Source: Psammoneis japonica (lineage: Eukaryota). From it: a stretch of 64,000 nucleotides of DNA. A program made the position numbers and the translations under genes. The DNA is taken from positions 1-64,000 of the forward strand of contig QPGO01000036.1 in NCBI GenBank assembly GCA_008632985.1, in the 5' to 3' direction. The notes under the pieces were generated by a model. The model had not been told where the DNA came from. It worked only from the letters and a program-made list of their open reading frames with translations, and made no database searches. This document shows positions 1 through 64,000 of the stretch, piece after piece (the stretch's first letter is position 1; every line of letters starts with the position of its first letter).

Positions 1-1221
1 GTCGTCGTTACTCTCTTCCGCAAAGTTAACGGGTAACGGATCTATTCTGTCCAAGTCATCGACACTGGGACACGATTGTTGCGGTTCCTTTGTCTCGCAT
101 TTTTGCTTCTTACCCTCTGTCTGCTGCATTGAATGTCGAGCTATTGAAGCACTAAGAACGTGTAACACCTCATGATCTCGTAGGACTCGTAAGTTGAAAT
201 GCTCAAACCATCGGTCAATCTGAAAAGAAAAAGCTGGTACTCGCACGAGGACTTGCTTTTGCAAACTTTGCTTGACGATCCCACGTCGACCCTTAAATAT
301 CCCTTCTAGGATTTCTACAACTGAGCCCGGTATAACTGGTAAGGATGTGCCTTTAATCCCATGGGATCGTATGCCCATACCGCCACTCCAATCAATTTGT
401 GGTTGACGAGTCAACGAAATGGTACACGGGTTCAGCACGCACAAACTATCTGGCGCTCCTGCGCCAAGAGTATACCGTTTCCCATTGTTTAAATGTGACT
501 TCTTTATTCTCGTTTGTGAGTCCCCTCCTCTCTCACCCTGCTCAATATACCTTCTGTTCTCCATAGGTACAGACGCACACACAAGAGTTCCTCCATTGTC
601 TATGGTTCCAGGCTCAAGCCTTCTTCGTTTTCTCGGGCGCTTTCGACACTTGTCGAGTTCAAAATTATGCGTTTGTATTCTTCTCACCTCTTTAAAGGCA
701 AACCGCTGAGATCGAGATGAGTCTCTAAGTTGTTGGTTCTTTTGGATTGAAGATGAAGCGTCGGAGGAGGAGATGTCATCGTGCTCGGAATCGCTCACAA
801 AGGCCTTGCTACATGGTACAATTACAATAGCACGAGCAGGATATTCATCGTCGCCCAAAGTTAGCTTCGATATTATCGAAGCTTCATCACTTCCCTCATC
901 AGAGCTAATTCTGACTATCATTCCCTTGTTTGCTAAGTTTTCCTTTCTCTCGGGCATGACGTACCGGTAAGAGCACTCCGCCGTGACCAACCCAGGCGGA
1001 CATGCTGATAACCCACTTCTCTCCCGCATGCAATGTCTGGCAGCAGAAGCAACGAATAAGTTGGAAAGCACTGCTAGGATTCTTCTTGCGGGTTGTCTTT
1101 CGTATTTGTTGCAACAATAGCGTCGTCCGCACAAAAGATCGGGTTGGTACTTTAAAAGTTGATGCGAGCCGTCGCAATAACACGCACTGGTCTTGGTGTC
1201 CGGTGTCCAGTCAGCACGCAT
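1..1221 (-). CDS. Hypothetical KOW-motif protein, 3'-truncated by the window edge
   Basis: Manually read minus-strand frame is open from ATG at 1221 to position 1 (absent from the ORF track because no stop is reached). It contains a basic NLS-like stretch KRPRKRRR and a KOW-like motif PGSVVEILEGIFKGRRGIVK. Confidence 0.55.
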   Translation of the reverse strand, partial: MRADWTPDTKTSACYCDGSHQLLKYQPDLLCGRRYCCNKYERQPARRILAVLSNLFVASAARHCMRERSGLSACPPGLVTAECSYRYVMPERKENLANKGMIVRISSDEGSDEASIISKLTLGDDEYPARAIVIVPCSKAFVSDSEHDDISSSDASSSIQKNQQLRDSSRSQRFAFKEVRRIQTHNFELDKCRKRPRKRRRLEPGTIDNGGTLVCASVPMENRRYIEQGERGGDSQTRIKKSHLNNGKRYTLGAGAPDSLCVLNPCTISLTRQPQIDWSGGMGIRSHGIKGTSLPVIPGSVVEILEGIFKGRRGIVKQSLQKQVLVRVPAFSFQIDRWFEHFNLRVLRDHEVLHVLSASIARHSMQQTEGKKQKCETKEPQQSCPSVDDLDRIDPLPVNFAEESNDD

Positions 1222-1535
1222 TAGACGACTCCCAGACAGCAATGCAAATCATGCGTTGAAGCACGGATGAACGATCCAAATCGAAAATCAAACCTAAGAT
1301 TTATATATAAGCTTCTGAAGAAAACTTATATCGCGTATCAGGATCAGTTCAACGGTTCAACTTGGATGAAAAAAGACGGAAGGACGGTAAGACGTGAAGT
1401 ACCATCGCCCAAACTGCAAAAAAGGCTCTGATTGCGAACCCAGAACTTCCCAAAAATGCGGTGGAAGACATTTCGGTAAAGATTTCATGCTCGTGGCTGG
1501 TTAACGATAAGCCCATAGCCCAATCTCTTTGTCTG

Positions 1536-1672
1536 ACTTCGAGCCAAAGTAAGCTAAATGGTTAGTGTAAATCGTTAAGTGTCATTTCCACTTCGACACA
1601 AAGAAAGCTAAATGGTTAGTGTAAATCGTTAAGTGTCATTTCCACTTCCATACAAAGACAGCTAAATGCTTA
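1536..1672. repeat. 54-bp tandem repeat, about 2.5 copies
   Basis: caaag.aagctaaatggttagtgtaaatcgttaagtgtcatttccacttc units start at 1545, 1599 and 1653. Confidence 0.9.
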
Positions 1673-2109
1673 ACGGTAGTGGTCAGATTTCAAAATCTGA
1701 GCAATACAGAAATGTCAATGATGAATAAGGATTTTAGATTGCTTCTGCCGTAAATATCATTACGCCAATGCCACTAATGAATACACAAATGAATTTGTAT
1801 TCCATCCTTTTCCTGAACTTTGATCTATCGGCATTTTCGATACGAGTACTCGACGCGATGACAACAATGAGGCATGCTTGTATGTGTCATGGCCATAAGC
1901 TGTGAGGCGTACCGTCACATTTGGATTGAACTCGGGGATCTTGATGTCGAAAGTAGCCATTTGTTTGACATTCGTGATTTTTCATCGCCCACAAACTGGG
2001 ATTTCAACTGAGTCGAGTTGATGTTGGACGTGTTTCAAAGCACTGCGTTTGATGAAACAATTGAGGGCTCTGGAATTATGGCATTTTATGCCATGGAGAC
2101 TTAAAACAG

Positions 2110-4060
2110 TAAATGGGTTGACAATCAAGCAGTGATCGGGTTTGCCAACATTTCCAAAAATGTGACAACAAAAATTGCATCACTCAACAACCAACAACAT
2201 CTCAAGAGATGGAAACAAGAAAAGTGACTCCTCTTTGCACTTGAATTAAAAGAGACAACAATGCACAACAAACATTTGAGAAGGACAAGAAGCTCTTGAA
2301 TGCATGGAACCAGAAGAGAGTCAATGAATCGCTCTTGTTTTGAACCTCTTGACCTGTTCTGTCCATGATGGTGGTTGGTTGAAAGGTTGGTGGTGGTTTT
2401 TTTATGTGACTTGCAGCTTGAGGCATGTTGATGCATGAACACATGGCCCATGTGTGGTGTCACCTTTGGAAAGTGCCACTTGTGGAGCTTGAGTGGACAA
2501 CTCTCTGTGCTCAAGCTTTGTCCGCCAAATGCTCCATCAAAGTCCAGATGCTGCCACATCCCACCCGACCATTGACACAAAACAGTTCTTGCAAAATGTT
2601 GTTGCCTGTTTCCCTCTTCCTCTGCAGAGCAGCCCTCTTGGCGACAGTGCTGCCCACATGCCAGAATGTGCTCAAGAATGCTTTCCATTTTGCCAGCAAA
2701 GATGCCCAACGCGGGGCTGTGTGGGCTCGAATCTCTCTCAAGACAAGCTGACATTTGTGCCTGGCACTGGCGGCAATGCTGAGCCCTCCTTCCTGTTTGA
2801 CTTCCCAGGAGTGTGCCCAGATCTCCTGCGTGCTGAGTGGCTCAACCACAAGAGTCGCTGTCTTTGTCAGTTTTGTCAGCAGGATGTGCCAAGGCTGCTC
2901 TGGCCATGTGTGCACAAGGACAGCTGCGACAGGCTTTCTGCTGTCAGCAAAGAGTGTGAGCTGGCTGGACTGCCCAACCCCACACTTCACAGCTCCTTGG
3001 CAGTCACTCCAAATCAAGTGCCAACTTGGGGTCAACCGCACCTGGCTGGTTGCAATGCAAAGACAGCTGTGGCAGCACTTTGTGACAACAAAGAGAGTGC
3101 GAGCTGGCTGGGCTCCCAACCCCACACTTCACAGCCCCTCAGCACTGGCTCCCAATCAAATGCCAACTTGGGGCCAATGGCTGTGAAGCCATCATTGCAA
3201 ATCCCTGTGCCTGCCCCCTCACACAGCTTTGCACAGGGTCAACATGTGTGGCCTTTGCAAGATGGGCCCTGGCTGGCTGCTGGCTCCTCAGCCACACGGC
3301 TTGCACAACAAGCCACCACAACACAGAGCACTGTGGGGTGAGTGCAGCACAGCCCAAACAAGCACACCATGCTGAGATCACCCAGAGTTGGCTGCTGTCC
3401 TGGGGCTCCATTCAAAGCTAAGCTGGGCTGCTTGGCTCCTTGGTGTGCAGCACATGCTTGGCATCACATTCTTGTTGCCAAGCAGCCACATGGCATGTGC
3501 CCACCATTTGTGCCTGCAACAGCGACCCCAGCCACAAAGAAGCCAACAAAAAGTTGAACCTGGTTTTGTGGTTGAAGAGTGAAGAAACTGTGAGTGAAGT
3601 TTGGTTCAAGATTTGTTGGCAATGCCAAGTGGGCAACCAAAGAGAGGCACCAAAAATGGCTGTTCTCGCTCATTTCTCAAGAGGAGCTTGCGCTCATGAT
3701 GCAGGGTCTGAAGCAAGCACCAGCCAAGACAACAGTTTTTTTCTCTCTGCCCTGCTTAAAACACAGCCTTTGAGTCAATGTGGTGCTCCTTCAACAACTC
3801 ACGCACACTGGGAAGAGCAGCTGGAGCCAGGGCAGCTGGCCTGGCAGGGCTTGGCTGACACCCAAGCTGGGCTGCTCAGCCTGGTGGCACACACTCAGTG
3901 CCACATTGTCACCCTCCTGCAACTGCAATGTGCCCCACTCTTTGCACCTGCAGCAACCACCCTGGATCAAAAGAAGCCAGTGCAACTCTGGCCATGGTTG
4001 CATGGTCAATTGTGTGTGTGTGTTCAACGGTTGATTCCCCTCTTTTTTTCTCTTTTCCTT
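2110..4060. mobile_element. Degenerate repeat/transposon domain, TpA- and CpG-depleted
   Basis: Only 4 TpA counted in about 1.9 kb, none in 2405-3418; TG/CA-rich; overlapping Cys/His-rich, Tyr-free ORFs in all frames; family not identifiable. Confidence 0.6.
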
Positions 4061-4209
4061 TAACCGGCCACGAACATGAAAAAATTGCCGACATTTCAGA
4101 CATCATCTACATCTGCACTTTATCATCCCCTGTCCTAATCATTCAGTAGCTACTAGCTAGAGAGAGTAAAGACAAAGACAGGTTGTGCTTGGTAGTAGAG
4201 TTGTTTCTC

Positions 4210-7200
4210 ATGACGGAGCCTTTGACGGAAACTGTGGGGGAAAAGGAACCCTTGCTGACGGCGAAAGTCAGCAAAAAAGTTAGTTTTCACGAGGACGAAC
4301 GCACGGCATCAGGCAGAGAATTCAAAAGGGCGTTTAGCTACTTTCAAGAATGGACACAGTCCCAGCGGGAAAATGCGATGAAGAGGCAGGGAGTCGGTCC
4401 TGCGGCTTTCTTGATTTGTGATGCGATTCTTGGATTCACCGAGGATCCTGCAGAAGGATCTTTCGACCCGTACGCTGAGACTTGCCATCCATTCAAGAGT
4501 TTCATCAGCATTAAATGTCGTCGATGGGTAACGCAGCGGCAAGTAGCATATCTGTTGTCAAGAAATCTCGCCATGTAATAATATCAATTCCTGACTTTCT
4601 TTTCTTTTCATTTCCTCCCAGGCCATTTGTAACTCTCATACAGGTCGTGAGCTACCTGATGGTAGTGCTTAGCTTCATTGAACCGCCGGTTTGGTGCAGG
4701 GAGTATACAGAACCAGTTTCAGGTGTTGAGGGCTGTAAAGGTATCTTTGATATGCGCGGTGCACCGGCAGATGATCCCAAATCGGGGAATGAAGTCTACT
4801 TGTACCCAAGCACGAGAATGGTTCTCGTGTCATCGCACCATGCGCAAATGATTGAGTGGGGATGCGCAACTTTCTTGTTCCTGTTCATAATTCTTCGTCT
4901 TGGTCGTGATGGTATGTCGCTCAGGTGCTACTTACGTCCAGGGCCAAGGCAATTTGTACGATCGGTACAACTATTTGCAATCATAGGCATTGTCTGCAGC
5001 TTGCTAGTAGCACCAGTTCACGCCCATCGGTACGTTCAATATTTCGCACAAGTATTGCTGCAGATTGTCTTTGCGTTAAATTGCTTACACTTGTCTACCC
5101 TCTTTCAATTTGCTTTCGTTTAGGCCAGTGTCTTATTTTTTACGGATCATAATTGCGATAACAATGTCCAGGAACATACAGGTGAGTCGCGTGATGGTGC
5201 TGCGAGGTCGTTCAGGTTGTCGGAGATCTGAAAAAGAGGCTGCTATTGTTGCTTACAAGTATGACTTCTTTCTTAATCTTGCAAATCATAGAGAGAACTT
5301 TCTACAGTCTTTAGCATGGTAAGTGGAAAGAATTGCAATAGCGCTGGCTTAAGAATTTGCAGGTCGGCGTTGTCTAATCGATGACGCGCTACGCCTTCGT
5401 GAAGGTGCCTGAAATTTTGGACATTTTGGCCCTCCTGTTTGTCGTTATTCTCTTTTATGGTTGGGTAGGCACTATGGCGTTCTACGAAACAGATGAGGGG
5501 TTACAGCATTTCTCTAATCTGATCGAGAGCATGTGGTCCCTTTGGACGTGAGTAAGCCTTTGAGAGATTGCGTCACTTGTGTTGCTTCGTTACTAACATC
5601 TTGTCTTGCTTTGCCTTTGATCTGAGAAGTTGCGTCACAACTGCCAACTACCCTGACGTGATGATGCCTGGTTACAACGAAAATCGATGGGTAGCTTGCT
5701 ACTTTGTTTCCTTCATGATTATATCCTTCTTCTTTTTCATGAACGTCATCCTAGGTTCTGTTGTTAACTCCTACGAGAACCTTAATGAGGAGAGGGCGAA
5801 AAAGAGAAGCGAGATCGCAGCCGAGGACCTCAGGAAGGCCTTCAAATTGATGGATAAAGACAACGATGGCGTAATTGATCGAGAGACGGTCATGGCGTTG
5901 TTTCTAGTTCTCAATGAAGATTTTCCTCAACTTCCGTAAGTTATTCGTGTCGACCTGTCCTTCGTAAACTCATCCGATCGTATAGCTCACTTCTCAATCG
6001 CCACACCATGTGAAAAGAACAATCTCGGACGAAGCTGCAACGCTGATTTTTGCGGTTTTGGACAGGGATGGGGCCAATGAAGTGTCTGCGGAGGAATTCA
6101 ATGAGTTTGGCAACGTCATGTTGCTTCAGTTTGAGAAAACCCATCGATTGCAAACTCCCCTCCAGCGTTACTTCCCAAATATCTATGAGACCCAAACTTG
6201 TCAGGTAAGTGCTCTCTCTCTTATCTTCTCCGCCCTTCAACTCGTCGTTAGCAGTTCACGTTTCGGTTGTGCTCGCTGCAGCGTTTCAGCCGATTTGTTC
6301 AGTCGGACAATTTTGAGCACTGCGTTGACTTCATTCTGGTTTTGAATGCCGTTGTTGTGGCTATTCAATCGTACCCTATCCTGGTAGGGCAATCAGTGGA
6401 AGTAAATCCTCATGTGGAAGACGGTGAAATCGACACAGTATGGGAAACGATCGAGACTGTTTTCACATCTGTCTATTGCATTGAAATGATTTGCAAGCTG
6501 CTGGTTTTGGGTTGGGCGTCGTTTTCGAATTCATACCGGAACTTGTTTGATCTCGCCATAACATGCATCGCCGTTCTGGCAACTGCCTACGTTTACTACC
6601 CGAATGAATTCAGTGACAGTCGATTGATTCGTTACGTCGTGATGGCGCGAGTCCTTCGGTTGTCTCGTGTGCTCGTCGCAATCAAGAAATTTCGAGTGAT
6701 AGGGACAACCCTGATCGAAATCCTACCAGCAACTTCCCGAGTGATTCTTCTTTTGTTTTGTATCATGTACATCTTTTCATCTCTTGGGATGCTACTTTTT
6801 GGTGGATTAATCACTCGTGACCCGTCGAACCAATTGGCATACATAGTGCTTGGGACTTCGTTTGCAGAAGACGAGTACTGGGCGAACAATTTCAATGACT
6901 TGTTAGGAGGAATGAATGTTCTGTTTCACCTGTTGGTAGTTAACAATTGGACAACAACTGAATCAGGTATGATTGCAGTCACCGGCACCAAGTGGACCCG
7001 TTTGTTCTTCCTTGCTTTTCACATCTGTGGCGTCACGGTGGTCAACAATGTTGTCGTTGCCGTTGTCATTGGTGCATTCGAAAGTCAATGGGACGTATAC
7101 AATCAAAGAGAGCTCATGATAGAGGTGGTCGGGGGTGAGGCAATCATTGGAGAACGCCAAGCTTGGTTCAACGCCTCGGAGGTCACCGGGACCAAGACGC

Positions 7201-7496
7201 AGCTCTCGGGTCGGTACGTACCGTGGCGAAGTTCACTGGTGCACCATGTTGTTGCATGTTTCTCATCGCGTGACTTGTTCTCACTGATTAACCTCTCGCC
7301 ATACGGTAATCACAGTTATGTCGCCCGTGTCCGAAAATCACATTTGGGCGCACAGCGGAAATTGTTGCGCAACCTATTTACGAGAACGTCGTCTTCCTTC
7401 AATCACGGCGACAGTAGCAAGAGCGAACACAGTGCTTCGATACAAGAGGAGGAGTCGGAACACGCGGTGGGAGAGTTGGATACCATGCATACGTAA
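4210..7496 (+). CDS. TPC1: Two-pore cation channel (TPC family) with EF-hand linker, multi-exon
   Basis: Filter 1 TTANYPDVMMPGY, filter 2 LLVVNNW, S4-like RYVVMARVLRLSR, EF-hand loops DKDNDGVID and DRDGANEVS; several GT-AG introns. Confidence 0.85.
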
Positions 7497-8325
7497 GTTT
7501 ACTAATAGTACCTTTTTCTGATCCACATCTACACTGCGGTATCCTCTACATAGTGTAAGGGTTGCTTCAGTTCTCGCAGGTCGTAGAACGATGGGATTGA
7601 GGCTTGCGGAACCCGCAGCTACCCTTGGCGTTTGTACTTCTGATTTGCCCCGTCACCTGCTCCCATTTTGTATTTGGAATCATCGCGGTACCCAAGTTTC
7701 TTTTTCAAGTAAAGTTTCTGGTGCCATGAAGCAATTGTTGTTGTTAGCTACTTATCAGCCGAGCAACGTACCGTACAGTTCCATCCAGCGCTGCTACATA
7801 CCTGCTGGGTGAACCACCGCCGTGTTCTAACCGGCACACTTGTTTGACCATATGCTAACCAGCGTAACACCACCAATAGGACAACGACAATTAGTGGTAG
7901 CCATGATCCCTCTTGCTGAGGCGATGCATTTTCGCCATTGGCCTTCATGGCTGTTTCCAGTTCGCTGTTTGATGTTGTCGTTGCATGCGTGTTTGCAATG
8001 GGGCAAGGGCAATAAAGGGGCATGGTGCGGCGTCCTACTCTAGACTCGTGACTGAAGCCAAAACCGCTTTTTCGTGAGCGCTTGCGCAGGATTCAGGAAA
8101 GACCCGGATACGTGACTGAAACAAGACTCAACGCTTCGTGCGTAGCTTCCACGTACGAACTGTACCGAAACAAAATACCACAAGCACAACGCGCGAGCAC
8201 GCCACCGCGGCATCGCTAATCATCGTTGATCGTCTTCGCTCATCATAAAAAAAAAACAGACCGAAACAACAAAAACAACAGCATTACGCTAAAGGGGCTT
8301 ACACATCCGACAACAGTAGTTAACC

Positions 8326-9591
8326 ATGGCAGCACCAAAGAAATACGTCAAAATCAATGGAGTGATGAAGCTCAACCCCGAGTACAAAAAATGGAAAGCC
8401 GAGCAAGGCGGTTCACCGGCGACAACAGTAATGAGTCCGCAGGCCTTACCGGTCGTGACAAACATGCAAGACCACGAGGAGTTGAACGAAATCGTTGTAC
8501 AGGGAGGCGGACAAGAAATTCCGCTCGCTGAGTCAACCAACGCCACCATTGAGATGATGCAAGAACCAGAGATATCTCTAGGAGCTGGAATGTCTCCCGA
8601 CTCGATGGTGGACGAACTAGGAAATATTCTCAACAAGTACGAGGCCCCAATTGGACTCATGAACAAGTTGATGATGCTCAGCGAGTACCAGTCGTTAGAA
8701 TTCATTATTGATGATAGCGGGAGCATGACTCTGCAGTCAGACACCAAGGACCCCACCACAGGACAATTCCAGACGCGTTGGATGGAGGCAAAAATGCGCC
8801 TCAAGGAAATGATTGAAGTCCTGGCTTTTGTTCCTTTTGAACAAATTGGGATCGAGTTCTTGAACCGTAAGGACCGTATCAGCCTCAAACGGAACGGTCA
8901 AGACCCCCGCACCTTTCTTAGCGGCGCATACTCCCAGATTGACGCTGTATTTGCGAAAGGTCCAACTGGAACCACTCCTGCGCTTGAGAAGCTTCAAGAG
9001 TCTTTGATTCGCGGCCAAGGAGCAACCATAGCGAGGTACTTCTTTGGTGACGGAGTACCGAATGGTGGTCCCATGGCCAAGCAGGAAATCGAAAAGATTT
9101 TCATCAATCGTCAAAATCCCGAAGGAAATCCAATGACATTCATAAGTTGCACAAACGACGACGCTGCCGTTGAATGGATGAAGGATGTAGAAGAAGTAGC
9201 ACCCTACTGTTCAGAAGCTGATGATTTTGAAGACGAGGCTAGAGAGGTTCTACGGGATCAAGGTGCCGCTCTCCCGTTTTCCAAGGGATTCCATTTGATT
9301 TGCCAATTGGTGGCCGCGATGAATCCTGACGATTTGGATGCGATGGACGAAAGCATTCCTTTCACCAAGGCAACCCTGGACAACTTGTTGGGAATCGAGC
9401 ACAATGAAGAGTCGTACCGTCACTATTTCAATTGCTTCGAGGAGGCTCAACGCAAGCGAACGGTCGAAGGAAGAAGCGATCAGTTCAAGAAGAGTATCAA
9501 ATGGAACTACAATGACTTCTTGACCGCTCCGGTGGCGAGAGACATTCCACAGGTTCGTGAGGCCAAGGCGCAGCTTGCTCGATTGACATGA
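8326..9591 (+). CDS. von Willebrand factor A (vWA) domain protein
   Basis: 421-aa single-exon ORF; MIDAS motifs IIDDSGSM, TGTTP, FFGDGVPN. Confidence 0.8.
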   Translation: MAAPKKYVKINGVMKLNPEYKKWKAEQGGSPATTVMSPQALPVVTNMQDHEELNEIVVQGGGQEIPLAESTNATIEMMQEPEISLGAGMSPDSMVDELGNILNKYEAPIGLMNKLMMLSEYQSLEFIIDDSGSMTLQSDTKDPTTGQFQTRWMEAKMRLKEMIEVLAFVPFEQIGIEFLNRKDRISLKRNGQDPRTFLSGAYSQIDAVFAKGPTGTTPALEKLQESLIRGQGATIARYFFGDGVPNGGPMAKQEIEKIFINRQNPEGNPMTFISCTNDDAAVEWMKDVEEVAPYCSEADDFEDEAREVLRDQGAALPFSKGFHLICQLVAAMNPDDLDAMDESIPFTKATLDNLLGIEHNEESYRHYFNCFEEAQRKRTVEGRSDQFKKSIKWNYNDFLTAPVARDIPQVREAKAQLARLT

Positions 9592-10033
9592 GGGGATTGA
9601 CGGGAGGGGCGAAGTTCACTTTTAAAATTATAGTGTAGTTTATTGTGTGACGACATGTTGTGTTGTACGATAATTAGGATTTAAATCTCGATTCGCTGAA
9701 GAATCCACTACTCAAGAGATCCCTCAAGCATAAGAATCGGAATTGTCAATCTTGCGTTTGAATCTGCAGTACTGGTCCCTCATCGAGCATTGCGAATTCA
9801 TGGTGATGCGTAGTAACCGACCTTCGTACTCGTACGACCATAATTTGTTCATCACACATCACGTGATCGTGGTTGCCAAGGAGGTCGGACGACAGGAGGG
9901 GGGGAGACTACAAATGAATATGCCAGATCTGAACAGACTAGTAGAGACGGTCACGCTACTACTACTCTAGTCATCATGTTGCAAGGTCGCCCACTAAAAT
10001 GGCCAAGAACTCTTTTCGGGAAGAGAACCGAGC

Positions 10034-13000
10034 TCATGAGCTTTTCACCAGAAACCGCCGAGAACATCCATGAAAATCTTTATACTTGTGTCCAGATAGC
10101 ACATTGAAGTGAGATCTAATGGGTTCGGAAACCCTCAAAGCGAAGTTCATCGCCGTAAGAAGCATATTCAAAGCAATCGAACCAAAACCACCCGTCATCA
10201 AATCGGATGACAAGAAAAGCCCAGAAGTATCACCAATGAGGGTCTTTCTTGTCCCGTAGTGACATATTCGATACACGCCTGATGGAGTATCGGGCTGAAT
10301 ATCCCAGGAAATTTCAGCGAAGGACACTCCAAAATGCATGAACCCTCCCTTCCAGAAATACCGCGTACACCAATCGCCATCGACGTACTTTGTTGTCCAT
10401 GTGCCATCGTCTTCGTTCAGACGGTCAACAGAAAGGAAACTATCTTCAATTCTCTGGTTGTTCCTGGGGTTTGCGGATCGAAATGAGACCAAAACTCTAT
10501 CTCCAACAGTATACTCCTCATCTGCATCAATTGCCATGGACCCAAACTATGGTGAAAAGGACACAACGAGATTTGAGACTACTGAATCTCCTCTCGACTT
10601 CTACATAGCCACAGCTCAAGAACGTACCTTCTTCCCAATTCCAATGGTATCTAATTCGACAGGTGGGAGGAGCGAAATCTGATTCGTTGATAAGTCCGGA
10701 GGGGCAGGATCTGAGGCGGAAGGCTTGTCTTGGAGCAAATCACGCGTGATGCGTTGAAATTCTTGAATGTAAGCCTGCAGAGTGTGTGGCCCATACAAAG
10801 TCGAAGCAGCCTCATACCGTTGCGCTGCGTACTCCTCAATGGTTGTAACGTAATGAGTATAAGAGTTCGCTAACCCAGCAATCGTGATTATCGGATCATT
10901 CTGTCCTCCTTCGTGCTCTAAAATGTCTCGGACGGCGCTGCGGAGTCGTCGGCCGGCCATTGTAGTGAATTCGGAAGGAACATTGAGAATGAAAAGCTGA
11001 CCCACCCTAAAGATGGATACGGGGACAGATGCGGGATCCCAGTCGTAAGGAAGACTTGCTGAGCCTGAGTTTATGAGAATGGGTTTGGGAGCTTGGCATT
11101 CGATCTCCTCGTCCGATGGAGCTGAAAGGAAGCCAGAGACAGCGTTCCAAAACGGACTTGACTAAGTCAGTTTGTTAAAAATCGTACAGAAATAACATAG
11201 GGGACGTTAGCCTAGAACGCGTGTAAATCTTGAGAAACGCGTCGTCGTCATCAACTTACACTGTTGGAACCTTGTTCAAAATCAAACGAGCCAGGACCAT
11301 CCGTAGTACCAGCAGCAAACGCGTATCCCAATGCAGCACTGCATGTACGTGCGGTGCTTCCGTCGTCTAAGACAACAGTACGATTCGACATGTCAATGAA
11401 AGAGTGTCGGAAATTAATGTCACCGCTGAGGATTTCACTTGCATTCTGATAAAGCTCGACTGCCTTTTCGTATTGATTGCGACCAATTATCTCGGTCGAC
11501 TCATACATGTCTTCTCCAGGACCAGAGGCGATACACAATTCATTCTTTCCATTACAAGTAGACGATTTTGTGTCACATGGCAAGCCTGATAATGTAGAAG
11601 ATCGTAGTGGAATGAATCAAATGAAATGAAACATGCAGTTTGCTCGCATACTGAAAGCAGGAGACATCAGACTCACCTGTATCGATGCATCGTGGTCCTT
11701 TAGTATTTGGAGAAATGTCACCAAGGTTTGTCGAAGCAAAGGCTCCAACAAATTTGCCTTTACCAGGCAACGTATCGTCCCCGTTCATGTGTTTTTCCAT
11801 CAAGTACGAAGCATAGCCTTTATTATCTCCTGAGATGAGCTACGAAGACACATAAGGAAAAGGTTAGCACGCTAATTTCACTTTGTTCCATTCCTTCCTC
11901 ATCTAGACTCCTACTCACAGTGTTGGTGTTGTTCATGCTTGTGCCGTGAACAGCAAACCAAGACAACGCGCCAATATCTGCACCATCTTCAGATGTGAAC
12001 TTTAGGAGCCGCATGGTCTTGTCTGTATCACCTTCATCCGCATACTGGTCTCTCTCGCTTTGAGGATTCAGCAAGTAGCTGGACGGGGATCGGTTGATGT
12101 TTGATTCAAATAGAAGCCCACTGGATGTGCTTATTGATCCTGGCTCGAGATTGTCATATGCTCTTGTAGGCAGCAAGCGGCAAAGATCGGATAAGAATCG
12201 ACAAGAGCACAGATGAGCAAGCACAACAAATCCAAACACGAACCTTTTAAGCGACTGAGCAATCCCCTCTACAAAGGCATCCATAGTCTCTTCACAGAAG
12301 CCATAGCTTGTCACCTGGTATAGTGTGTATTGCAGGAAACCTGCAGGTCCAGAATGTGTGTGCGTCCCGCTATTGTCGATCAATGCAAGAAGAAGAAGAA
12401 GAAGAAGAAAAGACGAAGAATTAGACGAAGAATTAGAAAGCGACGCGAAGCAGATATTCGGCATTCCCTTCGTTGAAGGCTTACCTGATGCTAAGGTTTT
12501 CTAAATGACACAGTCTTTTACCTGAATTGCCCTGCTCTGGAAGTAATTCTTCCAACCTACGGACAACACGAGTGTTCACTAGATCACTTCCCATGCCAGC
12601 GTCGATGCTAACAAAACATATCGTTTCCTCCGGTTCAGCTTGCAGAGATGTGGTTTTATGATTCTCTGTAGCATCTGTTTCGATACTATGTCTCCAGTCC
12701 CAGCGTAGAAGCGATCGTCCGCGACCTTCCTCTTCAACTTCATCTTGGTCGTTTTTTTCACGCGTTGGTCGTTTCGCCACGATGAAAGCACGTGAACGCA
12801 GTCGTTGATGAATCCCGTGCGCTGTTTGTGACGGCGCTGCGTACCCCATCAAATTAACATTGGCGGCAGGTCCTGTACTATACAAATTGCCCAAAATATC
12901 AGAGATAATGTCCAGATTAGATTGACGCATTTTGAAAGTTACCAAACATCCCTCCCTCCTCGTACTTACATGTCATACATTCCCGCACCGATCAAATAAT

Positions 13001-13112
13001 TCCCATCAGATTGTTCATACATTTCTGCAGCGTCTCCTCCATACAACTGATACGCTAGACAAAGGAGCATGTATTGCAAAAACACAAATCGTAGCGACAG
13101 AGCTGACACCAT
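10034..13112 (-). CDS. Neutral/alkaline ceramidase, secreted, multi-exon
   Basis: Signal peptide MVSALSLRF..., YLIGAGMYDI/TGPAA, GTHTHSGPAG, WFAVHGTSMNN, AGTTDGPG, PSEFTTMAGRR, YEAASTLYG. Confidence 0.9.
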
Positions 13113-13590
13113 TGTCGATTTCCCCGTGCGTGACTAAAAACATGCCATCATCTATTGATCCTGATCCCACTCCTTGCTTCTGACTTCGGTGATGCTTTTT
13201 TTAAACGTTCGGGAGTTCGATATCATCACTCAACGGACAGAATTTCAGTATCATCTGTCGCCAAATCCTACGTGGGCATAAATAAGAGCTCAAATGGATA
13301 AATCTCAAGATTGAAAAGCTCGAGGCAGCAAGATATCCACTTCCCACTGCTTCTCTCACACACGAAAACGTGGAGCGATCGATGAATGCTCGATGTCGGG
13401 GTCACAGGCACGTTGCGTCTCTTTCTTTTCTCAACCACTTACTCGTTGACGAGTAAGGGATAAAGAGATCACAGACAGGGGCTGAATCTAGGCTGTTAGT
13501 CGACTTGGAACTAAACAAGGAGGAGCAGCTTAGCACTGCGTTCAACGAGGCAGAGCAGAGGAAGCCGCGGCAGATTCACATTCAGCTACT

Positions 13591-15686
13591 ATGACCCAAT
13601 CGGTTCATCGAGTTCTGAAGGAGCTCGGCCTGAAGCATCACGAGAAAGCGTTTAAAGAGAACTGTATTGACTCGCTTGATGACCTCTCTCTTTTGTCAAA
13701 CGATGATTTGAAGGACTTGGGGGTCACCAAGATTGGTGAACGCAATCGTCTCAGAGCATGGATAAAGCAGCACGGGGATGATTCACAGCCCCCTCCTCCG
13801 CCGCCGCCATCAGAATCTCCCGCGACTTCTTCTGTTGCCGAGAGACCTAGAAGTACTAATCCGTTCGAAGACGATGAAGTGGAGGAAGGAGAAGAAGTTG
13901 TTCTGCCTCCGTCTCTTCGTTCAAACGGATCGAACCCCTTTGACGACGATGACGAAAACGGTGAGACGGGTCGTCCAGTATCCATGCAGTCGATTCATAG
14001 CACCAACCCTTTCGATAGTGATGACGAGGATGACCTGAATGATAATAATGGTATCAAGCTGGAGAACAATTCTCGGTCTCCAACTAAACACGAGGAAGAC
14101 TTGCTCAGAACTCTCGAGGCGGTCAACGAGGCAAACCAGAAGAAGTCGACCCGACCTCCAAAGGCACCACGACCAGCCTTATCGGAGGAATCTCTTCGAG
14201 ACAACAGCCCTGAAGATGATGAAGTCGATGATGACGAGTTAGAAAAGGCTCTTGAAGACATGAATATCGATCAAGACTTTGCTTGTTGGAAGTCTTTTCG
14301 ATCGAGTATTTCGAGTCGGAAGTCAAGTGTAGCTTCACCAGGCGCTTCAGGAAACACTACTACTATTGATACCATTCAAGAACATACTGACGAACCAGAA
14401 CCCGAAACAGTGACTGAAGCTGATATTCAAGACATGAAGAAGTGGAACGCTCGGCTTGCACGAGATGAAGTTTATTCCCATCGGTACAGACCGGTGCCTC
14501 GAGAAGAACGAGAATTGGATGATTTGGCCGTCTTTTTGGGAATCCAAAAACCAAAGAGCAAGCGAAAAGTGAAAGAGTCATCTAGGAAGCAGCTATCAGA
14601 TGATCAAGATGGCACCATATCATACCTTTTTTCCAAAGATAAGCGACCGTTCTCCGTTTTGCTGAAGCGCGGGCCCGTCCTTTTCAGATTGAAGGGTAAC
14701 AACAGAGCAACTTTGAAGAGCGAGAGCTTATTCTTTTGACGCATGGATTTATATTGGCCCGAGTCAATGACAACAACAAGAACAAGCTGAGTCCTATTTC
14801 TGGCTTAATGAAATGGGTTCAGCGCTCCTTTGATCAATGCCATTTGTACACCAGCGTCAAGTGCCTCCTCGACACACCCGCGAATGATGGTTTTGAGCTA
14901 CATCTAGTGGATGGAAGCGCCCTGCAGTTTGAATGCGCGACGGCAACCCATCAGTTTGCGTGGATGGACGGACTAGAACGCGTAATTGTGGAAACTTATA
15001 CACGAATGTCCTCCGACAACCACGTTCGTTCAGACGACGAGAGCGACCTGGGATGGCAACACAAACTCATCCAGACTTCTCTCTTTAGTGACGCGGTGAT
15101 GGGAGATGCAAGCCGTCTTCGACACAGGTTGACGACACTTGGTGGGTCGATCGTTTCTACCCTCAATCGTCTGGACAAGTACCATGAGTTTGCTGCGTTG
15201 CACTATGCCACGCACCACAATCACCTGGATTGTATGAAGGCCCTACTCGAGGCTGGGGCGGACCCAAGCATCGAAAACGGCGCGAAGGACATTGACGATA
15301 TGTTCCAGAGTCCGCTGTATTTTGCAAAGCGCGATGGTTGGCAGGAAGGCGTTGATTTATTGCTTCAGTTTGGTGCAAAGCCGAGCCGTCGCGCAGAAAT
15401 GGAAGACCGCGGTGGCGAATTGTTTTCCAATGCACGAGCTGTGGAAGAAACAACATCGTCGAGGCGCGGCCATAATAAGAATGAAAGGGTGAATAAGACC
15501 CATTCGCGTGCCACGAATGCAAAGGGTGCCATGAGTGAAAACATGAGGTTAATTCATGAACGCGGACAAAAGATCGAAGCTTTAGGAAACAAGGCGAACA
15601 AACTTCAGTCGGAGGCGGGCGACTATGCGAGCTATGCCAAACAGCTCAAAGAGAAAACGAAAAAGCAGTCAAGGTGGGGATTTTAG
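13591..15686 (+). CDS. SAM - NPF repeats - PH-like - ankyrin - C-terminal R-SNARE-like coiled-coil protein (frameshift near 14700)
   Basis: N-terminal SAM (LKELGL...DLKDLGVTKIGERNRL); three NPF-acidic motifs; PH-like LLKRG...FAWMDGL; ankyrin ALHYATHHNHLDCMKALLEAGADP; synaptobrevin-like MSENMRLIHERGQKIEALGNKANKLQ; no TM segment. Confidence 0.75.
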
Positions 15687-15986
15687 ACTCGCCGCCATTA
15701 CCTCTCTATCACTAGAGAGGCTAGTATTATCTGTAACGATTTTAAAAGAGAAAGAACCGTGTTGCGTACAAGTACAATACTTGTAGGCTAATCATGGCAG
15801 TTTCTTGATCTTGCTCGATCTTTTTCAGATCAAGCTATCGTTAAACACTGTTGAATAGCGTATTGAGCGATAAAAGCAGAAACTGGTATCCAGATAGAAC
15901 GCCCCTCTGACTCTCATGGAAAACGGGAAAAAAGTGAGCTTGTCGATTTTGTGAGGTGTCCGCGTTACCGGTCATCTGAATAAGCT

Positions 15987-16527
15987 GATCGAGAGGTTCC
16001 CGGCTTATGGATACTGCTACGGTAGCATCTTGGGACCAGGCAGTCGACTCTTGACCAAATGAGCAACATTAGGATAAGGCATGTAACCAGGACTTGCTTC
16101 TCCCGTCATTAGCGCTCCTGATGACAAAAAGCTTTTTGTACTAGGAAAGTGGGCGAGGTACCATTGGAGATTAAAGAAGGCGTGATACTTTAAGAGAGAT
16201 TAGATAGGGTTGTTGCGCAATAATACTCACACTTTCTGAGAAGGCGTTGACACGTTGACGTACCTTGAAATAGTGGATTTGCTTTTCGTTTGCGGGTAGA
16301 ACCCGTGGATGACCAGTCAAGTAGTGATAGAGAGAGCTGGTACCGCATTTCCCGGCTCCAACAGTCGTGAAACCTGGGAGGCAGTAGCCACTCAGATCAG
16401 GCTTTGGCACGTCAGAAAGAAGAGCGGAGTGTCGAGGGATCTCATGACACTCTAGCTTCAACGGGTCGTCGCGTTGTTGTTTGATAAGATTCGTCCAGTT
16501 ACATTAGCTGCTTCTTGGGGGTGGGTA
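15987..16527 (-). pseudogene. Partial inverted duplicate of the sulfotransferase gene at 34450-36102
   Basis: Reverse complement matches about 34779-35309, including the 76-nt intron; lacks both gene ends. Confidence 0.9.
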
Positions 16528-16960
16528 ACACACAACGGGTGTCGGGTGGTGCAGGTGTTGGCTGCTCACGCTGCATGGACCTTGCTCAGACCTCGCTGCT
16601 CGCTGCACTCAGACCTCGAGCCTCGTCGCGAAAATCTTCGCTGCGAGTCACGAAATTGGTGTTCGCAGTTGGAGATTCTGGGCGTGTGCTCCTTTTGTCT
16701 CCCTTCCTTGGCTGGAATGTGCTGCCGGCACCAATGGGCTGTTGGTTTGCACGATCTTTTCGATCCGTCGAAGGGCGATTCTCCCCCCCAATCAGACAAA
16801 CTGAGCTCACCATTACGACGTCAAGTGCTTGTAGTGGGCCTGCGATCAGCCTCTTTAGGTGGTTTGCTTGCGCGTCGCTTGGTGTGGAGGGTGATGCAGC
16901 CGGTGCTCATGGTTGGTTTTTGCGGTGTGCATGTGATAGATGTGATGGTGCTTATTGTTA

Positions 16961-17475
16961 CTGTAGAGTGCGCGAAACGTCAGAATTGCGCGTTGGCGAA
17001 AACCACAACTTTTTTTTCTCTCCTCCCGCAGCCGCACATCCCGAGTTTTGCAATTGACGACGCTTTTGGCCTCAAACGGCGGCGAACAAGGCATCGGTAG
17101 AACCGTAATCATTGTAAGAACATGTGTATTGCTTTGTTTGTGAAAATCCGTAATGAATTCGTCGAGAAAAGTGAGTCTCGTAGTCGTTTTGCGTGCAATT
17201 TCGCGTTGGGTGTTCCCGAGAACGCGATTGCTTTTTCGATTCAGCGTTGTCCTTGTACGGAGAAACGCTGAATCGCAGCTTTATTGTAACACATGTCTTG
17301 CCCATGTGCTGGATCTTGGGATGCGTCTGTCTCGGCGTCACGACAAATCGTTTTATTGCTCATTTTTTGGCCGCTGCTGTGTGTTGTGTTTGCCAGAGCT
17401 CATTGTTGTTGCTTCAAAGAGGATCCGCTCCGGGCTGTCCAAGGCGCGGAACGTCTCTTTGTTGTGTTTAAAAGA
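16961..17475 (+). repeat. Left terminal inverted repeat (515 bp)
   Basis: Reverse complement of 19031-19544 with 14 transitions and one homopolymer indel. Confidence 0.95.
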
Positions 17476-17528
17476 CACGTTCTAGATAGATTAGCTGGAC
17501 AGAGCACAACTGCATGTTTTAGTCTAGT

Positions 17529-18887
17529 CTAATGTGACACAGCTGCTCGAACAGCTGTGTTGAATCCTCCAACACAGCTGAGGAAGAATTCTTCCTCAGC
17601 ATCCCCCGTCTTCCTTTCCTGATTGTCATCGCACCCTGGCACCCCACACTTGCGAAAACAGTTCCTAGCTTTTCGTGGCGTCATCTCTTCCAATGCCAGC
17701 TCGTGCACCATTGACCAATTCATGCCTTCTTCATGAGAAAAACGCTTCAGGCCGGACTTGCAAACAGAGAAGCAGTGCTCAATTGGATTCAAATCAGGGC
17801 TGCAAGCTGCTGTGTAAACTGGCTTGGCTCCAGCATCTTCAATCAGTTGTCGAACGTAGTCAGAGATGTGTGTCGATGCGTTGTCCATCAGCACCACAGA
17901 CCACGGCTCGCAAAGATGATGCCTCCCTGGAACCGGCACCAAATCATTCTCAATGCATCTCTCAAACCTTTCCATGTCCACAGTCCCACGTTCCGGGTCA
18001 TTGTCATGAGGGCCATGTTCACGTTCTGCCAGCGTGCACGCTTCGATCACAAAACCGTTTGCATCTGCAGCACCAACAACGGCGCACCTCTTGCGAAAAT
18101 CTTCCTCAAAATGTGCATCAACTGCGGGTGGTTTGCCAAATTTTCCCCAGCCACGCAAACGCCTGGATGCGTTGGCACTCTTTGCCGTCTCATCAACAAA
18201 GATGGCCATCTCTGGTTTTTCTACGAACAACTCCAGCCGTCGAAAGCACCTCTCCCGCTTGGCCTCGCATCTTTGTCTTGAACGAAAAACCATTTTTTGA
18301 AGAGAGCAGCCCAGTCGGTGCAATTGACGCCACATGGCAGAGGGGTGCCATGTCACACCCCGGCGTCGTCTCATTGAAAGCTGCATTTCATCGAGATGGA
18401 GATGCGGCTTCTCTCTCACGATGTCAAGCAGCACTTCATCATCCACCTCTGAAAATGATGCAGCTCTTGTTGTCACTCTGCAATGCCTTTTCCAGCTGTT
18501 CATTCTACGGCGAGCAGCAGCTTTTGTCTCACCACACTGAAGGCAGTGGTGAAACCAGTCATAAAATGTCTTGCACTTGATCCTCCGGCCAAACATCTGA
18601 TCAACTTCTTCCCAAACAGATTTGAGAAGACGGATTTTCCCACCATCCTTCTGTGCATGCTGCCACGCATTGTCCCCCAGTTTTTCCATTGCAGTCTCAA
18701 CATGCTCCTTCTGCAGTTTCTTGTCGTCGTGCGCTGCACCGCCATGCCGTCCAGGTGCATTCGGCCTGTTGCATGTGTGATGCCGAACTCCGGGAGCAAC
18801 CCAAACCCCATGTGTCATGTCCCATCTTTGTGCCTCTCCAAAATTGTTGCCCTCCCCCGCAGCAAACAACTCAGCTGCTGTTGCCAT
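17529..18887 (-). CDS. DD34E transposase (DDE_3/IS630-like), hypermutated
   Basis: Motifs IFVDET, VLMDNASTH, ACSPDLNPIE (34 residues between second D and E); HTH region PHLHLDEM...RLGCS; conserved Tyr positions appear as Cys/His. Confidence 0.9.
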   Translation of the reverse strand: MATAAELFAAGEGNNFGEAQRWDMTHGVWVAPGVRHHTCNRPNAPGRHGGAAHDDKKLQKEHVETAMEKLGDNAWQHAQKDGGKIRLLKSVWEEVDQMFGRRIKCKTFYDWFHHCLQCGETKAAARRRMNSWKRHCRVTTRAASFSEVDDEVLLDIVREKPHLHLDEMQLSMRRRRGVTWHPSAMWRQLHRLGCSLQKMVFRSRQRCEAKRERCFRRLELFVEKPEMAIFVDETAKSANASRRLRGWGKFGKPPAVDAHFEEDFRKRCAVVGAADANGFVIEACTLAEREHGPHDNDPERGTVDMERFERCIENDLVPVPGRHHLCEPWSVVLMDNASTHISDYVRQLIEDAGAKPVYTAACSPDLNPIEHCFSVCKSGLKRFSHEEGMNWSMVHELALEEMTPRKARNCFRKCGVPGCDDNQERKTGDAEEEFFLSCVGGFNTAVRAAVSH

Positions 18888-19030
18888 GAGACATGGAAAG
18901 GTTGTTGCCACAGTCAACACTCGACAAAGCCTGCACTTCAAGTGACGAGAAAAAGGCAAACATGCCGTTAGATTGGCGATGATTTCACGACGCCAAGATC
19001 CCCGTTTTGAAAAATTCAAAGCAACGAATC

Positions 19031-19544
19031 TCTTTTAAACACAACAAAGAGACGTTCCGTGCCTTGGACAGCCCGGAGCGGATCCTCTTTGAAGCAACAA
19101 CAATGAGCTCTGGCAAACACAGCACACAGCAGCGGCCAAAAAATGAGCAACAAAACGATTTGTCGTGACACCGAGACAGACGCATCCCAAGATCCAGCAT
19201 GTAGGCAAGACATGTGTTACAATGAAGCTGCGATTCAGCGTTTCTCCGTACAAGGACAACGCTAAATCGAAAAAGCAATCGCGTTCTCGGGAACACCCAA
19301 CGCGAAATTGCACGCAAAACGACTACGAGACTCACTTTTCTCGACGAACTCATTGCGGATTTTCACAAACAAAGCAATGCACATGTTCTTACAATGATTG
19401 CGGTTCTACCGATGCCTTGTTCGCCGCCGTTTGAGGCCAAAAGCGTCGTCAATTGCAAAACTCGGGATGTGCGGCTGCGGGAGGAGAGAAAAAAAGTTGT
19501 GGTTTTCGCCAACGCGCAATTCTGACGTTTCGCGCATTCTACAG
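19031..19544 (-). repeat. Right terminal inverted repeat (514 bp)
   Basis: Inverted copy of 16961-17475. Confidence 0.95.
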
Positions 19545-19810
19545 TATACAAAAATTGTGTGGGATTCTACGCGGGTCTCCCTGGTCGCGGAATAGGGAAC
19601 AAAAGAAAGATCCGGACCGGACGTGACATTTTTTGGATGGGCGACAGGCGACAGGCGGCACAGTTACAAGTTCATTCAATCACAACTAGCCATCGCGAAG
19701 TAAGTGAGAGGAGTGAGGAGTGAGAGAGCAGGCTTAATAATTTGCGGGTTGCGGACTTGGTGGCAGAAGCAAACTGCTTATTCTGACGCCTCTCCCGCTT
19801 TCGGTCTGCA

Positions 19811-21657
19811 ATGACTCGAGAATACAGTGTTGCTTTCTTCAGTGTCTTTCGATTCATTCTGGTGATTCCTGCGTTATTTGTGGAGTCCACTTTGCCAGCA
19901 TTTTCCCACCGACACGCGACATCGAGCGCATTTTTGTCTGCTTCAAAAAGCTGCGCTTCTAGCAGCAACACCCGGATCAATATGGTCCGCTCTAAGTTAT
20001 CGTTCGGTTCTACGTCGCTTAAAGAAGATGATTTCAATACCACGATTTTGGTGGGCAAGAAAGAGAGTCTCTTAAGCTTCGTCCCTGGCAGACTGGATCT
20101 TGACTCTGATGTATCCACAGCCATGTTGGACTCAGTGTCTGGACCCAAGGGTAGCAGTGTTTCCACCTTTGGCGGAAAACCTCCCAAGAAGTTCGTTTTC
20201 TGCGTCTTGCCAGAGAAGACAACACGAAACAACCATCCCATGTCGGTGCACACCATCACCTCGTTGCTAAAGTCATCCTGTCCGGGCAAGGGAAATATCA
20301 AAGTGGTGATTGTGTCAGAAGAGCAAAAGGTTGCTCCTCTGGCATGCGCTGTAGGAAAGGCGTTTCCCGTATTCACGGAGAAAACTAGTGGGAGCGATAC
20401 TGATCAAGAGGTAGAGCGCGAAGTTGCAGTCAGTTTCGTAGACAAAGATGGTGCTCCCGTTGAAAGCCAAGACGTTCTCAAGGCTTGTGAGGCCGTGTCT
20501 GATTCAGTGCGTTTGGCGGCAAGACTGATGGATATGCCCCCCGAGCAACTTACGACCACCGCCTATGCAGAGGAGTGTCGTCAACTCGTAAAGGATTTGC
20601 CTCATACCACCATGCTTGAGATCACGGGCAAAGATCTCGACGAAAAAGGGTACGGCGGCCTGTACGGAGTTGGGAAAGCTGCTACTTATCCGCCACGCAT
20701 GGTGATCATGACGTACGACCCTCCGAACGTTGACAAGGAAGAGCCCGCTGTGGCTCTGGTCGGTAAAGGAATTGTCTATGACACTGGGGGTTTATCCCTC
20801 AAGGGGAAAACAGGTACGATCTTTGCTAGCAGTCGCAATGCCTACTAACGTGATCTCAAGCAGCGCCGTTAGCCAATAATCTCCGGTTTATCTCACGATA
20901 TAACAACCAAACTACTGTATTATAACAGGCATGCCAGGTATGAAGCACGACATGGGGGGATCGGCCGGCATACTAGGAGGATTTTGCGCAGCCGTCAAAT
21001 TGGGGACTCCCAAGAAAATCACATGCATCTTATGCTTGGCGGAAAACGCCATTGGCCAAACGCAGTCCGCAACGATGACATCTTGAAAATGTACAGTGGC
21101 AAGACAGTGGAAATCAATAATAGCGATGCGGTGCGTGCTTTTGGTTTTGCAGCCACTTGTACTTTGCAATAGTATCTCACAACCTAATGTATTTTTGAAC
21201 ACAGGAAGGACGTCTAGTCTTAGCAGATGGAGTCGCACATGCTACAAAACATATTGAGGGACTCGGTCTAGTCATGGACATGGCAACCTTAACAGGAGCA
21301 CAGCTCGTGGCGACAGGGAAAAAGCACGCAGGAATCCTGGCCAACACGGAGGAATTAGAAAAGCAAGCAGTGGCGGCTGGATTATATTCTGGCGACCTTT
21401 GCTTTCCACTATTGTATGCGCCGGAGCTTCTCAAGGACGAGTTCAAGTCAAAGGTGGCTGACATGAAGAATTCTGTCAAGGATCGTGGCAACGCCCAGTC
21501 TTCCTGTGCTGGTCACTTTATTGAATCTCATCTGCACACTGATTACAAGGGTGGATGGTTGCACGTTGACATGGCAGGACCAGGTACGCTGGAGGAACGT
21601 GGTACTGGCTACGGAGTAGGGCTGGTTGTTGCGGTATTGGGAGCTCCTGGATTCTAA
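19811..21657 (+). CDS. M17 leucyl aminopeptidase (NPEPL1-like), two introns, probable 1-nt frameshift near 21057
   Basis: VGKGIVYDTGG, MKHDMGG, NNSDA/EGRLVLADG, DMATLTGA, WLHVDMAG. Confidence 0.9.
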
Positions 21658-21763
21658 ATGGGTTTGTGCGTGCAATACCTACTCCTCTCTCTAGAGTCTA
21701 GACTATTGCTTGCGGTAACAGCACACTAGTTTTGGCAGCGGCTCATTAAAAATGAAAGAATGC

Positions 21764-23479
21764 TTATAGGACCATCTTTTCTTTTGCACCGTCCTCACTT
21801 TTCAACAATTCCCGAATTTGACGGTAGGGGTAGAGAGATCGATGCCCGTCAGACCAATCTATGGAATGTGCGTAGTTCCCGCATGATGCCATGTTCAGCG
21901 GTCGAATCGAATCGGAAACAGAGCGGGGATCCAATATTTGACGCCCTGTCATCTCCTCGACACATGCTGCACAGCGACATGCTCTTCTCAGTGCAGCAGG
22001 ACCGATAGACTCCCCATCCACCTCGATAGTGTGCTTTTCCTCGTCGTAGGAAATTGCCGGTCTCGAACCATCGCTTCCCGAGAACTTGGCCTTTGCTACT
22101 TCCACTACGACAGATTCTGCGAGGTCATGAAATATATCAGCTTGAGAGCTTTCGGGATTCTCAAGGATGTAAGGTGTCCCAGAATCCCCATTTGCGGCTA
22201 TCCGATCCATGAGTGGCAAAGAAAACGTGTGTTCAATTCCCCATTGGTCGGACAGTCGCTTCTTGTGCCCGGGACCAAAAATATTAACTTTCTCTTTGGA
22301 TGGTTCCTGCTGTTGCTGTACAATCTGGACCAATTCTTCAGACAATTCCTCGGTTGATTTGTCGCCATTCGTAGGAGTGACAGCCTGGTTGAGTTTTGAC
22401 ACAAAAGTATCCTTTAGTTTGGTCGTATCGACCTTGGGAGTCGAGTCAACTTCATAGTAGGCCATATTCTCTACAACAGCAACACAGGGAACATTCACGG
22501 TATCAAACATTTCAATGCCACGGACAACATCGGCGTAGCTCAATTCTTGTGGAGTTGTTACAATCACAGCTGCGGTGATATTCAGACGTTGAGTGAGAGT
22601 TAGTTGAATATCACCGGTTCCTGGAGGCATGTCGAGAATGAGATAGTCGAGAGGGCCCCAGTTTGTGACGCTGAGAAATTGATCCAACAACTGGGTAATC
22701 ATTGGTCCTCGCATGACAGCTGACCCCTCATTGATATATCCAAAACTCATGAGACGAACGCCGTTGCGTTGCAAAGGTGCTATTTGACGGCCGACAAACC
22801 TGACCATATCGTCGTCTGGTTCGACCATTGTGGGCAGACTGGGTCCATACACATCAGCATCAAAAATACCCACAGCAGCTCCCAAGGATTGAAGAGCAAA
22901 GGCCAAGTTGACAGCAGTAGTTGACTTTCCCACGCCACCTTTACAACTGGAAACGGCGATGACAGCGCCCACTTGTGACATGCCGATGCTATCCGTCTCC
23001 ATCGCTGTTGGCTGTGCAGTCATGGTAACGTCAACGTCTGACGTCCAAGGAAGCGCATTTATCAAACTCTCGCATTCTGCTGCAAACTGATCTTTGACGG
23101 GACAGGCAGGAGTTGTCAGCTCCACGTCGAAAGAAATCTTCCGCCCATTCAATGACAAATTCTTCACAAAGCCGAGCGTAACGATATCAGCATTCAAATC
23201 GGGATCTATCACACTTGATAGTGCTCCTAGAACCTCTCCTTGCCATTCTGTAGGTATTGGCGGAAGATCCGGAGAAGCATCGTCCGAGGATGACGTGAAC
23301 AAAATAGAATCGGCCAATGTGGGGGCTGGTCGCGCAGAGGTTGAAGTCGTCCTCTTGAAGCTGTTTGCAGCAAGGGGAACGAACGCATCACTATCACTGA
23401 AACGTCCGATAATTAAAATAAAACCAACCCATACGATAGACATGGACTTCATCCGACCAACAACGGCAAAAGAGGCCAT
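21764..23479 (-). CDS. HCF101: Plastid Fe-S cluster scaffold HCF101 (DUF59 + Mrp/NBP35 P-loop NTPase + DUF971)
   Basis: VIDPDL...LTTPACP, SSCKGGVGKST, DADVYGPS, DMPPGTGD, C-terminal CRCAAC...WSDGH; SDAF plastid-targeting motif. Confidence 0.92.
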   Translation of the reverse strand: MASFAVVGRMKSMSIVWVGFILIIGRFSDSDAFVPLAANSFKRTTSTSARPAPTLADSILFTSSSDDASPDLPPIPTEWQGEVLGALSSVIDPDLNADIVTLGFVKNLSLNGRKISFDVELTTPACPVKDQFAAECESLINALPWTSDVDVTMTAQPTAMETDSIGMSQVGAVIAVSSCKGGVGKSTTAVNLAFALQSLGAAVGIFDADVYGPSLPTMVEPDDDMVRFVGRQIAPLQRNGVRLMSFGYINEGSAVMRGPMITQLLDQFLSVTNWGPLDYLILDMPPGTGDIQLTLTQRLNITAAVIVTTPQELSYADVVRGIEMFDTVNVPCVAVVENMAYYEVDSTPKVDTTKLKDTFVSKLNQAVTPTNGDKSTEELSEELVQIVQQQQEPSKEKVNIFGPGHKKRLSDQWGIEHTFSLPLMDRIAANGDSGTPYILENPESSQADIFHDLAESVVVEVAKAKFSGSDGSRPAISYDEEKHTIEVDGESIGPAALRRACRCAACVEEMTGRQILDPRSVSDSIRPLNMASCGNYAHSIDWSDGHRSLYPYRQIRELLKSEDGAKEKMVL

Positions 23480-23853
23480 TTTGCTGCTGTGCCAATTTTT
23501 TCTTTGTTCCCTGCCTCCGAAAATGTGGCGCAGAAACCAGCCAAGTTGAACTTTGAGCTCCGTGGTACAAACGACACTAGAAATCTTACATACGTAAAAA
23601 CCAGTATCTTTCCCCGTAGTTCTGTTCCACGCGGCGGTGCTTGCGTATGCTTTCAGCTTCTGGACAAACCAACACACAGGCAAGAGAAAGATGGAGATCG
23701 CTCGATGCTCGATGCTCGATGCCAGATGCCAGTGAAATAAATGCCAACAATGGCAGTGAGCAGAGTGGCGGTGTTGAAAACAGCAGACTGTTCACAGGGA
23801 CAAAGAAGACTATCCGATAGGTCGATTGAAGATGCGTGTTTCAGAAACTTAGC

Positions 23854-25121
23854 ATGATTATCGGCATTATGTTTCTGCTCATTTTTCAAGCCCCATTGAT
23901 TCCTCGTGTAACCGGAAACTCTTGCGCCCTCGCTTTCCAAAGCGTTGCACGACGATCTCTATTGAGAAGCCGATGGGGATTTTCATTCGCGCAACAGGGG
24001 CAGAAAGAAGGGTCTCCGTTCATCAATTTTCTGCTTTACAAACAGACGAAACCAATTCAATTTCTGCCGAAGATCTAAAATACATGAATCTAGCTATAAA
24101 GCACGCGCGAGAGGGCTTGGGCTACACCTTTCCAAATCCCGCTGTCGGATGTGTGCTGGTACGGGAAGACACTTCTGAAGTTATAGGATCAGGATTCCAC
24201 CCACGTGCTGGGATGCCGCATGCTGAGGTGTTCGCCTTATTTGAAGCTTGTGGTCTGTTCCGGAAGCGGCGTCCAAGCGGCTCAATCCGCCTTGCCTACC
24301 GGTACGTCGGAGACGAAAACCGAATCGACAACAGATAGCAAAAAGCTAGCTGACAAGGTCCTTGATTTGACGAAAGCATACACGACAAAAGGCCCTGACG
24401 AACTATTTGGCAACGCCTTTAGCCATTATCCGGTGACGGCCTACGTCACCCTTGAGCCCTGCTGTCACTATGGTAAGACTCCACCCTGCGCCGCTTCTTT
24501 GGCCGCCGCCAAAGTCAATCGCGTTGTTGTTGGATTTCGAGATCCCAACCCCCGAGTAGATGGCGGTGGTGTGCAGCTGTTGAGAGAATCTGGAGTACGG
24601 GTGGACTTGCTCGCGAATGATTCGAACAAAGTGTCTCAAGAGGTCGGGGCAGAATGCTCAGCTCTCGTGGACAACTTTGTGAAGCGCATCACGCCTAGGA
24701 CAAGAAATTGGGGTGACTATTCACATATAAATGGTGCTAAGCGGTCAGCATTGAGGACTTTGTCTAGAAGACAGAATGCGGAAGGATCTCTTGCACAGGT
24801 TTCTTGGCCAGCAAACGGGGCAAAAGTTCTGAAAGAAGACTATGACGACATGGAAAGAGCTGTAGATGAGCTTCCACTGGACCCCACTTGGTTGGAATCA
24901 TTGGACGCCGAGCTATGGAAAAAGAGTTGGTGCTGGTTCGACTTAATCAGGCAGTAGCTAGGAAAAAAGGAGCAAAGCTACTGGGAGGGCGACTTGCTGA
25001 GGAGCTTGACGCACACGTGGCACAGGTACTTGGGCACACCGTTTTATTGTATCGAGCGGGAATTCCACCAACAATAGAACTATCAGATCTAGTTGAACGA
25101 GTAAAGAAGAAAGACCCTTGA
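23854..25121 (+). CDS. ribD: RibD/PyrD-type pyrimidine deaminase fused to a C-terminal CRM (YhbY) domain; about 3 frameshifts
   Basis: PNPAVGCV, HAEV, TLEPCCHYGKTPPC, DPNPRVDGGG; C-terminus KELVLVRL...AHVAQVLGHTVLLYR typical of YhbY/CRM. Confidence 0.8.
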
Positions 25122-25199
25122 CAATACTAACTCTACACGAAATTGTTGGAACTTGGCTACGATCAATGTTGAACGGGTGGATTCGAGGTCCGTTCGTCA

Positions 25200-25553
25200 G
25201 AGCGCCCCAACTGATACATCTGTAAGGTTGTTACTAGTTATGATTTTGAAAGAATATTTTGATGAGAATGAGGATTTCCGCCAAGAATATAATTGCTATA
25301 GCTAGTTGAGCAAGTGGTATAAAGAAGGACTCGTAACAAGAACTCGCTCTATAGTACGAATTTATTGAAACTTTGCCAGCTGCAAACGTCGAACCGGTAG
25401 GAGGTAGGAGACGAATACGACTTTGAAGTGGGACACTTTTACTGTACGATCAGTTAAAAAGTTCCTAATTGAAGAGCTCCCAACTGATACACTCATGAGG
25501 TTGCTACTAATTATGATTAAGAAAGATAGATTTGGTGGAAAATGAAGATGTCA
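25200..25553. repeat. Diverged ~80-bp direct repeat in a convergent intergenic region
   Basis: cccaactgataca...ggttg.tacta.ttatgatt..gaaaga...aatga.gat at about 25200-25280 and 25474-25553. Confidence 0.65.
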
Positions 25554-25565
25554 CAAACTTTCTTC

Positions 25566-26888
25566 TTAAAATGGTGCATCACTGGTCAATGAAATTGTTT
25601 CCTTCGTCACAGGATGCCTAAAAGTAAGCGACTTCGCATGGACACACATTGCCTTGTCAGATGCTGCGTCCGCGATTCGCTTTTGCAAGTCTTCGGACAC
25701 GCGGTTGGGATTTGGGGCCATCTCCGCAAGTTCATCGGCCGAGAGTCCGCCATTGGGTGCGGCGTCTCCGTCGAGTCCATAAGTTGTATCGGCAACGATT
25801 GGATGCCCAAAAGCGGCGCAGTGAACGTTGAGTTGATGAGTCCTGCCAAGTATCATTCGAATACAACAAAAGAGATTGTTTGAGCGGTGTTGATGAGAAA
25901 CTACCACAATAACACCGAAACAAGAATGTCCTCTTACCTCCCAGAGACACTGGTTAAAGTTACTCTGGTGACAGGAAGGTCTTCGCCAAGGTCTTCTCGT
26001 GCAATGACCTTGTATTCTGTAACGCTGTCTTTAGGGGCTTCCAAAATCTTCTTTCCCACTACATCAGGGTCCAAATCAATAAGTGCACGTTGGTGGTCAT
26101 CGGTCGAAACACGCATATAAGGAGGGAACTCGTAGTCTCGCATTAGAGGAAGATTGATAGACCCCTCATCTTTCTCAATATTCCCGCAGAGGAGAGCTTC
26201 GTATTGTCTCTGAATCTTGCGTGTGCGAAAAAGGCTGTTCATACCACGGAGGGCGTCCATTGTCCTTGCAAAAACAACAAGCCCTGATGTATCCATTCCA
26301 AGTCTGTGAACAACCATCTTGTCCATGCGCCCCATCTCACAACCGAATGCGTTGAAGACGGCTTCATTTAAGGAGGGGTAGTTGTCCTTGCCAGGAACAC
26401 ACAACACACCAGAAGGTTTATCGACAACAACAATGTGCTCGTCTTCGTAAACAACCTTGATATCCTGAATAAAAAACAAATAAAAAAGTAATGTGAGAAC
26501 TAAAAGCGTTCTAAAAGGGCATTGTAACATTCTTCAACGATTCATGGCGGACTGCAAGCACGCAACGTCGTATCACAAACTAATTTTGAGTACAGTAGGT
26601 CCTGGCGCATAAAGTCAAGCCCCTTGTCCATCTTCGTTATTTAATGTGGTAACAGTACATAAACCTCGAACTGACCTCTTTTCCCAGCGATTTCGAAGCG
26701 CTATCCTTCTCCTTCAATTTCTGTAGTTGCTGTTCCAAGCGGGCTTGAAGATCCGTAGCACTAACTCCTGGGGCCTCAACAGTGCTCTTCATTGCTGTGG
26801 ACGGACGCCCAAGACCACGCGATGGTGAAAATGCATCGGATGAAGTGATCGAAGCAACAAGCAGCGATAAACCAAAAGCTAGACGCAT
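25566..26888 (-). CDS. RluA-family pseudouridine synthase-like protein, paralogue 1 (plastid-targeted, 2 introns)
   Basis: VDKPSG, HRLGMDTSG, RQYEAL, SGR/THQLNVH, GHPIVAD, CVHA; SDAF motif. Confidence 0.85.
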
Positions 26889-27786
26889 ATTCTTTGTTTG
26901 ATCGGGACTCTGTCAGTGCGAAATACGAGCTACTCTACTTTGCGATCGTCGCACAAACGTATGACTTCTGCTTCGTTTATTCTGTTGCTGTCAACGTGTT
27001 GGATACTATCGTATCCCGACGCACAGTGTTTGTAACCTAACAACGCTAACGCAACGCAGAGTGGGTTGACTCAGCTGATGTGATCCATCAAAAAGCTGGA
27101 CGACAGCACGGTTATGAGCTAGAAAATGAGTGATTTTGGCTTCCACTGACGTTTGTGTGCGATCTTGTTGCGTGGTCGTAAGCGCGACCACATTGACAGA
27201 AAAGACGTCACTATGACCTCATCACCTTTTTTGGTACAGTTAGTACCCCTACCCTTGATACTGCAATTTCTGTTCCTTGAGGTACCGATCTCTATCTACT
27301 AGCTCTCCGGTATTTACTACTCTGCATGTACTGTAGAAGAGAGACGGGTAAAAGCTAGAATTTTTGCGGTACTGCTCCGATCGTATCAGTGACAAATCCA
27401 ATAAGAAAAAGCACGTACCGGTAGTGGTGCCACCGCTTGTTGCTTAGTTCAGTCAACCCAAATCTGTGTACCAGCCGGAACTTTCGACGAGAAACCGTCA
27501 AGAAGCTCGTTTTCGGTGACAGTTTACAACCTCGTAGCATGCCACTGCCCAAAAGTGAATAACAAATGTAATCGATATGATAATATTACAATTTTTACAA
27601 AAAATGACTACGCGTCAGTCACCGAAGGCAACACAACATGGAACGGATGCCGGTCTTGATTATACCGAACGAACGAAAACGGATACTAGCTGCAATCTGA
27701 GCCACACAAAAGAAGCGTGACCAGGATTACACAGACGTGTAGAATGTGCTTCATGCAAAGAATGAAGAGGTTTCTGGGTGGTGAAG

Positions 27787-29358
27787 TTAGTTTTGGCGCA
27801 TGGCAGCACAGGCTACTTCGACCAGCGCAGGCAAGGACTGCCGCTTCTTGGGGGACAGGTCAGGAAGAGCAGAACCAAAAAGTTCTATCCCATCTGTTGT
27901 CGTCTTGCCTTTAAGGAGAGGCGTGGTGGGAGAGGGTGATACCAACGGTGGTACTGTAATCTGCTTCCTTGGAGTGACTAGGCACGACGGCAGATCGACG
28001 TTTCTCGGCTGTGGAGAGACCGTCCTCAGGCCACCGCCCTTGCCATGTTTCTCCATACTCATGATAAGCGGAAACGGATTCTCGATGTTGTCACAAGAGA
28101 CATGCGGAGGGGACGTGTGTCTTGGTGTCACAACTGCTGCGGTTCGCCCAGTCAAGTCGGTGCACTCTGGGGGTGACCTGACCGGAGTTGCCAGAGACAT
28201 AAGCTCTGGAGAGAACTGTTCTTGTGTTTCTTCTGGTCCTTGCGTTTGCTCTTCTGGTTCTTGCTCTTGGTGTTCTGGTGTGTGTGACTGGATGCACGGT
28301 TCTGTTGCAGAGCGTACGACAATACGGCTACTACGCTCCATAGTGGTTGCCAGAATGCTGGTGTCCACTGTTACCAATACCCCGGTAAGAGTTTCTCCAT
28401 CAGGTACGCTTTTTGCAAACGTGCCCTGAATGGTACCTGGAGCTTGAAGCATGACTTCCGTATATCCAGCAGGAGTGGAAAGGTTGAGGACTGCTTGGAA
28501 TGACATGGAGTGAGTGACTTCATAGCCGTCTCGGCGCTGCTTCTTCCCAGGCTTTTCCCCGGAAAAGTCACTGGATGCACTAACACGATCGGAGAGAACT
28601 CGGAAGCTTGTCTTCACGTCGATGATCTCGATAGACTCAGCCACTTGCTGGAGCGATAGTATGAGTCTGGCCTCGCTGGTCTTCAGGAGCGCCTCTAGAG
28701 CCGCACGTTTGCTGACTTCTTCAGGAGTTTCTTGTTCTTCTTTCTCTTGCGACGGTAGGCCTTCTTTCAGCTTCTGCACAATAGCCTGTTCCTTATGCAC
28801 TAAGGAGCGTGAGACCATGTATATCCATGTTTGAATCCTCCACAATAAAGCTTCTTGAAAAGATTCCATGACGTTCCTGGCCATAGCTTCAGCAGATAGC
28901 CGAAGCGCGTTTCGATCATCAACACTTAACGGCCTACCAAAGAGTTCAGCAGGAGTGACTGGAGACTCCAGCGATGGGACGGAGTCATCGCTGTCCGACT
29001 CAGAATGAAGACCAACAGGGGGAGGCGTAGATGGACGTTCTGAAGATGGTTTGAGTGAGAGTGAGGGACATGTAAACTTGAAGGCATCGCGAAGGAAGTG
29101 CTCCTGCGTTGTATTTTCTCGCGGCTCATTTCGAATCTCTTCTTCACAGAAAAGACTCTGAGGCGGAGGTTTGGATGAAAGGAGGCTCATAAGAAGCTGC
29201 GCTTCAGCACGAACGTCCCCATCTCTCGTAAGCTCCGCGTCATTTGTGAGCGATGTGCCTAACCTCGCTGCAAAACCTATCAACGCTAGCTGCTCCGACG
29301 TGATCCGGCTTTCTTCCGTCAGCCGCTCTGACGAGCTCAAGCTCCGCTTTGACGCCAT
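27787..29358 (-). CDS. Hypothetical Ser/Pro/Thr-rich protein (523 aa)
   Basis: Long single-exon ORF with normal composition; no recognised domain. Confidence 0.65.
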   Translation of the reverse strand: MASKRSLSSSERLTEESRITSEQLALIGFAARLGTSLTNDAELTRDGDVRAEAQLLMSLLSSKPPPQSLFCEEEIRNEPRENTTQEHFLRDAFKFTCPSLSLKPSSERPSTPPPVGLHSESDSDDSVPSLESPVTPAELFGRPLSVDDRNALRLSAEAMARNVMESFQEALLWRIQTWIYMVSRSLVHKEQAIVQKLKEGLPSQEKEEQETPEEVSKRAALEALLKTSEARLILSLQQVAESIEIIDVKTSFRVLSDRVSASSDFSGEKPGKKQRRDGYEVTHSMSFQAVLNLSTPAGYTEVMLQAPGTIQGTFAKSVPDGETLTGVLVTVDTSILATTMERSSRIVVRSATEPCIQSHTPEHQEQEPEEQTQGPEETQEQFSPELMSLATPVRSPPECTDLTGRTAAVVTPRHTSPPHVSCDNIENPFPLIMSMEKHGKGGGLRTVSPQPRNVDLPSCLVTPRKQITVPPLVSPSPTTPLLKGKTTTDGIELFGSALPDLSPKKRQSLPALVEVACAAMRQN

Positions 29359-30099
29359 CTTTCTCCCTCAGTGTCGAATAATAGTTTGTTGATTGGCCGG
29401 GCCTGTCTATTATACTCTTCACAACTTCGCTATCAGTTGCAGTGATCAGAACAAGAAAAAAATGCTGTCTGTGACAAGCGGTAGGGAATCTACGTAGAAC
29501 GAAACCGCTGTCAATTCGTGATGTTCTGTTGACGGACAGCGACTTCAATGATGCGGGGCTCAGTAGTTTTTTCTACTGAATCACCACGTAAGTGCCAGCC
29601 CACTCGACTCCTACGTCAATACTGATTCTACGAGATTTTCACTGGGGGCGACGATCTTTCGCACTCTGATCATTGGCACTTCGGTGCAATGTATTGATCA
29701 ACCCGACTGATGGATGGGGATGAAGGAATGGAGGGTTCAGTTGGGGGTTCAGTGACTCGTGCAAACCACCTGTGATGTCCATACTAAATCTACGTAAGAT
29801 TGCCCGCCAAAACAGTATCGAAAAATAGAGCATGACAAAATATCTCGACCATCGCCACTTAGAGCTCCAAATATGTGCTAATTTGAAAAATATTGATACA
29901 AACGTGTCGTGTATTGCACTTTAAAGCGACTGAACGAACACCACAACAGAAATATTAAATGTTTCTGTCAGTATAGTTCGACGGGAAAGATATACTCAGT
30001 TATGTGATACAGGATCAACTATGTCTTCGTCTCTTTTTACATGTATAAAAAATATTCGAAAACATTCAGAGCCTGATAATGGTAAACAGGTTCAAACGA

Positions 30100-30360
30100 A
30101 CGAGCTCTCACGCCCAGCTAGACCCTCTACTCTCTAGTCTAGAGTACCGGTAGAGCTAGCTCTACTCTCTAGTAGTAGTAGCTCTAGCTAGTAGTAGTAG
30201 CTAGCTCTACTCTAGTAGAGAGAGTCGTCTCGCTCGCTAGACGGTAGGGACTACCCTATCTCCTCTCTCTCCTCTCTAGCTAGCTAGCTACTCTAGTAGT
30301 ACAGTAGAGTCGGAAAGGTATGTAGCTGCGCGTAGGCCGTCCACTCTAGATAGATGTTTG
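30100..30360. repeat. CTAG/TAG/AGAG low-complexity tract
   Basis: ctctagtctagagtaccggtagagctagctctactctctagtagtagtagctctagctagtagtagtagctagc... Confidence 0.8.
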
Positions 30361-30841
30361 GGGTACAGGTAGCTTCTATCATAGTAAATGACACAAAACT
30401 AGGGAGTTTGTAAGTAAGGCCCTGTCCAGTTCAACGTATCCGACGGTCCATCGCTACATTTCCTGTGCCATTCGCTATTCCCTTCCACATCAAAGCGAAA
30501 CAACTGAAAATCATGGCCGCCCTACCTAACCGCAATCGAAAAACCTTTGGACAAACAAGCAACACGCTAGAGTTTAGCGAGCGAATAGCTACAATTGAAG
30601 CCTTGCCGGACGATTTCTCGTCCGCTCTAACCTCATTGCCTTATTCGGGGCAAAATACTGAATTCTACGGTAAGAGTGAGTCGTCACACCGGTAGGCATT
30701 CTTCGTGACTTTCAATTTACAGAGCAGGAATTTTGAAGCCAGGCTCATCACAACTTAGCGCCACGCATTATCTAGGCCCTATAGAGGAATTGCATCCTTT
30801 GTTTTAGCGATACATGTTGTCGTTGTGGGAGTTAACTTTTA

Positions 30842-32117
30842 TTAAAAGGGCGCCTTGCTAGTCACAGAAACCTCCTCCTTTGTTACCGGATGCCGAAAGC
30901 TGATAGACGTAGCATGGACACACATGTTCTTGTCAGCTGCCGCTGATGCGATCTGACTCTGTAGCTCTTCTCCAACTCTGTTTGGATTCGGAACCAACTC
31001 GTCACATTCCTCAGCTGTGAGGCCACCATTCGGGGCGGCGTCCCCATTCAGTCCATAAACAGCATCGGCAACTATGGGATGACCGAAAGCCGCACAGTGC
31101 ACATTTAGTTGGTGCGTTCTGTTGAATCCAATAAAACAAGGCGCAAGGTGAGCTATGTCGCCACGCGTAACAATCCACCTGCCACAGAGACCAACGACTT
31201 ACCTTCCAGATATGCTGTGAAGCTTCACTCGCGTCACCGGAAGATCTTCCCCGAGATCCTCTCTTGCGATAACTTCATACTTTGTTAAGCTGGGCTTAGG
31301 AGCCTCCAACAGCTTCTTACCCACAACCTTTGGATCCAAATCAATTAGAGCACGTTGATGATCATCTGTGGACACCCGCATGTAGGGAGGAAATTCGTAA
31401 TCACGCATCAAGGGAAGATTAATGATTCCTTCGTTCTTTTCGACATGACCACAAAGCAAAGCCTCGTATTCTCGCTTGATCTTGCGTGTGCGAAACAAAT
31501 TATTCATTCCCCGGTTGGCATCCAACGTTTTGGCAAACACTACTAGCCCCGACGTGTCCATGCCGAGGCGATGAACCACCATTTTGTCCAACCCAAATTC
31601 TTCTGAGCCGTACGCATCAAAGACAGCCTGGGCAAGGGATGGGTTGTTGTCCTTTCCGGGAACACAAAGGACTCCAGCTGGCTTGTCTACAATCACGATG
31701 GAATCATCTTCAAAAACAACCTTGAGATCCTGTTGTTGAGAATTGAGAACGCGAAATATGAAACCGGTGAGAAAGATACAAAGGAAGAATATCATTATCA
31801 TGGAGTCGTTCCATCAACCGAACGAATTCAACAACTGCCTTATAGTTGAAAGAAAAAATCCCATAGCTGATAGCAGAAGTCAACACATCAGCGAACACAA
31901 TCAGAACACTCACGTTCTTGCCTACAGCCTTGGATTGACTATCCTTTTCTTTCAGTTTTGCCAATTGCTTTTCGAGGCGACTATTGATTTCTTCGCCACT
32001 GATAGCAGCCACAGCATTGTTTCCAATAAGCGTCCTTTTCCCCCAGGGAGTTCTACAAGAGGAGGGTGCAAAAGCACCGGCAGTGACGGCAATTGCAAAG
32101 AAAACTAGACAGCGCAT
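30842..32117 (-). CDS. RluA-family pseudouridine synthase-like protein, paralogue 2 (plastid-targeted, 2 introns)
   Basis: Same motifs and intron positions as 25566-26888; AGAFAP targeting motif; HRLGMDTSG. Confidence 0.85.
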
Positions 32118-33128
32118 CGAAATTACGGAGAGCAAAAATCCTGATTGTGAACAAAGTAATTGGAAGCCTCGTTCGTCAAACCCGAAGCCAGACACAAAAC
32201 AATGGATGGGACTAGCTTCGATGTGTCCTTCGATGATGGACGGCGCTCTTTCTATTCGATCGCCTCAAGCGGTGAGCGGCGGAAAGGAAAGGTGTGATGT
32301 TTTTCAGAAGATGATGATGGAATAGCAGACACGCGGCTGCTGTCCACAAATTGTTGCGGTGCGTAGGGAAGCTATGGGCTGCTACGTACTCGGACCGGGC
32401 GGTACAGTACATTCGAATGAATCCATCACTGACGGCCCGAAGAACGACGATTATCTCAATGACCATATCCAGAATGGACCTCTAGAGACCTACTCCTACA
32501 CCTACCGGTATGTACCTAGGGCCCTATCGATGCTATCTGCACACTGCACCCACCTGTACAAAGTATGAGGGTTCCTCTCCTCTACAGTAGAAGGGTACAA
32601 GGGCGCTTCCTTTGTTTAGTTCCTAGTCGTAGCTAATGTAGCTCAAGGTAGAGAACTAACCTTTTGAATTGCGCAACCATTTTACTAATCGCCCCAACGC
32701 CCAGCGAGCACTCTGAACCCCCGTCTGGAATGCATGAGTCACAATCGTACAAGTATCATAAAACGATACGATCATTTATGGTCTTTCACTAGTGTTACAT
32801 AAATATTTTAGACTTGAATTGTTGCCAAAATCGTTGGTCAGAGAAGAACAGGACATGTCCACAACAGCACGATGGATTGGCCTGATACTTCGCGTCATTC
32901 ACGCCTTGGTCAACAAACTCAAATTTTCTGGTGCTCCTCTGTATAGGTGCCTTCGATACTTTCTCCAGCCATCGTGATGTTGTTGCCGTAGTCATTTGTC
33001 AGTGTGAGCATCAACGTCTTACAACGCCAGATGTTTCGCACGTCATTCATGTCTCGGGAGCTACACCCGATGGAGTGGAAAAGCAGATTTCTCAAGCAGA
33101 GGATTGAAACCCAGCTGGCCTGTGTCGG

Positions 33129-33971
33129 CTATGACGTTGGCTCTTGCGTTGGCATCGTTGTTGGTTCAAATGTCGGTAAATACGTAGGAGCCGTAGGTGC
33201 CGTTGTTGGAAGCAACGTCGGAGACGAAGTAGGAAAACGAGTTGGGATTCTTGACACAGACGGGCTTGTTGAGGTAGTTGGTGCAGACGTCGGCAAGGTC
33301 GAAACGGTCGGGAACTCGGTGGGGGTGCTAGTTGGTTCATCAGTCGGTGACGCAGTTGGTCCTCCGGTCGCATCTGGTAATGATGAAGTTAGCTCGAGGA
33401 GTTCTGACAATGTCTCATCGATCTCGCTCTCGTACGCATTCATGGTGTAACTGCAATAATAGGTCCACTCTTCCGCTCCGCTGTGTCTGTAGAAAAAGTA
33501 GATGTCCCGTTGGTTCGTCAACCAGGAGCTCCACCATGGATCGCTCGGATCGTCATGGCACACCTTCATCGTTCCTATACAGAAGCGATTGTCATAGGAT
33601 GAAAAAGAATTCCTCCCGATTGCCAGCATGGTAACCCTCTCCTGATCTTGGGTAGCCAGCGCATTGAAGACATTATCCATTGTTCTCACCATGCGCTGGC
33701 ACGTTCCTCAGTACTGGTGACCAAAGTAGTAGACTGCGACGTTTACATTCGCATTGTCCGCGTTGCTCAATGTTCCTGGTCCCAAAAATTCAGGTTCATT
33801 GGCAATCCAACTATAGGTGATGAGGGGCTGACACTGGTTCTCACATGTGTGGGAGAATGTGAACCCACCAGTCGGTTCTCCGTAACACGGCGGAGTTGCA
33901 AATACAGGATTCTGACAAGTCGAGAGGAACGCCAACATGACGCTACACGAAAACCACCGAGGAACCATCAT
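33129..33971 (-). CDS. Secreted Cys-containing protein with a C-terminal PT(S/T) mucin-like repeat; frameshift near 33700
   Basis: Signal peptide MMVPRWFSCSVMLAFL; tail PTASPTDEPTSTPTEFPT... typical of diatom extracellular proteins. Confidence 0.6.
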
Positions 33972-34449
33972 GACGCGGAAAGAGAATGACGGCCACGCAA
34001 TACGTTTTTGTTGACAGAAAGGTATGATGCAACACTCGATGTCGTGTTTTTGTGTTGTGTGTGGTGTTTCAATTCTGTTGTCGCCTTTTTTTTTTTCGCG
34101 TCAATTTCGCCAAAAATGTGAACGCAGTTGCAATGCATGATGCCCGTGGCATTCATACTGGAGCCTACGTTACGCAGACTCCTCATTATAAGTTATACAG
34201 GGCAATTGTAACTCAAACGGTTCACACATGAAAGCATTAACATATATAATCTCTTAATAATTAATAATAGAGATCGTCCATTGAAAGCACGCGCGAGCAC
34301 GTGTGACAGCCAGACACCCTAAAAAAAATGACGACAGACGACAAAACGCACAAGCAGCCCACAATGGCGTTTGGCTTGCGCCATAGTCCATACGGTAGTG
34401 CCTCTTACTTACAAGTTCATCCCACTGTCCTTCTCTAGCATATCCAAGA

Positions 34450-36102
34450 ATGTATGCCTCCGAGGTGGACAGAAGGCGGTCGAGATACGTTGTCGTGCTG
34501 GTGCTAGCGCTGGCGATCGGCGTGGTCTATTTCACGCTGGATGCATCGACAACGTCAACTCGGGGCGGTATTTTGGGCTTGCGAAGTCAAGGAAAGCACC
34601 ATGGATGGTCAACTCCCCAAGCAATGCCACAAGAAGTAACATCGCTATATTCGGAGAATGATTTATTGAACTCTAACGGGATTACGCCTCCGTTCTGGCC
34701 CAAGCACTGGAATTGTTCTGCAGAGTCGGAGGACGAAGGCGTCTGTTCCCCTCCCCCGTCGAAGACATGGGGACCCTGCTACCCACCCTCGAGAAGCAGC
34801 CCATATAACTGGACAAGTCTTATCAAACAACAACACAACGACTCGTTGAAGCTAGAGTATCATGAGATCCCTCGACACCCCGCTCTTCTTGTTAACGTGC
34901 CAAAGCCTGATCTGAGTGGCTACTGCCGCCCAGGTTTCATAATTATTGGAGCCGGGAAATGCGGTACCAGCTCTCTCTATCACTACTTGACTGGTCATCC
35001 ACGGGTTCTACCCGCAAACGAAAAGCAAATCCACTATTTCAAGGTACGTCAACGTGTCAACGCCTTCTCAGAAAGTGTGAGTATTATTGCGCAACAACCC
35101 TATCTAATCTCTCTTAAAGTATCACGCCTTCTTTAATCTCCAATGGTACCTCGCCCACTTTCCTAGTACAAAAAGCTTTTTGTCATCAGGAGCGCTAATG
35201 ACGGGAGAAGCAAGTCCTGGTTACATGCCTTATCCTAATGTTGCTCATATGGTCAAGAGTCGACTGCCTGGTCCCAAGATATTAGCAATAGGCCGGGAAC
35301 CTCTCGATCGATCTTGGTCCTCCTACAAGTACAATTACGTTATTCCTGCAATGGAGAAGCTTCGTAAAGGCCACCACAAGGGTGCGCTTAGAGGAAAATC
35401 AGAAGATTACTACCAGAAGTTCCTCTTTTCTTTCGAAGACATGATTGAAGCCGAACTGACGGCGTTGAAAGAATGCTTGGCACCCGGTGGCATTGGAGAG
35501 ACTGGAGCGAGGAATTCATGGCGTTCAAAACCTTGGTTCAAGGATGAATTCGACCGGCGTGAGAAGGAGGGATTGCCCCCGTTGGTTGACTTGGACAAGT
35601 ACTGCTATCCGAATACCCGGTCCGCAAAGGTCCCGCGCCGACAATGGGTTAGTTTGGTTGAGAAGCATCCCGAAAAGATTATCAATCTTCCCAACTTGCA
35701 GCTAGTCCAAGCCATTATAGGACGCTCTCTCTATGCACTTCCTTTGGAGTGGTGGTATGCTACTCATGGGGAATCTGAAGTGTACTTTGTCTGCACAGAA
35801 GAACTGGAGGATGAAACGGGCGAGCCGTTGAATGAGATTGCAACCAAGTTTTTGGGGTTACCTTCCTATGACTTTTCTCAGGTTGTTAGCGAGGGCATGT
35901 ACAATGTGGGATACAACACAGGTTACGATCAAGCTACAACGTGGGAGGTGGTCGATAGCATGGCGATAGCCACCACAAAGGGAATTCACACAATCAGGAC
36001 GACATTCCAATTTCGAATGAATTGCGAAAGGAGCTTTTAGATTTTGTGAGACCATTCAACGAGCGTCTCTTTCAACTAACTGGTAAACGTTGCAACTGGT
36101 GA
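34450..36102 (+). CDS. Type II membrane sulfotransferase (heparan-sulfate/NDST-like Sulfotransfer_1), intron 35044-35119, frameshift near 35960
   Basis: N-terminal TM; 5'-[37 protein letters not shown]; alternative-frame C-terminus [23 protein letters not shown]. Confidence 0.88.
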
Positions 36103-36118
36103 ATTAAGTTTCATCCTT

Positions 36119-37351
36119 TTAAGCAGCGTTCTTCCGCATGAACACGTGGTAACGATTGAAAATGTTGTCATCTTCGATAACAATAGAATCAGGGTCAATA
36201 TCCCAACCGTAGTGGTCAATCGATTCCTTCCAATACGACTTTGCCACTCCCCCCCAATCATGACAAAATTTACAGAGGGGATAAGCAACCTGCTCTACAA
36301 TGACAGCTTTCCCCGGTTTAGCTATTCGAATCATTTCTCCAACCACCAAGGCTGTAAAATCGTTTTGCCTTTGCTGCGCCAAATCCGCAAGCTTCTTGCT
36401 TTTCCAGTCATCTCCTTGACAAAGTTTCTTATGGAGTTTGTAATTGCTGCTAAAATCACCTTCGTCAAATTGCAGTGGATTATTGAGGGGACTAGCCAAG
36501 AGAGAGAGACAGTGATCAGATGTTTCGGAGTTAGCACCAATTCAAACTTACGTTCCAAAGAGCATCGAATGAACTTACGGACTGTACCCAGTAAAAACGA
36601 GATCGAACAAGTTGGAGGGGACAAAGTCCAAATGAGCTGAGTCTGCCGTGCAAAATGTTCCCTTCGTGGAGTTGAAAGGAGCACCTTTCTGGAAGAGCGT
36701 ATCCGCATTCTTTGCATTCTCGTCCATATACTCATTGCCTGAGACAACAAGCCTGTCGATGCCTTTGACTTCATTGAGGATTTCCAGCGTCATGTATAGA
36801 TTGAGTCCGATCCCGCAGGCACTTTCGTAGATGGAGTCCCCGTTTGCCACATTGTCGGGGTACATGGTGGACTTCCAGTGGTAGAGTCCCTTTTTTACGT
36901 CCGTATACGTTCTTCCCCATCCATCGAACTTGACTGATCTGAAGGTCTCTAGAAACTTCGTGATATTTTTGTGTAGTAGCGCACTTCCTTCCCCGGCTTT
37001 TTTCCCGATATAGTCTTCTTGGTAAGCCTCTTCATCATAGTTGAGAGGCGTCACAACGGTTTCTGGACATTGGTATGTCGTGTGAGACGACTTTTTAAGA
37101 GCTGAAAAATCGTTGCCAGAACGGGAATTCTCAGTAGCACCGACAACCTCAGGAATCAGTACAACAACTGCTGCAACGATGGTCAGGACAACAAAACAGA
37201 CCACCAACCGCTTCTTGCTATTACAAGGTGCGTGTGCTACACAGAAAGATGTCGATTTCTCGTCATATCCATGCTGCACCGGCATTGGCTTCATTTCTTC
37301 GTCTTCATCGTCCACCCTGCTTGCTCCAGAACGAAGGTAACGAGCAGCCAT
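36119..37351 (-). CDS. Membrane-anchored class I SAM-dependent methyltransferase, one intron
   Basis: TM helix; motif I-like IYESACGIG; FDLVFTGY; EMIRIAKPGK. Confidence 0.75.
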
Positions 37352-37665
37352 GATGTCGACAAGTACAAGTAGTGAACATGCAACAGAGATGAAGCTTTGT
37401 TAACACACACAGTATGATGTGCGCCTTATTTTACTAGCAGGTCTACTAGTCTACTTCTACGATTGGCCATTGGCGGTGTGCGGTGTTTGTGTTCTCCTTT
37501 GGCCCCTGGTCGGGGGAGGGCTTTGCCCGCGCAGCGCACCGCTACCCGCTATCCACTGCTCTCTACTCTCTAGCAGTGGATAGCCTCTACTCTAGCTCTA
37601 GAGCCAGCCACTAGAGCAGAGAGTAGAAGTAGCTAGCTAGCAGAACTCCACTCTAGAGAGTAGAC

Positions 37666-40600
37666 TCACTGTCCTGCCGGTGCAAACCTCTGGTCCTTGT
37701 TGTCACAACCCCCAAAATGAAACCCCCAGCTGGACCCACAGGCTGTCACTTCTTCCACTGCAAAATGTGCACCACAGGCATGCATCATGGCACTTGTTTG
37801 AAAGCCAAGCACAGAGCTGGGGCGACGTGCCAGAGGCGCCAAAAATGATCTCATCTCCCGCGCTCATCTTGCTCCAGCCCAAGGAGGTGGCTTTGACTGC
37901 AGCAGCAAGAGGAAATGCAGAGTCCAGAGGAGCAGAGAATGTGACACCAAGCACCCCACAGGCACCCCAAGTCAAACTCTGGTGGACAGGGTGCAAACTG
38001 CAGCACTGACCTCAGCTCCAACAAAGCAAGTCAAGAGGCAGCACAATGAGCCACAGAGAGAGAGCAGCAGACAGAGCCGGGCAGCCATCTGCACATGACT
38101 CTGCAGCAGATGACAATGTGTTGTCAGCTTCAGGGATTGCAGTCTTCAACAGTTTGTGAGGGTGTGTTGGCATTTGGCTGCAACAACATGTCAAGTGAGC
38201 ATGAAGAAGAGAGAAGAGCACAGTCACTTCATTGTTCATTTGTGCAGAGTTGAAATGATGGTGCCACATTCTGTGATGATTGATTTCAAGTCAGCATCTC
38301 CCAGACACATTCCTGAGTCACCAGATCCTGCCATCACACATGCACACACACACTCTCTTGCACAACTTAGCTGCATTCCCTTCTTCATCACAATGATGAT
38401 TTGAAGCTTGCTCTGCAGTCATTGGTTGCCTGGTTTGGCAATGCATGTCATTTGCTGTGCAAAGTCTTCTTGAGCTTCCTGCAACAAAACCCCCAGCTTT
38501 CTTTGCCATTTTCCAGTCATTTTCTTCATGTGCTTTATGCTGCAGTCTGCAGCTTTCTTCTGTTGTCTCCCAGATGTAGTGGGGTCAAGATGGGGCTCTG
38601 AACAGCACAACTGGGGCCAAGTCAAAGGTTCATGGCTTGCCAACTGGCAAAAAAAGCCAGCAACTCATGCAGTGCATCTGCAAGAGATAAAACAACAAAT
38701 GTGCTAGATGTGCAACAAACTCTGGACTTGCTGAGTTGGCAGTGCACAACAAACCTTTTGCAAATGATGATGTCATCTGATTAAAAACAAGATCAACCAA
38801 AGCTGTGTTTTGTGCATGACAATTGACCCAACAGACAACAACACACACGTCTGTGAATTTGACCTCATCAAGATTTCAAGCATTGCATGTAGAGTGAGGC
38901 CAGATCCACAGACACTTTTGTGCACCATGCAACCCCTGTTTCTGACATTGTTGCATGCATGGTGTTCACTTCCAATGGTGCATTCCCTCTTTAATTTCTT
39001 CAAAAAAGCAGCCCAAGTGCCACAATGCATTGCTCTGTTTTCCAGAAAATGTGTGATGTTTTTCCCTTGGTGCCAAATTTCCTTCACCAGCATGCATTTG
39101 TTGTCAAACAACAAACTGTGGTGGGCACTGAAAAATCAAAATGATGTTGCTTTCATGGGTTGGAAGCAGCACCATGTTGGCAATTGCAAGGACTGGTGCC
39201 AGCAAAAGGTGAGACTTGTGCAACCAACAATGGAGTCAAAAATGTTTTGCAAAAGATTGTGCGTGCTTGTGAGAACTCGTGCAGGCTCAAGTGTCTGCTC
39301 TTCACATGCAGCTGAGCTCTTGCATGGCTCTTCTTGGAGATTGTCTGCACGGCATGGCAACAGCAATTGGAAAGAAATCAAGAGCTTCAAGAAGTGGCAT
39401 GGATTCTCTGCAGGGACTTTGAGAAGGGATTGCAGCACACAGCTGTGGACTGACTGTGGCCCCGGCCATTTGCACTTTGAACAAAAAACTTCAACAAGGT
39501 CAGTGACTTTTCAAAAAAGTGTTGGACTTCCAGTTTTCATCTCAGCCACAGATCTCAAGGTCCAACACAGTTTGCTCAGAAAAGCAGCAAGCCTTCAATG
39601 GTTTTAACTTGAGCAGGTCCAACAGTTTTTTTAAATGCTTGACCTCCATGGTTTTTGTGTGGACCTCAGATCTTGTCAAGGGTCAGCAAATCTTTTTAAA
39701 AATGTGAAAGATCTTCATGGCTTGCATGCCCTGACATCAGACATCAAAATGTGACCTCCAATGAGCCAGATCTGCAATGATTTTGTCTGGCCTCAGACAT
39801 TGAGGGACAAAGGTTTTTTCAAAATAGTGTCAGACATTTGACAGCTTTCATCCAGACCTCAGAGACCTTGAGATCCAACTGCTTTTTTCTAAATGACACA
39901 CCAGACCTTTGACAGTTTTCATCTGGACCTCTCTAACCTTGAGGCATGTGGTGGTTTTGCAAAAAGGGCCACAGACCTTCAATGGTTTTTTGTTTGAAGC
40001 TCAGACCTTGAGGTCTGATGTTTTTCTCAAAACAGCAGCACACCAGACCTCCAATGGTTTTCTTTGTCTGCACCTCAGACCTTGAGGTGTGATGTTTTTT
40101 TTTTCAAAACAATCTCTGATGGCTTTGGTCCAGAGTTCAGACCTTGCTTCAGGTGTGACAGTTTTTCAAAACAGCACCAGACCTCTGATGGATTTTGTTT
40201 GGACCTCAGACCTGAAGGCATCATGTTGCTTTTTTCAAAAAAGTTTCAGACCTCTGATGGTTTTTGTCTGGACTTTGGGTCTGTGTCTTTGTCCAAATGT
40301 CCCACTCCGGCATGTTGAGATCCCACCTTGAGCCAAAGTGCATCATGTGCGAACAATGCCCAGCCTGACAGCATTCAGAGGTTGCAGGCCAGGCATTTCC
40401 AATTGTTGCCATTCTTGGCTGTGCATCACTCACAGATTCCAAGTGGCTTTCCAACTTTTCCAAGCAGGTTCTGCATCATTCGCAGAGATGTTCAATTTGT
40501 CCAGCAGGCGCCTGCTGGGTTTTGCTGCATCTCTGCTTGATTTTGGCATTGGGAACAAATCACACAGCACCACCTCATGCAACTCTCTCAGCACCCTCTC

Positions 40601-41140
40601 TGCTCACACTTTGTTTTCTTGAACAGTTTTGTGCAGGTGCAACTTTTTGTGTTTTGGTGCAGACACAAAGGCAGCCACAACAAATGTGCAAGACACAGCG
40701 TTCTAAAAGCCATTTGGACAATGAACACACAACAGCTTGAACCTAATCTGTGGGACAAGGGACAAGGTCATTGAAGACATTGGAGCTGAGGACAAAGTGT
40801 CAGTTGTCAACTGCCGCAATCTGCAGAGGACTCTGTGCCAGCAGCCATCCATCACACCCAATGCTCTCAAGGTTGTTTCATAATTTCAAAAGCCTGGGAA
40901 CTGCTGGAGGTGCCCCCAAGATGAGCCACAACCCATGCAAAGGTGCTGTTGTAACACATTTTAGCTCTGTGGGCACAACACTCCTTGCTGGTCTAAAGCA
41001 TTTGCAGTTCTCTTCTCATGGCGGCCTTCCAATTGTGAATTGTGAGGATGTCACTGAGGCGGCTTTTGACCGAGAATTTTTGCATTGCCATTGCACACTT
41101 TTGTGACTTCTGTCCCAGCATTTTGCAATGGATCCCTCTT
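37666..41140. mobile_element. Degenerate DNA-transposon domain (possibly hAT-like), TpA/CpG-depleted
   Basis: Near absence of TA and CG; internal 60-bp tandem array; minus-strand remnant WVNCHAQNTAL resembles the hAT CxxH motif (weak). Confidence 0.55.
39490..40280. repeat. Degenerate ~60-bp tandem array, about 12-13 units
   Basis: Consensus-like cagacctctgatggttttgtctggacctcagaccttgaggt...ttttttcaaaa recurring. Confidence 0.85.
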
Positions 41141-41379
41141 GCCGTACACTAGCCCTACAATATTTGGTTTTGCTCGAATCGATTCGAAAACACGTCGTGA
41201 CAAGGTAATTTCATTGGTTGGAACCAGACGTGAGGATTTTGCACACCGCACCCTCCAAGCGAACCCTAGGGCCCTAGCAGAGACTAGTAAATGCCTACGG
41301 TAAACGAATCCTATTTTAGTTTACCGACTTAAGTATGGGCTACTCTGAAGCACGTCTAATCTTGAAACCAACCGTCTCT

Positions 41380-42797
41380 CTAGAGAAATATTTGATTGTG
41401 AATGTAGGCATGGTCATGGATGGTGGTAAAGTTCTCGTTTACATTTCGAACCCACTTCCAGTGTGCATGTGTCGCGTTCAAGAGTTCAATCGTACCGTAG
41501 CCATGCGTTACACTGTCTCGTTTGGCAACCCAATCTTCCGCCGGAACATGTTCGTAGGATGATCCATTTCCAAAGCCACCGTCTCCAATGATAATGTACT
41601 GAGGTCCCGTTTGGTTAAGGTAGCCGTAGGCAATGTTGTGCGAGCGCATGTATGCGTGAACGTGCCCAGACAGAACGAGGTTCACGCGATAGTAGACAAA
41701 TAGATGCTCCATGTTGTCCTTCATTGCTTTTCCAATCGTCGACGGATTGTGCGACCCAAACGTATTGTACAATGGCACGTGGAAAGACACAAAACCCAAG
41801 GCGTCACCGCACGATCAATTGAGTGCAGCTCCTGCTTTAACCACAAGTATTGCTTCGAGTCATGGGATGTTTCAGAAAAAGAGGAAAGAACAATAAACCG
41901 TGCGGCTCCATACGTGTAGGCGAAAAAAGCGTTTCCGTAGTTGTAGGGCAAGTTTGAACCGCCATTATAGGTAGCGTGGCGTGTGGGACTCTTCTCCACA
42001 GGACGGATTTGTGGCATGGAGAAGCGACTATCGAATGGAACGAAAATCTCATTTGTTTCGCCGTCAATCTCAATCTCGTGGTTGCCCGGTGCAGTTTGAA
42101 GAGGTACCTTTGCAACGAGATTCTCCATCATGTCAAACCACAAATCCCACTTTGTCTGGACAGTATTCGCATACGACACGTCGCCAACGAGTAAAACAGA
42201 GTCAATATCGTGATCACGGGCCATGTGGTGAATGGTTGCGTTGGAGGCTGGCTTTAAGCCCACGTCTCCTACAAATGCGAACTTGAGATGGCCCAGCCCG
42301 GCTCCAGGACGTGGTGCGGTCTTGAAAGACATTGTCTTACCGCGAATCATCATCGCTCGGTTTCCATCTCTTTCATATCGTAGTCGGCGATCAGTACTGG
42401 TTGATACTTGTTGGTCATCCTCCGCTGATTTAAGAAGGGCACATTGATAATAGTAGGTCGTGTTTGGTGAAAGTCCATCCACCAGAATGTGATGAAACAA
42501 GTCGGAGGAGTAAAATGATCCAGTTTGAGGGGAAGTGTAGTTATAATGAGTAGGCGAATCTTGCTCTCTAAATAGCCTACTCAAAGCCAATTCATTCGAA
42601 CCGAGGAGAACGTAAGCCCTTGAGGGTGAGCATTCCTTGGGCGACGAGAACGACACCATCATTGAATTATGCGCTTTTCCGCCTACCGCGAGATGCACCT
42701 GCTTTGGTCTACATTTTTCTTCGTGCAGGAAGTTCGGCACGGCTGCTGACACCCAATGGAACTGAGCAAGCAAGAATAGAGTTGCGAGACGCACCAT
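41380..42797 (-). CDS. Purple acid phosphatase (secreted), frameshift near 41795
   Basis: FN3-like N-terminus PKQVHLA; GDVG, GDVSYA, GNHE, HVP.Y, SGHVHAYMR, GDGG. Confidence 0.9.
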
Positions 42798-43196
42798 CGT
42801 TGATAATACGGTCTATGCTGTCGAACACAAAAAAGCAATGTCACGGTTCGGTCGCTCTGCGCTGTGATGTTATGATGGTCATCATCATTTACAATTCTTC
42901 TGAAGATCGCTGGTCCGAAGATACAATTCCACATCACTGGAGGTCGTCAATTTATGCCCTGACGTCTCCCGCCAAAAAGCGCGGGTGATGATTCTATCCA
43001 TAAAATGAGGATCAGATGAAGATCTAAGAGTGAAATGGAGTGTGAAGCAGCTTTAGCGAACAGACTACTCGTACAAGTATGTCGTTATCAATCTTCGTTT
43101 GGCATTTGAATCATCCGGTTTGCCAAGCGCTATTAAAAAACATCTGCGGATTTGCTAGAAGATACGGTACCGGCATGCTGTATGGAAAAGCCTTCA

Positions 43197-45884
43197 TCAA
43201 TAAGCCTTGTCCCACCATTCTGGTGCGCCACGTTTCTTCCTTCTACTTCGAAATGTCGTCTCATCGACCCTCGCCCATGATCCACCCTCTTCCTCTGCTT
43301 CAACGTGTTTCCAGTAGGGCGTTCCGCTTTTCTCTAACGCATCAACTACGTCTTCGCCCCCAGCCTCTTCTTCTAAATCGCCGGGACTTTCCAAATACTC
43401 TTCAGTCGTTTCATTGGGTGGAGAATCCATATTCTCTATGTCAACAGATCCTTCGTCTTCTGAATCACCACGAATATCCCACAGATCACCAGTATCGTCG
43501 TCTTCAGTGTCCTCCTCTTCTGATAGTTCCTCCCAGTCCGAGTCGCCGCTGCTTTCCAACACATCATGAACTGCAAGATCGAAATCGTCGAGTGTCACCA
43601 GACAGTTTAAAATAGACAATGGGTCGTCCTCATCTCTACTCCCGGAATGACCAGAAAAGTCACATACAGCTCGTTCCAGCGCATGACTCGCAGCTGCCCT
43701 CGCGACCCCGGCCATCATCGCTCCCGACATGCCTTTACATTGCGCTGCGAGCAAACGAAGAAGTTGTTCATACGAGAAGGTATCCCCTGTTCCATTTCTC
43801 TGCGTCAGAATGCCAGTGAGATGTGCGACCATTGCTCTAGACAACAGTTGTACCTATTAATGAATTGCGACAGCTTACCTCCATGTACCTCGACGCCGCG
43901 GTGTTCTCGGGTGGATTTGACACAAGAAGCCTTCCTGCGCGATACATGCTCTTCGTATGAACCAAAAGAATACTCATTCGCTGTGCTACAGTCCTCGGTG
44001 GTGGAACCTCAATTTGTACCTCAAAACGACCGGGTCGTAAAAGTGCTGGTCGACAGTTCATCAACAGGATGCCACTGTGTAAGCAAAAGCCGGATACAAT
44101 GTAAAACGGAATCGACACGATCCAAGGCACCGCGACTCTTACCGGGTTCAATGAGGCTTCGTTTGTTTGTGAGTCCAATAACTAATGTCGGAACTTCAAG
44201 GGGATCGACACCGTCCATCTTTGCAAGAAGTTGATTCACTACTGAATCTCGCGCTACACCGGCGTCACCTTGATCACCCTTGCCTCCACGACCACCTCTT
44301 GTCCGTGCCATTGCGTCAAATTCATCCATGACAATCACGTGAAGTGCCGCATGGGAGAGGGCTGCACCGCCATCAGGCGTACCGATGCGATAAGAATCGT
44401 AAATTGGAGGAGGATTATCAAACACCTCGCGCAAATTCTTTAGGGGAAGATTGAAGGGAAAAGAAAATAAAGGAAGAATGAGATTTCGGAAGAACAATTA
44501 CCCAAATAATGATCATTCATAGCGACACACGTACCTTCTCACTCGACCCGACAAATTTATCCATGAGCTCGGGACCCGATACCACCGTAACTGGACGGGC
44601 CGGGGACAAAATTTTGCCAATGGTTCGAGCCACCAAGGTCTTTCCACAACCCGGTCTCCCATAGAGAAGCAATCCTCGAACCGGGTTAATTCCCAACTGC
44701 TTTAATAGCTCCGGCGGTGCTGCTAGTGGCACCCATACGCGACGTTTGACTTGTGCCAAGACATCGTCAAGCCCACCGATACCCATCTTTTGTCCTTCAA
44801 AAGCCGATCCAGCTCCAGCGCTAGCCACTAGAGACGAAGCCTCGATTGCAGCTGCCCGTGCCAGCGCATCATCAACAGGCGCCTTGCTTTTCGGTTTGGT
44901 CTTATCCAGCGTTTTCTCTAGCTCTGCTTTGTCTTGAGCAAAGGATTCTGGATCTAAATTAGAATCCACAGAAGACATGAACAAGTCAGGTTTTTCATTA
45001 TTGTTTGCTCTGCGTGAAAGAGCGGATCGTCCGTTCCGACTGACTCGTTCCGCTACAGCCTCGCCTGTACCACTCGTACCTTTTTGTGACTTTTCCCAGT
45101 CCTGTCGTTCTTGCGCTGCTTCCTTTCGCTGGTTTGCGTTGCTGTTGCCCCAGTCCTTTCGTGCCTGCATTTCTTGCCGTCTCTCTTGATTCCGATCACT
45201 TCCTTCGTCCATCCATGGCTGTTTTTCGAGCGACAACTCTGCTCGAAGAGCCATGCGTAAGGCCGTCTGGACCAAATCAGACGATTCACTCTGTTCCTGA
45301 ATTTCTTGCACAATATCCTGTGCACTTGTTTTGGATTCAGGAGAGCCAGTAAGAATGTACTTGTCCAAGACCGTTTGTAGTTTCTTTATAAGCCCTCGAA
45401 TGTAAATCTCATTCTCGCTCTTGTTCGATTCATCGCTTCCTATTACCTTCTTTGAGCTTGTAGTACTGGAATATAAACGTGCTGCTTTCTCAATCAAGTC
45501 GTCGGAATGAGATTCGCGTTTGATTTGCTGGACAATGTTTTGTGCACGCGTCTTGGATGCCGGGGAGCCGTCCTGTGTGTATTCGTCTAAGGCATCCTTG
45601 AGGTTTCCCAACAGTCCAGCGACATAGGACTCATTTCTCTCTTTGTGTTGTTCGTCTTCTTTGTGTCCTTCGTCGCCCCTTTTCGACTTTGACTTTGCTT
45701 TGGTAGATGCCATTTGCAGCTGCGAGAATGATGATGTGTCTGTCCTTCTCGCTTGACAAATTCCTCGAGAGCGACACGTTGGGAGAAAAGCTGTCGTTGA
45801 CGTCGACACCGCCAAAAAGAACAAGAGCAATAGTATCATTCTCGCTGGAACACTCATGGTCTCTCGTACATCCCTCATTGTCAA
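43197..45884 (-). CDS. AAA+ ATPase, NSF/Sec18 D1-like, with signal/plastid-type presequence; multi-exon
   Basis: MGIGGLD, Walker A GRPGCGKT, GPELMDKFVG, LHVIVMDEFDA, DSVVNQLLAKMDGV, ALLRPGRFEV. Confidence 0.82.
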
Positions 45885-46274
45885 GTTTATTTCAACACAT
45901 ACTGTATCAAGTCCAAAGTGCGAAGAACGCTGTCAGCATCATGGATCATGGCATGCATCACAAACGCACGCACGGACATGCGGTAATATCTTTGGGCAAT
46001 AGTGGGGCAGTAGGCCTCTACTCGAAGGGCAATATGATGTACATACTACAGTACGGTACAAATCAAATATGGTAGACAGGCAGACGTTGCACCGACACAA
46101 TGCACGCACGCACGCATTCGCATACATGCACAGCGCGCGCTAAGCGTACGGTACGATACGTGACAGAAATGAAAGAAGCAGACGATGAGCCATGCCACAT
46201 ACGGTAACCCAGATTTTGTTGTCAGACGCGGCGGCGTTAAAGAGTAAAGAGTGTAGTGATGGGATAGAAAAACC

Positions 46275-49200
46275 ATGAATCCAACTTTGTGGCTTGACAA
46301 AACTGCGCTACGTTGGAGTGCGGCGAATGCTGTTTGTTCTCCCACATATTGGGATCGGAGAGTCCATCATCTTGATCAAACGTGGTTGAAAGCACCAAGC
46401 GACGGAAATCAAGATATTCGGGATGAAGAATCTGACAGAGTATCTATTTCCTATAGGACTCTTGTGTGGGTGACAGCATTTTGTGTTCAGGCGTTGCGTC
46501 GAATGATCTGTCAACAGATCGCGAAGGCAGCAACGAATCTCGTCAGCAACGAAAAACTAGCAGAGAAAATGGGCATTCCTATTGCAGTTGCGATACCAGA
46601 GGGACCGTTGTTACCACTTGCGGTTCTTGCGGTGCATGTGTTGAATGAACCCTTCACTTTGAATTCGGCGGATACTTTACGGCATGCAATCTTTGCCATT
46701 CTTGTTCCAATGGATCCCAGCGACGGGAAGGAGCGGCTACGACACATGATTCAAGACACACAACCTGCAATCATATTATGTGATTCAGTTAACGAGAATC
46801 GAATCAAAATAGCCATGGGGGATTCGTCAGCTGCAGCAATGACGTGGCTAACAGGTAGAGCAACAACAACAACAACACTCGGTAAAACGGAACTTGTAGA
46901 TTTCTCTGACGTTGTGCAAAGTGCAGTTGAAAGATACTTCGAGCATACTGAATCACCGCTATTGATGAACCTTATGAGTATCGACGAAACAAACCAAAAG
47001 AACCTTGTCGATTTAGTTTCTGCTTTGGAACGCCTCATTGACGCGGGCGGGAGCACTGACCACGAGGTATCAGTACATGTCAACAAAGAGAATCGAATAT
47101 CTCACATTGTGTATACCTCGGGAACTACTGGCAAATCTAAAGGATGCGTTTGCTCTATTCAAGCTCTTCGAAACTACTTGGCTGCCAAGAATGAAGCTCA
47201 TGCCGTTACATCTGCCTCGACAGTCTTGCTGGCGAGTTCCATATCATTTGATCCATGCTTCAGTGATGTCTTGGCGACCTTTGCCGTGCATGGTACACTA
47301 GCTATTGCGCCCCGCAGAAGCTTAATGGAAAGCTTGTGGCATGTATTGGCTTCACTAGAAGTAAGTCATATACTCTGTACTCCAACTCTTTGGAGCATGG
47401 TGAGTTTGCATATGGTCGACAACAGCCAAAATGAACTGCCTTGTTTACAAGTGATTGCCCTCGGAGGAGAGCCTATTCCGAAACGCATCGTACAGAAATG
47501 GGCACGGACAAAGGACACGCCATCCATATGCTTCCCGAGACTGCTTGCGACCTATGGTGTGACTGAAGCATGCGTCTACCAAACGTGCGGAGAAGTATTT
47601 CAAACCGAAAACACAGCTCTCACTGGAAGCAGAAAGGGGCAGGTTGTAGGAAACCCAATGAAAGGCTCTTGGTTTGACATAGAGTCCGAGTCGGTGGATG
47701 AACACAGGGGCATTGGGGAGGTTGTCTTGTCCGGTTTGCAAGTTGATGAGCTCAGTGGCTATTTGAATCAACCGGAGTTAAGCGGACTCAAGTTCGTTTC
47801 GAAACACGAGAGAGCAGGCAGTGTGGGTCAACTACCTTCGAATCAAGAGCCGCAGTACCGGTGTTATTATAAAACTGGTGACTCTGGATACATTGATGCT
47901 GAAAATAATTTTCTTCATATCCTCGGACGCATTGATGGTGAGGATGGGATGATAAAAGTGAACGGGGTACGGGTTGAACTTGGGGAAATCGAGGCCGCAA
48001 TTGTAGACACGGAAAGCTCTCACTCCGTCATCACGGCGTGTGTGGTAGTTGCAGAATCAATCGGCCCAGAGGAAGAGAAAGCAACAAAACGTATTGTTGC
48101 TTATTGCGTGCTGAGTCCAAAGTGTTTCAAAGAAATGGATGTCCATTTTAACAACGAAGCCGACACAGTAAAGGGTTTGCAGTGTAGCGCGGGTCCGTTG
48201 CTTGCAATGCTGCGGGCACGATGCGAGGATCGTCTCAAGAAAGGTTGTATTCCATCATCCTTCATCGTTATTTCTCGCATTCCTCTTTCCGCGACAGGTA
48301 AGAGAGACCGTCGAAAGCTCCCCAAGCTAGCACACTGTAGACCAATGGAAGAGCGAATCGGTGAAGCATCTGTGCCTCTACGGGAATATGGCACTTCCGG
48401 AGCTGTCGTCGCACACTGTGTAACCTCTTGCCTCAATCTTCAACCCTGTCAAAAGACCATTCTCATGTCAACGTCCAGCTTTCGCATGCTTGGCGGGGAC
48501 TCTCTCGGAGCAATTCGTATCGTGCGATCGCTGTATGCCTATCATCATAAAATCCCCGAATCCAGGCACCTTGGTGGAGCTCGCGGAATATTTGAAGGAC
48601 CGTTTGCGGTGACACACATGCTTCGTGCAGAAACAATAGGAGACTACGTTGACTGGCTTGACCGCAACAGTGTTTGCCAGCCACGTGATGATCTTGTTGG
48701 AACCGAAGTCAGTCGCCTTGGCGTGAAGTCTTCGTCCCAGTCGAGGGTTGAGCAATATCCAGGTATGACAGCTGCATCTATGGCGTGTTCCACGGCTTAT
48801 GGTGAGACCGAGAAAGACGAGTACTCGCACGATCTATGGCTGTACGAAGCATTGCTAGAGGCAACAACTCGAGGCTATTCCTCCATTGCAGTTGCTTTAC
48901 TGGATTTGGGAGTTAACCCGAATCTTGCCAATCACGGTGGTCGACTGTCACGTGCAGACCGTACTCACAGGAAGCTACATTTTCATTCCACTCCTTTGCA
49001 CGTTGCATGTGCACAAGGAAATTGCGAGTTGACTTCGAAACTTTTGGAAAAGAAATGCAAATTGAATTCCCCCGATGCCAGTGGCTCTTTTCCTATCCAT
49101 TTGGCTTGTTCTGGAAACCTTCTGAATGGAGACATGGAAGAAGTTCGAACGAGTTGTGAGACCCGTGATTCAGAGGATCTCCGACGCATAGCATGCGTGA

Positions 49201-49640
49201 AACATTTGATAGAGGCGGGGGCGCCATTGTTCATGAAGGATGGAAACAAGCAGTCGCTACTACATTGCGCCGCACGCAGTGGACACTGTGAGCTCTTGGC
49301 ATTTCTGACTCAAACGTGGTCCCAGGCGTTGAAGGACAATGCAGGCCCGCATCGCTCTCGACAGAACTCACAAAAAGAGGATTCTCCGTTTGATTGGCGA
49401 GACCATTGGTTTCGGACTCCTGTTCACTGGGCGGTCCTGAATGGTAAAGTTGAGGCGCTGCGTGTCCTTTTGAAAAACGGATGCAGCGCTAATCCACCTA
49501 AACCGAAACGAGCAAGTATTCGTTCCAGCATCGAAGTCGAAAGTCCATTGGAGATCTGCAATAGGTTGTACGGTGACACTGGCATTGGAAATGAGATGAG
49601 ACTTGCTCTACAGGGGTCTATGAAGACAACTGAGCAATAA
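46275..49640 (+). CDS. NRPS-like protein: adenylation - thiolation - ankyrin repeats (1121 aa)
   Basis: YTSGTTGKSKG, SFD, YGVTE, YKTGD, KVNGVRVELGEIE, GKRDR; Ppant site LGGDSL; ankyrins TPLHVAC, PIHLAC, LLHCAA, TPVHWA. Confidence 0.88.
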   Translation: MNPTLWLDKTALRWSAANAVCSPTYWDRRVHHLDQTWLKAPSDGNQDIRDEESDRVSISYRTLVWVTAFCVQALRRMICQQIAKAATNLVSNEKLAEKMGIPIAVAIPEGPLLPLAVLAVHVLNEPFTLNSADTLRHAIFAILVPMDPSDGKERLRHMIQDTQPAIILCDSVNENRIKIAMGDSSAAAMTWLTGRATTTTTLGKTELVDFSDVVQSAVERYFEHTESPLLMNLMSIDETNQKNLVDLVSALERLIDAGGSTDHEVSVHVNKENRISHIVYTSGTTGKSKGCVCSIQALRNYLAAKNEAHAVTSASTVLLASSISFDPCFSDVLATFAVHGTLAIAPRRSLMESLWHVLASLEVSHILCTPTLWSMVSLHMVDNSQNELPCLQVIALGGEPIPKRIVQKWARTKDTPSICFPRLLATYGVTEACVYQTCGEVFQTENTALTGSRKGQVVGNPMKGSWFDIESESVDEHRGIGEVVLSGLQVDELSGYLNQPELSGLKFVSKHERAGSVGQLPSNQEPQYRCYYKTGDSGYIDAENNFLHILGRIDGEDGMIKVNGVRVELGEIEAAIVDTESSHSVITACVVVAESIGPEEEKATKRIVAYCVLSPKCFKEMDVHFNNEADTVKGLQCSAGPLLAMLRARCEDRLKKGCIPSSFIVISRIPLSATGKRDRRKLPKLAHCRPMEERIGEASVPLREYGTSGAVVAHCVTSCLNLQPCQKTILMSTSSFRMLGGDSLGAIRIVRSLYAYHHKIPESRHLGGARGIFEGPFAVTHMLRAETIGDYVDWLDRNSVCQPRDDLVGTEVSRLGVKSSSQSRVEQYPGMTAASMACSTAYGETEKDEYSHDLWLYEALLEATTRGYSSIAVALLDLGVNPNLANHGGRLSRADRTHRKLHFHSTPLHVACAQGNCELTSKLLEKKCKLNSPDASGSFPIHLACSGNLLNGDMEEVRTSCETRDSEDLRRIACVKHLIEAGAPLFMKDGNKQSLLHCAARSGHCELLAFLTQTWSQALKDNAGPHRSRQNSQKEDSPFDWRDHWFRTPVHWAVLNGKVEALRVLLKNGCSANPPKPKRASIRSSIEVESPLEICNRLYGDTGIGNEMRLALQGSMKTTEQ

Positions 49641-49694
49641 ACCTGAACCTACCATTTTATCATGAAACGTCGGGCGGGGAAGAAAACGAGCTGC

Positions 49695-50110
49695 CTATTG
49701 CTGCTCGACAAGCCAGTTAAGAATGTAGTCGTCAAAGTTTGGAAGAACGTCGCCTCCATCGAAGTTAGCATGCCCCCCTGTATCAAAAGTGACAAGCTTG
49801 GTTTCATTGTGTACCATATATCGTGATGATAATTGGTGTGGCACTAATGGATTATCCCTGGCCCAACACATTTGAACATGAGGGTGCAAAAGCCCCTGAC
49901 TGTATCGCTACATTCGGTTTCATCCAGGAAACTAGCCGGATGCATAATGACTGCACCTGCTGCATGTAATCTTAACGGGCCTCCTTTCTTTGCTGCATCA
50001 GAGAGCATCGTAAATCCAATCCTCCAGACCAACTTTTCACACCCAGATGAAATGGCTTTCACTTGACACCCCACCCAAGCCCTTCTTGAATCACCGCATG
50101 TGAATGATCC
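49695..50110 (-). pseudogene. Alpha/beta-hydrolase-like C-terminal remnant at the edge of a mutated domain
   Basis: QMCWARDNPLVP...KLVTFDTGGHANF resembles the acid/His region of alpha/beta hydrolases; frameshifted; upstream part runs into TA-depleted DNA. Confidence 0.45.
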
Positions 50111-53100
50111 TCAGGCAGCTTTCTCAGACTTGTTGAAAGAATCCCTTTGCCCGCTCTTTTTGATGGGTGGGATGCAACTGTAAAAACTCCTCCCATTGTG
50201 ATTCTGATGGCACCGAAAAGATGTGCTTTGCAAAACATGGTGAATGGTGAGAAACTCTTTGAATCGCTGTGAAGCGTGCGCACTGGTTTGTTGTGATGTC
50301 GGTCGTCTGCGCATGCTTTTCAGGCGACCCCAGTGGGAAGATGGCGCAGGTCTGTCCATTTGCAAACACCAAAGGACCCCGATTCAATCGACCTCCACCT
50401 GCCTGGACAGTGTGCCAACTGACTGTCCACAGTGACTGTTGATGCTGTGCCTTTGAGACAACAAAAACCTGCCATCATGCTGAACACAGTGCCAGGATCA
50501 ATTCAAATTTCACACGCACAGCCTGCGGAATTGCGCGCGACAACCACCCCTTGTTCGCACTGCTGCATTGACTGCACAATGTCCACTTCTCACTTTTTTC
50601 TGACGATTTTTGAAATTGTCACAATGTGCACCTTTTGTTTTTTCTCCATTTCCTGTTTATGTTCTTTTTCCCACTGCCACCTTCTGTCCATCCCATCTGC
50701 ACTTCTGGGCCAGCCTTTTTCTCCACACTGCTGCCCCTTCTGCTCTCCACTGCCAGCCCCAGCCACCACACATGCTTGTGCTTTTCCCCCAAACCATGCT
50801 GGCAACAAGAAGAAGCAGAGCATGTGAAAGAGAAAAAAAGCTGCTGTGGCTTTTGGGCTGGCAACAACAAGCTCCCCAAAGCTGTTTGGGCAGCTTGCAG
50901 ATCTGCAAACATTGCCTTCACAGTTGCTGTCAGTTTTGACAAGAATCAAATGCAAAAGACCAACCTGCCAATCTTTTTGGAGTTGTCCAGCTTGCTGCTG
51001 CAAAGTTTTATTGCTTTGAGTTTGTGGTGCTGCCAGAGCTGTTTGGAGATCTTCTGAAGCTCTGGTGAGATTGCATCAACCCAGCTGAAAAAACAATGGT
51101 GGGTTGTGGCATCTTGTTGTTGTGACTGCCACTTGTTTCTGGCGGCATGCTGCACACCATTTTCAACACAAACAGAATTTTGAATTTTTCTGCCCATCAA
51201 ATTGAGTCATCAACGGATGTGGAAACTCTTCCCTTTTTGCAATTTTTTTTCTTTCGAGTTCTCTTTGGAACTCTGCAGTGGTGCTGGAGCAACTTGAGGG
51301 TGTTCAGAAGCTCTGATTTTGCAAAACAACACAAATCAACATGAGTGGCACATTGCTGCAATGGCAGTTGGCACCATGTTTTTTCCCACTGAATCTTTCA
51401 AATGTGCTTCTCTTGCCTGTTTTCTTCATTTGGTGGCACCCTTGTGGTCTGATCTGATGTTGCTTCTCATGGTGACTTGTGTTTCATTGTCAAAGAGACA
51501 AGTGGAGCTCTGCACACACTCAGGATGTGGCCCAAAAAGCTGGGTGCAAAAATGGAAGAGGTCCAAGATTTGGGTGTGTCCCCAGCCCTTTTCTTGAAGA
51601 AATCACCCCAGCTTCTGTTGGCTTTGCCTGACTTTTCTTGTGGCCCGATCTGGCATTGCTTCTCATGGTGACATGGTCTGTTGCTGTGGAGCCTTGGTGA
51701 TCAAATTGTTCTTGAGCAGGATCCACATGTGAGGGCTCTTGGAAGTTTTGCACCTTCATGCCCCGTGGTGCCATGGGTGCACCTGCTCCATCTCTCAGAC
51801 TGTCCCGGGCTGTGGCTCTGGCTGTGGGCATTGTTCTGATTAACTGGCCAGCTGGCACCCTGTGCTGCAGAGACATCTGCTCCATCTCTCAGACTGTTGA
51901 GCACTGTGGCTCTGGCTGTGGGTGTTCTTTTGATGGACTGGCCAGCTCACCTGTGCTTCTTTGTCAAAGAGTGATGAGCAAAGCTCTGCACACACACTCA
52001 GGATCTTGGGCTGGTCCCATCACAAGACACCAAAATGGAGGAGGCTGAAGATTTTAAGATCATGCTAGGCCTTGCATTGAGAAAGAATCAAACCATCTCA
52101 GTTCCCCCACTGTCTTCGCTTGCTGTCCCCCCCTCGTGGTCTGGCCACATTTCTCATGATGATGGTCTGTTGCTGCAAAGCCTTGGTGGTGGTCAAACTC
52201 ATTTTCAAGCAAAAGCCACATGGCATGTTTCATGAGTTGCACACCTTCACGCACCACAGATGCTCTGAAGAACCAGCAGGCCTGCGGGGAGCATTGATCA
52301 CTTGTCTTTTGTTGTGGGTGTGTGCCGTTGGGCGCTGCATTGCCCGTGCGTGTGCAGGTGCCTGCCGTTGGGGCCAGCATTGCAGCAGCAGAGTGGTGGG
52401 GCCGCCTCACTGGCAACACAGAGGACCATTGTGTTTGAGAGCTCATGCCAGTTTTGGGGCTGCAGCGCGGTGCACGGACACTCTTTTTTGTCCAACTTGC
52501 CGACAAAATGGTGCGCTGCACAAACTCACTCATTTTTTGACATGTTTTTCCCAGTGTGACTGTTTTGTGTGCAATTCATCACAAATTCTCTTCACACAAA
52601 GCTCAATGCATTTTTCAACATGCCATGCCAGCAATCCCAATTTTGCGGTCCTTTGGAGCTCTTCTGAAAAACAGTTCCACGCCCCCACAGGGAGGGAATT
52701 TGTTGGTTCTTTTGGGAAGTCCCTGTGACCTCCAATGTCCTCAATGATCATTCGCTGAGTCCGAACAATTCATTTGCACTGAACAACACATGCTGTTCCA
52801 AAAAACATCCGAGGGACACACTTTCAAATTCGGACCGACCCCCGACTGCCCGACTGCCCGACCCCCCGACGGACACAAAAAAGAAAAAATTGTCATGCGT
52901 GATGCATGGCGCATGGGAACAACTTATCGGCGACTGGCGTGGTGCCAGCTCAATGGAAAAATTCAAGTCAGAAGTGTAAAAAACATGCCAGAGCCTGCGC
53001 CACTGGTGGCGCAGAATGGTTCAGGGTGCACACAAATTTTGTGCCACAGTGGCGCATGTGATTTTTGTGCGACACTCTACACGCGCCCAGTGGCGTAGAC

Positions 53101-54425
53101 CCAGTGCAAAAACAACAAATTTTTGAAGTCTTGTGGCATGCAAAGTCAGCATGTTGTGGCGTAGATTCGACATCAACAAGGCTTCACGCAACACTCGCAA
53201 CAACCAAGACAACAGAAAACCGCTCGCAAAATCTCGCTCCCACTTCACACATTGCAGCTGATGTGGTGTTGTTCATTTGTCTCACTCGTTTTCATCGTGG
53301 AACCTCCTGATGACACAGGGTGTCTTTCAGGCATGTGCATCGGTCTGATTGCCCCCCCTCTTTGGGCAAGAATGGGGTGTGTGGTTTGCTTTTTGAAGAC
53401 ACCAGACCAGCCACAAGGATGAGCTTGCAGTGGAGAGCTGGCAAGCAAAGAAGCACTGGGCTGTGCCACAAGGCACTGGCTGATGGGACAGCATTGGGCA
53501 AGCACAACCACAAGCATTTTCCTGAGGGCACTTTGCACCACATGTGACAAAGCCAGAAACATGGACTGAGAAACACAGACAGAGCCAGGTTTTGCTCAGC
53601 TGGCCACCCAGAATTCAAGCAGGGGTGCAGCCGGAATGAAGAAGGCTGCAGGTCAATTTGAGGTCCCAGTGGGAACTTGCTTTGCATGTTTGTTGACAGC
53701 CTGCTGCAGAAGCCGTGGCTGCACTGGAAATCCAAAGGTGGCTTTGCGTGGTGGGGAGGATCTCGCAAATTCTCTCAAGATTTTGCGACGCATGAGGCCA
53801 AAATTTGGGTGCAGCATCCACAGATGCTTTGGGAGAGATGCTGTGAATTTGTCAAGGCAGGCACTTCTGACAGCATGGGTGGGGAAGGCCAGTGCTTGTT
53901 GCCAGGGATCTTTGTGAAGATCTTTTGAAGAGGATGACACTGCATTTTCTCGCTTGGAAACTTCAGAGAATTGTTTGAACACAGTGGGGCCAAACCCGCC
54001 AAAGTGTGCATTGAATTTTGGAGAACAAAGAAGACACAAATCCGTGGCAGTGGCCACCAAGCTGGTGGGGCAAGGCTTGGAAAACAAGCTGCCCAAAAAG
54101 CCATGATGGGCTGGCAGCAAAACACTCCTCACAAAAGATGCCACTGTCAAGCTGCCACAGACTGGCACAACTCCACAGTTCTCCAGCATGCTGTGGGAGC
54201 TTTGCTGTCAAGCATGTAAAACCACAGCACCTCAAGTCACAGACAAGCTGCTTTGCAGGCAGAAGCCCAGCCAAGGGCCGCAAGTCAACAGCCCCACAAT
54301 GTCTTCTCTTTTTCTCCTTTTTCCTTCTTTTCCTCTCTCTCTTCTCCTTTTCTCCTTTTCAGTTCATTCTTCTGGGCCGCCTCCGGCGGCCACCTCTTTC
54401 ATTCTTCCCACATGCCGAAATCTCG
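49990..54425. mobile_element. Nested degenerate transposon domain, TpA-depleted
   Basis: Extreme TA depletion; internal diverged direct repeat; subterminal-like motif clusters at 52824-53165; many spurious Cys/His ORFs. Confidence 0.6.
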
Positions 54426-54824
54426 CTAGAGAGAGAGCACCGGTAGAGTAGAGAGCAGCTCTACTCTTTAAGTGGCAGAGAGTAGCCCTAGAGAAACCCG
54501 GAGAGCGACTGGTAACACGTCATGAGAATAGCGTGAATCATCGTGAATGATTGACTTACTTGTCCGCCCGGTCCGACGTGCGTGCGTGAGTGAGGAGTGA
54601 GTCGTCGTCATACAGTAGTACCGGTACTGCAGGTCTACGTAGCGCTCTACGTGCGACATGCGTCGCATGACTGTGTCAGAAAACGAGAAGGATGGCGGAT
54701 GGCGGTTCGGACACGACACAACTGACACGCATGCAAGATACCCACGCCACCACTCAGAGAGAGAGTACTACCATCACCTTCTTCTCACAATTCAGGTCAC
54801 GACGACTCACACTCAAAAGCCATC

Positions 54825-55374
54825 ATGAAGACTACGTCTCTAATCGCCCTTGCAATGGTTGCTCCTGCGACCGCTTTCTCTGGATCTTCCTTCACCGGTT
54901 CTCAACTAAAAACTGTTGAAAGTTCCGCTACCGTGACTATGGAATACATCCCAGCGTAAGTCGTCTCTGCTTCCCGCTTCAATCGTCGTTTTACCCTAAA
55001 TCACTAACTTTACTGATATCTGTAAATTATGTTGCAGTGGTATGTCGAAAGAGCAGTGGAGAAAAATTAAGACGGCTGAAAAGGAAAAGAATAAGGGAAA
55101 GAACCTTGGTAAGGTTGGAATCACGTCGTTCCAATCCAGAAGTTTCACGGATTGGCAAAAATCAGGAGGAAAGAACCTCTTTCCTGTGGATCCCAACTCG
55201 GTGAAGAATGCTAAAGAAGTTCCTTACATGCAACGTAAAGGCGGAAAGGCTGATGACTCTGACTTGGGCGGAAAGAAGGGAGGAATGTTCGGAGGAATGT
55301 TTGGCAAGAAGAAGGCGGCGGCACCAGAGCCTACTAAGGAGGAGCCAAAGAAAACGAACTGGTGGACATTGTAA
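54825..55374 (+). CDS. Small Lys-rich plastid-targeted protein of unknown function, intron 54956-55037
   Basis: MKTTSLIALAMVAPATAFSG signal plus AF motif; transit peptide ending VTMEYIP; exon 2 GMSKEQW...NWWTL. Confidence 0.75.
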
Positions 55375-56223
55375 GAACCGGCAATAGTGTTTTGCTCCCT
55401 CTGCATGCTTCTCCTGTCTTTGACTAGCCGGTAATTCATCTTGGGACTCAAGAGGTACAAAGAAGTCATACCGTCGACATGCGAAGAGGAATAGAATTAA
55501 GAGAAACGAATTTTCAAAATGTAGAATGCCCTTGTTTTGTGAACACTACGTGTCTTCAGCTGGTGAAGACCTCTCGCAAGTCCGTGTCTGGACTAGGCCT
55601 ACAGCGCTGAGATAGCGCACACACGTTTCCTACCGCAGGCGTCGAACTGTATCCATCACCTAGAGTATCTTTACATGAAAGGATTCTCTACACGATCTAG
55701 TTTACTTCCTCGAATACCTACTTGTCGCTCAAATCGGGGAAGATTCGGATGCTGTTTGCCACAGAAGAGCCCGTCGATATACAAGCAAAAGGCCCTTTCT
55801 AGAGCTAGAGAGTAGCTACCGGCTTTCTTTCATTTGAGAGAAAGACATGATTGCGGGATCGCGCACCGCACGTCATTGATCATCACCGAAGGCTCCAGCC
55901 CCCAACCATCCGCCCTCATATCGAAAAGCCTTGACGACGCTTGACGCGAAGACGGAGTTCACCGGTAGCTGGTCGCTGGAGCGAGTTGACCACACAACAC
56001 ACAATGACAGCACAGCGGTGCCGCACGTGCAACTCCAGCTCTCTATGATAGAGCGTATCAAAACAATTACATTCATTGAATGGCACATCTCTCGAGTTGA
56101 AAGGACTGTCCAAGACTAAGGAATAACAGATGTTTGTTCAGCAGCGAAATCCTTGAGTGAATACTGGATACTGGGCTCCTGTTCGTGGTGCGTCTCTGTC
56201 AAGACCGTCAGTTTCAACCTGGC

Positions 56224-57421
56224 ATGATGCATTCTAATAAGAAGTACCTTGCCGCTCTTTTATTACTTCTGATGATATTACCCAATGTGATATCATTTCA
56301 ACCACTCGGAAGTTCGGATCTACCAACGTCGACGAAAAAATCAAAGCGGCCACCCAAACAGAAATGGATTACTTGCTCTTCATCGAGAGAGTTAGTCCAC
56401 GCCATTTACGAGGTTGTACAACCAGAGGATCGTGTGGCTGAGCTTGGAGCTCAGCTCCGAGATGTCTCATCTGCTGTTTGTGAGCGAGCTGAGTCTGCAG
56501 TTTTGGTAGACGTTGAGCGAAAATTTCCAAAAAGAGCCAATGCCAAACAGGAAGAACAGACGAGGACAAGAGCAATGCGACGACCAGGAGATCAAGACGG
56601 GTTTTATCCAAAGATTGCTACTTTTGTGGAAATCAGTCGCCTAGATGATTGGAGACGAGCCTTTCTCGAACATTGCAGCGATGAGAAGAATTTTGACGTA
56701 CTCGTCTTGGATGTGAATGCAATCGTCGGAAATGATCTAGAGTGGACGTCCTTGGGGTTAGTTCGAGAATTTGTCGCCCTCTTTGATAGCGTCCGTACAG
56801 TGCTAGTAAAGTCAGAAGCCCTCAACCAATGGGCTACTCGCATTGTACACGGACAACGCTGGATAACTGGAGCAGCAAACGGACCAGGAATCGTGGAGGC
56901 GGAGCTATCAAGTCGCCAAAGACTGTTGCACTGTCGGCGTGAAAGAATATCGTCAGACTATTGCAAGCACTGTGAGACCAGGTGATGCGGTACTTGAAGT
57001 GGGCTGTCATTTTGGTACTACCACGGCACTGCTGCACAAAGCCGCCGCTGTGGCAGCTTCAGGTGGCCACGCCATTGGAGTGGATGTGAGTCCCAAGATT
57101 ATTGGTGGAGCCAAACAAAAATACCCAGAGGTTTTCTTTGCTGTCGGAGATGCGTGGAAGACGGCAGAACTATTGAGAATCCAAAGAGATTTCCTTGAAG
57201 CTAAGCACAAGCTTTCGTCTGAGCTAAATGATCGTGTTGGGTTTGATGTCGTCTATGTCGACGTTGGTGGCTTGTCGGGAGGTGACGGACTTATAGAAGC
57301 CCTCTCGCTGATATCGGCATTGATGAATGCGCTAGAGCCGAGATGTCTCGTGATTAAGAGTCTCTGTATGAGGCAGTTGTCGTCAACTCTAATCCCACAC
57401 TGGAGGCAAACAAAAGATTAA
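56224..57421 (+). CDS. SAM-dependent methyltransferase-like protein with two tandem MTase-like halves; frameshift near 56900
   Basis: Half 1 EDRVAELGAQ...FDVLVLDV; half 2 GDAVLEVGCHFG...FDVVYVDVGG; N-terminal signal peptide. Confidence 0.72.
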
Positions 57422-57589
57422 TGATGGGGACAAAGAAAATCATAAAGATTACCTTTGCGTCGTCAGAGATCTCAAGTTTTGCGACAGAGGATTTCATATG
57501 TCAACTGCTACAACAACATTCCGGCGTAGTGTTCAGAAGAAACGAAATAAGCCTTGTGATAGTAACAGCGTTACGTTGATTCATACTAC

Positions 57590-57935
57590 CAATTAAGCCG
57601 GGGTGTCTGTGAATCATCAACCGGATAACCCCAAATACCCATGGCTTCCTTCATGTCGGCACAAGATGATCCCTTGTGAGTTCGTCTTCAGAAACAAACT
57701 TGCCAGTAACGTCCAAATTGTTGTAAAAATGCACCCACATATTTCCGTAGAGCCCGCAAGAGCGTAAGGATCAATTTCTGCAAACTCAACGGCATCGGTC
57801 CTGTTTGGCGCATTATACAGAATGAGACTGCCGACAGCCAAACTCGAAGGATCTCCTTTGAACTCGGTAGGAAAATGAATGGGCCCGGCAGTAATCACGC
57901 GTCCGGAGCGAATCAAGTGCTCCAAATGAGAGTCT
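57590..57935 (-). pseudogene. YCII-domain fragment, frameshifted
   Basis: HLIRSGRVITAGP...GSLILYNA...AVEFAEIDPYALAG matches the YciI fold; no clear start codon. Confidence 0.5.
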
Positions 57936-57964
57936 AATCGTGGACAACAAAGAAAGTCTAGTAG

Positions 57965-60900
57965 CTATTTGTAGGCATCCACAGACTCTTTGCTTCGTCT
58001 CATCAAGAATTCAAGTGACTTAAGCAGCCCTGCTCTCGACACATTTTGCGAAACGTTCTGCGAGTGACGAGTGGCAGAGATTTCAAACGCGGTAGCAACC
58101 TGATTGGCACACAAGCGACTTTGCCGCTTTTGTGCAACTCGCGGTCTTCCTGAGTGAGGCTGTGAGAGCAGGGACTTGAATGGAAACAGGACATGGTCTC
58201 CCGTTTTCAGTTTGCGGATAGACTGACAGAAGTCGGCTGTTGAGACCTCTTGAAGAGTATATCCGCCGGCACGAATCCAGCTGCAAAGCGTGTCTAGACG
58301 GATGGATTCAGTTCCGCACAAGTGAAAAGCACAGTTTCTACCAAATCTTGCGACGTAGTCATCCCACTGTACCTCAGAGATGTAGGCAATAGCCCCGGCG
58401 ACAAAATCGACGGGGCAGAGGTTGAACTCGTGGGGAATCGGGGAGTCACTTGATTCCGAACTCACAACTCCTTCTTTGACGAGTCCGAGAAGCAACATGT
58501 TTGTTGCGTCTTTTGGGTTGCTGGCGCCACTCTGGGCATCCCCGGCTATTGACCCAGGCCGAACAACGCGTATTCGGCAATGCAAGCGCGAAGCTGCAGT
58601 TGAAACCAGCTGCTCGGCAACCCATTTGCTCTGGGCATAACCCGAGCAAAGTGCCAGTCTAGCTTCACCAACGTCTAGGGTTTCAGAGTGGCCAATCGGA
58701 AGGAAACCCATTGTCGAAACATGAAGCAATTCAGCTTTCGCCAAAAGTGACAATTCCAGTATCCGACGTGTACCCACGACGTTGATTTCCCGAAGCTCAG
58801 AGTATGGCGCGATGGAGCTGACGTGGGCCCCGCAGTGGAAAATGGCTTTTGTTCTACGCGACAGATCAAAGTAATCATCCAGAGAAAGTCCCAAGCGGGT
58901 GGATGCCAAGTCTCCAACCAGCATCGAGCATCGATGGAAAATGTCCCCACACAGTTCGTACCATTCGAGATTCTTTCGGAGCCTTCGACTCGCCACCTCC
59001 ATATTCGGTGCTCTAACCAGGCAACATATTCGGCATCTTTTCCAAACAGAACTATCGAGCAGGGCTCTCAGCAGGAAAGCCCCCAGGAAGCCTGTTGCGC
59101 CCGTGACTAGGATCGTGTCCGGAGCCGATGTTTGACCCTTGGTTGCTACATCCCTGTAGCGCTTGAGCTGCTCTCGGAGTTGACCAATGTCATTGGCCAG
59201 AATGCCAAACTCCTTTTCCACCTCATGGCGCCAGTCAATGACGTCGGCGCGGACTGCAACTCGCCGAGCTGCTGTCGGACCACTGAACAACACTCTCTCC
59301 AGGTCCGCCAACGTCGAAAAGGCGAAAAGATCGCGAGGAGAAAGATGTGAGTCAAACCTTTCTTGTAGCATAGACGACAGGCGTGCGACTGCTAGCGAGT
59401 CCAAACCCAGTGAAATGAGAGAGTCGGACGCTTTGGGTCTCAGCGACGGTTCAGCGGCTGCCATACAGATTGACTCTGCCAGGCCAGCGCAGGGTGCTCC
59501 ATTTTCAGTACCATAGCTTCGCATTGCAGAATACTCGTCGCCGACATAACGTGTCGTACCACCCGCGAGCTGCTCCTGGTATCTTTGAATCAAGGCGGGT
59601 CGGCACAGCTTTCCTCCGGCCACGAGCATCCCGTTTTCTTGCGAAAATGGCTCGGGCTCCACTACCACTTTCCGTGGAATTTCCCACGGCAGTAGCCCTT
59701 TGATGCTCCTACCTGGCGAAGATTATCAATGATTTCACATTCTAGATGTTCCTTTTTCAAAAGGTGTCGCTTCGGTACAACAACTGCCGCCACGCAACTC
59801 ATGTTGGGCATTCCCCATGCAAAGATCTGGAACACCCATTCACTTTCCAGCAACGCCTCTTCTACTTTCAATGGAGCCACAAAATGTCCCTGATTCAACT
59901 TGAAATGACTCTTACAACGATCAATGATACGAATTGTCCCGCTACGGAGTCGCTCCCCGACATCGCCTGTGCGAAAGTACCGTACACCACCCAACGTGAT
60001 CCAATCCTTATCGCCATCATCATTGCTGGAGCCGACCACAGCAGCAGCATCAAACGTTCCATCGTTGCGACACTTGGCACGATCAAAGTATCCACCCGCA
60101 GCGATACTTGTCTTGGTTTGCGCGACAATTTCTCCTCGCGCGTGTGGTTGATCGGCGGTCGTGTAGCCCAAATCGGGTCGATCCACCAAGCGAACCTCGG
60201 CCGATGCGACGATCATGCCATTTTGTGCCAATGACCCCGTCTCGGTTGTCCCGTACGCATCCACAAGGGAAACACCGGGGAAGACGCGACAAAGAAATCG
60301 TAGCGTCGCATGGGGCAAGGGACTCCCCGTGGAAACCAACACCTTGATGCGATTTCCCAAAGGCCGACGGTGCATCCATTCCAGCAAGACTTGTTGCTTG
60401 ATTGTATTTATTTCATTTTCGCTTTTCGACCCTCGCTGGCACACTTGATTTTCAAAATCGGTCCGTAGACTGTTCCAAACCGCAGCTGTCCCCGTCAAGG
60501 ATGTGGGACAAAGCACGCGACAGTCATCCGACAAGTTCTCCAGCGATCCACTACTGGCACAGCCAATTTTGCCTCCCCGTAGGAGCACGTCGTGCGTTTG
60601 TCGCATCACCTCGTAGGCATACGCTACATTCGGTTGTTCTTGTCGTCGTCGTCGTCCCCGTTGCTCTTGGGGCAAGGAGGCCAGTACCTTGTGCATTTGC
60701 CTCTTGAGCGTTCCTTCCGTCACGACGGTCAGTTGAGGCCTGCCCCCCGCACTGCCGCTAGAGGGTAGTAACTTGACAATGGCATCGTCGGGTGCTTGTG
60801 CCGGCACCCACTCTTGCACATGGATAGGTTCCGCGGCACCCAGCGCCATGACTTGGGACCATGTGTATTGTTGACGTATCCGCGGGTTGGAATCCATACT

Positions 60901-61893
60901 AATGGCAGCAGCATCAATGTTGCTATTCCCTGCTGCCCGCGGATAGGCCTCGGCACGGTCGTGTATCCACACCACTATAATACCCGGCGGAGACAACGCT
61001 TGTGGATTGTCCTTCTCCAGTTCCTCCTCTATCATCAATAGCGCTTGTTGCAAAATTGATTGCAGGTGAATGGACACCACGAGTATTTCCAAGGCGGTCG
61101 TTTGTAACACATGCCGTAAGGATGCGGCCCGCATGCATCGATGCAAGGGCACCAGTCCCAATCCCTTAAGGGCACAGGCATAATCACACACGAACCATTG
61201 AGGATTGCCACTTGGAGAGGCCCATAGTCCCACGAGATGTGGTGGAGGTGGTCGTTGTTGTTGATGATGTGTTTCCAAAAGCAACGCCCAAAGTCCGGTA
61301 CCAAATTGTTGTGCCTCTCGTCCAACGTCAGCGTAGGTGCTCCATTGATAGTCGTGACGTGCTGTGGGTTGATTCTTCTTTTCGCTATTTCTTGAGTCAC
61401 CACTACTTCGTTCTCCCAAACAAGGCCGAGGACCGTACAGCCGGAACGTTGCTTGCAGTATTTTTGCTGTACTGTGGTGAAAGGATTGTTGCACAAACCG
61501 AGTCGTGTCTACAAGGCTGGGTACCGTCTCTTGGTGCAAGAAGAATCCTCCAACCTCGGCGGCGGCGGCAGCAGCGGCTGCACATGGGTAACGTGCCAAA
61601 GCAGCGCCTTGTCGCTTGTCATCATGACAGTATTGACATTCGTCATGCGTTCCATCGTCACAAATATTACATGTATAATACGATTCGAGAGGCCAAACAA
61701 TGTAGGCCCGACAGGCATGACAGGTTCGCGCAACAACGGGCAAATAACCACCGCTCATGATCCGTCGCCACCACGACACTGTCGTTGCCGCCGTCGCGGC
61801 GGAGATTCCTCTGTTGGGTTGTAGCGGCGGCGACTGCCACCAAAGACGGATCCAGCGCGGCAATGAGACTAGAGCAGACCATACAATGCCCAT
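57965..61893 (-). CDS. Carboxylic-acid-reductase-like NRPS (zinc finger - acyl-AMP ligase - T - thioester reductase); frameshift near 59680
   Basis: YQWSTY, AYGTTE, FRTGDVG, IIDRCKSHFKLNQG (LC-FACS/CAR type); GLDSL Ppant site; TGATGFLG, GYAQSKW, RPG in the R domain. Confidence 0.88.
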
Positions 61894-63025
61894 GATGAGT
61901 ACTAGCTAGTTGTCGTCATCGGGGCGTGCTTCTTGCTTCAGCATTCCCTCTCGGGCTTCTCTTCACATTTTTTGAGCCTTGTTCTCTCGTTTTTGAGATG
62001 ATGATGTGATTCTTCGCGAAAGTTACCGTGCGGTGACACTCACGGACTGAATCCAGTCCATGCGTCTACTCGAGCTACTACTCTATGGCATCCTAGTGGG
62101 GGTCTAGCTGGTGCCGCTGGTGCCCACACCAAAGAGACAAACCCACAACAAAAGGCAAAAACAATGGTCCTCAACAAAGTTCCTAAGAATGGCCACAGTT
62201 AAATGTGGGCAATCTGTGAGTCACACCACCCAAAATGAGAAGCAAGACCCCCCCTCTGGGTGCCCTCCTCCTGCCTGCCTTGTCCCCCTGCCCCCTCCTG
62301 ACAACACCATCACCGCAGCTGATCCAACACAACTGAGAATGTTCATTGGTCAAATCAGCTGGAGTTGCAGCATCAAAGATGGGAAGTGGAACATGCCACA
62401 TTGCCAAAAACCAAAACACTTGATGAGGATGGCCAGCCAGAGTTTTGGACTTTCTCCGCCAATGCCAAGGGCAGCAACACAACCCCAGTGTCGGGTTTGA
62501 TTTGAAGCAAAACAACACAAAGTGTCAACTGCCACCCTTGGAAGAAAAAATTTCAAAAACCATGGTTTGCATCCAAAGAATGTGACGAAAAGAAGGAAAG
62601 GAGCCTTGCTGAGTGAATGAGCAGGGACAATGACAACTTCCACACTCTCTGTTGAACAAACCATTGGGGAAGCTTTTGTCAGACAAGGGACAAAATGCAC
62701 TCAAAAGAAGGATTTTGCTGAGCTTGTAGAATGTCTCAGCAAAGCACCTGAATGCACGAGCTTGGAGACTTCCATTGATGCCAACATTTGTGGCCCACAA
62801 GCTGCGCCATCATTGCACATTGTGAAGGAATGGGGAGGAGGACAGGGCAGCACCTTTGAGGATCTGCTGCATGGTTTTTTGGACTGAGAACTTGGGCATT
62901 TGTCTGAAAACTGGTCCTTGATCTCTCAGCTCCTTGGCCCATCATTTTCCTCAAGCTCAAGCTGCCAGGAAAACACTGCAAGGCCAACAAAGGACCACGA
63001 TGAGAGTTTCCACTTGAGGGCCAAC

Positions 63026-63347
63026 TGCAGCATGCATGCAGACAAAAGGTTATTTTTGTCACGCCCTTTGTGACATTTAAACTGTAACACGTCGCCGTGA
63101 TACATTAACTCTTATTAGTAGCTGTATATTGCACTCCTCCCCATGTATCACGCGCAGAACTAATGTGCACTGACACTGCACGTTTTTGGCGGAACAGTGT
63201 GGGTACGTACAAAGGAACATACAGAACTGCACAGAGTTTTACGCGTTCGACAGTGATCAACGTTGCTGCAGACAACTCCCACTCAGGGTTTCGAACCCCT
63301 GGCCTCCTGCCTAATGGTCACGCATTGAACCACTCCGCTATGAATTC
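63026..63347 (-). mobile_element. tRNA-derived SINE-like element
   Basis: Minus-strand head gaattcaTAGCGGAGTGGttcaatgcg...GGTTCGAAACCctg with Pol III A box (63330-40) and B box (63287-97); cloverleaf imperfect, so not a functional tRNA. Confidence 0.7.
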
Positions 63348-63460
63348 ATAATGCAGCATGCATGCAGACAAAAGGTTATTTTTGTCACGCCCTTTGTGAC
63401 ATATAAACTGTGACACGTCGCCGTGACACATTGACTCTTGTCAGCAGCTGTGTGTTGCAC
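63026..63460. repeat. 109-bp direct repeat (63026-63134 and 63352-63460)
   Basis: tgcagcatgcatgcagacaaaaggttatttttgtcacgccctttgtgaca... occurs twice, with 9 differences. Confidence 0.95.
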
Positions 63461-64000
63461 AACCTCTTCATCAGCAGCAACACAGCATCACAGCAACATT
63501 TGGTTTTTTGATGCACATGGGTGCACTCACATGGCACCAACCAGTGAAACAAATGAGCTGTGTTGTGATCTTCCAGCTGTGCAGATTGCTGATTTTAAGG
63601 TTCAGCTCTCCATCTCCAGTTCTCTGAATGGGACAAAGAAGCTGCAGTCTCCTCCAGAAATGCCTCACCTTGATCTGCCTCTTCCAAGCCAGAGCACTCT
63701 ACTTGCTGATGACTTGTTGCATTTTTCAGGTCCATCCTTGGGGTTGCTTTTGTGCGGTGCATCGTGCGGCATGTCACACAAAGCTGCTTCAACCACGACC
63801 AGATTTGAGAAGTTTGTTTTGGTCAATCAGCTCGGAGCCACTCCTTCATCCCAGCAGAGGCCACAGGGCCTCATTTTTCTTCCAATCAAATCATCAACCA
63901 GCAAAAAGCAGCCACAAGTGGCTGACAATGATCTGACCTCAGCAGATGCACTGCACCCGGTGCTTCTGGCATGTCAGAAAATGACAGAACTCCCCTCTTC

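What the first reader, a model, noticed from the sequence alone, without database searches (positions are those of the whole stretch)
2110..4060. Kilobase-scale TpA deserts with sharp borders partition the window
Seen: only 4 TpA in about 1.9 kb here, and none over about 1 kb, whereas the flanking genes have ordinary TpA. The same holds for about 17530-18960, 37666-41140, 49990-54425 and 62110-64000, roughly 20% of the window. Older-looking domains lack both TA and CG, while the young Tc1 element lacks mainly TA. Inference: both TA and CG funnel into TG/CA, with TA loss coming first, so TpA content could serve as a TE detector and age clock.
Basis: partly seen in the sequence, partly recalled or inferred. 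Interest (0 to 1): 0.8.

Follow-up and report, generated by a model that had tools for sequence, protein, structure and literature searches.

The report
TpA-erased hypermutated islands in a diatom
About a fifth of this diatom DNA stretch consists of sharply bounded islands in which nearly every TA step has been rewritten to TG or CA, the footprint of a targeted mutation process so far described only in one unrelated alga.

Summary
Five sharply bounded islands, about 12.4 kb of 64 kb, have TpA at 0.06 of expectation, CpG at 0.27 and TpG/CpA at about 1.7. TA-free runs reach 1,055 bp, against at most 352 bp in 100 simulations.

The loss is mutational, not compositional:
- In the Tc1-like transposase, 10 of 13 conserved Tyr sites are now Cys or His. 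All 26 relatives examined keep ordinary TpA.
- One copy of a 119-bp repeat has TG or CA at 8 places where the other keeps TA.
- Units of a 69-bp array differ mainly by CA versus TG.

Named homologues place the window in a diatom. The signature matches the TpA-only hypermutation shown experimentally in Bigelowiella natans (2026 preprint). Seven literature searches found no report of it in diatoms.

CpG decay is a second, roughly ten-fold slower process. TpA is saturated in every island, so it marks targets but cannot date them. It is also not a plain transposon detector. The Tc1 inverted repeats and a 504-bp repeat are spared, and two islands are single-copy DNA of unknown origin.

The enzyme and the targeting rule are inferred, not shown.

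The parts
2111..4060 (.). Desert 1. Intergenic, with TpA and CpG both nearly gone.
   Evidence: TA 5 (o/e 0.04), CG o/e 0.15, TG 1.97, CA 1.71. There is a 1,016-bp TA-free run. No Pfam match in the ORFs or in 6 read-through frames.
16959..19546 (-). Tc1/mariner-like DNA transposon with TA target duplication and long terminal inverted repeats (16959-17475 and 19031-19546).
   Evidence: The inverted-repeat arms are 465-58 nt at 97-98%. The ends read TA|CTGTAG...CTACAG|TA. In the arms, TA o/e is 0.39 and 0.30 and CG is 1.46 and 1.36.
17529..19034 (-). Open 501-codon frame holding the decayed transposase. Desert 2 (17531-18968) lies inside it.
   Evidence: DDE_3 at E 3.7e-17. TA o/e 0.09, CG 0.71. 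At 14 columns where homologues carry Tyr, the window has Cys 6, His 4, Tyr 2, Phe 1 and gap 1. Tyr content is 0.6%, against 3.9-5.3% in homologues.
37662..41144 (.). Desert 3. The largest island, single-copy, with TpA and CpG both nearly gone.
   Evidence: TA o/e 0.08, CG 0.11. Contigs of DNA run X1 cover it at depth about 55, like the flanks. No Pfam match. The longest ORF has no homologue.
39507..40287 (.). Array of about 69-bp tandem units inside desert 3.
   Evidence: Units were found in purine/pyrimidine space. Among 9 aligned units, 111 of 189 adjacent double-transition differences are CA versus TG; the next most common type has 22.
50012..54426 (.). Desert 4. Composite: a single-copy left part and a high-copy right part.
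   Evidence: TA o/e 0.05, CG 0.33 overall, varying from 0.07 to 0.94. An X1 contig over 50458-52636 has depth 63. The bins over 52008-54675 have depth 955-1767.
52956..54424 (.). Repeat unit of about 1.47 kb that lies head to tail elsewhere in the genome. Its right end is the right edge of the desert.
   Evidence: X1 contigs join 54422 to 52956 and 54425 to 52955 (tables 5 and 5c).
62106..63050 (.). Desert 5, left part.
   Evidence: 62110-62750: TA o/e 0.07, CG 0.14.
63051..63404 (.). TA-normal island that interrupts desert 5.
   Evidence: TA positions. It holds copy A of a 119-bp direct repeat and the left third of copy B.
63405..64000 (.). Desert 5, right part. It runs off the end of the window.
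   Evidence: 63500-64000: TA o/e 0.06. Copy B (63352-63470) has TG or CA at 8 places where copy A (63026-63144) has TA, and all 8 lie to the right of 63404.

Best explanation
The islands are pieces of nuclear DNA in a diatom that the cell has singled out. They comprise the interior of a Tc1-like transposon, a multi-copy repeat and DNA of unknown, possibly foreign, origin. They were then mutated where they sit by a process that changes A:T to G:C only at TpA steps, on either strand. Each TA becomes TG or CA.

The process has run to saturation inside sharp limits. A second, roughly ten-fold slower process turns CpG into the same two dinucleotides. I infer that this is deamination of methylated cytosine.

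Because TAA and TAG stop codons vanish, the mutated DNA stays full of long open frames although its genes are ruined.

Shown here: the direction of the change, its restriction to TpA and CpG, that it happened in place, and its sharp limits.

Inferred: that an enzyme does it. An adenine deaminase acting on DNA is the most likely candidate, as proposed for Bigelowiella natans. Also inferred: that the target is marked by silencing or by transcripts rather than by repetition, and that the purpose is defence.
For: - Mass balance: the YpR fraction is 0.235 in deserts and 0.241 in the background. About 959 TA+CG are missing and about 885 TG+CA are gained.
- Direction, from proteins: at 14 Tyr columns of the transposase alignment the window has Cys 6, His 4, Tyr 2, Phe 1 and gap 1. 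TAY to TGY gives Cys and TAY to CAY gives His.
- Not a family trait: 26 of 26 relatives' genes examined, out of 80 loci fetched, have TA o/e 0.50-0.92. The window's copy has 0.09. The median Tyr content of 150 representative relatives is 4.0%.
- Happened in place, repeat pair: copy B of a 119-bp repeat differs from copy A at 12 sites. Eight of these are TA in A against TG/CA in B, and none run the other way.
- Happened in place, tandem array: CA-versus-TG makes up 111 of 189 double-transition differences among the 69-bp units.
- Happened in place, Tc1 arms: the two repeat arms differ at 19 aligned sites. Eight are TA versus CA/TG, 2 are CG versus TG/CA, and one adjacent pair is TG versus CA.
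- Both strands are hit singly: TG and CA show no runs (|z| at most 2.4).
- The sequence is real: k-mer contigs of DNA run X1, at depth about 55, carry the deserts with few differences, for example 5 other letters in 2,178 bp.
- Precedent: mutation-accumulation lines of B. natans, sequenced on Illumina, gained 230 of 231 mutations as A-to-G or T-to-C in two viral inserts, all at TpA. That genome has 124 clusters of TpA-poor, CpA+TpG-rich windows, and its low-TpA genes are enriched for DDE and reverse-transcriptase domains.
- By that paper's cut-offs, 12 of 64 1-kb windows here pass.
- The organism is a diatom: all named best hits of the HCF101-like protein are diatoms, at 67-78% identity.
Against: - No mutation rate was measured here, so the process may be extinct rather than active.
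They therefore give no support either.
- Run X1 comes from a single study, its library type is not on record, and it may be the source of the assembly.
- Four of the five islands have no recognisable gene, so 'foreign or mobile' is unproven for them.
- Sparing of the Tc1 terminal repeats, and a desert edge that falls inside a repeat unit, are not explained by any simple targeting rule.
- No genome is held for the window, so no candidate deaminase could be sought.
- The deserts also show low ApT (0.76 against 0.92) and high GpC (1.25 against 1.01), which this model does not predict.
Confidence: 0.72

Rival explanations
1. Same local TpA hypermutation, but the chemistry acts on thymine rather than adenine. 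A modified thymine at TpA, such as hydroxymethyl- or formyl-uracil made by a TET/JBP-type enzyme, mispairs with G and gives T-to-C.
For: TpA is its own complement, so A-to-G on one strand cannot be told from T-to-C on the other. All the evidence for the main reading fits this equally. From memory, not from any call: dinoflagellate hydroxymethyluracil is concentrated at TpA and TpC.
Against: No evidence for such a base or enzyme in this organism. No genome is held to search. No TpC depletion is seen: TC o/e is 0.95.
Confidence: 0.12
2. Editing happens on RNA and is copied back. Sense and antisense transcripts of the element pair, an ADAR-like activity edits A after U, and the edited RNA is reverse-transcribed or used as a repair template for the genomic copy.
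For: In the Tc1-like element the desert runs from the stop codon (17530) to about 60 bp inside the right repeat (18969). It spares both terminal repeats and a 53-bp spacer after the stop codon that holds 5 TA. This is what a transcript-shaped target would look like. Both strands are affected.
Against: It needs extra steps that are not known for DNA transposons. The desert fills the whole non-repeat interior apart from that 53-bp spacer, so a transcript is not the only way to draw this shape. Islands with no gene and with tandem arrays are hit just as fully. In B. natans the mutations arise in a transcriptionally silent insert.
Confidence: 0.08
3. Intrinsic composition or selection: these sequences evolved to avoid TA and CG, for instance to escape a nuclease or a sensor, and were never mutated in place.
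For: Avoidance of CpG and UpA is common in viruses (search listing only).
Against: Conserved tyrosines are replaced by Cys or His rather than by conservative residues. All 26 relatives examined have ordinary TpA. Repeat copies inside the window differ by exactly TA versus TG/CA.
Confidence: 0.04
4. Sequencing or base-calling artefact: modified bases at TpA and CpG are misread, so the deserts exist only in the assembly.
For: The platform of the assembly is unknown. The one DNA run found may be its own source. Strand-dependent miscalls could in principle give a TG/CA mixture.
Against: 31-mer contigs at depth about 55 reproduce the same TG/CA choice site by site over kilobases, which noisy long reads would not give. 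Run X1 differs from the window at 11 places in 1,528 bp of flank, so it is not simply the assembly's consensus. Two unnamed relatives from other public assemblies show the same Tyr-to-Cys/His pattern. The B. natans process was measured with Illumina reads.
Confidence: 0.04

Closest known systems
TpA-targeted hypermutation of integrated viral DNA in the chlorarachniophyte Bigelowiella natans (Mettrop et al., bioRxiv 10.64898/2026.01.13.699255; I read the abstract, Results and Discussion; supplements closed)
   Same: Only TpA is hit, giving TpG or CpA. The process is confined to discrete regions. The genome carries clusters of TpA-poor, CpA+TpG-rich 1-kb windows. DDE transposases are among the depleted genes. 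Many targets have no annotation.
   Different: A different supergroup lineage (a diatom). Here the islands are saturated, with TpA frequency 0.004 against 0.033 in the B. natans viral insert. CpG is lost as well; that paper never mentions CpG. No virus-derived gene was recognised here. No mutation rate was measured here.
Repeat-induced point mutation (RIP) of ascomycete fungi
   Same: A dinucleotide-specific transition process, sharply limited, that ruins mobile DNA in place.
   Different: The direction is opposite: RIP turns CpA into TpA and enriches TpA. Here a 96%-identical 504-bp repeat and the 97%-identical terminal repeats are spared, and single-copy DNA is hit. Repetition is therefore not the trigger.
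CpG decay of methylated transposons by 5-methylcytosine deamination (vertebrates, plants; CpG methylation of diatom transposons is recalled, not checked here)
   Same: CG becomes TG/CA inside the same islands.
   Different: It explains only the CpG half of the pattern and is about ten times slower per site here. Methylation itself was not tested.
ADAR hyper-editing and APOBEC3 hypermutation of retroelements and viruses in animals
   Same: Deaminase-type transitions used against selfish nucleic acids. ADAR prefers a U before the edited A (as cited in the B. natans paper).
   Different: Those act on RNA or on reverse-transcription intermediates. Here a cut-and-paste DNA transposon and non-coding DNA carry heritable changes in the genome.

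Membership tests
TpA-targeted local hypermutation (B. natans type) | Changes are almost only A:T to G:C at TpA, giving TpG or CpA | tested here: met
   Tyr to Cys/His at 10 of 13 ungapped Tyr columns. 8 of 12 differences between repeat copies are TA to TG/CA, and 0 run the other way. Mass balance. These are inferred from end states, not from observed new mutations.
TpA-targeted local hypermutation (B. natans type) | [quoted passage not shown] | tested here: met
   12 of 64 windows pass both cut-offs. There are two runs of 3 and 4 windows (38001-41000, 50001-54000) and shorter runs. I computed the combined CpA+TpG ratio myself, and it may differ in detail from the paper's.
TpA-targeted local hypermutation (B. 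natans type) | Targets are of foreign or mobile origin | tested here: inconclusive
   One Tc1-like transposase and one repeat of about 20-30 copies. The rest have no domain and no homologue.
TpA-targeted local hypermutation (B. natans type) | Mutation rate raised about 1000-fold in the region, in some lines only | not testable with these tools
   Needs mutation-accumulation or pedigree sequencing.
TpA-targeted local hypermutation (B. natans type) | An ADAT2-like deaminase with the DNA-editing residues is present in the genome | not testable with these tools
   No whole genome is held for the window.
Fungal RIP | C-to-T at CpA, enriching TpA | tested here: not met
   TpA o/e is 0.06 and CpA/TpG about 1.7 in the islands.
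Fungal RIP | Triggered by sequence duplication | tested here: not met
   Single-copy islands are hit. A 96%-identical 504-bp repeat and the 97% terminal repeats keep TA at o/e 0.30-0.87.
Methylation-driven CpG decay | CpG lost to TpG/CpA in the same segments | tested here: met
   CG o/e is 0.11-0.33 in four islands and 0.71 in the Tc1 interior, against 0.97 in the background.
Methylation-driven CpG decay | The segments carry 5-methylcytosine | not testable with these tools
   No methylation data.
Tc1/mariner transposon (for 16959-19546) | DDE_3 transposase, terminal inverted repeats, TA target duplication | tested here: met
   The catalytic D, D and E columns are still present in the alignment, but most conserved Tyr are lost.

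The most novel reading that the evidence does not exclude
TpA-directed DNA editing is an old defence shared across the stramenopile-rhizarian algae, and its target is defined by transcripts, not by repeats or by the limits of the inserted element. It erased the transcribed interior of a DNA transposon while sparing its 0.5-kb terminal repeats. It stops within a few bases inside a repeat unit. It works beside CpG methylation. Because it deletes two of the three stop codons, it also turns dead DNA into long stop-free frames rich in Cys and His, which pollute gene catalogues and could seed new genes.
Probability: 0.25. Interest if true: 0.85.

Novelty: new member of a known kind. Interest (0 to 1): 0.65.

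Why it matters
If confirmed genome-wide, diatoms have a sequence-rewriting defence that was unknown in them. Diatoms are a major group of primary producers, and some species have good genetic tools. The mechanism proposed from one chlorarachniophyte would then become testable by knock-outs and reporter inserts.

It would also show that the process reaches saturation and acts on transposons and on unannotated single-copy DNA, not only on viral inserts.

There are practical consequences too:
- TpA-free islands give many false open reading frames, so they matter for annotating algal genomes.
- The TpA/CpG pair gives a two-speed record: TpA marks what was targeted, and CpG gives a rough idea of how long ago.

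Tried and rejected
- Whole genome: none is held, so copy numbers, other family members and candidate deaminases could not be sought.
- Earlier notes of this scan: nothing on this genome. The word search gave only phage cases that do not bear on this.
- RNA: no RNA holder was listed. Run X2 is labelled 'DNA?', but its contigs skip four 79-126-bp stretches with GT..AG ends on the minus strand at 43.8-45.1 kb, so it looks like RNA. It has no cover over deserts 3 and 4. I do not use this as evidence of silence.
- Protein domains: 35 ORFs and 24 read-through frames of deserts 1, 3, 4 and 5 gave no credible Pfam match. The longest ORF of desert 3 has no homologue.
- Purine/pyrimidine-space 28-mer comparison: the islands are not copies of one another.
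- Strand tracts: no runs of TG or CA.
- Polymorphism between run X1 and the window: the listed sites are mixed inside desert 3. In the flanks, 7 of 22 are TA versus TG/CA. The sample is too small and only part of the table was shown, with 178 rows hidden.
- 80 environmental loci with related transposases: only 1 has a 500-bp window with TA o/e below 0.15, and none below 0.145. No further desert was found there.
- Cluster look-up of the two Tyr-poor relatives gave no names.
- Literature: seven searches found no account of TpA loss in diatoms. Subscription journals are not in the library.
- Supplements of the B. natans preprint are closed. Its tables of depleted clusters and genes, which could show closer parallels, were not seen.

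Full report
**Observation.** A 500-bp sliding count shows five stretches where TpA falls to 0-0.1 of expectation while TpG and CpA rise to 1.6-2.1. Window-wide, TpA is 0.51. TA-free runs reach 1,055 and 1,016 bp, against a median gap of 16 bp. In 100 first-order Markov simulations that keep the window's dinucleotide content, the longest run was 352 bp and no simulation had more than one run of 300 bp or more. The window has 15 such runs.

The edges are sharp. For example, 15 TpA lie in 37543-37661 and then none for 707 bp, and CpG changes at the same places within tens of bases. Two corrections are needed. The last interval is broken by a TA-normal island at 63051-63404. The second interval is only the interior of a transposon.

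**Where the lost dinucleotides went.** Over 12,435 bp of desert the counts are TA 50 (o/e 0.06), CG 204 (0.27), TG 1,295 (1.74) and CA 1,375 (1.70). The background values are 0.62, 0.97, 1.15 and 1.15. The share of pyrimidine-purine steps is unchanged, 0.235 against 0.241. About 959 TA+CG are missing and about 885 TG+CA are gained, relative to background frequencies. This is what transitions confined to TA and CG would give.

**Direction and place of the change: the transposon.** The segment 16959-19546 is a Tc1/mariner-like element. It has TA target duplication, terminal inverted repeats of about 0.5 kb at 97% identity and a DDE_3 transposase frame. I aligned that frame with five homologues of 34-50% identity. 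At the 14 columns where homologues carry Tyr, the window has Cys 6, His 4, Tyr 2, Phe 1 and one gap. Tyr makes up 0.6% of the frame, against 3.9-5.3% in the homologues, and Cys and His are raised. TAY to TGY gives Cys and TAY to CAY gives His.

The frame stays open only because TAA and TAG cannot occur. The same effect produces overlapping long frames on both strands in the other islands.

The family is not TA-poor by nature. I examined 26 of the 80 related loci fetched from metagenomes, and all 26 have TA o/e 0.50-0.92 in the gene, against 0.09 here. Of 150 representative relatives, the median Tyr content is 4.0% and only two are below 1.5%. Those two show Tyr-to-Cys/His at the same columns. 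They come from unnamed public contigs and look like further mutated copies elsewhere.

**Direction and place of the change: repeats inside the window.**
- A 119-bp direct repeat has one copy in the TA-normal island (63026-63144) and the other crossing into the desert (63352-63470). They differ at 12 sites. Eight are TA in the first copy against TG/CA in the second, and none run the other way. All eight lie to the right of 63404, so the edge of the mutated tract falls inside a repeat unit.
- A tandem array of about 69-bp units sits inside desert 3. Among its 9 aligned units, 111 of 189 adjacent double-transition differences are CA versus TG, and the next commonest type has 22. Each former TA or CG was therefore resolved independently in each unit, after the array existed.
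- The two Tc1 arms differ at 19 aligned sites. Eight are TA versus CA/TG, two are CG versus TG/CA, and one adjacent pair is TG versus CA. With about 15 TA and 44 CG sites per arm, TpA is lost roughly ten times faster per site than CpG.

**What is and is not hit.**
- The Tc1 arms keep TA at 0.39 and 0.30 and CG at 1.46 and 1.36. The interior has TA 0.09 and CG 0.71.
- A 53-bp spacer just after the stop codon holds 5 TA.
- A 504-bp inverted repeat of 96% identity (16027-16530 and 34777-35280) has ordinary TA at 0.76-0.87, and only 4 of its 26 differences are of the TA type.
- Desert 3 and the left half of desert 4 are covered by contigs of DNA run X1 at depth 55-63, like the flanking genes. They are therefore single-copy at 90% likeness or more.
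- The right half of desert 4 has depth about 950-1,770. Contigs there join 54422 back to 52956, which indicates a 1.47-kb unit lying head to tail elsewhere in the genome.
- The islands are not copies of one another, even when transitions are ignored.
- The islands yield no Pfam domain in 35 ORFs or in 24 frames read through with X at the stops. The longest ORF of desert 3 has no homologue.
- All islands lie between ordinary host genes.

Repetition is therefore neither necessary nor sufficient for a segment to be hit.

**Other details of the signature.**
- TG and CA show no runs along the islands (|z| at most 2.4), so single events hit both strands.
- Of the 47 surviving TpA, 26 are followed by A, against 23% in the background, and 11 are TTAA. 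This suggests a weaker effect in that context, or later mutation.
- ApT is somewhat low (0.76 against 0.92) and GpC somewhat high (1.25 against 1.01). This remains unexplained.

**Is the sequence real?** Only three coded runs from one study hold this DNA. Contigs of X1, built from 31-letter words at depth about 55, carry the islands with few differences, for example 5 other letters in 2,178 bp. X1 also differs from the window at 11 places in 1,528 bp of flank, so it is not just the assembly's consensus. Its library type is not on record and it may share a source with the assembly. I therefore rate an artefact as unlikely but not excluded.

**Organism.** The HCF101-like protein at 21764-23683 has a signal peptide followed by 'SDA|FVP'. 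From memory, that resembles the plastid-import motif of ochrophytes. All named best hits are diatoms, at 67-78% identity.

**What is known.** The literature searches turned up one directly relevant text, a 2026 preprint on Bigelowiella natans. I read its abstract, Results and Discussion.
- In mutation-accumulation lines, 231 of 302 new nuclear mutations fell in two integrated viral regions.
- 230 of those 231 were A-to-G or T-to-C, all at TpA, at about 6e-7 per site per generation, and only in some lines.
- The genome has 124 clusters of TpA-poor, CpA+TpG-rich windows.
- Its low-TpA genes are enriched for DDE endonuclease and reverse-transcriptase domains.
- The authors propose an ADAT2-like DNA adenine deaminase.
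- The text contains neither 'diatom' nor 'CpG'.

By its cut-offs, 12 of the 64 1-kb windows here qualify. No search found the pattern described for diatoms.

**Reading.** The islands are best explained as targets of the same kind of TpA-specific hypermutation, here seen at saturation in a diatom. Slower CpG decay is layered on top.

That the changes are mutational, directional, made in place and sharply limited is shown. That an adenine deaminase acts on DNA, that silencing marks or transcripts define the target, and that the purpose is defence are all inferences. The Tc1 pattern, with the interior erased and the arms spared, hints at a transcript-shaped target. A modified-thymine route cannot be told apart from adenine deamination by sequence alone.

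TpA content marks what has been targeted but is saturated everywhere, so it cannot date anything. CpG may serve as a rough clock.

Noticed in passing
30120-30310; also 37555-37668, 4147-4170, 54427-54495, 62067-62106: Clusters of CTAG-rich low-complexity motifs (CTCTACTCT, TAGCTAG, TAGAGAG). Four of them sit right at island edges and one lies in an ordinary intergenic spot. Shorter CTCTAGA/TCTAGAG words recur in other intergenic places. They could be a promoter, terminator or boundary motif of this genome.
   Followed up: partly
29750-30750: The opposite composition to the islands: TpA o/e up to 1.56 and TG/CA down to 0.61. This is partly due to the CTAG-rich cluster.
   Followed up: no
16027-16530 and 34777-35280: A 504-bp inverted repeat, 96% identical and 18 kb apart, with ordinary TpA and no Pfam match in the overlapping ORFs. 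It is a repeat that the TpA process has not touched.
   Followed up: partly
43799-45080, minus strand: Contigs of run X2 skip four stretches of 79-126 bp with GT..AG ends. These look like spliced introns of the gene at 43.2-45.9 kb, so X2 behaves like an RNA run although it is labelled 'DNA?'.
   Followed up: no
2125-3341 and other islands: Long overlapping open frames on both strands (209, 282 and 204 codons), rich in Cys, His and Trp. They are created merely by the absence of TAA and TAG, and are a trap for gene callers.
   Followed up: partly
P0236 and P0245 (unnamed ENA and JGI contigs): Two of 150 representative relatives of the transposase have almost no Tyr, and carry Cys or His at the conserved Tyr columns. 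They are probably hypermutated copies in other organisms.
   Followed up: partly
57965-61893 minus strand; 46275-49640 plus strand: An AMP-binding enzyme gene directly followed by a carrier-domain plus reductase gene. These may be one carboxylic-acid-reductase-like gene split by an intron or frame change. Nearby is an AMP-binding protein fused to ankyrin repeats.
   Followed up: no
25933-26467 and 31198-31732: Two segments 71-72% identical and 5,265 bp apart, probably paralogous genes.
   Followed up: no
all islands: ApT is mildly depleted (0.76 against 0.92) and GpC mildly enriched (1.25 against 1.01) in the islands. TpA and CpG transitions do not explain this.
   Followed up: no

Follow-up and report, generated by a model that had tools for sequence, protein, structure and literature searches.

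The closest described system is that of the chlorarachniophyte Bigelowiella natans, where integrated NCLDV and virophage DNA undergoes A:T-to-G:C hypermutation restricted to TpA (Mettrop et al., bioRxiv 10.64898/2026.01.13.699255). In the mutation-accumulation lines described there, 230 of the 231 hypermutations were of the A>G or T>C kind, and these all lay on TpA; de novo mutations arose at some 1e-7 to 1e-6 per site per generation, and only in a part of the lines. The main target is single-copy and the signature rests on Illumina data. The preprint further describes 124 clusters of TpA-poor, CpA+TpG-rich windows in the genome, an enrichment of DDE-superfamily endonuclease and reverse transcriptase domains among TpA-poor coding sequences, and the authors' proposal of a TadA/ADAT2-like deaminase, with no enzyme identified (bioRxiv 10.64898/2026.01.13.699255). 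Our literature search for TpA-specific A:T-to-G:C hypermutation turned up only this preprint of 2026, which deals with a single rhizarian alga, and no report of such hypermutation in diatoms. An earlier note on the diatom DNA considered here knew of no description in diatoms: our searches agree with this, while the phenomenon itself already had its description in B. natans.

The window, meaning the whole stretch of DNA analysed, is 64,000 nucleotides of the diatom Psammoneis japonica (contig QPGO01000036.1). In it a transposon copy and four stretches of 1.7–4 kb probably bear the marks of a mutational process that acts locally and changes TpA to CpA/TpG, with host genes spared; the reading draws on a single member of the family within 64 kb of genome. 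The whole element, TA duplications included, is at 16959–19546, and its parts are as follows.

16959..16960, no strand: left TA target-site duplication, the TA lying immediately outside CTGTAGAG..., with the mirror image at the right end
16961..17475, plus strand: left terminal inverted repeat (TIR), with 13 TpA and 43 CpG, flanking TA included
17529..18887, minus strand: transposase ORF, open, 452 aa, with DDE_3 and weak HTH matches and the motifs DET / MDNAS / SPDLNPIE
17577..17600, no strand: perfect palindrome of 24 nt (a self-match), overlapping the last codons (3' end) of the transposase ORF
19031..19544, minus strand: right TIR, with 10 TpA and 41 CpG, flanking TA included
19545..19546, no strand: right TA target-site duplication, read from the sequence and the repeat search

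Repeat search paired the inverted arms as 16959–17016 with 19489–19546 and 17011–17475 with 19031–19495; they measure 517 and 516 bp and are 97.099% identical over 517 columns (BLAST). The ORF matches PF13358 (DDE_3) at an E of 2.6e-17 and 63.5 bits (cut-off 28.6), its HTH_33 and HTH_32 matches both being under their cut-offs, and D232, D335 and E370 are invariant across an alignment of the window protein with nine relatives. These sequence features place the element, with its TA duplication and 517-bp TIRs, among the Tc1-like DNA transposons (IS630/Tc1/mariner, DDE_3). In JGI metagenomes neither a protein-based scan nor a search with a degenerate TIR pattern gave further copies or relatives.

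The earlier note had described the internal region as one where TpA is nearly gone and CpG kept, and had added that this is not the decay of 5mC. Both statements agree with the counts: the observed/expected ratio (o/e) of TpA is 0.14 in the internal region and 0.09 in the transposase coding sequence, where that of CpG is 0.71 and 0.68, respectively. The loss can be read in the protein. Relative to the nine aligned proteins, to which it is 42–53% identical, the window transposase has 3 Tyr versus 15–24, 24 His versus 9–15 and 19 Cys versus 2–10. Ten alignment columns are conserved for Tyr, in the sense of having it in at least 7 of the 9 relatives, and the window protein retains just one of them, whereas of the remaining conserved columns, 163 in number, it retains 140 (Fisher P=8e-7). 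The nine lost tyrosines are now 7 Cys (TGC/TGT) and 2 His (CAT), the very residues reached by a change of TA to TG or CA, and at further conserved columns Ile has become Met (ATG) or Thr (ACA), Val has become Ala (GCA) and Leu has become Pro (CCA). This outgroup test, together with sequencing-run contigs that read Tyr at three codons, supports for the coding region of this one copy the direction that had been claimed, TA to CA/TG (A-to-G on either strand). The transposase ORF is still open because A-to-G or T-to-C never makes a stop from a sense codon; the transposase is probably dead despite it.

The two arms provide a young record. Their global alignment has 14 substitutions and one 1-base indel (T8 versus T7), and every one of the 14 is a transition (P=0.0037, assuming two thirds of changes to be transitions). 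At seven sites TA in one arm faces CA or TG in the other (left-arm offsets 147, 168, 192, 283, 323, 344 and 396), and with one adjacent TG-versus-CA swap (offsets 346–347), scored as 2, the TA-type changes come to 9 of 14; three sites are of the AA/AG or TT/CT class (offsets 9, 198 and 425) and two of the CpG class (377 and 487). The all-transition count of 14 and the 9/3/2 tally had been given in the same form before, and our alignment reproduces them exactly. Only 19.3% of TIR positions are such that a transition there would exchange TA for CA/TG or the reverse, which serves as the null, and about 2.7 such changes are expected; the binomial probability is 2.9e-4 for at least 9 of 14 and 0.0095 for at least 7 of 14. 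The 5 non-TpA differences of the 14 make TpA enriched rather than exclusive, part of them being expected as background. Two arms by themselves cannot give direction, for which outgroups are required. With the direction of the coding region applied, the TIR differences too would run from TA to CA/TG, the left arm having taken 3 hits and the right arm 6, after insertion. The TG-versus-CA swap is in keeping with a single ancestral TpA having been hit twice, independently; 0.63 visible swaps are expected between the arms, versus 0.024 double CpG hits. The uneven strand distribution of the hits (7 T-to-C versus 2 A-to-G in TIR orientation) has no significance. Many of the surviving TpA are in GTA, in sites too few for a flanking preference to be called.

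Contigs of two sequencing runs, X1 and X2, bear on the same direction. Those of X1 with at least 80% likeness, compared over 15900–19700, are read as sibling copies. Where the window has TGC, CAT and TGT at codons 39, 385 and 410, X1 contigs have TAC/TAT (Tyr). Over 15900–19700, 40 of the 342 differing places are listed; among the 33 of these inside the element there are 12 at which the window has CA/TG and the contig TA, and 0 of the reverse. The only TIR site among the 40 of 342 is 17306, at which both covering contigs have A and so TA, provided that 17305 is unchanged there. The differing places of run X2 comprise 20 C>T and 25 G>A versus 2 A>G and 4 T>C. No RNA run was among the matches listed for the region's sequence.

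Could the TA be real throughout, with a modified base in silenced regions misread as CA/TG by long-read consensus? Such an assembly or base-calling artefact would suit the fact that all X1 contigs depart from the window at 17175, 17292, 17295, 17306, 17735, 19211 and other positions, several of them reading TA, that of the 31-mers sampled from 16500–20000 a fraction of only 0.54 is present in X1, and that the divergence of unique-flank contigs from the window is about 1%; the places where every contig has TA and none the window letter leave room for assembly error or strain difference. However, the X1 contigs represent a multi-copy family, and contigs drop rare variants, being proof of presence and not of absence; 49 of the 168 X1 contigs are, moreover, at least 99% like the window. 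The arms differ despite identical local sequence, whereas a systematic miscall should affect both, and what would be needed is the miscalling of nearly every TpA and most CpG, on both strands and over kilobases, with adjoining genes untouched. The Illumina basis of the B. natans signature, as the preprint gives it, also speaks against a misreading of this sort, which we consider improbable.

Other repeats of the window give two more comparisons.

63026..63134, plus strand: 109-nt direct repeat, copy 1, with TpA at all 8 transition differences
63352..63460, plus strand: 109-nt direct repeat, copy 2, with CA or TG at those 8 sites, all in 63412–63454, the 5' half keeping TpA
15987..16530, plus strand: 544-nt dispersed repeat, copy A, just left of the transposon
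34777..35309, minus strand: 544-nt dispersed repeat, copy B, 93% identical to copy A

The 109-nt pair has 9 differences, 8 of them transitions and each of these TA in copy 1 versus CA/TG in copy 2. A hit over part of the length of one copy looks regional, and the main target in B. natans is single-copy; the choice of repeats for being repeats, put forward in the earlier note, stays a hypothesis. The 544-nt pair is more mixed, with 25 substitutions, 21 of them transitions, and 7 of the 25 of TA type, the TA always being in copy B; at these 7 base positions (6 TpA dinucleotides) copy A has CA/TG or CG. Most differences between its copies lie outside TpA.

Beyond the transposon, a scan of TpA o/e within the 64-kb window finds the pattern to be local: transposon and four islands are low (0.03–0.16 in island windows versus a background of 0.61), and host genes are ordinary (0.41–0.60 in 11 host ORFs).

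2404..4061, no strand: TA-free island of 1658 bp with 2 TpA, a CpG o/e of about 0.1–0.2, and (CpA+TpG)/(ApC+GpT) of 2.06
37662..40704, no strand: TA-free island of 3043 bp with 14 TpA, a CpG o/e of about 0.1, and internal degenerate tandem units of 69–74 nt
50182..54217, no strand: TA-free island with 10 TpA in 4036 bp and four consecutive 1-kb windows that satisfy published thresholds
62201..64000, no strand: partial TA-free island, running off the window, with 25 TpA in 1800 bp

The longest TA-free runs are 1016 and 1055 bp, where the probability of no TA in 1 kb is 5e-19. By the published thresholds for 1-kb windows (Rho TpA no higher than 0.43 together with Rho CpA+TpG of 1.52 or more, a cluster being at least 3 windows), 12 of the 64 windows satisfy both, in which there are two clusters, 38001–41000 and 50001–54000. 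All four islands have an excess of CA/TG and, in contrast to the transposon, low CpG; they may be older products of the same process from which CpG has also been lost, presumably via 5mC. As to what they once were, the 120 ORFs scanned (127 reach 110 aa, the 7 inside the element being left out) gave no Pfam family in the islands, 24 translations in six frames, read through with stops written as X, gave none at E<=0.001 (one Haem_bd match, at E=0.042, being below its cut-off), and no TIRs or LTRs were found at island edges. A 282-aa island ORF had zero matches among 1.84 billion representatives and a 278-aa one no usable Atlas match. A tRNA-like stretch near 63290–63350 was considered and rejected, ARAGORN calling no tRNA within the window.

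Composition also distinguishes this footprint from that of fungal RIP, to which the earlier note had called it the opposite. RIP products have a TpA/ApT index above about 0.89; the value is 0.26 in the element, 0.04–0.09 in three islands and 0.26 in that of 62201–64000, the ratio (CpA+TpG)/(ApC+GpT) is 1.5–2.1 in element and islands, and no 1.5-kb window of the stretch has a TpA o/e above 0.99. For a RIP-like cytosine deamination of CpA to TpA, which would make TA the derived state, it may be said that two sequences alone do not give direction, and that in X1 the contig has T/A versus C/G in the window at 146 places and the reverse at 92. Yet TpA is depleted here, the Tyr outgroup test makes TA ancestral, and C-to-T from either state cannot give a TG-versus-CA swap; the idea is scarcely credible, and the contrast with RIP stands.

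Nor need a mutator be invoked at all if TpA poverty were compositional or selected, for instance to keep clear of the TA sites into which the family inserts or of RNases that cleave at UA, with the TIR differences being ordinary transition-biased decay. TpA is low throughout the window, as the background value has it, Tc1-like elements insert at TA, and the TA duplication is present here. But TA avoidance would not swap 9 of 10 conserved tyrosines of a catalytic protein; relatives with 15–24 Tyr show that TA poverty is not inherent in the family, TA is retained at the same codons by the contigs taken for sibling copies, and the islands are without domains or conserved ORFs on which selection could act. 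That 9 of the 14 young differences fall on 19% of the sites is, besides, the effect of a rate and not of an equilibrium. We regard the absence of any special mutator as very improbable, and a local process acting on TpA is the reading that we retain.

What such a process would consist of is A-to-G change on either strand at TpA, far faster than other changes and limited to particular stretches. Adenine in DNA at 5'-TA would be deaminated to hypoxanthine and read as G at replication, the deaminating enzyme perhaps being TadA/ADAT2-like. By analogy, enzymatic adenine deamination at 5'-TA by a deaminase of that type is the likeliest chemistry, though we think it less likely than not. TpA is self-complementary and sequence cannot separate T-to-C from A-to-G, which gives an opening to chemistry on the thymine side, with a modified T at TpA (5-hydroxymethyl- or 5-formyluracil, TET/JBP-type) mispairing with G, or to polymerase-eta-like repair at WA. 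T-to-C is the change that 5-formyluracil favours, the 5hmU of dinoflagellates is concentrated at TpA, and the errors of polymerase eta fall at WA, the context of 12 of the 14 TIR changes if these are read as A-to-G. In somatic hypermutation, however, about half of the A:T changes made with polymerase eta are transversions, whereas there are 0 among the 12 WA changes here and 8 of the 9 differences of the 109-nt pair are transitions, making the WA-to-WG polymerase-eta idea of the earlier note a poor fit. These routes taken together seem unlikely to us. An ORF at 23853–24335 has a deaminase domain, but was set aside as a candidate mutator: taken together with the following ORF it resembles, by its motif, a RibD-type riboflavin deaminase.

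More speculatively than the adenine chemistry itself, TpA hypermutation may possibly be an old genome defence common to distant SAR lineages, in which a natural DNA adenine deaminase would mark silenced mobile or foreign DNA regionally, not by repeat homology, and faster than 5mC decay. The same footprint in a diatom DNA transposon, with its direction supported, suggests a widespread process and not a curiosity of one species, and adds ordinary transposons to targets so far known as viral inserts. CpG decay lags behind the process, TpA having been lost in the transposon while CpG was kept. If a natural adenine deaminase is indeed responsible, it would be Nature's own counterpart of engineered adenine base editors, and diatoms, with their good genetic tools, are tractable hosts in which to find the mutator. 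There is a lesson for annotation as well: because such mutation cannot create stop codons, an open ORF is uninformative about activity, and the open transposase ORF here is no sign of it.

How, then, does the locus stand beside systems already known? With Tc1/mariner transposons the element has in common DDE_3, SPDLNPIE, a gap of 34 residues separating the second Asp from the Glu, the TA duplication and TIRs; in contrast, its nearest protein relative is only 56% identical and 9 of 10 conserved Tyr are gone. Hyper-editing by ADAR, known as a metazoan family, is also A-to-G only, prefers U or A 5' of the edited A and has long inverted repeats as its classic substrate, but it acts on RNA, and a cut-and-paste DNA transposon is without an obligatory RNA stage to carry edits into DNA. 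RIP of Neurospora and other fungi shares dense transition-only mutation of mobile DNA, the killing of the gene, a dinucleotide footprint and clustered hits; it turns CpA into TpA and raises TpA/ApT, whereas both direction and target are reversed here.

The likeness to B. natans, as far as the preprint's text allows comparison, goes further. Shared are the change of TpA to TpG/CpA on both strands by transitions only, the hitting of particular stretches with the remaining genome ordinary, and a long-term footprint of clustered TpA-poor, CpA+TpG-rich 1-kb windows with DDE-superfamily endonuclease genes among the TpA-poor coding sequences. B. natans is a rhizarian and the host here a diatom (a stramenopile); the target there is a viral insert and here a cut-and-paste DNA transposon with direction from an outgroup test; de novo mutations were measured there, whereas here the process is known from its footprint alone. 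Exclusive to TpA in B. natans, the changes are enriched at it here, with 9 of 14 in the TIRs, 8 of 9 in the 109-nt pair and 7 of 25 in the 544-nt pair. The islands are also low in CpG, a term that a search of the preprint's main text did not return. By analogy across these differences, the diatom process would be the one that has been measured directly in Bigelowiella natans.

The segment 16959-19546 is a DNA transposon. In a repeat search its inverted-repeat blocks abut (16959-17016 with 19489-19546, and 17011-17475 with 19031-19495), and with BLAST they merge into a single 517-column match of 97.099% identity, the two terminal inverted repeats (TIRs) being referred to here as its arms. The features that define it are:

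16959-16960 and 19545-19546, outermost TA on each side, reading as a TA target-site duplication
17529-18887, minus strand, open transposase ORF of 452 amino acids lying between the arms

The transposase has a Pfam DDE_3 match at 2.6e-17, with helix-turn-helix matches that are weak and under their cut-offs. D232, D335 and E370 (motifs DET, MDNAS and SPDLNPIE) are invariant in its alignment with nine relatives, and the second Asp and the Glu are spaced by 34 residues, which we take to be the Tc1 arrangement. Its relatives were found in marine metagenomes and in MMETSP transcriptomes, the closest being just 56% identical in a search of 5.8 billion clustered proteins. A perfect 24 nt palindrome (17577-17600) overlaps the last codons at the 3′ end of the ORF, and the TIRs (16959-17475 and 19031-19546) are CpG-rich, with an observed/expected ratio (o/e) of 1.36-1.46.

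Globally aligned, the arms differ by one 1-base indel and 14 substitutions, every one of them a transition. Seven oppose TA to CA or TG, one adjacent pair opposes TG to CA, three are changes between AA and AG (TT and CT) and two set CpG against TpG or CpA, reproducing exactly the tally that the earlier note on this DNA had made by eye. Since a transition can interconvert TA and CA/TG at just 19.3% of TIR positions, 9 of 14 being TA-type has P=2.9e-4, and 7 of 14 has P=0.0095. The near loss of TpA from the interior with retention of CpG, also noticed earlier, is borne out by o/e values of 0.14 and 0.71 respectively for the internal region; for the transposase coding sequence they are 0.09 and 0.68. 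Given this enrichment among the arm substitutions and these ratios, the observation is real and non-random, and it is confirmed. Polymerase eta error would fit the WA context of the changes but should also yield many transversions at A:T, and there are 0 among the 12 WA changes in the arms. If the changes are read as TA to CA/TG, three hits have occurred in the left arm and six in the right since insertion, or ~0.28 hits per TpA per arm, ~27-fold the per-base rate elsewhere in the TIRs. TpA retained in both arms is mostly preceded by G (GTA), in numbers too small for a context preference.

Sliding windows and TA-free runs delimit four further stretches, of 1.7-4 kb each, that are nearly devoid of TpA:

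2404-4061, TA-free island with 2 TpA
37662-40704, TA-free island with 14 TpA
50182-54217, TA-free island with 10 TpA
62201-64000, TA-free island with 25 TpA

The longest runs wholly without TA are 1016 and 1055 bp, the probability of 1 kb without TA being 5e-19 at the background frequency. The islands are rich in CA/TG, with (CpA+TpG)/(ApC+GpT) at 1.8-2.1, and unlike the transposon they are CpG-poor (o/e mostly ~0.1-0.3, with a maximum of 0.65 in individual TA-free runs). Within them there is no Pfam domain in ORFs or six-frame read-through, protein database searches with their ORFs found no homologues, and no terminal repeats were found at them; in the diverged tandem units that they contain, CA-versus-TG swaps make up 7 of 85 substitutions.

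The window is otherwise gene-dense, with intron-split genes for a ceramidase, an M17 peptidase, an ion channel, an HCF101-like protein and AMP-binding enzymes, and 11 host ORFs have TpA o/e of 0.41-0.60 and CpG o/e of 0.81-1.14. The named matches inspected among 120 listed for the HCF101-like protein are all diatoms at 63-74% identity (including Seminavis, Entomoneis, Nitzschia, Cylindrotheca, Pseudo-nitzschia, Odontella, Thalassiosira, Amphora and Mayamaea). A PseudoU_synth_2 (pseudouridine synthase) domain occurs in two paralogous segments, 25556-26467 and 30834-31732, that are 69% identical. One gene has a deaminase domain:

23853-24954, plus strand, two overlapping ORFs with a cytidine/deoxycytidylate deaminase domain and HAE and PCxHxGxTPPC-like motifs

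Those motifs read, we presume, like the RibD-type deaminase of riboflavin synthesis, and the gene was rejected as an ADAT2/TadA-type mutator.

Two arms alone cannot polarise the change, as a RIP-like CpA-to-TpA process would leave identical differences. The protein offers a first guide. Compared with its nine relatives, the transposase has 3 Tyr versus 15-24, 24 His versus 9-15 and 19 Cys versus 2-10. In the columns where at least seven of the nine relatives have Tyr it retains 1 of 10, whereas among the remaining conserved columns it retains 140 of 163 (Fisher P=8e-7). Of the lost tyrosines, seven have become Cys (TGC/TGT) and two His (CAT), the only outcomes of a transition inside the TA of a TAY codon; further changes in conserved columns are of the kind that such transitions would give (I to M, ATG; I to T, ACA; V to A, GCA; L to P, CCA). 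A-to-G and T-to-C changes cannot turn a sense codon into a stop, and therefore the ORF is open despite the loss of 9 of 10 conserved tyrosines; an open frame here is no evidence of transposon activity.

A second guide comes from Logan contigs of three coded sequencing runs placed on 15900-19700 at 80% likeness, one of which, X1, gave 168 contigs. We read the divergent X1 contigs as other copies of the transposon family in the same organism. In a sample of 40 listed from 342 differing places across 15900-19700, the window has CA/TG and a contig TA at 12 of the 33 listed inside the element, the reverse occurring at 0; at codons 39, 385 and 410 X1 contigs have Tyr where the window has Cys, His and Cys. 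Either a mistake of assembly at modified bases or a difference between strains is kept in consideration, though as quite improbable, because at several places no placed contig has the window's letter and X1 contains just 0.54 of the stretch's sampled words. However, contigs drop rare variants, the arms share local sequence yet differ, and kilobase-long complete loss of TpA and CpG beside untouched genes is hard to obtain through miscalls.

To return to TA as the ancestral state, the TG-versus-CA swap between the arms is what would be left had a single ancestral TpA been hit twice independently: from 9 losses over 32 arm-sites the expected number of visible swaps is 0.63, and under a CpG origin that of double hits is 0.024. 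The TpA/ApT ratio is 0.26 both in the element and in the island at 62201-64000 and 0.04-0.09 in the other three islands, and TpA o/e is never above 0.99 in any 1.5-kb window. A CpA-to-TpA process would enrich TpA, yet TpA is depleted, and so composition too supports TA as the old state. At the TIR sites themselves the direction is what we infer, apart from one site; at 17306 both covering contigs have A, which makes TA if 17305 is unchanged in them. Protein, sibling copies, swap and composition together give the direction as TA to CA/TG.

Two other repeat pairs reproduce the result from the TIRs. The first is a direct repeat of 109 nt (63026-63134 and 63352-63460) whose copies have nine differences, eight of them transitions; at each of these eight copy 1 has TA and copy 2 has CA/TG, and they all lie inside 63412-63454, while the 5′ half of copy 2 retains TpA. 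Copy 2 looks to straddle the edge of a mutated tract, and therefore the targeting seems to follow region rather than homology. The second is a dispersed repeat of 544 nt (15987-16530 and 34777-35309) whose copies share 93% identity; transitions account for 21 of their 25 substitutions, and in the seven of TA type TA is always in the same copy.

Some incidental features of this neighbourhood may be recorded. At 16362-16379 the sole X1 contig at locus A of the 544-nt repeat has the five letters of copy B, which could reflect a short patch of gene conversion or else a T>C/A>G cluster that arose recently in the assembled strain. A contig of another run, X2, omits 76 nt (16188-16263) whose minus-strand ends are GT..AG, so that X2 may derive from RNA and include a spliced transcript that runs through the repeat to the left of the transposon. 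The left flank at 16662-16915 has high contig depth, and 16527-16814 lacks TA altogether. The transposon is skipped in three X1 contigs (depths 49-92), which join 16929 or 16944 to 19547-19550 with 8-18 other letters in between, and may represent empty paralogous or allelic sites.

Within one element copy and 64 kb of genome, the process is local, directional, TpA-centred and of transition type; it acts on mobile DNA, spares host genes and outpaces CpG loss. The earlier interpretation, a repeat-targeted ‘reverse RIP’, was largely right as to direction and localisation; its repeat targeting and mechanism are unproven. The chemistry may be adenine deamination at 5′-TA, which fits a spectrum made up of transitions alone and its symmetry between the strands. 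It also fits the context of a U before the A in substrates of TadA/ADAT and ADAR (10.64898/2026.01.13.699255). A modified thymine mispairing with G is not separable from it by sequence, and ADAR-type RNA editing was rejected as being without a route into the DNA of a cut-and-paste transposon.

The earlier note knew of no such description in diatoms. We found none in open-access papers and bioRxiv, and in passages of a diatom DNA-methyltransferase paper (PMC9998398) RIP appears only as fungal background. Absolute novelty has been overtaken by a 2026 preprint on Bigelowiella natans, which in its main text is silent on both diatoms and CpG (10.64898/2026.01.13.699255). In its mutation-accumulation lines 231 of 302 nuclear point mutations fell in two regions, one from an integrated giant virus and the other from a virophage; 230 of these 231 were A>G or T>C, and all of that type were at TpA, at ~6e-7 per site per generation and in some lines only. 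DDE-superfamily endonuclease domains and those of reverse transcriptase are over-represented in a subset of TpA-poor CDS, and its authors propose that an ADAT2 homologue deaminates DNA adenine (10.64898/2026.01.13.699255). With its thresholds 12 of 64 windows here pass, clustering at 38001-41000 and 50001-54000; the islands match the published B. natans clusters in this respect, and the finding is therefore of the same kind rather than a new one. The host, however, judged by the HCF101-like protein, is a diatom or close relative and not B. natans, and apparently no earlier case is on record from a diatom-like genome, involving a DNA transposon and including an internal test of direction.

Follow-up and report, generated by a model that had tools for sequence, protein, structure and literature searches.

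Structure of the transposon and its genomic surroundings

A complete Tc1/mariner-type DNA transposon occupies positions 16961 to 19544 of the 64-kb stretch of DNA that was analyzed (hereafter, the window), and carries a transposase gene between inverted ends. The transposase coding sequence (positions 17529 to 18887, minus strand), which was assigned on the basis of a Pfam DDE_3 domain, a catalytic triad, and related proteins, encodes 452 amino acids from the first ATG and ends with a TAG stop codon. The left terminal inverted repeat of approximately 515 nt (positions 16961 to 17475, plus strand) starts with CTGTAGAGTGCGCG, and the right terminal inverted repeat (positions 19031 to 19544, minus strand) ends with CATTCTACAG. 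Both were delimited by a repeat search and by alignment of the two arms, which are 97–98% complementary. Each end of the element reads CTGTAGAG and adjoins a TA dinucleotide. The sequence was read as ATTGT-TA-CTGTAGAG on the left, with the TA target-site duplication at positions 16959 to 16960, and as CTACAG-TA-TACAA on the right, with the TA at positions 19545 to 19546. The DDE_3 domain, the DD34E spacing of the catalytic residues, the inverted ends, and the TA duplication were all found; the element is therefore a member of the Tc1/mariner superfamily.

A 300-nt sliding scan revealed a core of this region, at positions 17501 to 19200, that is depleted of TpA (observed/expected ratio [o/e], 0.11) and enriched in TpG (1.56) and CpA (1.50), with a CpG o/e of 0.72. 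The depletion was milder in the inverted ends than in the element interior, with TA o/e values of 0.39 in the left repeat and 0.30 in the right one. The left flank (positions 16531 to 16958) was also depleted of TA (TA o/e, 0.27; TG, 1.40; CA, 1.44) and is repetitive, since the summed contig depth rose from approximately 54 to 170–450 at positions 16670 to 16924. It may be an older repeat that received the insertion of the element. The right flank had a normal TA o/e of 0.58. A tblastn search for a second copy of the transposase within the 64-kb window found none.

The neighboring genes are eukaryotic and encode an M17 aminopeptidase, an HCF101-like protein, a Lys2-like reductase, and an ion channel. 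The M17 aminopeptidase gene contains several introns of roughly 40–80 nt. When the 120 best-matching relatives of the HCF101-like open reading frame (ORF) were inspected, every named one was from a diatom, with 63–73% identity; these included Seminavis, Entomoneis, Nitzschia, Cylindrotheca, Odontella, Pseudo-nitzschia, Amphora, and Mayamaea, and a very close relative was absent among the named entries. This assigns the window to a diatom. No Rfam match was found in the window, and no usable protein-atlas match was obtained for an unexplained ORF of 523 amino acids at positions 27787 to 29358.

Transposase open reading frame

The open frame extends on the minus strand from position 19019 to position 17529 (1491 nt) and encodes 496 amino acids when read from a TTG codon, or 452 amino acids from the ATG at position 18887. 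The end coordinate of 18887 given in the earlier note corresponds to this first ATG, and the frame itself is open to 19019. Pfam DDE_3 matched residues 273 to 426 with 63 bits and an E value of 3.5e-17 (cut-off, 28.6 bits). The catalytic triad D276, D379, and E414 is intact, with 34 residues between D379 and E414 as in the Tc1-type DD34E arrangement, and in an alignment with six relatives all three residues fell in invariant or conserved columns. The N-terminal helix-turn-helix region matched HTH_33 with 21.3 bits (cut-off, 25) and HTH_32 with 14.9 bits (cut-off, 33.7), both of which are below the threshold.

The earlier note had reported 3 Tyr and 23 Cys in the 496-residue product, and the same numbers were obtained by a composition count, together with 25 His; the 452-residue form contains 3 Tyr, 19 Cys, and 24 His. 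The four motifs in which conserved Tyr sites had been said to be altered were likewise all located: PHLHLDE at residue 205, RLGCS at residue 235, ACSPDLNPIE at residue 405, and NCFRKC at residue 453. The dinucleotide o/e values of the ORF were 0.09 for TA, 1.59 for TG, 1.52 for CA, and 0.71 for CG, and only 8 TA dinucleotides are left in its 1491 nt.

Loss of tyrosine relative to related transposases

A word-indexed search yielded eight relatives, and the six of these with 41–56% identity were aligned with the ORF. Their BLASTP identity was 49–56% for five and 41% for P0006, and their identity in the alignment was 34–53%. Because the relatives are only 34–56% identical, the ancestral states discussed below rest on conserved columns. 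In 13 columns the majority of the six relatives have Tyr, and in these the ORF has Cys six times, His four times, Phe once, and Tyr twice. The codons at all 10 Cys/His replacements are TGC or CAT. Tyr was thus kept in 2 of 13 columns, compared with 175 of 229 for the other consensus columns (Fisher's exact test, p = 1.3e-5). The alignment to DDE_3 homologs that had been proposed as a check therefore bore out the claim that family Tyr sites read Cys or His here. Further replacements of the TA>TG/CA type were Ile>Met (ATG), Ile>Thr (ACA), Leu>Pro (CCA) at two sites, and Val>Ala (GCA) at two sites.

An exhaustive HMMER search detected 2713 relatives, and the Tyr share was computed on the best 150 representatives. 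Its median was 4.0% (5th to 95th percentile, 2.3–5.6%). The share in the ORF was 0.66%, and a lower share was seen in only 1 of the 150 representatives, a fragment of 166 amino acids. At the nucleotide level, the TA o/e was 0.50–0.88 in the corresponding coding region of 17 related loci from metagenomes, compared with 0.09 in this copy.

Direction of the change

The two inverted ends of the element differ from each other by 16 substitutions, 15 of which are transitions. TA is opposed to CA or TG at 9 of the 16 sites, including one TG-versus-CA doublet, and CG is opposed to TG or CA at 2 of the 16.

Sister copies of the element were examined as contigs from public runs of a single sample, which were placed on the locus at a likeness of at least 80%. 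Run X1 gave 156 contig pieces, of which 41 were at least 99% alike, 45 were 95–99% alike, 40 were 90–95% alike, and 30 were lower; the transposon family is therefore multi-copy. Run X3 yielded no contig pieces. In the best-supported 40 of 273 differences between copies, the window had TG or CA where the other copy had TA in 15 cases and the reverse was seen in 1 case; 3 were TG/CA doublets and 9 were of the CpG type. These 40 differences included four sites, at residues 43, 83, 429, and 454, where other copies encode Tyr and the window encodes Cys or His. Less-mutated copies of the kind called for in the earlier note are therefore present in the same sample. When all X1 differences were counted in the direction from the window to the other copy, the asymmetry was milder (C>T, 55, and G>A, 63, versus T>C, 47, and A>G, 33; transversions, 61), and the sister copies evidently carry hits of their own. 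A contig piece of 165 nt with exactly the sequence of this copy was found at approximately fourfold single-copy depth, which may mean that the element was copied after it had been mutated.

The effect of reverting individual substitutions was measured on a profile built from the six relatives. Every single transition in the ORF was scored, a raise was defined as a gain of more than 0.5 bit, and the score-raising sites were picked greedily under an identical rule for each class. Reversion of TG or CA to TA raised the score at 37 of 186 non-synonymous sites (20%) and increased the total by 86 bits, from 539.9 to 625.9. Reversion of TG or CA to CG did so at 17 of 164 non-synonymous sites (10%) for a gain of 26 bits, and all other transitions did so at 23 of 604 (3.8%), also for a gain of 26 bits. 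The back-mutation test that had been suggested thus gave the rise in score expected of TA ancestry (86 bits versus 26 bits for CG). A blanket reversion of all 48 Cys and His codons to Tyr gained only 9.8 bits because many of these Cys and His residues are genuine, and the site-by-site test was informative instead. No clear strand bias, such as would point to transcription-coupled damage, was found in the ratio of Tyr>Cys to Tyr>His replacements (6 to 4) or of score-raising TG>TA to CA>TA reversions (19 to 18). As far as can be read from these sequences, the conserved Tyr columns, the differences between the two ends, the sister copies, and the reversion gain all agree with the TA>TG/CA process described in the earlier note, and these four lines of evidence indicate that TA is the ancestral state and that it was lost in this copy or lineage.

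TpA-depleted domains across the window

The fine scan delimited six sharply bounded domains with TA o/e values of 0.05–0.11, which total 13.3 kb, or 20.8% of the window. In addition to the transposon core, they comprise a domain of unrecognizable origin at positions 1901 to 4100 (TA o/e, 0.08; CG, 0.23), one at 37701 to 41100 (TA, 0.08; CG, 0.11), one at 50001 to 54400 (TA, 0.05; CG, 0.33), and two pieces at 62101 to 63100 and 63401 to 64000 of a region (62101 to 64000) that runs past the window end (TA, 0.10–0.11; CG, 0.20–0.26). In a 1-kb profile, the domain stretches had a TA o/e below 0.1 and TG and CA values of 1.6–2.0, against a background TA o/e of approximately 0.6. Mobile DNA is recognizable as the target in the transposon domain, and the other domains are of unrecognizable origin.

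The CpG o/e was 0.11–0.33 in the other domains versus 0.72 in the transposon domain. Two processes have therefore acted in the window, and the older domains are depleted of CpG as well. The TA process is faster than CpG decay, because in the young element, whose ends are 97% alike, TA is nearly gone and the CpG o/e is still approximately 0.7. A 504-nt inverted repeat at positions 16027 to 16530 and 34777 to 35280 is not depleted of TA, and only 4 of the 22 differences between its arms are of the TA type. Since this repeat keeps its TA, duplication alone is seemingly not a trigger.

The window was also scored with 1-kb thresholds of the type used for the chlorarachniophyte Bigelowiella natans (see Discussion), with TG and CA scored separately here and by a combined formula in the preprint on that alga. 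Positions 18001 to 19000 passed (TA, 0.07; TG, 1.62; CA, 1.55), positions 17001 to 18000 had values of 1.31 for TG and 1.40 for CA, and the element is too short to form a cluster. Positions 38001 to 41000 and 50001 to 54000 passed the preprint thresholds and represent two runs of at least three 1-kb intervals in 64 kb.

Effect on stop codons and open reading frames

The number of single changes that would create a stop codon in the ORF was 0 of 379 for A>G and 0 of 351 for T>C, versus 24 of 447 for G>A and 19 of 311 for C>T. Because no sense codon can become TAA, TAG, or TGA through an A>G or T>C change, the open frame needs no selection; it is a consequence of the mutation spectrum and therefore provides no evidence of selection. 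The frequency of TAA plus TAG per 1000 six-frame codons was 18.4 in the background, compared with 6.4 in the interior of the element and 4.3 in the other domains, and that of all stop codons fell from 37.8 in the background to about 27–28 in the domains. The proposal that TA loss removes TAA and TAG and makes no stops is thus upheld both by the 730 possible A>G and T>C changes, none of which gives a stop, and by the decrease of TAA plus TAG from 18.4 to 4.3–6.4.

In the 11.9 kb of the other domains, 85 ORFs of at least 75 codons, 22 of at least 120 codons, and 6 of at least 200 codons were observed. A first-order Markov sequence with the composition of the domains gave 72, 17.6, and 1.7 such ORFs, respectively, and one with the background composition gave 35, 4.7, and 0.11. 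In the simulation, the change from background to domain composition therefore doubled the number of ORFs of at least 75 codons and raised that of ORFs of at least 200 codons approximately 15-fold. More long ORFs occur in the mutated domains because TAA and TAG have been lost, and the observed numbers (85, 22, and 6, against 35, 4.7, and 0.11 at background composition) substantiate the suggestion that many long false ORFs arise in this way. None of 90 ORFs of at least 75 amino acids in the other domains and the left flank reached the Pfam cut-off, and weak sub-threshold matches were seen in three. Within the 1.5 kb of the transposase, the six-frame ORFs measured 496, 303, 188, and 170 codons; an antisense ORF of 301 amino acids at positions 17675 to 18580 (plus strand), obtained from the six-frame ORF listing, is most likely spurious.

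Sequence context of the lost TA

The survival of TA in each context was estimated as the frequency of each NTAN tetranucleotide in the domains relative to that in the background, with the background serving as a proxy for the original composition and with 0–15 counts per class. Survival was highest for TTAA (0.61), followed by CTAA (0.26), ATAA (0.19), CTAG (0.14), GTAA (0.12), and CTAC (0.11), and was lowest for ATAT (0.03), ATAG (0.02), GTAC (0.02), and ATAC (0.00). A hand calculation showed that these values fit additive per-strand rates governed by the nucleotide 3′ to the adenine, with T-A-Y > T-A-G > T-A-A. Among the directly observed sites, 17 of 24 were T-A-Y, compared with a base rate of 55% (p = 0.08), which is a trend only.

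Discussion

The results make it highly probable, on the evidence of the sequence and its relatives, that the locus holds a Tc1/mariner-type (DD34E) transposase in a diatom nuclear genome, in a copy that has been hit by TpA-specific A:T>G:C hypermutation. Hypermutation at TpA would be imposed on the copy by the host or by some process that acts only on silenced or foreign DNA, and TA would become TG or CA according to which strand's adenine is hit. Tyr codons (TAY) would thereby become Cys codons (TGY) or His codons (CAY), and ATA would change to ATG or ACA, CTA to CCA, and GTA to GCA. TAA and TAG would be erased at the same time, the frame would stay open without selection, and missense changes would build up at conserved sites. 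The same process would lie behind the sharply bounded domains that make up about one-fifth of the window, the older of which are poor in CpG too. Judging from its missense load, this transposase is probably inactive; its DDE triad is intact and its frame is open. The sequence itself shows how the element is built, in which direction and at which dinucleotide the changes occurred, and that ORFs are lengthened. By analogy with the suggestion made for B. natans, we infer that the chemistry is adenine deamination on DNA, and that the process acts as a defense.

A different chemistry with the same footprint is unlikely, yet it is the alternative that carries appreciable weight. The thymine of TpA might be modified, for instance if a TET/JBP-type enzyme oxidized it to 5-hydroxymethyluracil, or misreading of a modified adenine might be the cause, giving T>C. 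A T>C change on one strand appears as A>G on the other in the comparisons of ends, columns, and copies, and the two are indistinguishable here because TA is its own reverse complement. The order of context survival fits an adenine-directed enzyme as naturally as a thymine-directed one.

It is considerably more doubtful that the family is natively poor in TA and Tyr, for example through evasion of a TA-directed host process or nuclease, and that its transposase works. In favor of this reading are the open frame, the intact D276, D379, and E414, the 97% likeness of the ends, and the large number of copies in the sample, where 41 of the 156 contig pieces reached a likeness of at least 99%. However, copies in the same sample have TA and Tyr where the window has TG or CA, and the element's own two ends differ at TA sites. 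In addition, 10 of 13 family Tyr have been replaced, TA reversion gained 86 bits, and 149 of the 150 representatives have a higher Tyr share.

Still less credible is the view that the excess of TG/CA and of Cys/His arose from deamination of 5-methylcytosine at CpG, by which CGY (Arg) becomes TGY (Cys) or CAY (His). The CG o/e of 0.71 in the ORF and 0.11–0.33 in the other domains, the CG versus TG/CA differences at 2 of the 16 substitutions between the ends, and the 17 of 164 score-raising CG reversions, such as that of Arg>Trp at residue 373, show that this decay leaves its marks. Nevertheless, a TA o/e of 0.09 is beyond its reach. At the Cys/His columns of the ORF the relatives carry Tyr, not Arg, and 18 of the 28 consensus-Arg columns are still Arg in the ORF; TA reversion also gained three times the score of CG reversion. 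CpG decay is thus at work here as a second, slower layer, and it is refuted as the sole cause because TA has been lost. It is hardly conceivable that the pattern is an artefact of sequencing or assembly, or that it reflects RNA editing fixed via a retro-copy, since it is limited to sharp domains, the inverted ends and the TA duplication mark the element as a DNA transposon of the cut-and-paste type and not as a retro-copy, and contigs from public runs give the same letters at the locus, although the latter are no independent confirmation because the runs may be the assembly's own source data.

TpA-specific hypermutation, which we favor, was described in B. natans for integrated viral DNA and other foreign DNA (Mettrop et al., bioRxiv 10.64898/2026.01.13.699255, 2026 preprint). 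According to the preprint, 230 of 231 mutations that arose in two integrated viral regions of mutation-accumulation lines were A>G or T>C, all at TpA, and the mutation rate of these regions is approximately 1000-fold that of the remaining genome (bioRxiv 10.64898/2026.01.13.699255). Genes for 'DDE superfamily endonuclease' and for reverse transcriptases are overrepresented among the TpA-depleted coding sequences of B. natans, and an ADAT2-like adenine deaminase was proposed on homology alone (bioRxiv 10.64898/2026.01.13.699255). As far as that text goes, the two systems have in common the TA>TG/CA change, TpA depletion with CpA and TpG enrichment in clustered 1-kb intervals, many unannotatable ORFs in the clusters, and a DDE endonuclease among the TpA-depleted genes. 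They differ in host, which is a diatom (Stramenopila) here and a chlorarachniophyte (Rhizaria) there, and in target, which is a multi-copy transposon here, whereas single-copy viral DNA is the main region reported for B. natans. The footprint is also far denser, with 21% of the window and two cluster runs in 64 kb, compared with 124 clusters in approximately 95 Mb. The B. natans changes were described as exclusively TA>TG/CA, whereas a minority of CpG-type and other changes occur here too, and the evidence there consists of de novo mutations in lines, in contrast to the standing sequence analyzed here. The older domains in the window are CpG-poor as well; the terms CpG, tyrosine, cysteine, and stop codon are absent from the preprint text consulted.

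A full-text literature search retrieved no further account of TA>TG/CA decay, whether in diatoms or in other organisms. One retrieved article (PMC4504042) deals with TA in nucleosome positioning only and was set aside as irrelevant.

The element can also be compared with other known systems. It shares the DDE_3 domain, DD34E spacing, inverted ends, and TA target duplication of the IS630-Tc1-mariner group, but has unusually long ends of approximately 515 nt, replacements at 10 of 13 family Tyr, and a sub-threshold helix-turn-helix. Repeat-induced point mutation (RIP) of fungi changes CpA to TpA, enriches TA, and creates stop codons. What is seen here resembles RIP as a transition-only, dinucleotide-specific decay of mobile or repeated DNA that leaves elements unrecognizable to similarity searches. 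Its direction is the opposite, however: TA has been destroyed (o/e, 0.09) and no stops occur in 496 codons, so this is not RIP. The CpG decay of methylated transposons is matched by the older domains, which have lost CG and gained TG and CA, but it leaves TA alone, in contrast to the element, in which the TA o/e is 0.09–0.11 and the CG o/e is approximately 0.7.

This kind of mechanism has already been described in one distant alga, and the process itself is not new. The novelty lies in the host lineage, in how dense the footprint is, in a transposon that can be classified and has sister copies with fewer mutations, and in the layering with CpG decay, together with a possible 3′-neighbor preference and quantified consequences for proteins and ORF calling. 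The dense footprint on a multi-copy transposon of a diatom suggests that TpA hypermutation is widespread. T-A-pyrimidine is the context of the tRNA anticodon-loop adenine that is edited by TadA/ADAT enzymes. With confidence that falls somewhat short of even, we put forward tentatively that diatoms run a fast, DNA-level TpA defense against mobile and foreign DNA, probably by adenine deamination. Such a defense would be a mirror image of RIP, shared with Rhizaria (either ancient in SAR or repeatedly acquired) and faster than CpG decay; it would prefer T-A-pyrimidine, and would fill gene catalogs with Cys/His-rich orphan 'genes'.

The number of long ORFs in the mutated domains exceeds the prediction from background composition two- to fifteenfold, and these ORFs will be called as orphan, Cys/His-rich genes. 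Transposon families that now escape similarity searches could be recovered by a 'deRIP'-like reversal of TG and CA to TA, and the contrast between a complete TA loss and a CpG loss that has just begun provides a relative clock for insertions. Diatoms are a major group of ocean primary producers, and the diatom footprint offers a tractable system, since several diatoms can be transformed.

Further TA-depleted domains and the sequence context of TA survival

Besides the domain of the Tc1/mariner-type transposon, four further TA-depleted domains were located by dinucleotide observed/expected (o/e) ratios, at positions 1901-4100, 37701-41100, 50001-54400 and 62101-64000. Across these four domains, the TA o/e was 0.05-0.11 and that of TG/CA was 1.4-1.9, and the CpG o/e was also low (0.11-0.33). 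Their borders were sharp, and long ORFs overlapped on both strands. No protein family was recognised in them, with 0 of 90 ORFs reaching the Pfam cut-off. TA exceeded expectation in a single kilobase of the window, 30001-31000 (TA o/e, 1.18; TG, 0.77; CA, 0.86), the reverse of the pattern seen in the TA-depleted domains.

When all TA-depleted domains of the window were compared with the background, the survival of TA varied with the neighbouring bases. TTAA was mostly spared, at 0.61 of its background level, and ATAC, GTAC, ATAT and ATAG were nearly absent, at 0.03 or less of background. This pattern is consistent with a per-strand preference of the TpA-specific hypermutation in the order T-A-Y > T-A-G > T-A-A.

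Duplicated sequences and the surroundings of the transposon

An inverted pair of 504-nt duplicates (16027-16530 and 34777-35280), which are 95.6% alike, was not TA-depleted (TA o/e, 0.76 and 0.87). Because only 4 of the 22 differences between the two copies were of the TA type, being duplicated does not by itself appear to attract the hypermutation. The window also contains a pair of direct repeats of about 540 nt (25933-26467 and 31198-31732) with 72% identity.

The segment directly to the left of the transposon (16531-16958) was likewise TA-poor (o/e, 0.27) and was repetitive as judged by contig depth; the transposon may have inserted into an older repeat that had been mutated beforehand. 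The transposon is also adjoined by an M17 aminopeptidase gene (19811-21654, plus strand) that is divided into at least four coding pieces; the intervals between these pieces are only about 40-80 nt long, consistent with small introns. A Lys2-like reductase (57965-61893, minus strand), with AMP-binding followed by PP-binding plus NAD_binding_4, was represented by two ORFs with a 7-nt overlap at 59662-59668. This split may reflect the presence of a very small intron or a shift of the reading frame, or it may stem from misassembly.

Relatives of the transposase among public proteins and metagenome loci

Two fragmentary relatives of the transposase in the public protein library, P0237 (261 aa; Tyr, 0.8%; Cys, 5.4%) and P0246 (166 aa; Tyr, 0%; His, 6.6%), were likewise poor in Tyr and may be hypermutated copies from other organisms that were annotated as genes. 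The nearest metagenome locus, L001, had an intermediate TA o/e of 0.50 in its match (590-1747), which contained 3.1% Tyr, 2.3% Cys and one in-frame stop, and may represent a mildly affected copy.

Follow-up and report, generated by a model that had tools for sequence, protein, structure and literature searches.

A 434-bp mobile element at 63026–63459 of the window (the whole 64-kb stretch of DNA analysed here) has two LTRs that differ at eight TpA sites, all of them crowded into one end of one LTR. The transitions concern TpA only, affect either strand, are independent of CpG and spatially bounded, and still differ between two versions of the locus. We consider it likely that this LTR element underwent TpA-specific A:T→G:C transitions after its insertion, within a bounded domain of silent or foreign DNA. 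The original prediction had described a 109-bp direct repeat in which eight of nine differences are TA→TG (five) or TA→CA (three), all in one direction, and pairwise alignment confirms this. Going beyond it, we find that the repeat is the LTR pair of a mobile element and that the conversion forms a sharply bounded 48-bp tract.

The element is non-autonomous, non-coding and LTR-bounded, and consists of the following parts, given here with the target-site duplication around it and the evidence for each:

63022–63025, left target-site duplication, CAAC (sequence; empty-site contig)
63026–63133, minus strand, LTR A (copy 1), unedited, 108 bp with TG..CA ends, 10 TpA and 4 CpG (alignment; loose ends)
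63134–63351, minus strand, non-coding internal part (sequence and motif scans)
63352–63459, minus strand, LTR B (copy 2), 108 bp with 3 TpA and 4 CpG (alignment; loose end at 63459)
63411–63455, edited tract with 8/8 TpA converted and the three CpG inside it intact (alignment and script)
63460–63463, right target-site duplication, CAAC (sequence; empty-site contig)

LTR A is probably the 3′ LTR, provided that the element is read on the minus strand. Adjoining LTR A is a purine run, GGGGAGGAG (minus strand, 63134–63142), a single short run and at most a candidate polypurine tract beside the 3′ LTR. The internal part also contains, on the minus strand, an A-box-like match at 63340–63330 and a B-box-like match at 63297–63287, which we take to mark a putative tRNA-like piece. 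The motifs lie 43 nt apart; measured against the consensus, each has two matches in the window (0.86 and 0.46 expected), and only here do they form an adjacent pair. ARAGORN called no tRNA in the window and no Rfam family reached threshold there, while a permissive Rfam scan of 63000–63500 returned one chance-level match (E = 5.9). The 80-aa ORF at 63109–63348 has no Pfam match. Inspected by eye in both orientations, the sequence next to each LTR showed no TGG-led match of the kind expected for a primer-binding site complementary to a tRNA 3′ end. The element has no second copy in the 64-kb window, and neither an LTR stretch nor an internal stretch matched any JGI metagenome contig in exact-pattern scans (0 matches).

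TRIMs are terminal-repeat retrotransposons in miniature. The element resembles these and tRNA-derived SINEs in its short direct terminal repeats (108 bp here, with a criterion of ~100–250 bp), TG..CA ends, short target duplication, lack of coding capacity, high copy number and internal tRNA-like piece. It differs from TRIMs in having no primer-binding site and in carrying the tRNA-like piece in sense orientation beside the presumed 5′ LTR. We thus call the element TRIM-like without classing it as a TRIM.

The repeat search returned a single direct-repeat family, comprising 63026–63134 and 63352–63460 (109 nt, 92% identity). Alignment with MAFFT and a script showed that copies 1 and 2 differ at 9 of the 109 positions. 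TA in copy 1 corresponds to TG in copy 2 at 63412, 63433, 63440, 63452 and 63454, and to CA at 63427, 63442 and 63445; there are no differences in the opposite direction. The only transversion between the LTRs is T/A at 63077/63403. Each copy retains all four of its CpG (63062, 63090, 63093 and 63096 in copy 1; 63388, 63416, 63419 and 63422 in copy 2), which bears out the claim that every CpG was untouched. The further claim of eight consecutive TpA also stands, the converted sites being the rightmost 8 among the 10 TpA of copy 1, with the leftmost two (63051 and 63078) intact in both copies. The probability that eight random transitions over 109 positions would all fall on distinct TpA of copy 1 is 3e-8. 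Collapsed to purines and pyrimidines, the LTR pair is 99.1% identical.

The two LTRs of one retroelement copy derive from a single template and are identical at the start. The eight TA-versus-TG/CA differences therefore post-date insertion.

The tract that they form has an abrupt boundary. The element retains 22 TpA (10 in LTR A, 9 in the internal part and 3 in LTR B), and all eight in its last 48 bp are converted. The edge of the tract falls between 63404, the last TpA kept, and 63411, that is, within 7 bp. Were conversion random over 29 ancestral TpA sites, a set made up of the eight rightmost or the eight leftmost would arise with P = 5e-7. The left flank is equally TA-free, yet LTR A is unconverted, including a TpA 26 bp from the edge. 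Because LTR A is untouched despite this flank, simple spreading from the flanks would not be symmetrical, and saturation at eight of eight sites beside 22 untouched TpA requires a boundary that is both long-lived and base-sharp.

The transversion at 63403 in copy 2 changes ATTTAAA to ATATAAA (63402–63408), a better TATA-like motif situated 5 bp ahead of the edited tract. Reading the tract edge as a transcription start is kept as speculation, since the tract begins only those 5 bp later.

The window as a whole is eukaryotic and gene-dense, with long ORFs carrying AMP-binding, ankyrin, ion-transport, SAM and HCF101-like domains. Its baseline over 101 bins is 20.6 TpA, 28.1 CpG and 71.4 CpA+TpG per 500 bp. 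Dinucleotide counts set apart the following stretches:

2001–4000, island, nearly TpA-free and CpG-poor
17501–19000, TpA-poor stretch with CpG slightly lowered (21.7 versus 28.1 per 500 bp)
38001–41000, island, nearly TpA-free and CpG-poor
50001–54000, island, nearly TpA-free and CpG-poor
62201–63025, left flank of the element, nearly TA-free, CpG-poor and CpA/TpG-rich, with 1 TpA in 825 bp
63464–64000, right flank of the element, same island type, with 2 TpA, contiguous with the edited tract

Island stretches contain 0.6–3.3 TpA per 500 bp as opposed to the 20.6 of the baseline, and both the CA and TG odds ratios are raised in islands. In four stretches the gain in CpA+TpG equals the summed loss of TpA and CpG to within 3 per 500 bp: 42.3 gained versus 41.2 lost at 2001–4000, 25.3 versus 23.7 at 17501–19000, 40.9 versus 43.4 at 38001–41000, and 35.0 versus 36.7 at 50001–54000. 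These four look as though TpA and CpG had been turned into CpA and TpG. In the element's flanks the gain falls short of the combined loss (29.8 versus 43.9 on the left, 37.7 versus 41.3 on the right). None of the 71 island ORFs reached the curated Pfam cut-off, the same null result as for an earlier 11, and a purine/pyrimidine-coded self-comparison found the islands unrelated to one another apart from local tandem pieces.

The islands at 2001–4000, 38001–41000 and 50001–54000 hold 1.5–3.3 TpA per 500 bp and long ORFs in several frames, and tandem pieces lie within them at 2912–3178, 39759–40282 and 51475–52259. A composition opposite to that of the islands is seen at 30100–30320, a low-complexity, CTAG/TAG-rich intergenic stretch whose 500-bp bin has 58 TpA and 38 CpA+TpG.

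Contigs of three public runs were aligned to 62000–64000, where one run matched nothing and another matched with one contig. The best-matching run is possibly the data behind the window's assembly, so the support from its contigs is not independent. One contig (depth 69) joins 63021 to 63460 and skips 438 bases, with four letters that fit either side and a single CAAC. A second version of the locus thus lacks the element. Over the stretch that holds the element (63005–63473), summed contig depth is 25,780–96,508 versus 65–239 in the flanks, a figure that is no copy number and indicates only a very abundant and diverse family. Of 904 aligned contig pieces, 740 are less than 99% alike. Loose ends with unrelated continuations (agreement 0.47–0.51) occur at the repeat borders 63026, 63134 and 63459. 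Contigs of 408 and 144 nt match island sequence with 0 differences, and the junction between the edited tract and the unique flank was not seen among the matches listed.

The same run contains a second version of the flanks at similar depth and 2.5–7.6% divergence. The two versions are probably the haplotypes of a diploid, with islands that diverge faster than expected. The flank differences listed comprise 21 transitions and 2 transversions as well as indels. At the island edge, the window has TA at both 62067 and 62080, where a single contig of the other version reads CA and TG at a distance of 13 bp, and at 63790 the window has CA versus TA in the other version. CG stands against TG or CA between the versions at 62314, 63755, 63764 and 63796. 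Adjacent CA-versus-TG pairs occur at four places (62210/1, 62940/1, 62974/5 and 63800/1) and make up 4 of the 23 flank differences listed; such pairs are expected when one ancestral TA (or CG) is converted independently in two lineages. Over 62000–63020 and 63547–63868, this second version, which has no element, differs almost entirely by transitions and has a 97-bp replaced stretch at 62423–62521.

The abundance of the family raises the question of whether the tract was edited in place. The last ~48 bp of LTR B might instead have been copied, by ectopic gene conversion, from a family member that had already been edited by the same TpA process. Many members of this very abundant family do carry TG or CA at TpA sites, the tract is sharply bounded with 8/8 sites converted beside 22 untouched TpA, and another repeat pair in the window (34777–35309 and 15987–16530) has its differences clustered at both ends, with the look of a conversion tract. 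However, a donor with the pattern TG-CA-TG-TG-CA-CA-TG-TG was not seen among the matches listed, and the tract extends exactly to the outer end of the element, where it adjoins a flank in which the process is visibly active. Moreover, the island edge at 62067/62080 differs in the same manner between the locus versions with no repeat donor involved. Copying is therefore an improbable origin for the tract, and we prefer in-place editing of the 48 bp, noting that both require the same TpA process.

A still smaller chance attaches to an artefact, in which assembly or polishing of this high-copy sequence mixed reads of different copies, or a modified base was misread. Highly repeated elements are error-prone places, and the public runs have no platform on record. 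Against this, the empty-site contig joins both flanks and so shows the locus to be non-chimeric, and the exact matches of the 408- and 144-nt contigs extend to island sequence. The flank versions differ by indels, by single TA/CA, TA/TG, CG/TG and CG/CA changes, and by the element itself, and the share of strand-mirrored TG/CA pairs among the listed flank differences (4/23) disfavours per-strand misreading. The edited tract, furthermore, adjoins unique sequence, where the placement of reads is most reliable. In-place editing after insertion hence remains our reading of the tract.

The direction of change can be read from sites that exist in three states. At 63113/4, TA in copy 1 stands against TG in copy 2 and against CA in 56% of family depth; likewise, the terminal TATA of copy 1 is TGTG in copy 2 and CACA in other contigs. 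Since only TA connects TG and CA by single steps, TA is the older state at such sites. At 63427, T is found in 68% of family depth where copy 2 has C. Together, the family polarises three of the eight disputed sites among the variants listed (63113/4, 63427, and the terminal TATA counted as one). CA and/or TG also appear in family contigs at other TpA sites of the element (63209, 63220, 63241, 63312/3, 63340 and 63349), and at 63164 and 63211 the family has CG where the window copy has TG or CA. The depth-weighted majority is CA or TG at several of this copy's TpA sites, and TA as the consensus fails across the family. A family consensus of TG or CA, which the original prediction had set against itself, is literally found at a single one of the disputed sites, 63113, and the TG of copy 2 there is unreachable from CA in one step.

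Evidence for the same direction comes from an unrelated transposon elsewhere in the window:

16952–19554, minus strand, DDE_3 (IS630/Tc1-like) transposon with 525-bp inverted ends at 96.8% identity (domain and repeat searches)
17529–19034, minus strand, transposase ORF of 501 aa, with 7 TpA in 1505 bp and CpG near normal (counts)

The transposase is poor in Tyr (0.6%) and has 5.0% His and 4.6% Cys, whereas Tyr makes up 1.9–3.4% of five host ORFs and 3.3–5.8% of 15 relatives. Columns were counted as conserved Tyr if at least 60% of these relatives, which are 30–53% identical to the transposase, have Tyr. At the 14 columns so defined, the window transposase has Cys in eight, His in three, Tyr in two and Arg in one, while 154 of 186 columns with other conserved residues are kept. 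Replacement of Tyr (TAY) by Cys (TGY) or His (CAY) is exactly a change of TA to TG or CA, which supports the loss of TpA. The three-state sites, the T majority at 63427 and the Tyr loss of the transposase thus support the direction TA→TG/CA, with TA older. The TpA-specific, one-way, both-strand and CpG-sparing process put forward in the original prediction is supported.

The TpA-poor domain of the transposon (7 TpA, 17531–19035) coincides with the ORF and is again sharply delimited, whereas the inverted ends hold 14 and 11 TpA per 525 bp. The unique interior is therefore more strongly converted than the inverted repeats, and repetition itself seems not to be the trigger. The 501-aa ORF stays open despite the Tyr losses; TpA editing eliminates TAA and TAG and is unable to make an in-frame stop, so that edited transposons retain long ORFs. 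A further line of evidence on direction comes from comparing the two inverted ends, which gives seven TA-versus-TG/CA sites (five one way, two the other), two CG-versus-TG/CA sites, one CA/TG double difference, three other transitions and one transversion.

The repeat pair at 34777–35309 and 15987–16530 is likewise inverted and aligns over 544 columns at 93% identity. Its differences sit in ~170 columns at the start and ~70 at the end, with ~300 identical columns between them, and include five TA-versus-TG/CA sites, five CG-versus-TG/CA sites and ten other transitions. The pattern may represent a conversion tract or patchy editing.

The reverse polarity, in which copy 2 keeps the older state and the TpA of copy 1 arose by RIP-like C→T changes at CpA/TpG, is the least credible reading of all: although the eight differences alone are compatible with it (28 eligible positions in copy 2, a chance of 8e-6 for eight random transitions) and most of the family depth is CA at 63113, with CA/TG prevailing at several internal TpA sites, CA and TG occur at one site among copies and are interconvertible only through TA, the repeat and transposon DNA of the window is TpA-free rather than TpA-rich, conserved transposase Tyr is now Cys or His, and the majority base at 63427 is T. 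RIP, as it operates in ascomycete fungi, converts CpA to TpA and yields TpA-rich DNA. The process seen here shares with RIP the dinucleotide-specific transitions, the ruin of transposons, the long runs of transitions and the action on both strands, but it destroys TpA and affects the unique interior of the DDE transposon more than its inverted repeats. Membership in fungal RIP is rejected, given repeats and islands that are TpA-free and a polarity of TA→TG/CA.

In the mechanism that we propose for post-insertion editing, TpA-specific A:T→G:C transitions would hit the A of either strand (five on the plus and three on the minus strand) and ignore CpG. The process would be confined to bounded domains of silent or foreign DNA; the domain here would be the TA-free island on the right, reaching 48 bp into the element so that its edge lies inside LTR B. 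The underlying chemistry is presumably the deamination of adenine to hypoxanthine in a 5′-TA context on DNA, to be read as G at the next replication, in line with what has been proposed for Bigelowiella natans. The CpG loss of older islands would reflect a separate, slower decay of methylated cytosine.

ADAR-type A-to-I editing and adenine deaminases of the ADAT2/TadA type share the A→G outcome. ADAR edits RNA, and its edits become heritable only via reverse transcription. In the window, by contrast, a DNA transposon and flanks are edited as well. ADAR is reported to prefer a 5′ U/T neighbour, as cited in a preprint on B. natans (bioRxiv 10.64898/2026.01.13.699255).

That preprint describes the closest known system. 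In mutation-accumulation lines of B. natans, hypermutation falls on TpA, with A→G or T→C changes in 230 of 231 cases, and two integrated viral regions mutate ~1000x faster than the remaining genome (Mettrop et al. 2026, bioRxiv 10.64898/2026.01.13.699255). The preprint also reports sparse events (2–45 per line in 186 kb), 124 clusters of TpA-depleted, CpA+TpG-enriched 1-kb windows, and an enrichment of DDE endonuclease and reverse-transcriptase domains in low-TpA coding sequences, and it proposes an ADAT2-like adenine deaminase as candidate enzyme (bioRxiv 10.64898/2026.01.13.699255). The likeness to our locus is close: changes at TpA only, giving TpG or CpA by strand, in bounded regions of foreign DNA, with a long-term trace of TpA-depleted, CpA+TpG-enriched clusters and with TpA-poor DDE coding sequences.

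There are also differences. B. natans is a chlorarachniophyte (Rhizaria), whereas the window looks like that of a diatom, and the targets there are virus genes, whereas here they are transposons and islands without a domain recognisable by Pfam. Of the targets here, the LTR element and the DDE_3 transposon fit a foreign origin; the large islands gave no recognisable domain in the Pfam search of 71 ORFs. TpA loss in the islands of the window approaches saturation and they are mostly depleted of CpG too. Mutation was followed across lines in B. natans, whereas here the hint of a locally raised rate is the 2.5–7.6% divergence between the two versions of the flank. Genes of B. natans have ~8 introns each (PMC13746701), which does not suit the long, uninterrupted ORFs of the window. 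Among the best 120 relatives of the HCF101-like ORF (21764–23791), all those with a named organism are diatoms, at 67–74% identity (Entomoneis, Seminavis, Nitzschia, Cylindrotheca, Pseudo-nitzschia, Odontella and Amphora). Literature judged by titles and abstract openings held no report of a TpA→TpG/CpA process in diatoms.

The TpA process thus belongs to a type that one preprint has already described; here it occurs on transposons and in another lineage. More tentatively, diatoms may possess a TpA-directed DNA-editing defence that is near-saturating in transposons and silent DNA, acts independently in two haplotypes and has base-sharp edges, a possibility that the sequence patterns raise and to which we give limited credence. 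If true, the base-sharp edges (inside an LTR and at both transposase ORF ends) would suggest that a transcript or guide directs the process, and not chromatin alone, and the system would be widespread and possibly ancient among SAR eukaryotes. Provided that the lineage assignment is correct, diatom genomes too are shaped by a mutational defence so far described in one preprint on a rhizarian alga. Since diatoms dominate ecologically and lend themselves to genetic work, knock-outs could identify the enzyme and the way it is targeted.

The copies of an LTR pair begin identical, which makes such pairs natural before-and-after experiments, and this pair shows the TpA process acting after a dated event, to 100% locally, independently of CpG decay and with a domain that ends within 7 bp. 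The process also calls for caution in annotation, as edited transposons keep long open frames (TAA and TAG vanish), lose Tyr, can pass as genes and escape domain searches.

Among the host genes, the minus-strand ORFs at 59662–61905 (AMP-binding) and 57965–59722 (PP-binding/NAD_binding_4) overlap by 61 nt (59662–59722) in different frames. The region 57965–61905 on the minus strand probably represents a single gene, carboxylic-acid-reductase-like or NRPS-like, that contains a short intron or a frameshift.
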